Part shown: in pieces, positions 1 through 64,000 of the stretch
How positions within the stretch are numbered: position 1 is the first letter of the stretch
Layout: each line of letters starts with the position of its first letter
NCBI GenBank assembly: GCA_048013815.1
Contig: CM106585.1
Location: forward strand, 1,302,001 to 1,366,000
From: Setoptus koraiensis
Lineage: Eukaryota; Animalia; Arthropoda
DNA: 64,000 nucleotides
Reading direction: 5' to 3'
The notes under the pieces: generated by a model
Databases searched by the model: none
Seen by the model: the letters and a program-made list of their open reading frames with translations, nothing else
What the model was told of the DNA's origin: nothing
Translations under genes and position numbers: made by a program

Positions 1-2360
1 GATTGTTGTTATTGATGGTCAGCCAGTAGTGGCGGCCACAAGAGCCACCAATGGTATGGTTTATGTGGTGAACAAATTTGTCAACATTACAAACCAATCA
101 CCTACAGTGATTGAGCTAATTAATCAAAGCAGAAACCTTTCTACTTTTAGCTCATATTTGCGACTATCTGGTTTCGATTCAGAACTCAAAAAAGGTGAGC
201 TGTGCTTCTTTATGCCAAACCGGCGCATATTAGTTGGATTTTAATTTTAAATATTAGCCAATATCTAACGACATCGCCCTGCTTTGCTAACTTGATACAA
301 ATTTAGATTCTGGACCGATAACAATATTGGCGCCCACTAATGATGCCTTTGATCAGCTATCTGACAAAGGCAAAGCATTGCTCAACTCGGACCCAGCTGC
401 TCTCCTTGGTAAGCTACTCTTTAGATGCAGATGATGAGTCAATAAACTGAGTCCTTCAATAATGCTAATCAATTACAATAATCAAACGATCTTGTCAACG
501 AAATAAATTTCAGATATCATAAAAGGACATATCGTTGATGGAGCTCAATTTGGTAAACTGATATCAATGAGAGTCCGATTGCCAACTCTAAACGCGGGCC
601 AATTTGTCACAGCCAAGAACATCAAACGTAAGTTGTTTTTTATTTTTACCTCATTCTCCCTCCATAATTACACTGTTTGTTGTGATCGAAATTTATTAAT
701 ATGCAAACCAAATAACCAAATATCGCTCTGTCATCGCTCTCACTAGCAAACGTTTATCTACTGGATGAACAAATGACAACCATCAAGTTGGTAGGTTCAT
801 CTGGAAATGGTGTTGTGAATTCCATTGATCGTATCATAGTTCCACGATGGCTGAGAAATTCATTCGAGTCATTGTCAAATAGAAATAATAGTTCATTTGT
901 TGGAGATCGCGAAATTGAAAACATTGACTCCAGTAGGATAGGTAGATTTGAGTCGGGTATCAATCAATTCAATCAGCCCATAATAAGAGAGCCCAGTGCC
1001 ATAGATACCATTACTAGTAGCATTAATACATCGGATGGTTTCGAGTCGACATCTAACACTTTTGGAAACAATACCAATCAAGGTGTCAGAGATACACCGA
1101 ACACAACGACGAGTATGTTTAGTGGGGCTGCTACACTTTCTGATGGGCTAGACATATTTGTCATGACAAATAATAATAGATCGAGCAACAATAACAATCG
1201 AACTAGTACCATCAGACATCCTTTGGACGCAACAACAACAACAACTAGCTGGAACAATAATTCAATGTCTAAAAATATGAGATTAATTGAAGAATTGTCA
1301 TCTATGATGTCGGCAAACAAATTTGTAAAATTGTTGCATAAGGCTAATTCGGCAAAATTTCTAAAACAAGCAACAAACTATGTTATATTGGTGCCCACTG
1401 ATCAGGCTATCGATAAATTGCCAAAACAAATAATACAGATGCTGGAAAGGAATAATCAAAAATTAGAGGATCTAGTCAACTATCACATTCTTGAAACAAC
1501 ATTTGAATATATAAATATGATACCAGATGGTCAGACATTGAATACAATCAATGATAAAGATATTGTTTTCAATTGGTATAGGAACAACACAATACTTACT
1601 GCTTCCGGTTCTGTTGTGTTGAGCGGTGTACAAGAGGATAATATAGCTTTGCTTTTAGTAGATCGTGTACTATATCCAACTCCTGGCGATATAATGGACA
1701 TAATATCCAAATCGCCAATACTAAGCAACTTAACTAGAATAGTACGAAATACGGGCCTAGAACAACAATTATCCAAATCTGGCCCATTTACATTATTTGC
1801 ACCGTCAGATTATGCATTTAGCAAATTATCGGCCAACGACAGAGAGTTCCTTAATCGCGACACTGATGTAGCTAGAAGTAAGTTTTATCTCTTCGATTGA
1901 TATTGTTATAATTGTTTGAACATAACATTTGCTAAATAACTAAACTAACTGCTGCTCTCATTTCGCTATATTTCGTCGACTATTTCAAGGATTTTTGTTG
2001 AAGCATCTGAGCCAGCCGACAGTGTTTACATCTGCGATAGCTTTAAGCAATGTAACCACAATAATTCAGGGAGGCCAGTCAGTCCCGAGATTGAGTATAA
2101 CAAATTCGCTGGGCGATGAATTATTGTTACGCCAAATGAACGGTATGTCCTACTGACTTATATAAAACTCAATCATCAATTATATCGTACATGAATTCTG
2201 CTCATGGTCTCATTCAAATACTAAGACACTATAACTGTATTTTTCATCTCAATATTCTTCTGTCACCACAGACTATTTCTCTGTCAACGATGTCAACTTT
2301 TCATACTCTGATGTCGCGGCGACCAATGGAGTGATTCATGTGATTGATGGAACCTTATAG
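1..2360 (+). CDS. Fasciclin (FAS1) domain protein, TGFBI/periostin/midline-fasciclin-like; 5'-partial multi-exon copy
   Basis: GT-AG exons <1-194, 307-408, 514-627, 747-1877, 1990-2142, 2272-2360 splice in frame. They give FAS1 H1 motifs (TILAPTNDAF, VILVPTDQAI, FTLFAPSDYAF) and H2 motifs (ATNGMVYVVN, ATNGVIHVID), ending at TAG 2358-2360. Track ORF 773-1900 is an internal exon. Confidence 0.9.
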
Positions 2361-2639
2361 ATACTGTCATAATCGGCACACTCTATTATCCAGCAAGATA
2401 AATGTTGTAAATGTATAATTATTGTTATATGTTTGATTGTTATTCGATCAATTATGTAACTATTTTGTTTTATTCTTTGTAGTATAGTAGCCCATTCATC
2501 CAGCAACAAAATAATAAACCTCGTTTATGTACAGATATCAAGCAACCAAGAATTGATTTCATTATCAATAGATGTTAATTTATGCAGAAATTGCGAAAGA
2601 TAGTCTTGTTGAAACAGTTTTGGATCGAAAGCCATGAAG
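1..2639. repeat. Inverted near-identical duplicate of 26563-29201
   Basis: Position i matches the complement of 29202-i at both ends (no net indel), with only scattered substitutions in exons, introns and 3' UTR. Confidence 0.95.
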
Positions 2640-2959
2640 GCTCTCGGCGTTTGAATAGAAAACCCTGCTTGTTAGATGGGATTTCATTGTGAAGCAAAGC
2701 AACGAAACATTCCACACTCCACATTGACTATTCGGATATTCGATAAAATTTGGCGTTTTGACGGGACCAGCCAGAACCTTGGCCCGGCCTGTTGTGAGCC
2801 AGGTTGACGAAACATAAGGTTAGACGCATCGCAACAGATTGTGAAATCTTTCATCTGCGACAGTTTAACCTCTGGAAACACGAAAAAAATCCAGAGCGAC
2901 ATCTGTTGGCTGGATGCAAGGTATTTACGATTTGAAAATGCATGGGGGACATTCTTGTG

Positions 2960-3060
2960 TCGAATTGACTCACATTGAAACAACAGCGTGTGCTAGCATT
3001 TGTAACAACGGACTAATGAGATAGTTATCGAGTATACCTTTGTCAATCATCTCACTCATA
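2960..3060 (+). repeat. Conserved block upstream of ankyrin gene, paralogous to ~8160-8255
   Basis: Both loci share cattgaaacaacagcgtg...ggactaat.agat.gttatcgagtatacctttgtc. Confidence 0.8.
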
Positions 3061-3277
3061 ACGTTGCATTATATCAACAGTAGCGAAGACCATAGTAACT
3101 TTCAACTAGGCTCACATTCAGTGTTATCATAGTCATTGTAAATATTTCCTTTGAAATCCGTGTCATTATTGTGAGCTATCTTGCACCTACCAGCACAGGT
3201 AGAGTGATACAAAGGTACATATTCATCCAGGATTATCAACCTCTCCATGACGAATAATAATTGGAGATAACAACGCT

Positions 3278-4141
3278 ATGGAACAAACCAACGACAAAAA
3301 TGGAGATCAACTTGTACGAGTAGCGATGGCTGGCCAAATGGAGAAGGTTAAGTTCTACCTTGAAGAGGAAAATATTGATGTGGATTATACCGATAAACAT
3401 GGCGATACAGCACTGGACGGCGCTTCACTCGCTGGGCAAGTTGACACTGTCAATTACTTGATATCAAAGGGGGCTAATGTTAATGTTCGTTCGCTAGAAA
3501 AAGCAATCAGGGGTGGATCTGTTGAGATTGCAGAAATTCTCATTCAAAATGGGGCTGATCTTACAGAAAGCAGTAGAGCATCTCTGAATCTAGCTATAGA
3601 ATCTAATAGCCCTGGAATGATTAGTTTTGTTATGTCTAAGGGTTTCGACATAAACCAAAACGATCATAAGGGCATGACTCCCTTGGCATATGCCATGCAC
3701 ATGGCACGTTATGAAAGCATTAAGTTTTTGTTAGAGATTGGCGCAGACTATAAGAAGACTTCCTCGTACTACTTCGGAACGAGTTATGGGTTTTTACCTG
3801 TTCATCTTGGAGTTCACGGTTACTATGAAAGAGAAGCCATGAGATGTCTAGAGCTACTACTTAGGCATGTGGAGGAGAAGGAACGAAGACAGGGAATGAT
3901 TGACTATATAGATAACAATGATAATTCTAGGGGTGATACTGTTTTGCATCAAGCTTGCTCCTTTAAAAACTATGATGCGGTGAAGCTGCTGCTACAATGT
4001 GGTGCCGACCCACATATAAGAAATAGGGCGGGTAGAAAACCTCACCATTCTATTGAGTTCTCGAGATTATCGCTTCGTGATGAAGAGAGTGACTTTATGA
4101 GAACATTGTTCGAATCTGAAGGACACCATGCTCCATCGTAG
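3278..4141 (+). CDS. Ankyrin repeat protein, 287 aa, intronless
   Basis: ATG to TAG ORF with ANK motifs: GDTALDGASLAGQVDTVNYLISKGANVN, GMTPLAYAMHMARYESIKFLLEIGAD, GDTVLHQACSFKNYDAVKLLLQCGADPHIRN. Confidence 0.9.
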   Translation: MEQTNDKNGDQLVRVAMAGQMEKVKFYLEEENIDVDYTDKHGDTALDGASLAGQVDTVNYLISKGANVNVRSLEKAIRGGSVEIAEILIQNGADLTESSRASLNLAIESNSPGMISFVMSKGFDINQNDHKGMTPLAYAMHMARYESIKFLLEIGADYKKTSSYYFGTSYGFLPVHLGVHGYYEREAMRCLELLLRHVEEKERRQGMIDYIDNNDNSRGDTVLHQACSFKNYDAVKLLLQCGADPHIRNRAGRKPHHSIEFSRLSLRDEESDFMRTLFESEGHHAPS

Positions 4142-4246
4142 ATGCCGTATAGCATGCATTCACTGGTCAATCTGAGTTATTATTATTCTATTAAATTTAT
4201 TATATCCCTGACTTATGAGCCTACACAAACTGAGATATTTTCATCC

Positions 4247-4746
4247 NNNNNNNNNNNNNNNNNNNNNNNNNNNNNNNNNNNNNNNNNNNNNNNNNNNNNN
4301 NNNNNNNNNNNNNNNNNNNNNNNNNNNNNNNNNNNNNNNNNNNNNNNNNNNNNNNNNNNNNNNNNNNNNNNNNNNNNNNNNNNNNNNNNNNNNNNNNNNN
4401 NNNNNNNNNNNNNNNNNNNNNNNNNNNNNNNNNNNNNNNNNNNNNNNNNNNNNNNNNNNNNNNNNNNNNNNNNNNNNNNNNNNNNNNNNNNNNNNNNNNN
4501 NNNNNNNNNNNNNNNNNNNNNNNNNNNNNNNNNNNNNNNNNNNNNNNNNNNNNNNNNNNNNNNNNNNNNNNNNNNNNNNNNNNNNNNNNNNNNNNNNNNN
4601 NNNNNNNNNNNNNNNNNNNNNNNNNNNNNNNNNNNNNNNNNNNNNNNNNNNNNNNNNNNNNNNNNNNNNNNNNNNNNNNNNNNNNNNNNNNNNNNNNNNN
4701 NNNNNNNNNNNNNNNNNNNNNNNNNNNNNNNNNNNNNNNNNNNNNN
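4247..4746. other. Assembly gap (500 N)
   Basis: Run of exactly 500 N; the fixed size indicates a scaffolding placeholder. Confidence 1.
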
Positions 4747-5806
4747 TCTGATAAGATTACTCTGATCTTTGTAAGGTGTTATCACTCCAATGTCGTTCTT
4801 ATGAATACCCCGTGAAAGCAGAATATCAATCGTGGCTATAACGATTTCGACTTCGCCCTCGTTGATCCACGATGTCGATCGGGTTCTTGGGCTCTCATCT
4901 GAAGTGTGGCAATGAAAATAGATGGGCCTGTCGGGATTGGGGAACGGGCACATATCCTTGTTACCTATCCACTTTCTATCGCTCGCTTGAATACCGTTCC
5001 TAATCCTTCCTCCATTGAAGTGTTTGTTGGGAAATTTCGCTATCTCCGGGTGCATGCGGTACTGAACATTCAACAAGTTCGGCTCGAAACCAACATCTTT
5101 GAGTTTGCTATAAAAACTTTCTTTCATATAGGGTAGAAATTGATTGTCGTCGCCCACAAGTACAAACCTTCTAGGTCGATATTCCAGCAGTTTAAGAGCG
5201 TCTGGAACGCTGAATCGGCTGCAGTCATCAACAATCACAGAATCGAAGATACAAGGCAGACTGTATATTGACAATGAAAGAATATCATCGCAAGTACAAC
5301 AAATAACATCCGATTTGTCAAGAATTTCTCGCTCGCGAACACTCAGCTTATTCCGCAATACATGCAAGAGCCTATTAAAGTTATGTGACTGATATTTCTC
5401 CTCTTGTTTCTTCATGAACCGGTCGAGCAGCCATTCAGGACCGATTCTAACAACTCTGAGTTCGCCAGATTCGTGAATCTTTTCTGCTATATTATCGACG
5501 GTCTTGTTGTCTGCCGCACAAATAAGTATCTTGGATCTCCTAGAGAGTCTCGTCTGGAATAGTTTCAAGGCCAATAAGGTAGCAGTCACTGTCTTTCCCG
5601 TGCCCGTTGGTCCCATAATCAGACTGATTCTATTAGACAATGAATTGTTGATTGCATCCATTTGACATCTATCAAGCCGAATAAAATCACCAGCTAACGT
5701 CGTCACGTCTATTGCTACAGATTTCAGCAGGTTTTTCCTTTGTAAGTTCAGATAAACATTTTTTTTCTGAAGGAAGACTGAACGAAGCAAGTTGTCAGAC
5801 AAAATT
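4747..5806 (-). CDS. UPF1-like (SF1B) helicase core, 3' end lost in gap; probable downstream exon of the F-box gene
   Basis: Q-motif-like LDRCQMDAI, Walker A LIMGPTGTGKT, Ia ICAADNKTVDNI, II variant IVDDCS, III LVGDDNQ, IV LNVQYRMHPEIAKFPNKHF, then WINEGEVEIV and IGVITPYKDQ. No introns in this part. Confidence 0.85.
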
Positions 5807-6596
5807 CTTTGATGCCAAGAAAGAAAAAAGAAGCAATATAAAAAAGAAAAAAAAAATAGCGGAAAAAAAAAAGAAAATATAAAAAGGAATGAAAAAGAGA
5901 TAGGACCAAAAAAAGCAAGGGAAAAAAAAGAAAAAAAAGAACAAAAAAAAAAAAATAAAAAATAATGAAAAAAAAAAATAAGTAGGAAAAGAAAAAAAAA
6001 ATAGAAAAAAAAAAAAAAAGGGAAAAAAAAAAAAAAAAAAGAAAAGAAAAAAAAAAAAAAGAAAAAAAAAAATAAAAAAAAAAAAATAAAGAAAAAAAAT
6101 AAAGAAAATAATGAAAAAATAAAGAAAAAAAAGATAAGAACAAAAAAAAAAATAAAAAGAAAAAAGAAAAAAGAAAAAAAGCAAAAAAAAAAAAAAAATA
6201 ATAAAAAAGAAGTAAACAAAAAGCGGAAAGATAAGAAAATAAAAGATATAAAAAAAAAAAAGAAAAAAAAAGAAAAAAGGAAAAAAAAAAGAAAAAATAA
6301 AAAAAAAAAAAAAAAAGAAAAAGAATAAAGAAAAATAAAAAAAGAAAAGTAAAGCGAAAAAAAAGACGAAAAAAAGAAAAAAAATAAAAAGAATAAAAAA
6401 AGGCACAACCAAAAAAAGCAAAAGAAGAAACAAAAAAATAAAAAAAAAAAAAAAAAAAAGAAAAAAGAAAAAAAAAAAAAAAGAAAAAAAAAAAAATAAT
6501 GAAAAAAATAAAGAAAAGAAGGAAAAGAAAAAAAAAAATGAAGTAGAATAAAAAAAAAAAAGAAGAAAAAAAAAGAAAAAGAACAAAGAAAAAAAC
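5807..6596. repeat. A-rich low-complexity tract (T-rich on the coding strand); possible GT-AG intron or assembly artefact
   Basis: About 790 bp of degenerate poly(A) interrupted by single g/t/c. On the minus strand it starts GT (6596-6595) and ends with a polypyrimidine run then CAAAG (AG at 5808-5807). Confidence 0.85.
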
Positions 6597-7678
6597 ACGT
6601 TTTCTTTCCTCTTGTGCTTCTCTATAAGTGCAATATTAGTTAATTTGAACAAGCCTTTCATTGGCATATGTTCGAGCCTTTCGCAGAACCACCTTTTCCT
6701 AACATCCAACTGAATGAAACTCTTGACTTTGACATTAATGTACCCCCCTGAAAGAGAACCGGAGCGACTTGGTGCAACAAGCAGATGGTTTCTAGGGTAA
6801 GGGCTGATATTAACATCATGGAGCCATCCTTTTGCTGACCATATCCTTTCATCTAGTCTATTGAATTCAGACAATTCCAGATCGGTATGGCAATCGATAT
6901 CGTGGAGAAAATATCGACCGACTGCATCCAATTCTATTTTCGCAATCCAGTATTCATCACCTCTACTGTCGTAACAGCCCTCACTCCATTGTATTTCTGT
7001 GAAATCTTGCTCGCAGTATCTGAGTTCTTCTTCTAACGAGTGAGCATAAAACGGGATCTCATTCGCTAACAGAGCCTTTTCTTTCTTATATAAATCACCG
7101 CTAGCTGTCAAACTGAGAATCGAAAAATTCTGACCAATGTCAGATAAATGAGTGTATCTCCAATCAATAATAATTAATAAATTAGGCCAGCGACTCTTGA
7201 TGGTCTCGAGCTCCTCTTCATCATCTAATCTATTGTTTGCTATTATTAAAGTTGTCATTCTATTACATTTTTCCAATATTGATATGAGCTCAGATGGAGC
7301 TATCGACACCCCGGACACGTTCAAGATTTCCAATTCTGGACAATTGTCAGTTATTATGGAATGAGCGTTGTGTCCGATCCCCATGAGCGCACTCTCGTTT
7401 CTCCATTCATTTGTTAATTTAAGCGACTTGAGTTTTGACGCACTGGTCAGGATAGGTTCAAGAGTTTCAAGGTAGATAGAGTTTGCTTTGCAATCATCGA
7501 GAGATAAATTTTCAATTGTCTGATGTAATTGATACGATTCCAGTACCACACTCATTAATCGGTCCGACAACAGGCACAAATGATAGCGATCGTTGTGATC
7601 TCTGAGATGGTTGAGTATCATGAGCAAAACTTCGGCGGGCAACAGGTCAAGCCAGCACGCCGGTTCCTCTAACGCCAT
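6597..7678 (-). CDS. F-box + leucine-rich-repeat protein whose C-terminal half resembles the UPF1 stalk/1B region
   Basis: ATG 7678. F-box WLDLLPAEVLLMILNHL; LRR-like IENLSL, LKSLKL, CPELEILNVSG, CNRMTTLIIANN; then EIQWSEG...WIAKIEL...IWSAKGWLHDV, which aligns by eye with UPF1 VRWDLG...RIAYFTL...LWKGIGHVIKV. Confidence 0.75.
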
Positions 7679-8616
7679 AGTGTTTGCTGGCAAGTCTCTG
7701 TGAGCCAGAGGAAGAAGGTCAACAATGATTCATCCAAAATTTGAGTATTGAAGGTATGGCGAAATTGTGTTGTGGTGGGAAACAATGCAGATACTGAAAA
7801 TAACAATCGTTCCACTATAGAATACTGATGGGGATGATTTGGTTTTTTATCAGATTTTGTTGGTGCCGTCACTATGTGGGTAAAGTTCCATATACTAAAG
7901 CTCGAACAGGATACAGTCTATGAATAGACTGTATCCGTTGAAAAACAGCTGTTAGAATGACTGTTGACAACAGTATTAGCTACGCGTGAGTCTTTCGGTG
8001 TCTCATTGGCAAAATCCACAATGGCAGTTGACATCGAAACTGTCAGGACGCAAATGTGCGTAAAAATTTTTGCGGATTTGGAAATCTGCTGTGCAATATG
8101 CAATCTGTCCCAACACTAATGGGGGGCCATCCTAGTGTCGAAATGGTTGACGTCGTTCTCCTGTCGACATTGAAACAACAGCGTGTTCTAGCCTTCAAAA
8201 CACACTGGACTAATAAGATTGTTATCGAGTATACCTTTGTCGAGCATTAACTCACACATGTAACATCGAACAATAGCGTATAATAACAACGATAACGGAG
8301 ACAACTGCTACTTTTATTTTCGTTATCATTTCGCTATTGTAGTCATTATAAATATTCTTATTGACATCTGAATATTGATCTGAGTGAGTATTATTCCGCA
8401 CAGCTATCATCAGAAGCCAATATCTGGCACCATTACACTAGCCAGTGCCTGTTATTTAATTCGTCGAATCTACTATAACCACTAAATATTACATCAATAT
8501 ATACATTAGATATAAGATTTGGGGGAGCACAGAAGCAATTTTGCGGCATACGTCTGGTCTTGGATGTTCAGCTGTAAATTCTGGTACAACCATAGATGAA
8601 GTGATACAAGCTCACA

Positions 8617-9489
8617 ATGTCCAGTGGTGAGTTCCGCAGTCAGCTATTGTCGGCTGCAGTTCGTGGCCCACTAAGAAAGGTTAAGTTTTATATTGAAGAA
8701 GCAAGCATTGATGTGAATTATGTTGAGGATGGTAGCCTCACAGCACTGTCCATTGCTTCTTCTCGCGGACATGTTGATATTGTTAACTACTTGATATCAA
8801 AGGGAGCTAATATTGATTCTTGTCCGCTAGCAAGAGCGGTTGAAAAAGGACATGTGGAGATTGCAAAAATCCTCATCCAAAAAGGAGCTAAAACAGATTG
8901 TAAAGAAAAAGGTATCAATCTTATGAATCTAGCTACATACTCTAATAACCCTGAAATGATTAATTTTGTCATGTCTGTTTGTTTGGACATTGACCAATAC
9001 AACGATCTTGGTGAAACACCCCTGTCACATGCCATGATGTTTAGATGTTAGGAGAGCGTTAAGTTTTTGCTAGAGAACGGCGCCGACTATAAGAAGACTT
9101 CCTCGGACATATAGCGCAGGCATTATGGGTTTTTACCTTTTAATCACCCTCGTTATTACTTAGTAAGAGAAAGCTTGAGATGTCTAGAGCTACTACTAAA
9201 GCATGTGGAGGCAAAGGAAGGAAGACGAGGAATGATTGACTATATAAATAACAATGACAATCATTGGGGGACTACTGCTTTGCATACTGCCTGTGCAATC
9301 GGATGCTACCATGTGGTCAAGCTGTTGCTAGAATGTGGCGCTGACCCAAATATAAGAGATAAGAAGGGTCGCAAAGCTTACCATCTCATCGTAAGTTGGT
9401 GTCATATTAATGGAAGACGTATTGACGATCGCAAGCATATACAGAAATTGTTCGGAAAATTATTCGCCGACCGAGCCAGATTTTCGTGA
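8617..9489 (+). pseudogene. Ankyrin repeat pseudogene, paralogue of 3278-4141
   Basis: Colinear with the 287-aa gene (KVKFYIEE, YLISKGAN, RCLELLLKHVE, MIDYI.NND, KLLLECGADP). One reading frame with two premature TAG stops (9049-9051, where the paralogue has TAT, and 9112-9114). Confidence 0.85.
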
Positions 9490-9565
9490 AACTTTAGTTG
9501 TAGCCCCGGAAGGGCCCCATAGAAAATTTCCGATAGTCCGGTGGGGGGGGAGAGGTGGCAAGTGT

Positions 9566-9860
9566 CTACTTCTGGTTTACTGACATTCTTTCCAAAGCTT
9601 GCCTCAATCTTTCAAACCTTGTGAATGACGCTCTTTCTCGCTGTTGTTTCACTGCATCTCTAAGTGCATACATTATTGGCGACACTGAAGAGAAGATCTG
9701 ACAATTTTCATCTCTCATAGTGATGAATAATTGTATCTCTAGCATTTGATTGCGCATGCATGAACAACTGTACGACCATAAAGTACTCCTTATACGAAAT
9801 GTCCTTTCAAAATACTGCAGCAAGTGTACGAAAATAAAATGTACGTCGTTGATCAATTGT
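9566..9860 (-). mobile_element. Possible degenerate Mutator-like transposase C-terminal fragment
   Basis: LLQYFERTF...LWS...SPIMYALRDAVKQQ loosely resembles the YFxxTW...WS...P C-terminal pattern of MULE transposases. No catalytic motifs seen. Confidence 0.3.
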
Positions 9861-9999
9861 ATCCCGTCATGAGGCAGCATAAAATAAATATATTTAGTTA
9901 GTTGTGGCCGGTGTAGGATGATTAAATTGATGACTGAACCAACTGGGGAGTGTTGATTTTGAACGAGCAATTTGGCAATACGAGCCATTAATCGATTCG

Positions 10000-12900
10000 C
10001 TCATCGTCACCTTTGTCCGTCAATACGCTGTGTGTCAAACAATACTGCTAAACAAGGTCTTGGCGCTGATAAAGCGGCTGTTGTTGTTGCTGTGGTTGTT
10101 GTTGCATGGTCTGATGTGACAGGACGAAGCGACGTTGTCAGCGAGTTGTTATTGTTGTTCTCTTGTCTGTCTGGTTGCAAGCAACCGATTTATGCTTTGT
10201 CACATAATCGGATCACAATTGTACATGCCAGCCTGTCACACACACACACACACACGACAATTAAAGGACGAGTCGTCTGTTGCGTAACGCAACTAACTAG
10301 CAACTACAATAATGACACATGAGCAGCGATAAACAAGAAAACAACAACAGTGGCAACAATAAACTTGCTACATCACCGATACACACGAAACTGATGATTG
10401 TCGTCATCCTCGTTGTCGGTGCTGCTGCTGCTGCTGTCATCATGTCGAGTTTGTAGCACGGTCTAACGGTGCCAATTACAGGTAAACACGTAAACAGTTG
10501 CACTTGTCGTGGTCGACACTTGTGTTCCCGTTATTATCATTATTGTCACTGTTATTGTTGTTGTTGTTGGCGTTGCTGTGATGGCAGCCGTTGTGTTGTT
10601 GCTGTCACACTGGTTGCAGTCTACAACTAGTTGCATTCAACGATTGGCCCGTTGCAATTGTCAAAATGGGCTTGCCAGCTAGTTTGCCTGACACTGTAGA
10701 GTATAGACACTGGGGATTCTGTTCAGAGTGTTGCACTTTCAAGCAAAGTTAACGTTATCTAATGGTCTCTGACGACCATTATAACAATGTAAGCGAAAAA
10801 CAGTGTTGTTTGTGTATAAACAGCAGGCCGTGTTTCTAACGAACTGCAGTAACAACAACGACAACAACAACAACAATAACAGCCAAGAGAGTCAGTCAAG
10901 TGACACAAACGATACGGCTGAAATTAATTACGTAATGGGCCCAGATTTTAAAACATACACACACATTAGCTGTCAGTGACTAACGAGCTTGGCATCGTTC
11001 ATGTGTCGTGTTTCTGTTGTTGCTGTTGTTGATGTTGACCGTCAGACGGCGCAACACGAGCAAACTAGCAGTTGTTGTTGTTGTTGTTGTTGTTGCTGCA
11101 TAAGACAACCAGTGCAACTAGGCCAGCAACGATTAGTCACCATCAGTAGACGGCGATGTTGCGTAACCAGAGTGCGCGCCAAGGCCTCGGTGCACGTCGT
11201 TCATTGACCCCGCGTAAAGTTAGTTAAGTTAGTCAGCGATTTGGATGGGCGCGTGATTGGCCAATATTGTTTAGCCTGTGCATAGTGCAACTGTGGCTGC
11301 TCTAATTATCCATACCATTACATGTATATACATACGACTAATCATTGTTATCCGTTATGTCTAACTAATTCTGTCAAGTAAACTAACTAATGTTGTCCGC
11401 TTTGTGAGCTATGGCGTTGCTATGCGTCGCATTGTTGTTGCGCAAGCTGTTGTGCGTCTCACCAAAACACTATTGGCAATAGCAACAAGTTGCCGCCAGC
11501 AACTGTTTATAACTGTTTTATGTGAATACGATGCTACGCGACAATTGTTACGTAACCCGCTCTCGCTCTCGTCCAATGCGTCTGTCAGTGGCTACTAATA
11601 GTGGCAATCGGGACACGATTGCAACTATTAGTACTGCTGGACTGCTGGTGCCAGTGCAACCATCTACCAGTGTGTGTGTGTGTGTGTGTGCGTGTGTGTG
11701 TGCGCAAGGCGTACAGCAGAGACACGGACAATGAGAGCCAAATTACCGGCATTACATAATAGTGGTCGCTCGTGATTGTGCCGCGGCAACACAACACAAC
11801 AATAACGACAACCGCAAGTGTCAGCTTGCGCCATCTCCATTGTTGTTGTCGTTGTCGTTGTCGCTGTCGCTGCGATTGGGCCGCATCATTATTATTACCA
11901 TTGCCGTCATGCTGCCACTGTCTTGCCAACTCGTCCGATTCGAACAACGACACTGTATGTAGGGCGGCCGCTAGCGCACCGGTGGTTGTTGCAGTTGTTG
12001 GCAACACTCACCTGTAATAGTAGTAACAACAACAACGCTGCCAGGTGCATGATGAAATAAAAAGAGAGCAACACGGAGAGAGTTATTCTCCAACTCTCAT
12101 TCTAATATTCTATATGTCACACACAATACTGTGTGTGTGTGTGTGTATTAGATGCGAGAATCGTCGTTGACACTTGTTGTTACTTCCGTGATTTGTCCTA
12201 CACACACACACACACACACACTCGCAATTGAGCACAGGTGCAGCCAGTGCAAGTCGAGTACGTTACGTAACGGCATTACGGTGACAATTGTCGGGCCGAC
12301 TCGCTCGCTGGCTTGCTGGCTCGTTTTCTGGCTGGCTGGCTGGCTCACTGGCTCGTTGACTGTCTGGCTGAGTGATTTCGCAGCTTTTTTCTTCTCTTTT
12401 TAGCATTATTTTCTTTCATTCACACCAAATCTAGACGCATGTGCAATTCAGATTTCGCTCTAATTTTTCCAGTGGCAGCAACAAATACACTTTTTGTCAC
12501 TGTTGCGCTACACATTATATAACTGTATAACGTCTTGCTATGTTGGCTCGTTCGAAATTTTCGCATCGATGTTATAAGCACAAGTGTCACAAACAACAAT
12601 CGAATCACGTCACACAAAATCGCATCAGATCTATGTTGGCAGGCCGGAAAAGTCGGCTCAGGGGGCGCCAAAATGCAATTCATCGGCAAGGGTCGGTGTT
12701 AGTCACTGGCAACCACTTGCTGTCACTTGTTCGTACATAGGGGCACATGTATGATGATTTTGTTTGTTTGTCGTTTGGCGACACTGCAAAGCCAAACAAA
12801 ATGTCTACCTAAAGTCAGGCCGCTGTTGTCGTTGTTGTTGTTGTTGTTGTCGTGGTTGTTTGCGAGCAAACACGCCAAATTCACTCATGTGTCATTAAAT

Positions 12901-15103
12901 TGTTTGCTCCAATTAATAAAACCACTTTTGTCGTATCATATAAGCGCAATCACACAAACAATCGCTGTCTTGTCGTGTCTCCGACGACAACAACAACAGC
13001 AACAACAACGACAACCCTTGTCCAACAGCGTTATGCGTTGTAAAGTTTGCGTTTTGTGCGACGCGCCTAGGTGGGACGAAATTGAACACAATTACCATGG
13101 AAACCAGCAGTATTATCGTCATCATTTTAATGCATGTATAGTTAGCTAACGGTAACGTTGAGCGCATGCATTTGATTTTGATCTGTCTTGTTAGTGACAA
13201 AAACAACAAATTTCGACTCTTTCTTGTGTCACTGTCAAGCGGGCTCTGCATACAACAAGTGGACAATATAGACAATTTCGGTAAACGGCACCAAAAAGAA
13301 CCAAAGAGAAAAACAGACACCAGTCGATGGAGTAGAAGTGATTTTTTGTTTGTTGTTGCTGCAGTTTCATTTTTATCTCTGATTTTATGCCACTGCGACT
13401 AACGAAAATATGTCTGACACACACATGAACAAACTATGGCCCGTTATTCATTCTGCATGAGTGATCGCGATCCTTGTTGGGGTGTCCAGTTACGTAACAA
13501 ACATCCACTGGCAAGCGTTGTGCTCGAGCAACAAGTGTTGCCCGCTATTCAAGATGGCCGCGCACCGATGTGACCGAGGTGATCAGACAACAATTAGCTT
13601 CATATTGGTCGTACTTTAGCTAATTTACTATTGCTAATTAGTTTCGATAATTAGTCTTGTGCAGTCTGGTGTGTGTGCGGCACAACTAGCCAACTGTGCT
13701 AACTGTGTGCTTATGCATCAGTAATTAACATAGTTACTTTCATGCGGCAGCTAACATAACGGTAATTGGTTGTGATTGTCAAAAGAATTGATTGGATTGT
13801 GCCCATATGTCACATGCTAATATATGGGACAATATATAAATATACATTGCGCCATCGTACAATATATTTGCATGTGCTCATGCATAACATTGCGTTTACG
13901 CCAAAAAAAGTGTGCCAAATAGACTATCAATAATTAGTGGTGCAGCCAGACAGTCATTGGGCTTGGCCGGCACGCTATGGATGCCGCCGGTATTGGTGAC
14001 AGTTGAGTAATTCGTGAATAAAAACAAGGTGAACTATGGCAGCTATCACCGATAGTTTTCAGTGCCCACCAATGCAATCAATGTCTCATGAAAATTGATG
14101 CGGCCAGGTGGCGCCACTCGGACTTGCAAGTGTGTGTGGTCAATGAGGGCGCCCACGAGTATGTTTCATTTGGCGCGCATTTCGACACTACCTGCGGCAA
14201 CTAAAGCAACAGCAGATAATGAATGCAACAGGTGAATCGTTTGTGTTGCGCAAGCGTGTTTGCTTGGAATGCTTGTGTGCGCAAAGCAAGCAAGCGGCAT
14301 CACCTGTACAAGTAAGCAGCGTCGTCAGGTTGACGGCGACGATGGCGACGATGACGACGATGACGATGACGATGATGATGACGATGATGATGGTGGGTTT
14401 ATGGTGGTCGAGACGAAACGAGCGAACGAACGAACCGAAGAACGAACCGAAGAACGAACCGAAGAACGAACCGAAGAACGAACTAAAGAACGAGCGGCAA
14501 GCCAGCGAATCGGTATGCAGGTCATCAGCTGATAGGCACGCCAGTGGAAACCGTGAAAAAAAGCAAACCTCTTTCTTACGTAACCACGACGCTTTTATTT
14601 AGAGTTGTAGCTGTTGCCTGTTGTACCAGATACGTTGTTGTGTTTGTTGTTGCAGTTGCTGTTGCAGTTGCTGTAGCAGTTGTTGCCGTTGTTGTTCGGA
14701 CGTTCTGACTTGTTGAGTTTGGTCGGTTGTGCTCCATGAATTTGTGCTGCATAAGCAACAGACAGATAAGCAAACAAGACGCTGTGTTTGTCCGACTGGC
14801 CGCCTGTCTCTTGACGGGACTTCTCTCTCGCTCTTTTCGTTAGCCTACTTCTTTTTGGCTTGCCAAGACCAGCTCACCTGAGTGTGTGTGTGTGTGTGTG
14901 TGTGTTCGTGGTGGCTACAACGACCCCGAACGCACAGTTGCACAGTGTGCTGCAGCGACGGCCATCTCGCTGCAAATGTAGTTGCTGCTGTTGTTGTTTG
15001 TCTGGCAATATATAGGCCGCGCCCGTAGCAGTGTGTGTGTGCGTGTGCTTGCAACCTGTCGACTTGCAACTCGTCTGACTCGTCATCGTCGCCATAGTCG
15101 CCG

Positions 15104-15163
<60 letters not shown>

Positions 15164-16559
15164 CGACTATCTAAACAACAATCGGGCCAGCAAACACACA
15201 CACACACACAACAGCGACAACGATTATTTGGCAAGCTAGCGCTGTTACGTAACTAGCAACTAGTGGCTAGCTAAGCTAATAACTAGTAACTCGTAGCTCG
15301 TAACTTCTTTCGCGACACAACCATTCACCTGTGTGAGTGTTTGTGTGCGTTAGTCTTTGTTGGTGCAAAGCCAACAACAGCAACAACAACTGCACAAGTA
15401 ACTGATTGGCCAGGCCAGCAGTGTTAGACCGACAATGTTAAACGATGGCGATATCTAAAAATAGCACAAATCGCGCTTTTTGATGCGTGGTCACCTGCTG
15501 CTTCTGGCGCTGCCGTCGCCGCCGAACACCACACAAGCTCACAGCTAATGGCACATCTCGCACACTTGATCATTATCTCTCTTGTTAGGCATATCTTAAT
15601 TACAATTACGTAACAGCTATGACGCCGTCTGGCCGGGCTTGTTTGTCGTCTCGCCACTCTGAACTTACTAACAAGCGTGTCTGCCGTTATGGCTACAAGG
15701 TGGCGCTGCCTTGCACGAGCTCTATCGTCTGGCCTCATTTCATTTGTCATGGCGGCAATACTTATCGCCAGTTATTATAATATTGTTGGCGATTATTGGC
15801 CAATCTCAATGTCAAAGTTATTTGCAGATATTGTGATATTGTTGCCAGTTTGTTCGTTTGTTTGTGGCACGTTGAGAGATGGGCGCCAACTGGTGGCCAC
15901 AATTGACCGCCGAAATAAAATCACGCGGTGCTCACGCGCTCACTGGCTACGGTGCCTTCCTGTCGGTCAGTGTTTTAGAGAGTCGTTTTAGATTGGACCG
16001 CTTGGGGCGCGCGCATGTTCGCTCCATGAGTCTGGTCGACTAGATCGATTAGATTGCTCGCTGCACCAAAACAATCATCGGTTTATCTAGAGGCAACAAC
16101 AACAGCAACAACAACAGCGGCATGGTGTGCCAATTGTGTCTATTATAGCCAGCACAATTGCTGTCGTGCCGACGCGGCCAAAATAATACGTAGCGTCGCT
16201 GTTGCGCAATCTCGCGGGCTGGCTCACTCACTTGCTATAACTGCATGCAAACAATGGCAAACAAACAAACGGACAGACGAACAAACAAACTTAGCCAAGA
16301 AATGATGAATGGGCACACACAGATACGATCAATGTGGCCGGCGTACACGTTGGCATGAGGCAAGGATATGCAAATGCGATTGCCATTGCTTGTTGATTGT
16401 TTGCGATGATGCAACAAATGCTACTGATGCCTCGCGTTGCGCTAACATTGTTATAGTGGCTTACAGTATAGTGACCATAAGTGCACTATAGTTACAGGTT
16501 GCTGTGGCGCGAGTGGTCAGCTGACAAGTGCAATTTGAGGTGAGCTTTGTGAGGCCGGA

Positions 16560-16624
<65 letters not shown>

Positions 16625-19600
16625 CACCTATAGGTTGCATGTTTGTGTGCTCATGGCAGGGCCACTCGAAGCTCATTGGCCAGACTCATTGGTCACCGTT
16701 GTCGCTGTTGAATGGCCGGTGTGAGCGTAGCACAGGTAAGCAACAGGTGAGCGGTCAGTGAGGACAACAACAAACGGCAAGTAAGTTAAGCAAACAACAT
16801 TGGCCAAGCACAAACACATCGCTATTGGCTCGTTCATTGGCTGTGTGTGTTCGTTAATTGTATTGGTACAATACACATGCCTGTTGCAAGCTGACCGAAA
16901 ATGCTGCTGCTGTGACTTGAAATGTTGCGTAACCATTGCCAACAGTCAAGTGCACTCGCTCGATTATTGCGCAACCGCTCAGCTGACCTGCGACTCAGCT
17001 GACCACTGGTCACTCTGGGAGTGAGTGTGTCCTGCGGCAAGTGGAGGCGACCAGTGGTGCCATAGGGAGCACTATGCATACTAGACCAGATATGCCCAAT
17101 GATTAATGGTTGCTGCACGCTCCATCGGCCACTTCTACCCCTACCCGTACCCCAACGCATGAGCACAGTGTTATCTGACACTGTATTTGGGCATCAACAT
17201 TGGGTACTGTAAGCGGCAAGAGATTAACACTGACGGCCAAAACTGTGCGTAAGGCTGTGCATCAGTTTGAGGCCCATAGTTCTCAATGAACGACACACAC
17301 ACACACACTCTAAATGAATGGATAATTGGGTATGGGCGTGGCGGCAGTAGAGGCCAAAGGCCGCACATGGCGTCTACACACACACACACACAGTTCACAC
17401 AAGCCAACTTCCGGTTTACTATTGCTATCCATAGTGTGTGGCTATAAAACACACTTGTTATAATTATTATTTGAACTGTTACTGTAGTTGCCATGGTAAC
17501 TGGTATGGTAACTATGGTGCTCATTCAACTGAATTCATGCTTCTAGTGAATATATTCATATATAAATATATGGCTGGTGTGTTTTATACGCTCAGTGTAT
17601 CAACATGATGTGTGTGTATGCATGCACAGGTGAATATGGCGGTGAAAATTGATTAATTGTTGCCGCGAATTCATAAAAGGACACACACAAACGAGAAGAT
17701 AAATTGCAAACGAGAACGCGTGCCGCTAGAGTGGCCCTTGTCCATTGACTGTATTATACGGTACGTGTATTATTGAGTATGTTGTGTTGGTTTGGCCAGT
17801 TTGAGCAGTGGCGGCAGTTTGGGCGGTTTGGCCAGTTTGGCCGGTTGGTAATTTAACGACACCGTCTAGACTCGATGCACTGGATGATGTGGATAAAATT
17901 AGCTGCGATATTTACCTGTGGCTGCGCGTAGTTGTTTGTTTGGTTGGTTGGAAAGCGTACACGTTTGTTGTATTAGTGAGCTGATAGCGAACGATAAACG
18001 CTGCCGGCAACGTGGCCGATACACGTACACGCACACGCACTTTTTGTGTGCGTGTGTGTGTGTGTGTGGCTGGCGCTGGCAGCAGCAACTTGTTGCATCG
18101 TAAAGTGACGCTAGCATTGTCGGCGCGTTGCTATGCACCGACAGCGGCACCATTCCAATCTATAACAACCTATGAGAGCCAATTCAGCCAAACGAACACA
18201 CACGAGATATGGAGGGGATAGGTAAATTTTTGTGCATTGGAGTGGCCAGTAGAGTGGCCCTCATCTATCAACTGCTGGCAGCGTGTCAAGTGTGTGTGTG
18301 TGTGTGTACGTAGCAACAACAGGTGAATAGGCATAATCAAACAACAGCAACAGGTATCTGTAGGCGACTTTATTTATGTATGGCTTTTTATTTGATTACT
18401 ATTATGGCTGGCGGGCGAGCACGGCAAGCATGACAACGAGCCAAAATACGAGCAGCAGTGCATGCATACGAGTTGCGCCAGCAGCGGCATATAGCAACAA
18501 CAGGTCACAACAGGTAACTTGCGCCTGTTGCACTGGCCGGCCAGTCAGTCGGTGAGCCCGCCAGCCAGCCGTTGCAGTTGCAGTTTCTGTTGCAGTTGGT
18601 GTTGCAGTTGCTGTTGGTGTTGCGTAACCTTGAACGCTTCGCTTCGGCGAAATATCTGCCTCTTTTTGTGCACTTATGCGAGCCAAGCTTGTGTGCGTGT
18701 GTGTGCGTTTACAAATCATCTTCTAGCCCAGGAATCACGCTCCAGCTCTGACTTGGCTGCGTCTCGTTCGGCTAGCAACTAGCTCCTTTTCTTGGCTGCT
18801 TATATTACGCTCGTTGCCCAACAGATCGCCGGCTGATTGCAGGTGAACTCGCACACAGCAACTACGCGCAAACTTAACCTGTCCTGCATCGGGCATCGGG
18901 CAGCAAGCAACAGACAGCGAGCAACAGCCAACCAGCCAAAGGCAACTGTGACCTGCGTTGGTGCTCACAATCTCATTAGATTGCATGCGATTCCGAGATG
19001 CCGAGATCGGCCGACGAGATTGCGCCACTGGCATTTGAAATTCGAACGCGCGCGCCGGTGTCAATGGCGCTGCCGAGTAAACGAGCCGCAGCAAAGGTAT
19101 TTATGAGCAGACGGCGCACAAGGAAAAGAATTTTGTTGCGTCGTGGCACATACGCCAGCCTCCTTCTCCACTGGCTGGCCGCCTCCTCGGCCGGCCAGCC
19201 AAAGCCAGCCGAAGCCGAACGAAGCCAAACGAAGCCCTACGAAGCCTTACGCAGCCAGTGGACGGGCTCCGATCGGTGCAAGCGACAATTGTGTCACACG
19301 CAGAGGCACAATTATCAATGCGCGATGTGGATGCCGAAATGCAGGCGCACGTCGCTGCCATCTAAGCGACGGCCAAAAATGCCAGTCGCTTATTCTTTTC
19401 CTGTGGCTTCTTCACTCGCTGCCGGCCACTCAATGGCACAATCACTGGCCGGAATTCGCTCACGGTGCGTGCTGGCGACTCTTGTGTGTCTGCAAAGCTG
19501 ATTCGTCGCACTCGTTGCGAGTGTCTGGAGCGTTCGAGCCGTTCGACAGCTTCGAAATGCTGCAAGTGGCAGCACGCGCTGCTGGGCAGTGTCGTCATTG

Positions 19601-20900
19601 ATGCGTCGCGTCGCGTATCAGATCGCAACAGATCGGATCTGGCGGCATCAGACGGAATCAGATGGATTCAGATGGATTCAGATGGCATGAGATGCGATCG
19701 GTGGCAGCGTGCACGTCCACGATGGCCGATAGCGCGCACCGGCTTCGGCGTGCCCATTGGCGGCCACACCAACCACGACGTGCCACGTTCAACGGAATTG
19801 AGCCGGTGCACGTAGTTGGCGCCGTGGCCAACAGGTGACATACGCGAATCACACAAGCGAACAGGATAAATCATGATGCACGATGGCGCGGCCAACGCAC
19901 GACACTGGCACAGATTGCAGGCCACTGGCCATGCAACTAATTGGCATCCGGCACACACACACACACACACGCACGCACGCACACGGGATATGTGGCATAT
20001 GTTTGTAGTTGTTGTACAGGTGCGGCTCACTCGACACATTGAAGGCACGTTGAAATGAGAGTGAAACTGGCGCAAGTGGAGCAGCCAATTCTTGTGAGTT
20101 GTTCGCCTCTTGTTGGCTGTTGCTCGAATTGGTTGCTTGTCCGAATTGGTTGCTTGCTCGAGATGGTTGCTTGCGCCAATTGGTTGCCTGTGCCACTTGT
20201 GCGAATGAGTTTTCTGCGGCCACCAGTTGGCGCGGCCACCACGACCTTGAATGCGCGTTGCTCCAACGAACGCCGGCCAACGCGCCACGCAGTGCCGGCC
20301 ATTGTGGCGAACGCGGTGCATCGTTAGTGGCATGATGCGACAACAAGTTTGCACAGAGCAACAACTGCAACAACAGGTTGCCAGCCGGCGCAAACATTTG
20401 CAACGATGGCCATTTAAACTTTGAAATTTAAACCTCAAATTTTAAATAAAAAGGCAACGTGTTACGCGATTCAACATCCGACAGCGATGTCACTTGCTTG
20501 TCGGCCGGCCTCGACTGGCTAAATGTTGCCACCCACATGACTCGCAACCAGGTAAGTGTCACACTACTGTTATACTACTGCATGTGGCACCCCCGAGATA
20601 TCAGGCTGCTGTGCTGTGCCGTGCTGTGCATGAGCAACAACAACGCGAACTCAGCTTGCATCGCATCCGGTGTCAGCACAAAATATTCTTGTTCAACTTT
20701 TCTTTCCACTAATGTGTGCAATATGGCTTTTGAATTAATTAATATCATGGAGTGCAGTGCATTCATTAGTCACATTGCATATACATCAATACATTAAGTA
20801 TGATGAATACATATTATGTATTGATATCTATATGCGATGAGGCTGGCGCATGAGCGACTTGCTCTATTCATGCTGCTCTTGTCTCGAGAGTCTCATCATC
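10000..20900. repeat. Gene-free region dense in microsatellites and short tandem repeats
   Basis: Many (CA)n/(TG)n, (CAA)n/(TTG)n and (GAT/GAC)n tracts; short ORFs are repeat-derived; no recognisable protein domain. Confidence 0.8.
14428..14493 (+). repeat. 12-bp tandem repeat (GAACGAACCGAA) x~5.5
   Basis: Four perfect units, one variant (gaacgaactaaa) and a partial unit. Confidence 0.9.
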
Positions 20901-21332
20901 AGTTTGGCGATGACAATTAAACAACAAACTGGTTGAACTGTCCAACTATTTCCGCTTTTGCCAGAAGTCGTGCAATCTTAAAAACAAGATAAACCCAAGG
21001 TACCGAGACTAGGATTTTTTCAGAAATGCGTCTTCTATTATGACAAGGGATATTATCCAGTATCGTTGTCGTGTAGTCTGGCACAAATGGAGATTACCTG
21101 CCCTTGTACCAGTCCCACAGAATACGTACCTCTACCACATGTCGGGTTAGAATCGGAGTATGATCACTCAACATGTAACCTTGAAAATGCTAATTTGTCA
21201 GAACGGGCAAAAACGTTTGAATCCATTGCAAATTATCTGTGTACAAGGTTGGGATGGGGAGATTGGCCAAGACAGAGCTATGCACAAATGGTTGCCACTG
21301 GTTGCACCCTTGCGCGTATGGCATTTAGGTTG

Positions 21333-21790
21333 TTGTAGCGATTAGGTCCCAGCGCCGATCATGATGAAACTTCCGGTACAGGTTCATCTTGACCCAAAAC
21401 CATTGGAAAAAGTGGTCCGGAAGTGCGGAAACTTCCGGTTCCGGTTTTACCTAAAGTTGCTTCTAGAGCGTTGAAAATCACCAGACTGACGTTCAAGATG
21501 ACGATTAACAGGATGACATAACTTTCAGCACTTCACCACGTCCGGTTCTTTGGTTATAGCGATATCTCTAGAATTGAGAGACCAGAATTTGCCGAATTCA
21601 GGCTTCGCTACACTCAGGGATGAGCCTGCAATTGTTCTTAGAACTCTGCCTGCGGCCTCGTATTCTGGAGGCCGTCACATCTCCGTCGTCGCTACCGCGA
21701 CGACTGCGTGCGACGGGAACCCTTGGGGAAGGGTTGATGAGCGCTTCGGGTATCGGGCTGCGCCCTCTACCCTCCGCTCACATGACTGCA
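21333..21790 (+). mobile_element. Left arm plus hairpin core of non-autonomous TIR/foldback-like element (copy 1)
   Basis: tccggaagtgcggaaacttccggttccggttttac is identical to ~24488-24522; terminus resembles 24403-24445; followed by the conserved core. Right arm not found. Confidence 0.6.
21641..21790 (-). repeat. Conserved multi-hairpin core, copy 1
   Basis: Near-identical to 35218-35367 (5 differences) and to the reverse complement of 24677-24825. Strand given is the one carrying GNA/GNNA loops. Confidence 0.9.
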
Positions 21791-22006
21791 ATCCAAACAC
21801 AGCTGCAGGCGGGAAGAGTGAACGAACCAACTAACAGAGAATGAGAAAGAAGAGATTAAGTGACTGAAACAGACGTGAATACAGAGTGCAGCGAGCACGA
21901 GTAATAAATAATGTAATAGAGTGTAATAAATAAGCTTGGATCGGTAGAGTTTAATGTATATATATGATATTCATTTATTTAAGCATAAGACAGGAATGGC
22001 CTATGT

Positions 22007-22061
22007 CTCCCTGTGCGCTCGCTTCGAAAAGGCGACGGTGCAGCGTCGAGCGCACAGGGAG
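22007..22061. other. Y-shaped (rabbit-ear) hairpin
   Basis: 14-bp perfect stem ctccctgtgcgctc/gagcgcacagggag enclosing two small arms (gcttcgaaaaggc; gacg-gtgcag-cgtc). Confidence 0.8.
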
Positions 22062-22099
22062 GAGTTCATAATGTTACATTCCCCTGCAGGAAGCAATGC

Positions 22100-22600
22100 T
22101 CAGTCCTCTGAGCCGTACATTTCGTCGTGCCAAGTAAGGTACTGGTGGATTTCATTATTTTGACACCTTACGGGACAGAGTTCACATTGGTTGTTCTCGT
22201 AATCCTTTCTAGTGTCCTGATAATCGCTCTCCTTGGTTGCATTATCGTTTACGTGAATGCTATCGTCACCCGTGTCCTTGTCGTGGGTCTGAGTACCCGG
22301 CCCTTGTTTGGGTTTCTCTTTCATGCTCCCTCCTGCAGGTGTAATTATATAAACATCGCATGTCTCCTTATCAGCCGGTGTGTACGTTTACGTGTTCGTC
22401 AGTTATTATTTCGACAATATCCTCAGAGCTTATGTCACTGGCCCAATACATATATGGGCAGATCAGGCGATGTATTTCGCTGTGACGAAGTCGTTGGCAC
22501 TCTGCTTGTCGGTTAGCCAATATTTCCTGGCGGAGTTCTTCTGAGAGTGGTTCATCCCTGATTGAGGCCTAATCTACGTGGTAATTTATATCGTCGAACA
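22100..22600 (-). pseudogene. Decayed ORF of unknown function, divergent from the ORFan
   Basis: One frame reads MFDDINYHVD*ASIRDEPLSEELRQEILANRQAECQRLRHSEIHRLICPYMYWASD...** with internal stops; protein-like composition, no family recognised. Confidence 0.3.
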
Positions 22601-22627
22601 TTTTGTTTCGGCAGAGTGGTTGTTTTA

Positions 22628-22690
22628 TTAGCGCTTAATTTTAATTAAGTAGCTATTGATGTGGTTCTGGGCTCTACGTTTATTCACGTG
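22628..22690 (+). repeat. 63-bp bipartite direct repeat 1
   Basis: 28 bp identical (ttagcgcttaattttaattaagtagcta) + 19 bp variable + 16 bp identical (tacgtttattcacgtg) relative to 24195-24257. Confidence 0.9.
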
Positions 22691-23121
22691 GGTAGAACAA
22701 ATCAGTGCTTTTTTCAACTAGGAAAAAATAGCACGGTGAAAGCTGTACTGTGAGAAATAGACTAGATAAATTTAGAACACTCAAAGCTTACAATGTTGAC
22801 TAGTTAAATTTAGCACATAGAATGCTATGCGCGCGAAACACTTACTAGACGCGATTAGCACGCTCAATGCTGAGATGCTAACTAGTTAACTGATAATAAA
22901 CTCAGTTAGTTACTGATCAATTGCTTGTCATTGACCAAATTGGCTTTGTGGCTGTTGTAAAATTTGGCGTTAAAAGTTGTAAATTTCCTAATTAGAATTG
23001 TAAATATCCTGAAACTAGCTGTAAATATCCTAATTAAAACAGTAATTGTTGTGATTAAGGCCATAAAAGTGCCCATTAATTGGCGAGATTGTTAAATATT
23101 GGCCGACTTAGCCTGATTTCC

Positions 23122-24144
23122 ATGTCGAAGCGACGCGCTTTTGAACTTGCGGCTCGCAAGTTTGCCTCGCGCACACCCACAGACCGAGGTGAGCTTAGCG
23201 ATGATGATGACGATGATGCTGCCAACGCGAGCCTTGTAGGCATGCCAGACATTGCGCGCCACATGACCAGTACACCAACAGCACGGACCAGATCGAGGAA
23301 TGTGATTTACTCGAGTGATGAGGAAGTTTTGGCCATTGAGGATACACCTAAGGGTGCTGATGAGGCTGAAGGCAGCGTTCCCATGGCTCTGGGAGATGAA
23401 GAGGAGTGTGCCGGTGGCCCAACGTCGTCCCACCGGGTCCGAAAGAACAAAGGGAGCACAAAAAAGGCTCAGAAGAAGGACTTGTCTATTCCAGGGAGCA
23501 GGTTCCTGGCAACTTGCAAGAACGACGACGAACTCAATAGGGCTTTTTCGTCCATGGCCATTTTGTCGAACCCAATAAACAATTGGGATGACAAATACGC
23601 ACTGGTGATGAGTGCCGTGGCTCAGGCATATTTCAAGAGTCCAGATTTGCGGCGACCGCCCTCGCTGATTGGCTTTGAGTCTGCCAGAAAGTTGCGTTTC
23701 ATGCCGCCACGAACATTTGATGACGTGCTGCCAGCAGTTTCTATGCGCAAGTATGACGCGCTCGTCTGGCTTCTTGCGGATGACGACCATCGCCAGCACC
23801 CTATTATCGTCGCTTGCTTTTATGGTGACCATGAAAAAAGCTACAGGCTCTCGAAGGATGCCCCACTCATCCGCGGCCTTGCAACTAGCAGCACAATTTT
23901 GCAGGGTGTTGCGATATTTACACTGAAGTACAGCGATCTGTACGTGAATATACCGATTCACTTGCGCCGCGGTGTGAGCCGCAAGATCCCAGGGTGTTCG
24001 ACTGACGAGGATCGCCGGATGGCACTGGGGAAGATACCAGCAGTTCAGGTTACCGTGAAGCACCGGGCATACAGCGCTTATTACACGGATAAGTATTTCG
24101 AGGTAGGTCGGCTGCTTGCTATTAGAGTAAAGAAATCAGAATAG
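23122..24144 (+). CDS. Hypothetical protein (ORFan, 340 aa), intronless
   Basis: First ATG 23122, TAG 24142-24144; GC-richer than its AT-rich flanks. Acidic/basic disordered N-half and globular-looking C-half; preceded by an AT-rich promoter-like stretch with repeated tgtaaat(a/t)tcct motifs. Confidence 0.7.
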   Translation: MSKRRAFELAARKFASRTPTDRGELSDDDDDDAANASLVGMPDIARHMTSTPTARTRSRNVIYSSDEEVLAIEDTPKGADEAEGSVPMALGDEEECAGGPTSSHRVRKNKGSTKKAQKKDLSIPGSRFLATCKNDDELNRAFSSMAILSNPINNWDDKYALVMSAVAQAYFKSPDLRRPPSLIGFESARKLRFMPPRTFDDVLPAVSMRKYDALVWLLADDDHRQHPIIVACFYGDHEKSYRLSKDAPLIRGLATSSTILQGVAIFTLKYSDLYVNIPIHLRRGVSRKIPGCSTDEDRRMALGKIPAVQVTVKHRAYSAYYTDKYFEVGRLLAIRVKKSE

Positions 24145-24194
24145 CTCTTGACTATGTGTCCTTTATTTCTAAACTAAGAAAAACTTCTACATTT

Positions 24195-24257
24195 TTAGCG
24201 CTTAATTTTAATTAAGTAGCTACTGGGGTAGTGATGTTGGATACGTTTATTCACGTG
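24195..24257 (+). repeat. 63-bp bipartite direct repeat 2
   Basis: Partner of 22628-22690, with identical spacing of the two conserved blocks. Confidence 0.9.
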
Positions 24258-24404
24258 ACCATGTAATCCTATGGAGGTTTGACTTAGTCTTATTTGTGAG
24301 AATCCTGCTAGACATCACACATGTATTCCTATGTAGATTCGACTTGGTCTATTATCGCTTCACTCGAAAATATTTCGTATGCAATCCTATGGAGATTTGG
24401 GGTG

Positions 24405-25170
24405 TAGTGCAGAATAGCGCCACACTCCGATTTCGATAAAACTTCACACATGGGACCCGTAGGGCCCCCTGACAACAGTTTGACTAGTCCGGAAGTGCGG
24501 AAACTTCCGGTTCCGGTTTTACATGAAATTCAAGATACAGGCTTAAAACTCGATATGCAGCTAGGTCAGAGTATGGAGAGCACACTGGCATCAATTACAG
24601 AATTATTCAACTTCCGGTTCTCAAGATATTCGAACAAATCTCCGTGTAGGACATGAACCCGCCGTAGTAAATGAATTGCAGTCACTTGAGCGGAGGGTAG
24701 AGGGCGTAGCCCGATACCCGAAGCGCTCATCAACCCTACCCGAAGGGTTCCCGTCGCACGCAGTCGTCGCGAGAGCGACGACGGAGATGTGACGGCCTCC
24801 AGACTACGAGGCCGCAGGCCGAGTCTTCAGATCAGTCTCAGCCATGTTTCTGAATACGGCGAAGCCATAAAATCTCTCAAAATGTTGGTCTCGCCCCTAT
24901 GGATATGTTCGCTTTTATCAACTTCCAAAGTTCACATGTCCAATCACCAGAGGCCGCTCTACCCAAGAATACCCAAGATACCTCAAAAAAATGCCCCAGA
25001 GACCGCTAGCGGACGTCGGGTATCGAGAAACGCCTCCCATGCGGTACCTCCGTTATTCAGGAACTGGGAATTTCCGCACTTCCGGAATACCCACATCGGT
25101 ATCAGGGTACAATACACTACCCGAAAATATGCAAAAATACCCAAAAAAACTGTGGCGCTATTCTGCACTA
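24405..25170. mobile_element. Non-autonomous TIR element with central hairpin core (copy 2)
   Basis: Perfect 20-bp inverted repeat tagtgcagaatagcgccaca (24405-24424) / tgtggcgctattctgcacta (25151-25170), whose outer TA may be a TSD; internal inverted ccggaagtgcggaaa arms; core at 24677-24825. Confidence 0.8.
24677..24825 (+). repeat. Conserved multi-hairpin core, copy 2
   Basis: 6 differences from the reverse complement of copy 3, all at loop or unpaired positions. Confidence 0.9.
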
Positions 25171-25179
25171 TAACCGAGA

Positions 25180-26062
25180 TTTGACTAGGTCGAATTTGTG
25201 CTGAGTTCGGTGGTGACAAATCGAACTTCAAAATTGAAAATCCGAATTTCTAATAAGAGTTTTAGCTGCTCGTCCAAAGTTAGTGGTTCAGTTTCCTTAG
25301 TTCCATGGTCGGAGTTCGGTGGTGACATTTCGAACTTCAAAATTGACAATTCGAATTTCTCATGATAGTTTCATCTGCTCGTTCGATGTTCGATGGTTGG
25401 AGTTCGAAGTTCGATGGCCAGAGTTCGGTGGTCAGAGTTCGGTGGTCACAACTCGAACTTCGAAATTCGAAATTGAAAATTCGAATTTCTGATGATAGTT
25501 TCATCTGCTCGGTCGGAGTTCGATGGTCAGAGTCGTTCGGTGGTCACAATTCGAAATTCGAAATTGAAAATTCGAATTTCTGATGATAGTTTCATCTGCT
25601 CGTTCGATGTTCGATGGTCAGAGTTCGATGGTCACATTTCGAACTTCGAAATTCGAAATTGAAAATTCGAATTTCTGATGATAGTTTCATCTGCTCGTTC
25701 GATGTTCGATGGTCAGAGTTCGATGGTCAATGTTCGATGGTCACATTTCGAACTCCGAAATTTGAAATTGAAAATTCGAATTTCGGACGATAGTTTCATC
25801 TGCTCTGTCGGAGTTCAGTGGTCAGAGTTCCGTGGTCAGAGCTCGATGGTCACAATTCGAAGTTCGAAATTCGAAATTGAAAATTCGAATTCCTGATGAG
25901 AGTTTCAGCTGCTCGTTCGATGTTAGATGGTCAGAGTTCCGTGGTCAGAGTTCTGCGGTGACAATTCGAACTTCGATATTGAAAATTCGAATTTCTGATG
26001 AGAGTTTCAGCTGCTTGTTCTATGTCCGATGGTCAGTGTTCGATGGTCACAATTCTAACTCC
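25180..26062 (+). repeat. TTCGAA-rich tandem array, ~8 units of ~90-130 bp, running into gap
   Basis: Recurring anchor tttca(t/g)ctgctc near 25261, 25370, 25500, 25590, 25685, 25795, 25903 and 26005, with ttcgatggtca and ttcgaaattgaaaattcgaatttc subunits. Confidence 0.9.
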
Positions 26063-26562
26063 NNNNNNNNNNNNNNNNNNNNNNNNNNNNNNNNNNNNNN
26101 NNNNNNNNNNNNNNNNNNNNNNNNNNNNNNNNNNNNNNNNNNNNNNNNNNNNNNNNNNNNNNNNNNNNNNNNNNNNNNNNNNNNNNNNNNNNNNNNNNNN
26201 NNNNNNNNNNNNNNNNNNNNNNNNNNNNNNNNNNNNNNNNNNNNNNNNNNNNNNNNNNNNNNNNNNNNNNNNNNNNNNNNNNNNNNNNNNNNNNNNNNNN
26301 NNNNNNNNNNNNNNNNNNNNNNNNNNNNNNNNNNNNNNNNNNNNNNNNNNNNNNNNNNNNNNNNNNNNNNNNNNNNNNNNNNNNNNNNNNNNNNNNNNNN
26401 NNNNNNNNNNNNNNNNNNNNNNNNNNNNNNNNNNNNNNNNNNNNNNNNNNNNNNNNNNNNNNNNNNNNNNNNNNNNNNNNNNNNNNNNNNNNNNNNNNNN
26501 NNNNNNNNNNNNNNNNNNNNNNNNNNNNNNNNNNNNNNNNNNNNNNNNNNNNNNNNNNNNNN
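26063..26562. other. Assembly gap (500 N)
   Basis: Run of exactly 500 N. Confidence 1.
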
Positions 26563-26841
26563 CTTCATGGCTTTCGATCCAAAACTGTTTCAACAAGACT
26601 ATCTTTCGCAATTTCTGCATAAATTAACATCTATTGATAATGAAATCAATTCTTGGTTGCTTGATATCTGTACATAAACGAGGTTTATTATTTTGTTGCT
26701 GGATGAATGGGCTACTATACTACAAAGAATAAAACAAAATAGTTACATAATTGATCGAATAACAATCAAACATATAACAATAATTATACATTTACAACAT
26801 TTATCTTGCTGGATAATAGAGTGTGCCGATTATGACAGTAT

Positions 26842-29800
26842 CTATAAGGTTCCATCAATCACATGAATCACTCCATTGGTCGCCGCGACATCAGAGTATG
26901 AAAAGTTGACATCGTTGACAGAGAAATAGTCTGTGGTGACAGAAGAATATTGAGATGAAAAATACAGTTATAGTGTCTTAGTATTTGAATGAGACCATGA
27001 GCAGAATTCATGTACGATATAATTGATGATTGAGTTTTATATAAGTCAGTAGGACATACCGTTCATTTGGCGTAACAATAATTCATCGCCCAGCGAATTT
27101 GTTATACTCAATCTCGGGACTGACTGGCCTCCCTGAATTATTGTGGTTACATTGCTTAAAGCTATCGCAGATGTAAACACTGTCGGCTGGCTCAGATGCT
27201 TCAACAAAAATCCTTGAAATAGTCGACGAAATATAGCGAAATGAGAGCAGCAGTTAGTTTAGTTATTTAGCAAATGTTATGTTCAAACAATTATAACAAT
27301 ATCAATCGAAGAGATAAAACTTACTTCTAGCTACATCAGTGTCGCGATTAAGGAACTCTCTGTCGTTGGCCGATAATTTGCTAAATGCATAATCTGACGG
27401 TGCAAATAATGTAAATGGGCCAGATTTGGATAATTGTTGTTCTAGGCCTGTATTTCGTACTATTCTAGTTAAGTTGCTTAGTATTGGCGATTTGGATATT
27501 ATGTCCATTATATCGCCAGGAGTTGGATATAGTACACGATCTACTAAAAGCAAAGCTATATTATCCTCTTGTACACCGCTCAACACAACAGAACCGGAAG
27601 CAGTAAGTATTGTGTTGTTCCTATACCAATTGAAAACAATATCTTTATCATTGATTGTATTCAATGTCTGACCATCTGGTATCATATTTATATATTCAAA
27701 TGTTGTTTCAAGAATGTGATAGTTGACTAGATCCTCTAATTTTTGATTATTCCTTTCCAGCATTTGTATTATTTGTTTTGGCAATTTATCGATAGCCTGA
27801 TCAGTGGGCACCAATATAACATAGTTTGTTGCTTGTTTTAGAAATTTTGCCGAATTAGCCTTATGCAACAATTTTACAAATTTGTTTGCCGACATCATAG
27901 ATGACAATTCTTCAATTAATCTCATATTTTTAGACATTGAATTATTATTCCAGCTAAATGTTGTTGTTGTTGCGTCCAAAGGATGTCTGATGGTACTAGT
28001 TCGATTGTTATTGTTGCTCGATCTATTATTATTTGTCATGACAAATATGTCTGGCCCATCAGAAAGTGTAGCAGCCCCACTAAACATACTCGTCGTTGTG
28101 GTCGGTGTATCTCTGACACCTTGATTGGTATAGTTTCCAAAAGTGTTAGATGTCGACTCGAAACCATCCGATGTATTAATGCTACTAGTAATGGTATCTA
28201 TGGCACTGGGCTCTCTTATTATGGGCTGATTGAATTGATTGATACCCGACTCAAATCTACCTATCCTACTGGAGTCAATGTTTTCAATTTCGCGATCTCC
28301 AACAAATGAACTATTATTTCTATTTGACAATGACTCGAATGAATTTCTCAGCCATCGTGGAACTATGATACGATCAATGGAATTCACAACACCATTTCCA
28401 GATGAACCTACCAACTTGATGGTTGTCATTTGTTCATCCAGTAGATAAACGTTTGCTAGTGAGAGCGATGACAGAGCGATATTTGGTTATTTGGTTTGCA
28501 TATTAATAAATTTCGATCACAACAAACAGTGTAATTATGGAGGGAGAATGAGGTAAAAATAAAAAACAACTTACGTTTGATGTTCTTGGCTGTGACAAAT
28601 TGGCCCGCGTTTAGAGTTGGCAATCGGACTCTCATTGATATCAGTTTACCAAATTGAGCTCCATCAACGATATGTCCTTTTATGATATCTGAAATTTATT
28701 TCGTTGACAAGATCGTTTGATTATTGTAATTGATTAGCATTATTGAAGGATTCAGTTTATTGACTCATCATCTGCATCTAAAGGGTAGCTTACCAAGGAG
28801 AGCAGCTGGGTCCGAGTTGAGCAATGCTTTGCCTTTGTCAGATAGCTGATCAAAGGCATCATTAGTGGGCGCCAATATTGTTATCGGTCCAGAATCTAAA
28901 TTTGTATCAAGTTAGCAAAGCAGGGCGATGTCGTTAGATATTGGATAATATTTAAAATTAAAATACAACTAATATGCGCCGGTTTGGCATAAAGAAGCAC
29001 AACTCACCTTTTTTGAGTTCTGAATCGAAACCAGATAGTCGCAAATATGAGCTAAAAGTAGAAAGGTTTCTGCTCTGATTAATTAGCTCAATCACTGTAG
29101 GTGATTGGTTCGTAATGTTGACAAATTTGTTCACCACATAAACCATACCATTGGTGGCTCTTGTGGCCGCCACTACTGGCTGACCATCAATAACAACAAT
29201 CTTTTTGTCTGGTATACTAGACAATATTAGTTTTCTTTTTGACATACTAGGTATAATTGTGTCCTTCAATAAATCTTTGGGCGTCATTAGACTGAAGGAC
29301 AGATGATCTAAAAGTAATTGTCTTGCTTGTTGCGAGGAACAATCAATATTATATGGCTGATTAAAAGAATAGACACTCTGTTGGCTTCTATCATCATTGT
29401 TAGTGCTGGTGAGATCAACGCCCGAAATGATGCCACAAACAGTTTCCATGGATTAATCAAGTGTAGAGACGCGGACTTCATTGTGCATGAGATAGATCTG
29501 GAGGGAAATTCAGCACATTTAACTAATACAAAGATCCCTGACGACGAAAAACTTGAGGTGCAAGACAGTCCAAAACTTGACAGCATTTTAAATCAAGAAC
29601 AAATCGATTCTATTGATGCGGTCATGAAAGCTATTCCTTACCTGAAATTAATTGAAAGACGACCAATATGAATAAAGAAGCCAGTACAGAATTGCATCAG
29701 CGATCAGTAGCTAATTTGAAGAATAGATAGCACAACCGTTGTCCGATCACCTAATCGGATAGAACGATGAATACGAACAATATATTTTGATTAAACGCTA

Positions 29801-32594
29801 AAGGACGAATGAAGCCTTTCGTTATAGCTAACGTAGAGAGGCGGCGAGCTCGCTTCCAATTTTTTATTTTCTGTTCTGCAAATCAAACACTCCCAACTCC
29901 CACACTCTCCGAAAATCTCAAAATCTTCACCCGCGGCACTTTTAGAAACGTCGAAAGGAAGAAACACTAACGAGAACGAGAACGAGAACGAGAACGAGAA
30001 CACCACAGCTGACTTTCAGAAGGGGAATATGAATGGGCTTTTTTGCTGCACGGGGGGGAAAGCACACTTTTTCTCCACTGAAGCACACAGATTTCCGACA
30101 ACACGATGAAGGGGAAAACTCTATGGACTTTTTTGCTGTAAAAGGGGGAAAGAACGAAAATGCATCTGTAAAGACCGGCTCGCTCCGCTCGCCCGGCCTA
30201 ACAACAAGAAAGAAAAACTTTTGGCCTAGAGATCGATTGCAGCACACGTATTTTGTACTTTATAAAGAGAATAGAGACACCATGGATGCCATAAGCGAGT
30301 TAGCCTCAAGTCTCCACATTAAACCAACCTCCTTCGGATATTCGGGTACCAAGGATCGAAGAGCAGTTACCTCTCAGTGGATCAGCTGTTGGCAAATTGA
30401 ACCTAGTCGGCTCCTTAATGCCACCCCATTTCTTAAACGTTACTCTCGATTGCCTTGTCTTAAGGTAGGCAACTTTAGTTTTAGGAAACAACCTCTGAAA
30501 CTTGGTCAGCTAAAAGCAAACAAATTTGAGGTGACAATAAGGAACATAGTTTATGACATCAAAGACGTCATAGAAGAATTAATGAATTCCATAGCAAAGA
30601 ATGGATTTATAAACTATTTCGGTCTAGAGCGGTTTAGTACATACTCAAATCATACGTTCGAGATAGGACTTGCCATACTGCAAGAAAAATGGGAAAAAGC
30701 TGTCGATCTTATAATGTCATATCGTTATGATGAATCTACGAATAACAATAACCTTGAGACCTATTTCTGTCTTAGAAGTAAGTCTCAATTGCATAATCAA
30801 TTGTTGTTTTCGTAGCTAGCAATAGTTGTACCGGCATAACAAGTTCCTGTTAACTGTGGCTTTTCATTAATATAGATGGACATAGGCAAATTGAGAAATA
30901 GTTGAATCCAAGAGACAAGCGCGAATGTATTTTTAACTCATCATAGAAAAACCTAGGGTTTCGATTTTGATATTGTGCCAACCATAGCTGTGGAATGTTT
31001 TGTCAGCATGAGAAACATAACTTGAAATAACTCTGTGTAGATCTACACAGAGTTGTTTCAACATTCTGGTTCAGCAACAGTTCGCTAAATTGCTGTGCAG
31101 AGTGTTGTTTGCATGCTTAGGGGAGATGATCGCACCGTGATCATCCCATGATGACAGCTACGTAGTGAGATCATCGCAGTGTTCGAGACCATCCAGATCC
31201 CACTGCCTACACGTAATCGGTTCGGTCGTTTACTCACTGATGAAATATATCGGTGCTCAACAGAGGAAGTCAGTGAAAACTGATATGGCCATTCTCTTTG
31301 CAATCCTCGTATCATTCGAATTCCATGCTAGTGACAAAACCTGTCTGCATGATATTAGGCGTCTTAGATGCCAATGCCAATTGTTGATATTGAACTAGAC
31401 GCTGGAATGCCTGATCAGTGGGCATGAATATTGTTATTGGTTGCGTTGATTTAATTATCGAATTCAACAGGCCAGAATCAGCTAGACATTCTCTCAATTT
31501 ATTAAATGTCACCATTTGTCCGTCCAATCTCAGGCCACTATCATCCATAATCTCTGCAATTGTTCTATTTTGATAATATTCACCATTACTTGTTGATCTT
31601 ACAAGATTTGCCTTAACCAAATTGTTGTTGGTGTTATTTTTGTTATTGTTGGGCGCCAATAATTGTTGATTTACTATTGATGCTTGATTGTTATTGTTCG
31701 AGCTAGATTGCATCAATAGCTGACTCTGTCGCAATTTAGCCACTTGTTGTGCGGGTGTAAGTACCGGTAGCTGAGGTAATTTGTTGTTATTGTTGTTTGT
31801 TCCTGCTGTGACAGTAGAGGAATCGCCTGAGTTGCTGCTAATGAGCGAAGATGGCGACGAAGATTGAAAGTATAGCCTAGAACCGGCCACCGGAGTGTGC
31901 ACTTGAACCAATTTTCGTGCTTGCTTGTTACCATTGGTCGGATTCAAATCGAAATTGGCCCCCAATGAGCCATTATTGTCTATTTGTACCTGAAGTAATT
32001 TTTGTTTCCTAAATGAGGAAGGCGGCCGCGGAAAATTGTTTCCCTGCACCTGAATAGGAGCGCGTTGTTTTATGGGTATCACTTGTTGTAGGCTCTTTTG
32101 TTGTTCATTTGTCAACTGCTGATGGTTTGATTTCTGAAACATAGGTGGTACATGAGTTGTGGTAGTTGTGCTGGTGCTGAATATATCCCTGTTGTTATTT
32201 CGAGGCGTAGACAACTGCTGCTGACTAGCAACATTTATTTGTGGTTGTTGCTGCTGTTGACGCATTATGATGGGTGAAAAGAAATTTGTATTTGCGTTTA
32301 TGGTGCTAGGCGACAACGGAGTGATACGCTGGCCAGCAAAAACCGTCGGAGTGAAATTGGATGGTCCGAACGAAGGAGAGGGCGAAGTCGCAAAATTGCT
32401 CAACTGTTGTTTATTTCTAATGCTAGCTAGTGTTGAATTTACTTGTCCGCTTGCTTGGTTGCTTGAACGAATCAACGAATTTGGTGTTGTCAATTGAACC
32501 AATCGTCCCATTAAACCGGAACTAGGCAAAAGTAGAGCATGTTGTTGGACGCTCGACTTGATCGATTGATGGTTTCCGCCTAATATAGATGGCG
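26842..32594 (-). CDS. Four-FAS1-domain fasciclin protein (TGFBI/periostin/midline-fasciclin-like); first exon(s) not located
   Basis: Exons 31341-32594, 29008-29325, 28794-28895, 28575-28688, 27325-28455, 27060-27212, 26842-26930 join in frame at GT-AG sites. Q/N/S-rich N-terminal region, then FAS1 motifs ITIFMPTDQAF, TILAPTNDAF, VILVPTDQAI, FTLFAPSDYAF. Confidence 0.88.
30033..30815 (+). pseudogene. PUS7: PUS7/TruD pseudouridine synthase fragment, antisense within fasciclin intron
   Basis: WPRDRLQHTYFVLYKENRDTMDA, catalytic GYSGTKDRRAVTSQ, LKLGQLKANKFEVTIRN, GFINYFGLERF. Homology covers ~30220-30780 only; N-terminus comes from unrelated sequence and no C-terminal continuation was recognised. 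Confidence 0.75.
31022..31061. repeat. 40-bp spacerless palindrome (one mismatch)
   Basis: ttgaaataactctgtgtaga|tctacacagagttgtttcaa. Confidence 0.95.
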
Positions 32595-32759
32595 CTACAA
32601 TGAGCGAAGATTGAAAGTATAGGTTACTATAGCACAACATACAGGTGGTTATATGATGCTAGATTATTTGATAGCAGTCTATTGTTGTTTTTGTTAATTT
32701 TACACGGAATTGATTGGAATGACTATGTCATAAAGCATACTCATTCCAATGCGTAAATA

Positions 32760-32825
32760 CAATACTTTTCCCAAGAATACCCGAAATACTGGGAAAAAGT
32801 ATGGCGATGTCTTCTACTATAGCCC
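32760..32825 (+). mobile_element. Remnant of right terminus of the TIR family at 24405-25170
   Basis: cccaagaatacccgaaatactgggaaaaagtatggcgatgtcttctactatagcccg resembles 25120-25178. Confidence 0.45.
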
Positions 32826-33249
32826 GCATGCTCACATATGACAAGCCCAGCCATTTATTTCAAGCCGGTAGAATTCTAAATATAACCCATTGATATGCTT
32901 GTCATAACATCATAAAGTCGATCTCTCTAGGAGGAGATAAAATGCCTCCTCACATCTAGATCCATTCCCCTTGCGTTGTTATCTAAACAGAAAACTCGCC
33001 ATAGATCTATTTTAAGAGTTTCAAAAATGAGGGTCATGTGTTGAAATACGAGCCTCCGATTCTCCCTTAAGTAGGTATAAATAGATTCATAAGTCTCAAT
33101 GATTCATGTTTCAACTCACATAGTGTATCATCGCTCTTGTACGTATCGTGGTTTTTGTGAAAATTTATTCTTACAATTTACAAGCGAAAAAATATACGAC
33201 TGAGCTGTTTGAAGTTGACAACTGTTCCAAGCAACACTATCAATAGTCC

Positions 33250-33794
33250 TCAATAGTAAATCAGATCTTGTTTAGTCCCAATTCATCTTAATCGAGATAA
33301 AATGTTCCGCGTTGGACTTGTGAAATTACTGACAGTGCTCAGTGTATTGTCAGTTAATTCAAAATTAGTACCCGTGCATGGATCTATATTCGATATACCA
33401 GAATGGAATAAGAATGCGGTGAGAATCTGAACATCTAACAAATCTCTCTTCAAATCATTAAACATTGCTTCACGAGCTTGTGAGAGAATGTCTTCTTAGA
33501 TCTATCGAAATATCTCCACATCACCTTGATCGCTTCATACATGATAAAATTCCTACTCCTCTGAAAGATAGTGTATGTGAATATTTTCATAAATTAAAAG
33601 ACAAGATCGGCATAGTATGCGCCGTTGATACTCGCACCCTTTGGCAGCACTTCAATTAGGAGAATTCCTTCCTTGTCCCAAAAAACTGAAATAATTATGG
33701 TCCTCTTATCACTCACCCGTTTCCCTCTCGTCGGAGCGTCATAACCTCTCTGTCTCCGTTCAGCTCTACTCGTCCTACTGTCGAGAGTGCTCAC
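33250..33794 (-). mobile_element. Tc1/mariner transposase relic (C-terminal half, frameshifted)
   Basis: IIISVFWDKEGILLIEVLPKGASINGAYYADL is typical of mariner transposases; a downstream FSPHSYS fragment matches the LPHPPYSPD motif. Confidence 0.75.
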
Positions 33795-34792
33795 AGAAGT
33801 TTCATCACAGGAAATTAAATTAGTCTAAATGATAGAGATGGCGATGAATCGGCTTCAAACGGATAACCGTCGGTTTATCCGTTAGAGAATCGTTCACAGC
33901 TGGTTTTGGACTTGTGTTTGAAATTCATCAGGTTCAACGGTTTATCCGTGTAGAATCCGTTCGAAACCGACTATCCGTTCACGAACAGTTCTTGAACAGA
34001 TTCTAAGCAGACAAACAGTCGAATCTGGTGCGAGTGAAACATACTCACTCACTGCATGCATAGCAACAAACTTTGCAAACATCGCGGGCTTCCGTGTGTG
34101 AGCGCATTTAATACATCGCATGCAACTTACAATATTGTTGGCGATAGTTGAAAACGGTTGGATAAGGTCAATAAATATTAGCGGCAATCACTTAATTCAG
34201 TGGTTTTAGTTAATTCGGTGTGTTTCAACTGACTCAATTGCTCAGTTGAGCAACACGAAACATCCAAAACAATTGACAAACAAGCGATTTTCAGCGCCTT
34301 TTATTGTCTGGCGTCTCAATGTCTGGCGCGTTTGAGCGGCTTGATCTGTCTGCATTAATCTGTCAGAATCTATTTCTTTTTGAATTTTCAATCAATATAA
34401 TAATATCGGTCTTGAGTAAACACATATTGTTTCATTATTTTCGATCGAATTGAGGAGAATTCTATTTTTGTTCGAAATGAGTAGACCATTATCTAGACAA
34501 GATAGTAATGATATCGAGAGGAAGAAAGAGTATATTCGGAGTTGATTACAGAAGAAAGATGGAGCTAAATTGGTATCGATGGAAGAAGTGAGTAAGAAAT
34601 CTTATAGCGAAGTTTTGAACAGCTTTTCACTTTTATCATACACTCATATCGGTGTATTCAAGTGAGTATTGAATCAATAGTTGCAGTGATGCTAGATGTT
34701 CAAATGTGAATGAATGAATGTGAAGAGATATCTAGATTGAGCGCGTGAAATATCAGAAGTACAAAAGATAGATGAAAGTATTTTCGGTTATA

Positions 34793-45179: not shown

Positions 45180-47070
45180 CAGGAAAGGCCTGCTTCTTGA
45201 CTCAAGCTTCACAGCCATTATATCCAGCCATAACTAGGTTGCATCATAATTGTGCTTGTAATTTTCAAATAGAGATGGTGCCACAATCTGTTACTGGGGT
45301 GCAGAAAATAGGATTGTGTATTGTTTCAATAACAAGAAGAAGAAGCCATGCTGATTGACACAGCACGCAAAAACCTCATAATAGCAAAAATACGTTGGTG
45401 CCCATTCTTGATCTAGATGAGAACAGTTCAGAGAGAACAGAGAACAGTTTGGGCAGAGTTAGACAGGGGAGAAAGAGAGAGGGAGAGAGAGAGAGAGAGA
45501 GAGAGCTGACCTGGCTAAGCTCTCCTATGCAACTAACTTGTCAGCACTCTCGCAGTAGGCTCTCTTTTGTACTTGTATCTGCTTCTTGCATAACGCTCCG
45601 GTTGGCTGTTTGTCTCGCCGTAAGCCTCGGTTGAATGAAACGAACACAAATTGCAGCTTCAGTTCCTACGATTGCGCTTGTTGGGTACTAGCAGTTACGT
45701 AACGTTAATGTTAGTGTTAAATGCCAAAATGGTGCGTGAAGCCAGACAACACCACTACAAATATAAGTAGTTGTACGTGTTTCATTAGCAACTCAAACAT
45801 CTCAGGCCCATTGTTTGTTTTTCGGCAACAATCTCGCGGATGTTCGTCTTTTAACACAAGCACGATATGAAAACAAGGGCTCACACACTCTTTTTGCATA
45901 AATTCTCACCGAGTTGGCACCCAATCCATAATTAATTATATATTTGGAGTGTGCTGAGAGCCAGTCTTTCGACAGTTGCTCCTGGAATGGGAATCATCTA
46001 TTCAGAGTCCACTGTCTAGCACAGATTTGAGTTCTTCAAATTGGCCATTGGGGATAGAGAGAAAGAGAGCCATAGAGTTTGCAAGAGAGGTTGGGTGGGT
46101 CAGAAATAACGGCGCCAGTCACATAACGTGCATAGTGCCGACTGTAGTGCCTATGACAGCAGCGTAGTGGCGGTAAGCAAGTGGGTAGCATAGCGCAGTC
46201 TACGTAATCAGCAAATTATAACCGGGACATAAATGGCATAAATGGGAAGCAGCAGATGAATATATCTGTTCCGTCTCATGAGCACAAAACCTAAAATATT
46301 TACAAAACTACTCAACACACAGATACACTCAATATCACCTGCACTCATTTTGATTGGTTTGTAATTTTTATTACATTCTTGTCCCTTTTAATGAGCTACA
46401 TCGATACCTAATGTTGATATCTGATATTGCCAGACAAGCAAACAATGGACAGTGAGTAGGAGCTTTGAACGAGCAGCCGGTTGTCGATAAAACACAATCG
46501 GAGGCCTCATTGCGACCACCATCAACAATTAGCGAATCACTGGCAGTTGATGGCAGTTCGCAGCCACCGGATATAATGGAGCATCGCGACAAAACAAATA
46601 GTTATGCAATACAACAACAAAGTTTTTTGTTGTTGATGCAGCCCGGGTGCGCACAACACCAATACCACTAATAGGGAGCCTATGCGATCACGATTTGTTT
46701 ACCTTACCTTAACTCGATTTGATCTTGATTATGTATTGATTGAGCCTTTTATATGGAACATGTTCTCTCAATCCTTTCTGTCTCACTATTTCTTTACGTG
46801 TGACGCAAACAAGGATTAGTGTTATTGATAATTGATTGATTAATAATCAGCACTATTGTTGTTGATGTATTATGGGTTGTTGAGTGGTGGCTTGATATAT
46901 AAGAATTACAATAAACATTTGTTGTTGTGTTGGTGGTGCATGGTGCGCTGGTAATTGCATATGTACGAAAGTCATCATCAACAGTGTAGTATTTGTTTTT
47001 TATCCTCTACATAGGGGCCACAAGATGTGAAGGGACTCAGAGTGTATGCGCAAAGAAAGTGAGCCAAGAC

Positions 47071-47443
47071 CTATGGGCCCCATTGTAGGTAGGCAGCGGG
47101 CCCCCACTGGTACCCGAACTTGTACGGTTACTGGCTCGGTAGCATTGAACATGGCTAACCACAGTGCAACACTACCACTGCCAACTGTCTCGCACACAGC
47201 TGATGGGGTGATCTTTGGGGAGCGAGCGAGCAAAATAACAGCAGCCGCAGCCGTAGCAGCAGCAACAACAGCAACAACGAGCTGCAAATCGAGTTAGCCA
47301 CTCGACAATACACACAAGTTATGTCACACATAAACAGGCACATCGACGCAAACACACATTGCAAAGAAAAAGATAGAGCGAGAGGAAAAGGAAAGGCTTT
47401 TAGGCGCGCTTTATCCAGCACTTCAGCTGCAGCTTCATAGAGC
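47071..47443 (+). repeat. Non-coding block duplicated in inverted orientation at 52700-53163
   Basis: Shared cacacagctgatgg(gg)tgatctttggggagcga, gctgcaaatcgagtt.gccactcgacaa, agttatgtcacacataaac, ggcgcgctttatcca.cacttcagct. Confidence 0.85.
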
Positions 47444-48704
47444 GAGCTCGTGAGATGGGCGATTTTTTGTAAGCTATACCAGCAGGCTCGAGGCTCGAGC
47501 ACGCTGAACGGCGCGCGGCTGAAGGCGCAATGAGGCTTCGCTTCAGATCAAGTGATCGCTGGCAGTGGCAGCAGAGCTAGCATGTATTCTCTGTCTGGCT
47601 GTGGCTCGCTGCTGCTGAGCTGGAGCTGAGTATAGGCAATGGTTCTCGTGTTTGCTGTCTCGTGGTGCTCTCTTGCTCGCTCTCTCTCTCTCGCTCTCGC
47701 GCTCTCTCGCATTGTATTCGTCGCTATCAGCATCAATTTATCAAGCGATACGCACGTATATGCCACACATACGCACCATTGGCTCACACACACTAATGGC
47801 AACAATAATAATTAACAAATAAAATTCGACAGCAACCAGCTCAATTATCCGGATAGAAAATCATCATGAAAATAAAATATTGACCATGATTTTTGTGCAG
47901 CAAGAGAAGCTCACGATACACAAGCCAATGTTTGGGGCCGACCACTATTGCAGTCATTGGATAACGTTATATCAGGAGGACACAGTTTGAGATTTATATT
48001 AATAAATTAATATTAATTCCAATCGTTGTCACAGGAAGGGATTCGTTGCAAATTGACATCGTCCACACGTCGTCATTATCTCACATTATTATTATTATTA
48101 TCATTATTAGCATCATTATTAGTATCATTCGCTTTAATATTATTTATTGGTTGGTTACTATGTGGCTAGCAAATTGCAGCTTTGATTCTCTCTAGGTGAG
48201 TAGTTCAATATGACAATATCATAGCTCAAATTTTACACAATTACATAATTGTCGATCTAGTTAAGGACTTCAATCTAGTCGATATTAGATTAGTTGATTT
48301 AGATGCTGCTGGCAATCATGTTAATTGTGCTGTATATTGGCGACCAAGTTCACGTGTTTATAATTTATATAAATCAACGACCGAGAGTGATAATTGTGAG
48401 AGATGCAATTTTGAATCTGCTCATCTCATACACATTTTAAACTAACACAACAAATGTTATCTTATCCCGATTATCCCATGTTATATTCCGTTGTTATCCC
48501 GATTATTATGGGGCCCCATGTTTAATTTCAATTTAAAGCATCAGCAGACAGGGAACACAGGACATGGTAATCAATTTCCACTGTAAAACTCATTATACCG
48601 ATATTACTGAATATTAGTTATCAATATTAGTTATCCAATATTTAAATTGGACTAGTCATTGTTTATTATTATCGATTGACATTTATCATTAATTGAACAA
48701 CAAC

Positions 48705-51143
48705 ATGTACGGTTTGGTAAATCTGGCCATCGAATACGCCATTCTGGAGCGTTATGGCCAGGAAGTTTGGGAATTAATCAAGCGAGAGGCAAATCTCAGT
48801 GATATGGATGGAGAGTTTATTAAGCGAGTTATCTATGATGATGAAATAACCAATCAGTTGATAGAGGCTTCCGAGCGCGTCCTTAATGACCAGCCATACG
48901 GACAGGTGAGCCAAATGTTTGGTGAAAAATTTTATGTGCTTGTACTGCCTTTGTATGAGCGCGTTCTTAAATCGTTAGGTGGCAACCTGATGGAATTTCT
49001 AGACAATTTAGACACTTTACACGATCATTTACAAAGTCGCGATTATCGCAAATTGAGACCGCCCTCATTTAGATGCACAACAGAAATATCATCAGCCAGC
49101 AATGATCGAACATCCTCAGACAATCCAACAAATGGCACCGTATTGTATTTGCATTATTACAGTGAAAGAGTTGGCTTAGAGGGTATTGTTATGGGCATAG
49201 TAAAGGCGGCCGCTCGTGAATTACACAGATTGCGTATAGGTATTGAATTGAAACAAATCAAAACATTGAGTAAGCAAGCTCAAGATCCTCAATTGACCAC
49301 CGCTACTTCCGATATCAATGGAGCCAATAATAACAATAATTGTGTTGCAGATGCTAATACATTGACAGGCGCAATTTCTGACCAAACCAACAGCCAAAGC
49401 AACGAGCCAACATTCGATACGATTGCAACAAATGTGGATCATTCAATATTCAAAATTACTCTATTAGGTTTGTATGCACAAAATCAAGTTAATAACATTA
49501 ATGTAAACCAATTATTGATACCGGATGAGAGTTTTACTTATAAGGATTGTCCACAATTAAGCTGTAATTCGAATAGGATATCGCCGTTAGTATTTGCGCA
49601 AGCTCTGCCATTTCATTTAGTGTTTGATAGACAATTGACTGTTTTACAAGCGGGTACATCAATAATTCGTGTGCTACCCTCATTGAACAAACCTGGAACA
49701 AAACTAACTGACATAATGCGAATGATTAAGCCGGTAAATGTAGAAATGACATTCGACAATATACTCAAATATATAAACACTTTGTTTGTGATGCGACCCG
49801 ACGAGACACAAGTGATATCGTCGGGTGGTCATCGTCATTTGCAACAATTGTATTTGGATACACTGAAAGAGACCAGTGTTCAAGCAAGACCACAGTCCGG
49901 CGGAGATTTAATGCTAGACTCAACGCGAAGCTTCGCCACCGATAACAGTATGTCTGCAATAGTTGCTAACGATGGTGGTGAACTAAACACTGGCTCTCCA
50001 CAATTCACCTTGTCGTATCAATTGCCTGAGGAGGACCTCGATAAATACATTGTAAAACTAAAGGGACAAATGATCTACATGGACGATTGCGATCTTATAT
50101 TATTTATTTCTTCGCCAAGCGTTGCCAATTTGAATGAATTGAACGACACTGGCCTCTATCTCAGTGATATTCCATTACATGACGCAACAAGAGATTTAGT
50201 ATTGTTGTCTGAGCAATTTGATGCAGAATATAAATTAACGCAAAATCTCACCAATCTCACCGATCAATTGCACTCGATTTATGCCGAATTAAAAGATGAG
50301 AAAAAGAAAACAGACAGTCTGTTGTACAGTGTTTTACCACCTTCTGTTGCAAACGAACTAAGACACCATAGACAAGTGCCAGCTAAACGATTCACCACTG
50401 TCACAATATTGTTTAGTGGCATTGTTGGCTTCGGAGAATTCTGCGCCAATAACAGTGACTCGGACGGCGCTATCAGAATCGTAAATCTATTGAACAAAAT
50501 CTATACAACATTTGATGTGCTAACCGAGCCAACAACAAATCCAAATGTGTACAAAGTAGAGACAGTTGGTGATAAATATATGGCTGTTAGCGGTTTACCG
50601 GAACCCTGTGAATCGCATGCAAAATGTATCAATCGGCTGGCATTGGATTTAATGGATTTGTGCAAAACTATCAAATTGGAAGAATATACAGGCATTAAAG
50701 CTATTGAACGCGATTGCCTGGAGCCGCCCACGCAAATGAATCACTGTGAACATTTGCGAGTCACTATCGGAATACATTGCGGAGAGGTTGTTACTGGGGT
50801 GATTGGCAAACGGACGCCGCGTTATTGTTTATTCGGTAATACGGTCAATTTAACCAGTAGATGCGAAACAACTGGAGAAAAGGGCGCCATTAATGTTTCA
50901 CAGGACGTATATGAGATTTGTATGAAAGACAAGCACAACTACGATCCCGAATTCAAATTCAGATATAGAGGCGAGATATTAATGAAAGGCAGAACAGAGC
51001 CAATGCAAATGTGGTACTTGACTCGACGCGAATTGAACGACGACACGCCAATAGTTCCGTTTTGGCCAGGGAGAAACTCCATGGATTTATCCGAGGACGA
51101 AATAAGCGCACCTCCAACGCCACCAGAGGATACTTCTGTTTGA
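48705..51143 (+). CDS. GUCY1B1: Soluble guanylate cyclase beta-1 subunit, intronless
   Basis: H-NOX start MYGLVN; heme His in NLDTLHDHL; Y-S-R motif LHYYSER; HNOBA LKGQM...GLYLSDIPLHDATRDLVLL; beta-type VTILFSGIVGF; KVETVGDKYMAVSGLP; RYCLFGNTVNLTSR. Confidence 0.95.
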   Translation: MYGLVNLAIEYAILERYGQEVWELIKREANLSDMDGEFIKRVIYDDEITNQLIEASERVLNDQPYGQVSQMFGEKFYVLVLPLYERVLKSLGGNLMEFLDNLDTLHDHLQSRDYRKLRPPSFRCTTEISSASNDRTSSDNPTNGTVLYLHYYSERVGLEGIVMGIVKAAARELHRLRIGIELKQIKTLSKQAQDPQLTTATSDINGANNNNNCVADANTLTGAISDQTNSQSNEPTFDTIATNVDHSIFKITLLGLYAQNQVNNINVNQLLIPDESFTYKDCPQLSCNSNRISPLVFAQALPFHLVFDRQLTVLQAGTSIIRVLPSLNKPGTKLTDIMRMIKPVNVEMTFDNILKYINTLFVMRPDETQVISSGGHRHLQQLYLDTLKETSVQARPQSGGDLMLDSTRSFATDNSMSAIVANDGGELNTGSPQFTLSYQLPEEDLDKYIVKLKGQMIYMDDCDLILFISSPSVANLNELNDTGLYLSDIPLHDATRDLVLLSEQFDAEYKLTQNLTNLTDQLHSIYAELKDEKKKTDSLLYSVLPPSVANELRHHRQVPAKRFTTVTILFSGIVGFGEFCANNSDSDGAIRIVNLLNKIYTTFDVLTEPTTNPNVYKVETVGDKYMAVSGLPEPCESHAKCINRLALDLMDLCKTIKLEEYTGIKAIERDCLEPPTQMNHCEHLRVTIGIHCGEVVTGVIGKRTPRYCLFGNTVNLTSRCETTGEKGAINVSQDVYEICMKDKHNYDPEFKFRYRGEILMKGRTEPMQMWYLTRRELNDDTPIVPFWPGRNSMDLSEDEISAPPTPPEDTSV

Positions 51144-52699
51144 TGATGATGACCACGGCGCTGTTGATCTCAATCAAACTTGGATATTCTACCATGTACT
51201 ATCACTGTAAATGTACATGTGTGCGTTTGTATATATATATATATGTGTGAGCAAATAAATCGGTTCGAATGTGCCCCAATGTATGCGTTTATACAAAGAG
51301 AGCAGTAGCATTTTGTTGTTCGTCGCGATTGGCCAACATTGTGATTGTCGTCGGACAGATGGACGTTGTCTAGTATAATACTAGATTTGTGTTGGTGCGA
51401 GTATCTCGTTGTGTACGAGATTGATACTTCACCGATGATATAAATCTACTACTGCCTGCTGCTTACATAACTCTCTATCTTTGGCCCCTGTTTGTGTGCA
51501 TCGGTGACACATTGATTGCACTGGTCGCGTCGCCATGCTGTCTCCTCATCGTGATTACCATGTCGCCCCTACTATCATCACATATTGCTACTGATTTCTT
51601 TCCATTCAGTTCGCTCCGGTTGTTTCTAACAATAGCACAATATTGCTCATGTAACAAAAAGTTAGAAAGCTTGCATTCTGGGCACGAATATGTGAGGCCT
51701 CAACTACTTTCCTCACGAGGTAGATTCGAAACAGCGTGATTATTTCGATTGTTTGCCAACCGGTTCGATCTGATGTTGTGGACAGAGATGAATCGGAGAT
51801 ATGTTGAACCGGCCACTTATGACCATTCCGTCGTCCGGCAGCTGCAAGACGTCTAACTGCTATTGACATCTCTATTGACTTTCAATCGTCACGCTGTTGT
51901 TATACCGCTACTGTCGCATTTGGGTTTGGCCTTTTCTTGCTGTTTATGCATACTACTGCCCGGCATCCGAAATGTTCGTTAGACATTTTGTCCGTCCGTG
52001 ATGGGCCCGCACCTATTGCCATGATCGTGTATAATTGGGTAATTGGTTGTGGATTGCTCCATCGTGCGCTCATTATGTTGACAGTGTTGTGTGAGTAGCT
52101 TAATAGAAGAATGGCGACAGGCCTATTTGGTGTGTGTCAACTGGACATATCTGGGAACATTAAGTTTTTATTGTATGAGTCATCATTATTTGACATAGTA
52201 ACAACGGCGCCTGAATCCAATGCTCACCGGCCGGATGGACTTGAAACCGAGCGGTTTGTTCCCCTGGAAAGGCATTGAATGCTCATTAATCGCTGACCAT
52301 TGGTATCGTACACACATTAATGTGCACACATGTATACATATGCTCGATAAAACTCAACACACCGACAAACTCTCGCTGTTACATAATTGGTGCGCACCAA
52401 AAGATAACCAGAGGTTGGGGCCCACTCGATAAATGCGTTATAATATGCTGTGGGTGCGTGTGTCCGTGCGTGCTCGTCTCATTGGGGCCTGCCTCATTCA
52501 AGATTACGTCCACATGTTAGTACATTTCCTATTTAGATTTCATAATGGTAAGAATGGATGATCGGCCAATGAGTGTGTGTGTGTGTGTGTGCCTTCAAAA
52601 CGATCAGATGCACTAGAGAGGATAACCTCTGTTTCCATGCACAACCAATCATGTGTAGCATAGAGAGGAATGGTTGTGTTGTTGCTCACACTTATCTTT

Positions 52700-53163
52700 G
52701 CTCTATGGAGCTGAAGTGTTGGATAAAGCGCGCCCAAAAGCTTTTGCTTTCGCTTTCTCTCTCAGATGTGTATTTGAGTCGGTGTGTCCGTTTATGTGTG
52801 TGACATAACTGGTGTGTGTTGTCGAGTGGCGAACTCGATTTGCAGCTTGTTGTTGCTGTTGTTATTTTCGTCGGTCGCTCCCCAAAGATCACCATCAGCT
52901 GTGTGTGAAATTCGCAGTGTTGCGCTGTGGTTAACAGTGCTTACTACTACTGCTAGTCCCGTGCCAGTGAGTATACAAGTTTGGGTAACGACCAGCAGTG
53001 TGTGTGTGTGTGTGTGTGTGCGTGTGTTTGTGTGTGGAACGGGACAGAGAAGTAGAGCGAGAGAGATAAAGGATGTTCGAGTTTGATCGGCTGCGCGTTC
53101 ACTCATGCGCACAGAACATAAAGTTGGCGCGCACAGTAGTGGGGCACTCTCATAGGGCCCATA
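52700..53163 (-). repeat. Inverted partner of 47071-47443
   Basis: Reverse complement aligns across several blocks, with indels in microsatellite parts. Confidence 0.85.
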
Positions 53164-54001
53164 ATTCTTAGCTGAGCCAAATGACAAGGCTCATTGGGAC
53201 TAGCTCAGCTGGCGGACTTTCTTTGCGCACAACTCGAACATTTTCACATTCTGTGCTCCACAATACATGGGCCTGCCAATGATTCATGATGGTCGCCAAG
53301 CCATACAAGCACGCATTGCGTAAGCAGTGAGGACGAACGATAGTTGCTCTCGCGATCACTCTTATATAATACTGTGCCATGCTGTGCTGTGCGTGTGCGT
53401 GTGTGTGTGCAAGCGAAGAACACCCAATGGAAGCTTGGGGAGTTTTTGTGAGCTGTACCAGCATCAGCACACACACACACACACTCACAATAATGCCGCG
53501 AGGGGAAGGCACAAGGAGGCGAGCGTATGCAGTGCTTAGGCTATTTTTGCATGGCTTACAGCACGCATTCGCCATATACATATACGACGCATAGTGGGGG
53601 TAGTGAAGAGATAGACACATTGAGAGAATCAAGTTCATTGATTCGCTCCAAATCGAATGGTCGTCGTCGTGGTCGGCAGTGGAAGTTCTATTGGCGTATA
53701 TAGTACAGACGCATAGTACGCACACACACACACACGCAGTTGTGATAGTTTATGTCTCTGGTAGAGAATTGTAGAGTATAGTGTATACCACTCTGTTGTT
53801 GGCTGTTCGTCGCTCGCATTTTATTCGTCGCTATCAGCATCAATTTATTAAGCAACACACACGCACACATACATACGCACGCACAAGCAGACAGACGGAC
53901 TAGGCAGTGAGTAATCGCCAGCGAGCGTCTCGATTATAATGATGTAAATCATTGCTTCATCATCTATATCACACAATACACACACACTGGTGTTAGCAGC
54001 G

Positions 54002-54044
<43 letters not shown>

Positions 54045-54414
54045 CGAACATTTATTTATTTTTTCCATCGAACATTTCAACCATTCTATTTAGAAGAGAA
54101 TAAAATTGACGAAGAATATTCCAAAGAGACACAATTATCCAAAAAGAAGATACAAGATAGACAAGAAATAGCCAACATCCAGCTACAATAACAATATTTC
54201 GTTGATGATTTTTGCACACAGTCGCAATCGGAACAAAACAACACAACAACAAGAGTTACTATTAACCACAGCATGATGAAATCAAGACACAATTAGACAA
54301 TTAATAATATCACCAACAATAATAATACTAATTGGCGAGATATTCATTCGGGCAGTGTCATTGTTATTTGTGTCACACATAGAGAAAGAGTGAGACAGAA
54401 AGGATTCAGAGAAG

Positions 54415-57400
54415 ATGTTCCATATCAGGGGATACCTACATGATCAATCGTTATTATCAGTATCATCCACTTTAATACTATCAGTGCTCGCTATATTGTG
54501 GGTCACAAATTCTGTCGTTTATGGTAAGTATGGCACATGCAACCGTGATGCGGCAACAATAGTAATATCATCAACCACAATATAATACTAGCATGGTGGT
54601 GATCCCAGTGATCCGAGTAATCCGCTTCTTCGAATCGTTCGGCAACCAATCGAAGAATCGGTCACTGCACTGCTCACCACTAATCCCCCCACCCTGCCCT
54701 CTTTCTCTCTCGCTCTACTAATACCATCGTTCAACCACAATTTTTCTCTCAACACCGCTACCATCGCCTCATCCGCCTTACCGCCACTCGTACATACACT
54801 CACCAATCGAACCCATTAACTTCGCGCGCGAAACCACCAAATATCAATAATGTAAATATGATGCCAATAGGAATTAAACTACAGCCAGAGGGAAGAGAAA
54901 AATTCTATTGGAGTGGAGAACAATTTGTTATAACTTGTCAAAACAACAACAATATTAAAAATGGTAAGTACTACCTGCATGATATTAATGCGCGCACTCA
55001 ATTCATTTAGCTTCAGTCGTCGCCAACAAATGAAAATACCTTCTCAATCCATCTGAATGCACTAAATTACTTGCCAGTCAAGTTTGCCGGCACAGTTATA
55101 ATTTAATGCTAGACAGAATATTAGCTCAATGCTAGTATATAGCGACTTGTTTTTGGCTCAACTGGATTAAATGTGTAACTTCGAGGAAGCTTTCGCAAAT
55201 ACGTCTTTAATTTTTGATGGAAAGCTTCCACAAACAATTGGTTTGATTATGTATCAATTTTTTGAAATATTTTAAATATCAAAACAGTTATCACACAAAC
55301 AGCAACCAAGCACTTCTATTGTTTCATTCTATTCAAGAGCCATCAACAGCCATGCAGCTGTTAGCAAGTCAATCAAATCTCACATATGTTTAAATCTTCA
55401 GACACAGAATGAAGAGTGTTTAAATTGTTCCTCTCGTAGTCGTTTCCTCTATTGAGCATTCTTCAAAAGGCAACAAATTTTTCAATGATTATCAAATAGG
55501 TTAACTCTAAGCACCAAGTCACCAGAGAGTTTCCTTGTTAGTTTGTAGTGCGTGTGTGTGTGTGTGTGCTATAATTGTATCCGGTAATTTATTGCATCAC
55601 TACGAGTGAAAGAAGCGTTGACGCTCTACTCAACAAACTTGTAGACCGGATTCTTCTAGCTTCCAGTTCGTATGAGTTTTTGTTTATTTACATAACAAGT
55701 CACCTTTTCACGTCGTCGAATTCGTCAATAACAAAAACCAAAGAGATTTTTTGACCATCCTAGACACACAAGCGCACATTCCAACATCATGCAGACGATA
55801 CATAGACCAGATTGAATATCCAAAACCACAGGATTGTGCGTACGTATGAGTTTGGATCTTGTGTAGTATGTAAATAAATACATGCATACAACACAGCACA
55901 ACGAAACAAAAGCATGCAAAATGTCTTAGGTTCGTTTTATTTCATATCCTCGAACGAATATGACCGGTAGAAAAAATAGAGAAAGATGAGCCTGCGTCAC
56001 GAACGTTCTTGACACTATGCTACATGATAGCTTCTCTAGAACCGCAAGCATGACCTCTCTAATCAATGACGTCACTGCCACAAGAATGTGTCTAAACAGA
56101 TTCTGATAGATTAAACAATTGATCGATTTACTTCAAGTAATAATTATTATGATAATAATGATGATCTAGTCAATGAGGCTGAATGAATAAAAATCCAATC
56201 AAGGTGAGGTTAGATAAACAAATCGTGATCATCCGTCTTATTATACTAATTTTAGCAAGATAAGCATAAGTCGGCTAACATTCAATCAAGCCGCTTGATG
56301 AATTCCTCGCTCTCTCTCTCTCCCTCTCCCTCCACCTGAAACGCTCAAAGTTTGTGTGTGTTCGTTTCAAGTTTTCAAGTTGCAATAAGCTTCGTGCTAC
56401 CACTCGCTAATAGTTTAGTGTGTGTGAGAGTGTGCGTAAAAATTCAATCACTAAACCAAAGTTCAACAGATGCTATATAAGATGAACGGACTTCAATGAT
56501 CAACTACAGCAACAACAACAAATAGCAAATTGTTGTCGAGCAGGACACACGATTCGTTTAGCACATGCTTCAAGCGATAACATTTGTGTGTGTTCTCTCT
56601 TCCTTCTTGAATCTCTTATTTCAAAGCCAGGGAACATTTCGACCAGGCCTGAAGATACTTGATGCTCTCTTCCGTCCCGAAAGAACCTGACTTGATGAAA
56701 CAATTGATAGTATTGACATGGCGATAGTTCAGTGATCTAAACAGAAGTGGTTTCTTGCATTTGTTTATTCTGGCTAGATATTACACAACTCTGCCAATAC
56801 ACCTTTGCACATGTGAGCTTTGTGAAGTGAATGATAAGAGAAAGAATCAAGCTTAAATGATCTGTCTAAATACCACTAAATACAGCAACTCACACATGTT
56901 TGATATATTATCATCATATATATAAGTAGCCAAATGAATTCTTTTTGTTGTTTGTTTGCTCTTCTTCTCGATTGATTGAGATTATCTACTTTGAGGTCAC
57001 TCAGAGAATAACAACCATTTGATGTTAATATCATAGCTGTGCTAATGCCTCTATCATTGACTCTCGTGCTTTTTGCACTATCGGTATGCCCGTCTGAGTT
57101 AAATTACATTTCTACTCCTACTCACCATGGTCATGATATTTTATTACATTATTAGTTTAATCGTTGATGATGAACAGGCGCTGCTATGCGAATTTGCCAC
57201 AAAGGGATTGTATAAAGATGGCGTACAACAATTAATTCATTGATTATAACTAAAAGCTAATAAACGCCAGCCTATAGTGAGAGAAAGAACAAAAGCACAC
57301 AGTCTTGAATAGGGTAACCTCACACTATTTTCTAGACATGCATGCGTCTTCATCACGATAGAATATGTGTTTGTAAACAGATTTTCTATGTGGGACGAAC

Positions 57401-64000: not shown

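Follow-up and report, generated by a model that had tools for sequence, protein, structure and literature searches.

A candidate F-box/LRR and UPF1-type helicase fusion gene interrupted by a degenerate poly-T tract in Setoptus koraiensis

The minus strand of a 64,000-nucleotide stretch of the Setoptus koraiensis genome (contig CM106585.1, positions 1,302,001 to 1,366,000; the whole of this analysed stretch is referred to as the window) carries an F-box/LRR reading frame followed by a helicase reading frame, with a degenerate poly-T tract between them. This raises the question of whether the two frames are halves of one gene and, if they are, what the tract represents. The first ORF (360 codons) starts with an ATG at 7678 (minus strand), has the F-box-like beginning LLPAEVLLMILNHL, and ends at 6599 (minus strand) with the residues ...KHKRKEN. 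After the tract, coding on the minus strand picks up at 5805 (ILSDNLLRSVFL...LDRCQMDAI...GPTGTGKT) in a second ORF of 353 codons that encodes a UPF1-like SF1B helicase and ends in a gap of 500 N. The two halves sit in different frames, and unspliced read-through from the first gives 264 codons, mostly Phe, before a stop at 5795. When 6596–5807 is taken out, the halves join in frame as KEN-V-ILSDN, giving 360 + 1 + 353 = 714 codons up to the gap at 4247–4746. The first-pass annotation, made from the sequence alone, had described two ORFs, a tract, same-strand resumption, this in-frame join and 714 codons, and all of these were found where it had placed them. The features of the locus, in the order in which the gene would be read, are as follows.

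7523 to 7654, minus strand: F-box, residues 9–52 of the first ORF, with LLPAEV at 7645–7628 (Pfam F-box-like)
7163 to 7510, minus strand: leucine-rich repeats, residues about 57–172 (weak Pfam LRR matches)
6599 to 7081, minus strand: middle region, residues 200–360, candidate UPF1 stalk and 1B barrel (family-profile match)
5807 to 6596, minus strand: degenerate poly-T tract (poly-A on the plus strand), 790 bp, which breaks the reading frame; the intron proposed in the first-pass annotation
5806 to 5817, minus strand: W-H-Q-R codons, in frame with the helicase and ahead of the proposed exon 2 start; tblastn alignments of relatives reach into them
5131 to 5676, minus strand: RecA1 (Pfam AAA_11, 1.9e-29), aligned residue by residue to UPF1 (2xzo)
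5613 to 5590, minus strand: Walker A, GPTGTGKT, in RecA1
5529 to 5488, minus strand: motif Ia (ILICAADN), in RecA1
5238 to 5212, minus strand: motif II, VIVDDCSRF, with DD and not DE
5160 to 5131, minus strand: motif III, LVGDDNQFLP, in RecA1
4747 to 5124, minus strand: start of RecA2 (Pfam AAA_12, 2e-24, profile positions 2–126 of 195; the gap cuts off the rest)
5067 to 5029, minus strand: motif IV, VQYRMHPEIAKFP, in RecA2; VQYRMHP aligns to UPF1
4782 to 4762, minus strand: start of motif V, ITPYKDQ, in RecA2
4247 to 4746, no strand: assembly gap of 500 N, which conceals the end of RecA2 (end of motif V, and motif VI) and the stop codon

The window contains three gaps of 500 N, all equal in size, and the 105 bases between the gap above and the ankyrin gene (4142–4246) run into early stops in each of the three minus-strand frames. 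Elsewhere in the window, the long genes were seen as single ORFs and the TruD gene as fragmentary, and the region from 9.4 to 19 kb is non-coding and rich in microsatellites.

The second half was examined for its relationship to known helicases. Its best solved relative is UPF1 (4e-38), and its best database matches are true UPF1 orthologues with 30–34% identity, which bear PF09416 and PF18141. It has both AAA_11 and AAA_12 together with motifs I, Ia, III and IV of a UPF1-like SF1B helicase; motif II departs from the expected DE, as VIVDDCSRF stands opposite ILIDESTQA in UPF1 and the catalytic Glu is replaced by Asp. Part of the segment following motif III is also absent relative to UPF1. A Pfam scan found neither UPF1_Zn_bind (PF09416) nor any zinc-finger family in either half, and the match to UvrD-helicase (4.8e-5) covers residues 48–126, which are the P-loop part. 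The helicase sequence stops at ITPYKDQSNLIR, and the end of motif V and motif VI (the arginine finger) fall in the gap at 4247–4746. As the UPF1 chain of 623 residues is aligned only up to position 510, about 110 residues are missing. Because motif II is DD and the end of motif V and motif VI lie inside the gap, helicase activity is considered putative.

A homologue search with the helicase half returned true UPF1 and UPF1-like proteins only, none of them with an F-box Pfam domain. Three of the top matches (P0022, P0023 and P0037), which carry no CH or 1B Pfam domains, were considered as family members and rejected, as they sit among ordinary UPF1 proteins in a tree and have nothing in common with the F-box half.

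The head encoded by the first ORF is a Skp2-like F-box/LRR by its predicted fold, and a putative Skp1 binder. The F-box-like match of the window copy (E 8.7e-4, 19.5 bits) falls under the Pfam cut-off of 24.3, and the LP..E..L..I..L pattern is present; the homologous stretch in three relatives described below (P0001, P0004 and P0005) clears that cut-off with 26–33 bits. In an AF2 model of the head, the best solved match was Skp2 of the Skp1–Skp2 complex (1fs2_A, E 4.3e-6), followed by other SCF F-box/LRR chains. The model and the fold matches give a three-helix F-box fold followed by an LRR as the substrate-binding domain, and the LRR part shows alternating strands and helices at pLDDT 65–85, the range seen for residues 1–170 as a whole. 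Pfam LRR matches in the first half were weak (LRR_NXF1-5 at 1.1e-5, LRR_At5g56370 and LRR_4), and the LRR fold matched those of Skp2, FBXL17, FBXL2 and NXF1. Every language-model neighbour of the head belonged to an F-box/LRR cluster.

Evidence that the head and the helicase belong together came from uninterrupted relatives. When the F-box half was used as the query, a word-based search gave no homologues, and an exhaustive HMMER search identified P0001, P0003, P0004 and P0005, which are single ORFs of 670–723 aa, all from one Logan run (SRR33593474) of another organism. The N-terminus of each matches window residues 9–176. Each carries both an F-box and AAA_11, an architecture that the first-pass annotation had suggested looking for in related genomes. 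All four are colinear with the window gene across the junction, with 20–25 continuous codons and no break where the tract sits: relatives read ...NIALQ...EQR-ILSDGF..., whereas the window reads ...NIALIEKHKRKEN, then the tract, then WHQR-ILSDNLL. By comparison with the relatives, the flanks of the tract are thus neighbouring positions of one gene, about 3–12 codons apart. A profile search started from the four relatives recovered P0001 and P0004 and no further members.

The relatives and the window copy are homologous in the head, the middle region and RecA1, and the family RecA1 matches that of UPF1 with 99.4% probability. However, Walker A and motif II are gone from the relatives, which end after RecA1, whereas the window copy keeps Walker A and RecA2. 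The relatives in addition contain two further LRR-like units, for which the window copy has no equivalent. In a RecA1 tree, the window copy and the four relatives lie on one side of a 100/100 branch, apart from true UPF1, and the window copy is sister to the four dead relatives; long branches lead to the window copy and to the relatives alike, and the support for this grouping could be inflated by this. The proposal that an F-box/LRR head and a UPF1-type core form one gene is strengthened by the four unbroken relatives and by the separation of their helicase halves from UPF1. On the sequence evidence, it is supported that the stretch represents a single gene with an F-box/LRR head and a UPF1-type SF1B core and without a CH domain.

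The middle region, which lies upstream of the tract, was compared with the stalk and 1B barrel of UPF1. Window residues 200–360 on their own gave no signal against the UPF1 stalk/1B profile (score 12.3, equalled by 45 of 80 shuffles). Against the middle region of the relatives the score was 19.8, which none of 80 shuffles attained, and a profile of the window copy with its four relatives scored 31.9 against UPF1 stalk/1B (P 2.8e-4; 107 colinear columns), a value attained by none of 200 shuffles. The first-pass annotation had matched this region to the UPF1 stalk and 1B barrel by eye, a match that is partly upheld, by the family profile and by the P0004 model described next, but not by the window sequence taken alone.

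In the AF2 model of the first half of the window gene, pLDDT is about 30 past residue 173, the middle region included. In the AF2 model of P0004, for which UPF1 rows covered only RecA1, residues 310–440 form a helix, six strands and helices at pLDDT 75–87. The best solved matches to this model were UPF1 chains, with model residues 315–723 aligned to UPF1 319–697. The structural matches between P0004 and UPF1 that take in the 1B part have an rmsd of about 21 Å, which may reflect either another domain orientation or a loose match of the barrel. A search of the ESM Atlas with residues 196–360 was uninformative (best score 0.61), and when the family as a whole was compared with full-length UPF1 by hhalign, only RecA1 was aligned. 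From the family profile and the P0004 model, a UPF1 stalk/1B region probably comes after the head and before RecA1.

The tract itself was then considered. On the plus strand it consists of 630 A, 92 G, 45 T and 23 C (80% A), and it resembles a noisy homopolymer, with A runs of up to 20 interrupted by a single G or T. Such a tract is unique within the 64 kb. A 6-base direct repeat at its flanks, AAAGAA, was considered as a target-site duplication and rejected, as deletion between the copies leaves the frame unrestored.

The bases at the helicase edge of the tract are covered by the relatives, as tblastn alignments start at 5811 for P0001 and P0004 and at 5808 for P0005. An R precedes (I/V)(L/F)(S/T)D in all four relatives, with a Q before it in two of the four, and the candidate AG acceptor (5808–5807) falls inside the codon for this conserved R. 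The alignments therefore reach two codons (Q and R) past the acceptor, and splicing there would delete a residue conserved in 4/4 relatives. The tract is more likely to have been inserted secondarily into a formerly continuous ORF, or to be low-complexity sequence left unresolved there, than to be a conventional intron.

The best-placed account, though a tentative one, is that a real insertion or expansion recently broke the gene, leaving either a young pseudogene of the family or a locus that makes only an F-box/LRR/1B product, extended by a poly-Phe tail as far as 5795. This is consistent with the different frames of the two halves and the mostly Phe read-through, and with the presence of decaying duplicates nearby, such as an ankyrin copy (8617–9400) with two in-frame stops. 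However, a 353-codon helicase ORF with all of its visible motifs intact is unlikely to persist without selection, and any such break must consequently be very recent.

Next in standing, and doubtful when taken singly, is an assembly artefact or badly resolved low-complexity stretch, with a true locus that is continuous through a linker of about 3–12 codons from KEN to WHQR. The noisy homopolymer character of the tract and the spacing of its flanks in the relatives point this way, as do the placeholder gaps, all three of which measure exactly 500 N and one of which lies just 1,060 bases from the tract, and an inverted 2.6-kb duplicate (99.4% identical) that terminates at another gap. Against this, other ORFs in the window are without indel noise, for example two 375-aa fasciclin copies and a 1,947-aa ORF, indicating that the assembly is not generally unpolished.

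A genuine GT-AG intron (6596–5807), with an mRNA that encodes an unbroken F-box/LRR-helicase through the join KEN-V-ILSDN, is rather unlikely. Removal of the tract restores the frame, and the sense strand presents an extreme polypyrimidine run, after which comes the first AG, as a 3' splice site needs. The flanking ORFs are both stop-free over 360 and 353 codons, as expected of a gene in use, and both halves were found in the same runs at similar shares, the kind of these runs (RNA or DNA) not being given. However, the donor (AACGT/GTTTTT) and the acceptor (CAAAG/A) are both weak, and a GT/GTTTTT donor with a CAAAG/ acceptor is a poor fit to the usual metazoan splice consensus. The tract has two overlapping GT at its 5' edge and one AG at its 3' edge, and as each of these two pairs has a 1 in 3 chance of keeping the frame, an in-frame GT-AG pair has about even odds of arising by chance. 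The acceptor would also lie within conserved coding sequence (QR) that is unbroken in 4/4 relatives, and several of the window's other genes consist of one ORF each (sGC of 816 aa, ELP6 and fasciclin). Typical introns were sought in the window as a yardstick for the 790-bp candidate, and no reference set was obtained.

It is very improbable that the locus holds two genes, one for an F-box/LRR protein and another for a helicase that lacks its N-terminal part and is transcribed on its own: the tract does divide two stop-free ORFs, and the helicase ORF has an internal Met shortly before Walker A (CQMDAI), but the relatives are continuous and colinear, the family profile assigns the middle region, on the upstream side of the tract, to the helicase core, and a start at the first Met would lose the conserved ILSD...LL helix. 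The reading preferred here, namely one gene from a real fusion family with a secondary tract, is given a probability of about 0.75.

If the locus is indeed one gene, it probably belongs to a lineage-specific family in which an FBXL-type head took the place of the CH zinc-knuckle domain in a UPF1-derived SF1B helicase. The fusion would have arisen once and be common to the window gene and the ORF family of the one other organism, in which the helicase part would have decayed to a dead stub with RecA1 only. The window copy would then be the less derived form, with Walker A and motifs Ia, III and IV intact and RecA2 present, and with the motif II Glu now an Asp. The F-box is predicted to dock on Skp1/Cul1, leaving the LRR and helicase module to choose the substrate; this module could bind RNA, an RNA-bound protein or a UPF1-partner protein and deliver it to the ligase. 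Given the DD of its motif II, the helicase part may be an ATP-dependent RNA clamp rather than a motor.

The mechanism as an SCF adaptor, considered alone, is about evenly balanced. A fuller version is improbable as it stands: the window copy would be the working ancestral form, an SCF adaptor with an ATP-binding, RNA-clamping UPF1-type helicase in which RNA engagement directs ubiquitination (for example of aberrant, viral or transposon RNPs), and from it the paralogues with a dead half-helicase would have been derived later, as decoys or scaffolds.

F-box proteins select the targets of SCF ligases for destruction, and UPF1-type helicases select RNAs for destruction. The presence of both on one polypeptide would physically tie RNA surveillance to protein ubiquitination. 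The worth of the locus is limited by the tract and the gap, which leave its integrity in doubt. The family, which is small and apparently undescribed, nevertheless forms a natural series from a near-complete helicase (the window copy) to a dead RecA1-only stub, and could reveal which part of the helicase an adaptor needs.

Among known systems, UPF1 (regulator of nonsense transcripts 1, or Nam7, an NMD factor) shares motifs I, Ia, III and IV with the window gene and probably also the stalk/1B ahead of RecA1. However, UPF1 has an N-terminal CH (UPF1_Zn_bind) domain, to which UPF2 is bound, where the window gene has an F-box and LRRs, its motif II is DE where that of the window gene is DD, and the window helicase lies on a separate long branch from all of the sampled UPF1 orthologues. 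The window gene is not an orthologue of UPF1. Proteins of the FBXL type (Skp2, FBXL2 and FBXL17) likewise have an N-terminal F-box with LRRs directly after it, whereas in the window gene the LRR block is short (about 4–5 repeats) and is followed by a helicase core. To our knowledge, no FBXL protein with a helicase core has been described. A literature search found no such protein and no paper on an F-box/UPF1-like fusion or family, in agreement with the first-pass annotation, to which the architecture was new.

FBH1 (FBXO18) also carries an F-box and an SF1 helicase on one polypeptide. According to its abstract, it is a 3'-5' DNA translocase, and it is described as acting as an SCF ligase. The helicase core of FBH1 is the UvrD-type SF1A core of textbook accounts, whereas that of the window gene is UPF1-type SF1B (AAA_11 and AAA_12 at 1e-24 to 1e-29, against 4.8e-5 for UvrD-helicase). 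The earlier distinction between the two helicase types was thus upheld, and the fusion in the window gene is, as judged from its core, independent of FBH1.

According to the abstracts (PMC13710534; 10.1101/2025.10.14.682297; 10.1101/2025.09.05.674436), ZNFX1 is a UPF1-like SF1 RNA helicase with its own E3 ubiquitin ligase activity. In the window gene, in contrast, a ligase would be recruited via the F-box; sequence similarity to ZNFX1 is weak (1.4e-6) and confined to RecA1, and NFX1-type zinc fingers are absent. ZNFX1 is nonetheless, by analogy, the nearest functional precedent for the combination of an RNA helicase with ubiquitination. Another near precedent is the CH domain of UPF1, which is RING-like. 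If the ancestral SCF-adaptor form proposed above is correct, it would be a counterpart, built on an F-box, to ZNFX1 and to the RING-like CH domain of UPF1.

The two halves of the F-box/LRR-helicase gene were found on the same strand but in different reading frames, separated by a low-complexity tract:

7678 (ATG) to 6599, minus strand: first ORF, 360 codons, C-terminal end ...NIALIEKHKRKEN
6596 to 5807, minus strand (80% T): tract of 790 bp between both ORFs
5805 up to the gap, minus strand: second ORF, 353 codons, ILSDNLLRSVFL...LDRCQMDAI...GPTGTGKT
4247 to 4746: assembly gap of 500 N, cutting off the helicase ORF

Excising 6596-5807 gives an in-frame join (KEN-V-ILSDN) and 714 codons. As the ORFs, the tract and this join are all present, with coordinates and codon count reproduced, the first-pass annotation had described the layout accurately.

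When 1.84 billion representatives were searched exhaustively with HMMER, using the first half as query, four proteins of 670-723 aa (P0001, P0003, P0004 and P0005) were identified, the N-termini of which match window residues 9-176. An F-box combined with a UPF1-like helicase, sought in other sequences, was found in each of the four as F-box plus AAA_11 within a single uninterrupted ORF. All four public relatives of the family are on contigs of one sequencing run, SRR33593474, the source of which is eukaryotic, given that a septin, Rer1 and a hydrolase are also encoded on one of these contigs. The pairwise identity among the relatives is 36-52%, indicating that they form a paralogous family in that source too.

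Both halves of the window gene are colinear with the relatives, which are uninterrupted where the tract sits, the junction being ...FRLVNIALQVALESTLENPGRPHLLDEQR-ILSDGFIRDLLL in P0004 and ...FKLTNIALIEKHKRKEN, tract, WHQR-ILSDNLLRSVFL in the window. In a maximum-likelihood tree of RecA1, the window helicase and the four relatives were split from 16 UPF1 sequences with support of 100/100 and the window was sister to the relatives, though both are long branches; derived strings common to window and relatives, e.g. LFQTR..SKILICAADN..KIHE..LRVV, agree with this grouping. As the relatives are colinear through the junction and the tree groups them with the window, the fusion is, as judged by sequence comparison, real, of a single origin and older than the window copy, which upholds the proposal of one gene encoding F-box/LRR and UPF1-type helicase parts.

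The first half is predicted to form an F-box/LRR head, and its language-model neighbours were F-box/LRR clusters in every case. The F-box of the window's own sequence scored 19.5 bits, below the Pfam cut-off of 24.3. An AF2 model of this half was of moderate confidence over residues 1-170, and Skp2 of the Skp1-Skp2 complex was its top solved match, ahead of further SCF F-box/LRR chains.

The second half is by sequence a UPF1-type SF1B helicase, matching AAA_11 (1.9e-29) and AAA_12 (2e-24) in Pfam. UPF1 was the top solved relative (4e-38), with Sen1, IGHMBP2, DNA2 and ZNFX1 much lower, and the top database matches were true UPF1 orthologues at 30-34% identity. UPF1 counterparts were aligned for Walker A, for motifs Ia, III and IV and for the beginning of V, whereas motif II is VIVDDCSRF against ILIDESTQA, placing an aspartate at the position of the catalytic glutamate. 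Some 110 residues of RecA2, motif VI among them, would fall in the gap at 4247-4746, and the 105 bases past it have stops in all frames.

The region between head and helicase had been said to align by eye with the UPF1 stalk and 1B barrel. Window residues 200-360 alone do not bear this out, scoring 12.3 against the UPF1 stalk/1B profile, a value reached by 45 of 80 column shuffles. They aligned weakly with the middle region of the relatives (19.8; 0/80 shuffles), as did the relatives alone with UPF1 (19.6; 1/80). A five-sequence profile of window and relatives scored 31.9 against UPF1 (P 2.8e-4) over 107 colinear columns spanning the stalk, the barrel and up to the MQ.AL helix, a score attained by none of 200 shuffles (12.7 +/- 2.3, maximum 24.5). 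An AF2 model of P0004, for which UPF1 rows of the input alignment were restricted to RecA1 to leave the middle unconstrained, shows residues 294-466 as one long helix, then six strands and further helices (pLDDT 75-87 over 310-440). Its top solved matches were UPF1 chains, and the rmsd of ~21 A between model 315-723 and UPF1 319-697 indicates a different domain orientation or a loose match of the barrel. As this evidence is indirect, a stalk/1B identity is plausible but not demonstrable from the window sequence alone.

The surrounding window was also annotated:

773 to 1900, plus strand, and 27302 to 28429, minus strand: fasciclin gene, 375 aa, in both duplicates
3278 to 4141, plus strand: ankyrin copy 1, intact ORF, 287 aa
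8617 to 9400, plus strand: ankyrin copy 2, 56% identical to copy 1, two in-frame stops
4247 to 4746, 26063 to 26562 and 44680 to 45179: assembly gaps, exactly 500 N each, ~20 kb spacing
29318 to 30815, plus strand: TruD/Pus7-like pseudouridine synthase, two ORF pieces
48693 to 51143, plus strand: soluble guanylate cyclase (HNOB-HNOBA-cyclase, 816 aa), single uninterrupted ORF
60807 to 61733, plus strand: ELP6, single uninterrupted ORF

The ankyrin-repeat paralogues flank the F-box/helicase gene on both sides, and copy 2, with its two stops, is a pseudogene. An inverted duplicate of 2.6 kb (1-2639 and 26563-29201; 99.4% identity) has one copy beginning at the edge of the window and the second abutting a gap, and is therefore a segmental duplication or misplaced haplotype copy. 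The first gap cuts the helicase gene, and another cuts the end of a 1,947-aa ORF (38834-44677). At the TruD/Pus7-like locus, the main ORF matches the profile only over positions 44-207 of 412, and a C-terminal half did not turn up ahead of the next gene; either the gene is fragmentary or it has introns that were not recognised. The ~10 kb at 9400-19000, with no ORF of at least 150 aa, G+C raised to as much as 0.51 and abundant CA/TG microsatellites, looks like non-coding DNA. Several window genes seem to be intronless, something unusual in animal genomes.

The plus-strand composition of the tract is 630 A, 92 G, 45 T and 23 C; the longest A runs reach 20 bases and most interruptions are a single G or T, and no second tract of this kind was found in the 64 kb. 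As the relatives are uninterrupted there and an intron has nothing in its favour beyond the restored frame, the tract is a secondary intrusion into a once continuous ORF. Of three readings with similar probabilities, a real insertion disrupting the gene, in a neighbourhood with decaying duplicates, is narrowly the likeliest (probability about 0.35). A badly resolved low-complexity stretch, in an assembly that is gapped and rich in duplications, is slightly less likely. Splicing via makeshift sites, the GT-AG intron of the first-pass annotation, is close behind: removal restores the frame, but the donor AACGT/GTTTTT and acceptor CAAAG/A are both poor against the usual metazoan consensus, an in-frame pair would arise by chance about every second time given the two overlapping GT and single AG available at the edges, the AG falls within an R codon where Q and R extend sequence conserved in the relatives, the tblastn alignments of the relatives, all uninterrupted at this site, reach 5811, beyond the proposed acceptor, and several other window genes are single long ORFs. 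Both halves occur in the same sequencing runs in similar shares, which, as the kind of run is unstated, is no sign of expression.

In the four relatives Walker A and motif II have been lost and the protein ends straight after RecA1, with no AAA_12 found downstream on their contigs; they also have two additional LRR-like units, whereas the window copy retains Walker A and RecA2 and is thus the less derived form. The near-complete helicase makes this copy notable, though the copy is compromised by the tract and the gap. The F-box would dock on Skp1-Cul1, with targets perhaps chosen by the LRRs and the UPF1-derived module, and through binding of single-stranded RNA the helicase part could deliver RNP-bound proteins to the ligase. 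Given the DD in motif II, it might stay clamped on RNA while ATP-bound instead of translocating. The loss of ATP binding and RecA2 in most members suggests that what the common function of the family requires is a binding scaffold, provided by the 1B/RecA1 surface, and not unwinding. It may be speculated that an expanded family with many decaying copies, like other fast-evolving F-box families, would be consistent with involvement in genetic conflict.

The window protein is not a UPF1 orthologue, as it has no CH domain and is on a separate branch of the tree. It is also unrelated to FBH1, which has a UvrD-type SF1A core and has been described as a 3'-5' DNA translocase. Full-text literature searches found no description of an F-box with a UPF1-like/AAA_12 architecture. 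An F-box adaptor whose cargo domain is a UPF1-type helicase would combine known kinds, an architecture that is supported at the sequence level, with a candidate intron and a putative function. The absence of NFX1 fingers distinguishes the protein from ZNFX1, though ZNFX1, described as a UPF1-like helicase coupled to ubiquitin ligation (PMC13710534; 10.1101/2025.10.14.682297; 10.1101/2025.09.05.674436), is the nearest precedent for this pairing.

What the first reader, a model, noticed from the sequence alone, without database searches (positions are those of the whole stretch)
21641..21790. 150-bp multi-hairpin core in three copies, with variation confined to loops and a single-stranded-DNA folding signature
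Seen: copies at 21641-21790, 24677-24825 (opposite strand) and 35218-35367 differ by only 5-6 nt while their flanks are far more diverged. On the copy-2 plus strand the core forms tgagcg-ga-gggta-GA-gggc-[GTA/GCA]-gccc-GA-taccc-gaag-cgctca, aaccct...agggtt, gtcgtcgc-[GAGA/GGAA/GGTA]-gcgacgac and cggcctc-[8 nt]-gaggccg. Changes fall in loops or single-stranded ends, and the loops keep GNA and GNNA consensus; the long stem has tandem GA/GA mismatches. Established: c(GNA)g triloops, GNNA loops and sheared tandem G.A pairs are exceptionally stable in DNA, and hairpins are the recognition signals of ssDNA-based (HUH/rolling-circle) elements. Inference: a selected, strand-specific ssDNA (or RNA) structure acting as origin or recognition site of an uncharacterised mobile family.
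Basis: partly seen in the sequence, partly recalled or inferred. Interest (0 to 1): 0.8.

Follow-up and report, generated by a model that had tools for sequence, protein, structure and literature searches.

The report
Hairpin core shared by mite mini-transposons
The repeat is a near-invariant 150-base middle piece shared by small, otherwise very different non-coding jumping-DNA elements in what is likely a plant-feeding mite; one strand is predicted to fold into unusually stable DNA hairpins that likely help these elements get copied.

Summary
The three copies and their one-strand fold are real. Copies 2 and 3 sit inside non-coding elements of 776 and 980 bp with terminal inverted repeats starting GG and exact 8-bp target-site duplications; paralogous empty sites fit those ends. 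The arms are 62-70% identical, the cores 93-97%. In two sequencing runs the core is about 78 times deeper than element 3's arms and joins several different flanks. So it is a high-copy module shared by many subfamilies. Window-copy changes avoid stems (5 of 5). In a many-copy run only 4 of 9 variable sites are unpaired (not enriched), though 7 of 9 are compatible with the fold, and the GNA and GNNA loop ends never vary. No Rfam, tRNA or HUH/Rep match was found. The host is likely an eriophyoid-type mite. Best reading: a MITE-like DDE-transposon family (Merlin, MULE or Zisupton; undecided) whose core works in cis as folded single-stranded DNA during copying. That function is inferred, not shown. 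A rolling-circle origin is not supported.

The parts
24672..24825 (+). Core copy 2 (folding strand is +)
21641..21795 (-). Core copy 1 (folding strand is -)
35218..35372 (-). Core copy 3 (folding strand is -)
24687..24729 (+). Hairpin 1 of copy 2: 6 bp, GA/GAAG loop, 5 bp, tandem GA/GA, 4 bp, c(GNA)g triloop
   Evidence: predicted; loop variants
24732..24749 (+). Hairpin 2 of copy 2: 6-bp stem, or an inner 4-bp c(GAA)g mini-hairpin
   Evidence: predicted
24751..24795 (+). Hairpin 3 of copy 2: 8-bp outer stem (one G.T), internal loop, 8-bp stem, c(GNNA)g tetraloop
   Evidence: predicted
24796..24820 (+). 3' region of copy 2 with competing small hairpins (8-nt loop stem, or a c(GCA)g mini-hairpin)
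   Evidence: predicted
24400..25175 (+). Element 2: 776-bp non-coding element, ends GGGTGT / TATAACC, 24 of 30 terminal bases inverted-complementary, arms 67% self-similar over about 117 bp
24392..24399 (+). Left 8-bp target-site duplication of element 2 (identical copy at 25176-25183)
   Evidence: paralogous empty site at about 24261-24297
34786..35765 (-). Element 3: 980-bp non-coding element with the same asymmetric ends, 27 of 30 terminal bases inverted-complementary
   Evidence: contigs that skip it in runs X1 and X3
34778..34785 (+). Left 8-bp target-site duplication of element 3 (identical copy at 35766-35773)
21328..21549 (+). Arm 61-67% similar to element 2's left arm, but joined to the 3' side of core 1; no partner end or target duplication found in the window
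21552..21640 (-). 3' extension of core 1, ending in a right-end-like TATAACC motif; homologous to 24826-24921 of element 2

Best explanation
The core is a near-invariant middle module of small non-coding elements with inverted ends and 8-bp target duplications, likely moved by a borrowed DDE transposase, and it likely acts in cis as a folded single DNA strand while an element is being copied, which would favour re-copying and arm exchange between copies. Shown: boundaries, target duplications, empty sites, one core with many arms, high relative abundance, and a one-strand c(GNA)g / c(GNNA)g / tandem-GA design. Inferred: (1) a DDE transposase in trans cuts and pastes the elements (Merlin, MULE or Zisupton type; no partner found); (2) the core is exposed as single-stranded DNA during replication or repair of the excision gap; (3) its mini-hairpins pause or re-prime synthesis there, so core-bearing copies are restored more often and switch templates at the core. 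Step 3 would both keep the core uniform and reshuffle the arms.
For: Only two GG..CC-bounded stretches with exact 8-bp duplications and inverted ends exist in the window, and each holds a core. Contigs of runs X1 and X3 join across element 3, and element 2 has a paralogous empty site. Arms are 62% and 70% identical, cores 93-97%. Core depth is about 78 times the median arm depth in both runs, and 1,342 contigs of X3 lie on 176 bp. At least six different sequences follow the core's edge; by eye they share a faint skeleton (AC at offsets 4-5 in 7 of 8), which suggests old diverged flanks rather than random insertion sites. Copy 1 has a left-type arm on the opposite side of its core, as arm exchange would give. 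The triloop middle base varies (C, T, A) and the loop-closing G and A do not; one A-T to T-A pair swap appears at matching frequencies on both sides (3.5% in X3, 75% in X15). Only GNA among 64 triloops forms the DNA mini-hairpin, such hairpins bind SSB poorly, and they occur at G4 and ssiA priming sites (PMC13037366, passages).
Against: No transposase for the family was found, and no genome could be searched. In X3 unpaired sites are not enriched among variable sites (4 of 9, 36% expected, P=0.43), and two variants (2.3% and 3.4%) break pairs. The phase of the pair swap is inferred from frequencies, not read from one molecule. RNA parameters fold the same strand as well or better, and the commonest tetraloop (GGGA, 98% in X3) is also a GNRA loop. 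Most unpaired positions are conserved too, which points to sequence recognition or homogenisation as well as shape. No experiment ties the core to copying.
Confidence: 0.45

Rival explanations
1. The core is kept uniform by gene conversion or by double-stranded recognition (for example a transposase-binding enhancer), and the fold is incidental or secondary.
For: Unpaired positions are almost as conserved as stems, and variable sites in X3 are not loop-enriched. The motif TACCC(G/A)A(A/G) occurs in the cores and repeatedly in the right arms of elements 2 and 3. Conserved SINE domains have been proposed to persist as recombination hotspots (PMC5804259, abstract).
Against: Mini-hairpins are confined to one strand and far exceed shuffles. 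The loop-closing G and A stay fixed while the middle bases vary, and one pair swap is seen. Conversion alone would not give these patterns.
Confidence: 0.22
2. The core is a structured RNA module, transcribed from the elements, that aids mobilisation or blunts silencing.
For: RNA folding z of -5.1 to -5.6; the common tetraloops GGGA, GGAA and GAGA are GNRA; tandem GA pairs are also common in RNA (recalled).
Against: GNA triloops and the GGTA and GGCA variants fit DNA better. Only 1 of 37 modelled pairs is G.T. No Rfam family at the gathering threshold or convincingly by E-value, and no tRNA.
Confidence: 0.18
3. The core is the origin or end of a separate HUH/rolling-circle element nested in the terminal-repeat elements.
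For: Single-stranded-DNA design, sharp edges, and the reversed arrangement of core and arm in copy 1.
Against: All three window copies lie in family-type arms. The flanks share a faint skeleton rather than looking random (by eye). No HUH, Rep or Helitron domain was found in the frames scanned.
Confidence: 0.12

Closest known systems
Non-autonomous Merlin (IS1016/IS1595-related) elements
   Same: Terminal repeats of 24-462 bp starting 5'-GG, 8- or 9-bp target duplication; imperfect repeats occur (PMC8101967, passages).
   Different: No Merlin transposase seen here; the passages read mention internal tandem repeats but no conserved folded core.
Non-autonomous MULE / foldback elements such as Aedes Muta1 derivatives
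   Same: 8-9-bp duplications, long arms with short subterminal repeats, hundreds of derivatives (PMC5225508, passages); G/C-rich termini (PMC13359780, passages).
   Different: Muta1 derivatives conserve the arms and vary inside. Here it is the reverse: the middle is conserved and the arms diverge. The strong inverted repeat is only about 25-32 bp.
Zisupton (KDZ) transposons
   Same: Terminal repeats and 8-bp duplications (PMC12730594, passages). A frame with a predicted Ulp1/SENP-like fold lies 1.3 kb from copy 1; Zisupton's Ulp1 domain is recalled, not read.
   Different: No KDZ transposase in the window, and that frame is not shown to lie inside a family member.
Highly conserved domains of SINEs (CORE, V, Nin)
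   Same: One conserved body module shared by divergent non-autonomous families, proposed to act as a recombination hotspot (PMC5804259, abstract).
   Different: Those are retroposons with RNA-derived heads. Here the carrier has terminal inverted repeats and the module has a DNA mini-hairpin design.
DNA mini-hairpins at phage G4 and ssiA priming sites and N4 promoters
   Different: Those are prokaryotic signals with known readers. No reader is known here, and there was no sequence match in phages or plasmids.

Membership tests
MITE-like non-autonomous TIR element | Terminal inverted repeats | tested here: met
   24 of 30 and 27 of 30 terminal bases for elements 2 and 3; not found for copy 1
MITE-like non-autonomous TIR element | Target-site duplication and empty site | tested here: met
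   Exact 8-bp duplications in 2 of 2 complete elements; paralogous empty sites
MITE-like non-autonomous TIR element | No coding capacity | tested here: met
   No Pfam hit in frames of 62 aa or more within the elements
MITE-like non-autonomous TIR element | High copy number | tested here: met
   1,342 contigs on the core in X3; depth 78 times the arms. Rough: summed contig depth is no copy number
Merlin | 5'-GG termini with 8-9-bp duplication | tested here: met
Merlin | Autonomous partner with DDE_Tnp_IS1595 transposase sharing the ends | not testable with these tools
   No genome held; none in the window
MULE | 8-10-bp duplication | tested here: met
MULE | Terminal repeats over 100 bp | tested here: inconclusive
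   Strong repeat about 25-32 bp; element 2 arms 67% alike over 117 bp
MULE | MULE transposase sharing the ends | not testable with these tools
   No genome held
Zisupton | 8-bp duplication with inverted repeats | tested here: met
Zisupton | KDZ transposase (with Ulp1 domain, recalled) inside the same ends | tested here: inconclusive
   A nearby frame has homologs with a predicted Ulp1-like fold but is not shown to be enclosed; no KDZ hit
hATx-6-type hAT | TAG termini | tested here: not met
   hATx-6 ends begin TAG (PMC8721813 supplement 3); these begin GG
HUH / Helitron / rolling-circle element | No target duplication (recalled) | tested here: not met
   The enclosing elements have 8-bp duplications; the core alone could not be tested as a separate unit
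HUH / Helitron / rolling-circle element | Linked HUH/Rep gene | tested here: inconclusive
   None in the window's scanned frames; rest of the genome not available
Known structured RNA, tRNA-derived SINE | Match to an Rfam family or tRNA | tested here: not met
Catalogued repeat (Repbase, Dfam) | Sequence match to a consensus | not testable with these tools
   No such library among the tools

The most novel reading that the evidence does not exclude
An animal transposon family that is cut and pasted by a DDE transposase but multiplies through a single-stranded DNA step. Its internal mini-hairpin core would be a priming or copy-out signal, like phage and plasmid single-strand initiation sites, shared by many subfamilies with different ends. 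It would give a concrete, testable answer to how MITEs reach thousands of copies.
Probability: 0.2. Interest if true: 0.82.

Novelty: new variant of a known kind. Interest (0 to 1): 0.5.

Why it matters
How non-autonomous cut-and-paste elements reach very high copy numbers is an open question (recalled), and their insides are usually treated as filler. Here the inside is far better conserved than the ends and has a one-strand DNA mini-hairpin design, which gives a small, defined sequence to delete, flip or unfold in a transposition assay. It also shows a high-copy family in a lineage whose best-studied genome has only 1.54% transposable elements (PMC7738191, passages).

Tried and rejected
No whole genome is held, so copies could not be collected and aligned; variation comes from contig tables only. 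Rfam: 0 hits at gathering thresholds on the window; 2 chance-level hits (E 6.8, 8.4) around copy 3. ARAGORN: 0. Pattern scans: viral contigs 0, 1, 1 and 0 loci in four scans, both hits unrelated on reading; JGI metagenomes 0, then 68 loci with an 18-mer, none matching beyond about 32 bp; prokaryote genomes 0; phages and plasmids no blastn match at E 1. Runs X8, X9, X13 and X16 held only 1-2 low-depth contigs each, so they say nothing on other species or expression; the single RNA contig (depth 3.1, running on into unrelated flank) shows neither presence nor absence of a core RNA. Hammerhead, hairpin, twister and HDV-like ribozyme motifs were checked by eye against recalled consensus patterns and not seen. 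My first guess of hATx was dropped. The frame at 23122-24141: no hit in the word-index search, weak Atlas leads only, no further homologs from the alignment, no solved-sequence hit, Foldseek nothing at E 0.001 in PDB and nothing credible among viral models; the single-sequence fold failed (pLDDT 32). The bacterial promoter and terminator scan was at chance level. Literature: two exact-phrase searches for a conserved internal stem-loop in non-autonomous TIR elements and for GNA triloops in transposons returned 0 papers; they are narrow and cover open-access papers only, so absence from print is not shown.

Full report
Observation. They differ at 4, 6 and 8 of the first 143 positions. The strand that is + in copy 2 and - in copies 1 and 3 folds better than its complement with both DNA and RNA parameters (z -4.4 to -4.6 and -5.1 to -5.6, against -2.9 to -3.8 and -3.0 to -3.4). 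That strand carries 2, 4 and 4 c(GNA)g or c(GNNA)g hairpins with 4-bp stems and the other strand none; 10 of the window's 13 such hairpins lie in the cores, and shuffles reach the counts in 4, 0 and 0 of 2000. All 8 positions that vary among the copies are unpaired in my model, 5 of 5 in the folded part (P=0.0034). The model was drawn from these same sequences, so this test is lenient.

Setting. A search of the window for GG..CC-bounded stretches with an exact 8-bp flanking duplication and inverted ends gave two hits: 24400-25175 and 34786-35765, each holding a core. Both have the same asymmetric ends, GGGTGT on one side and TATAACC on the other, followed by family-specific inverted repeats (24 and 27 of 30 bases). 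Element 2 interrupts a local repeat whose uninterrupted paralog lies about 120 bp upstream. Contigs of runs X1 and X3 join across element 3 with diverged letters between, as paralogous empty sites would. The arms of the two elements are 62% and 70% identical, the cores 93-97%. The 60 bases next to the core are at or near random identity, except the 3' flanks of copies 1 and 2 (59%; random 44 +/- 5.5%). Copy 1 has an arm like element 2's left arm but on the other side of the core, and no matching end or duplication in the window. Element 3 is nested in a decayed hAT element.

Host. The named proteins closest to the window's intronless guanylate cyclase beta gene are from Aceria tosichella and Fragariocoptes setiger, so the host is likely an eriophyoid-type mite. 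That gene lies on another contig of the scaffold, beyond N gaps, so the assignment of the cores rests on the scaffold.

Abundance and variation. No genome is held, so I laid public runs on element 3 and on its core. Of 24 runs listed, 20 hold some words; I laid 7. In X1 and X3 the core is about 78 times deeper than the median of the arms at 80% likeness, and 1,342 contigs of X3 lie on 176 bp. Summed depth is no copy number; hundreds to a few thousand copies is my rough inference, consistent with 3 copies in 62.5 kb. Loose ends show at least six different sequences after the core's edge; by eye they keep a faint shared skeleton, which suggests diverged homologous flanks rather than random insertion sites. 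X3 shows 10 changes at 9 sites at 1% or more (the core's ends are under-called because contigs stop there). Mapped on the fold: four sites are unpaired (triloop middle C to T or A, tetraloop third base, two internal-loop bases); two form an A-T to T-A swap at matching frequencies (3.5% in X3, 75% in X15; phase inferred); one gives a G.T wobble; two break pairs (2.3%, 3.4%). Unpaired sites are not enriched (4 of 9, 36% expected, P=0.43). Two further stem changes appear in single X15 contigs at depth 4.4 and may be errors.

DNA or RNA. A review I read in passages reports that only GNA among 64 triloops forms the stable DNA mini-hairpin, that such hairpins bind SSB poorly, and that they occur at G4 and ssiA priming sites and N4 promoters (PMC13037366). 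The triloop variants and the GGTA and GGCA tetraloops fit that rule and not RNA's GNRA rule, and only 1 of 37 modelled pairs is G.T. Against this, RNA parameters fold the strand at least as well and the commonest tetraloop is GNRA. Rfam and ARAGORN found nothing. I put DNA ahead of RNA, modestly.

Mobiliser. Frames of the window were scanned against Pfam: 12, 3, and 229 of the 230 frames of 62 aa or more lying outside the large genes (one low-complexity frame left out; 59 frames overlapping the large genes were not scanned separately). The only transposon hits were a hAT and a mariner fragment; no HUH, Rep, Helitron, tyrosine-recombinase, Merlin, MULE or KDZ domain. GG ends with 8-bp duplications fit Merlin (PMC8101967, passages). 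Long imperfect arms with short subterminal repeats fit MULE (PMC5225508 and PMC13359780, passages). Zisupton also makes 8-bp duplications (PMC12730594, passages). hATx-6 ends begin TAG and do not fit (PMC8721813, methods section and two supplements). A 340-aa frame between copies 1 and 2 has 7 unnamed homologs; a low-confidence model of the best one (pLDDT 42) matches SUMO/ubiquitin-protease folds in the shared part (top Z 8.2, rmsd 4.0, 157 residues). Such domains ride on some transposons (recalled), but nothing ties this frame to the family. The superfamily stays open.

Mechanism. The ends call for a DDE transposase in trans (inferred). A middle that stays near-invariant while the ends diverge must be either selected or continually homogenised. 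Its one-strand mini-hairpin design points to a moment when the element is single-stranded DNA: replication, or repair of the gap left by excision. I infer that the fold pauses or re-primes synthesis there, so core-bearing copies are restored more often and switch templates at the core, which would keep the core uniform and reshuffle the arms (copy 1 looks like such a product). Confidence 0.45. Rivals: homogenisation or double-stranded binding with an incidental fold (0.22), an RNA module (0.18), a nested HUH element (0.12).

Comparison and novelty. It works like a non-autonomous TIR element and passes the structural tests for one; membership of a named superfamily could not be tested. One conserved module in divergent families is known for SINEs (PMC5804259, abstract and outline). 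Earlier AI notes of this scan describe a similar conserved-middle pattern in bacterial MITEs; these are unchecked leads, not support. Two narrow literature searches found no description for animal TIR elements; Repbase and Dfam could not be searched, so the family may already be catalogued. Other papers seen: PMC10045372, PMC11879100, PMC7738191, PMC11071193 and PMC9297572 (passages). Verdict: new variant of a known kind, interest 0.5.

Noticed in passing
window 23122-24141 (+), between 66-nt direct repeats at 22625-22690 and 24192-24257: 340-aa frame without Pfam match; 7 unnamed homologs; the shared domain is predicted to have a Ulp1/SENP-like protease fold. Most homologs are longer, so this copy may be truncated. 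Possibly transposon cargo.
   Followed up: partly
window 33833-38329: Decayed hAT element with TAG ends, a 7-of-8 target duplication and a broken transposase on + (PF05699). It contains element 3 and interrupts or abuts a mariner fragment at 33597-33824 (PF01359).
   Followed up: partly
window 35845-35990: Stretch of short repeats built on TTCGGC and ending in a CCCC-type terminus; by eye like one arm of a Muta1-type MULE.
   Followed up: no
window 25184-26060: Tandem array of about 109-bp units next to element 2, running into an N gap; a related unit seems to hold element 2's insertion site.
   Followed up: no
window 1-2639 and 26563-29201: 99.4% identical inverted duplication of a fasciclin gene region that starts exactly at an N gap; may be an uncollapsed haplotype.
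   Followed up: no
window 38774-44677 (+): Uninterrupted frame of 1967 aa with C-terminal ankyrin repeats and about 1,600 residues without Pfam match, cut by a gap; origin not examined.
   Followed up: no
window 5820-6595: About 770 bp of nearly pure A between an SF1 helicase fragment and an LRR-containing frame on the minus strand; possibly a sequencing or assembly artefact.
   Followed up: no
window 46686-47776 and 52706-56230: Several diverged inverted and direct repeats of 45-330 bp flanking the guanylate cyclase gene.
   Followed up: no
runs X1 and X3, joint 35373 to 34783: Contigs join the core's edge to an element-3-type end a few bases away (table 5c), suggesting family members inserted next to other cores.
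   Followed up: no
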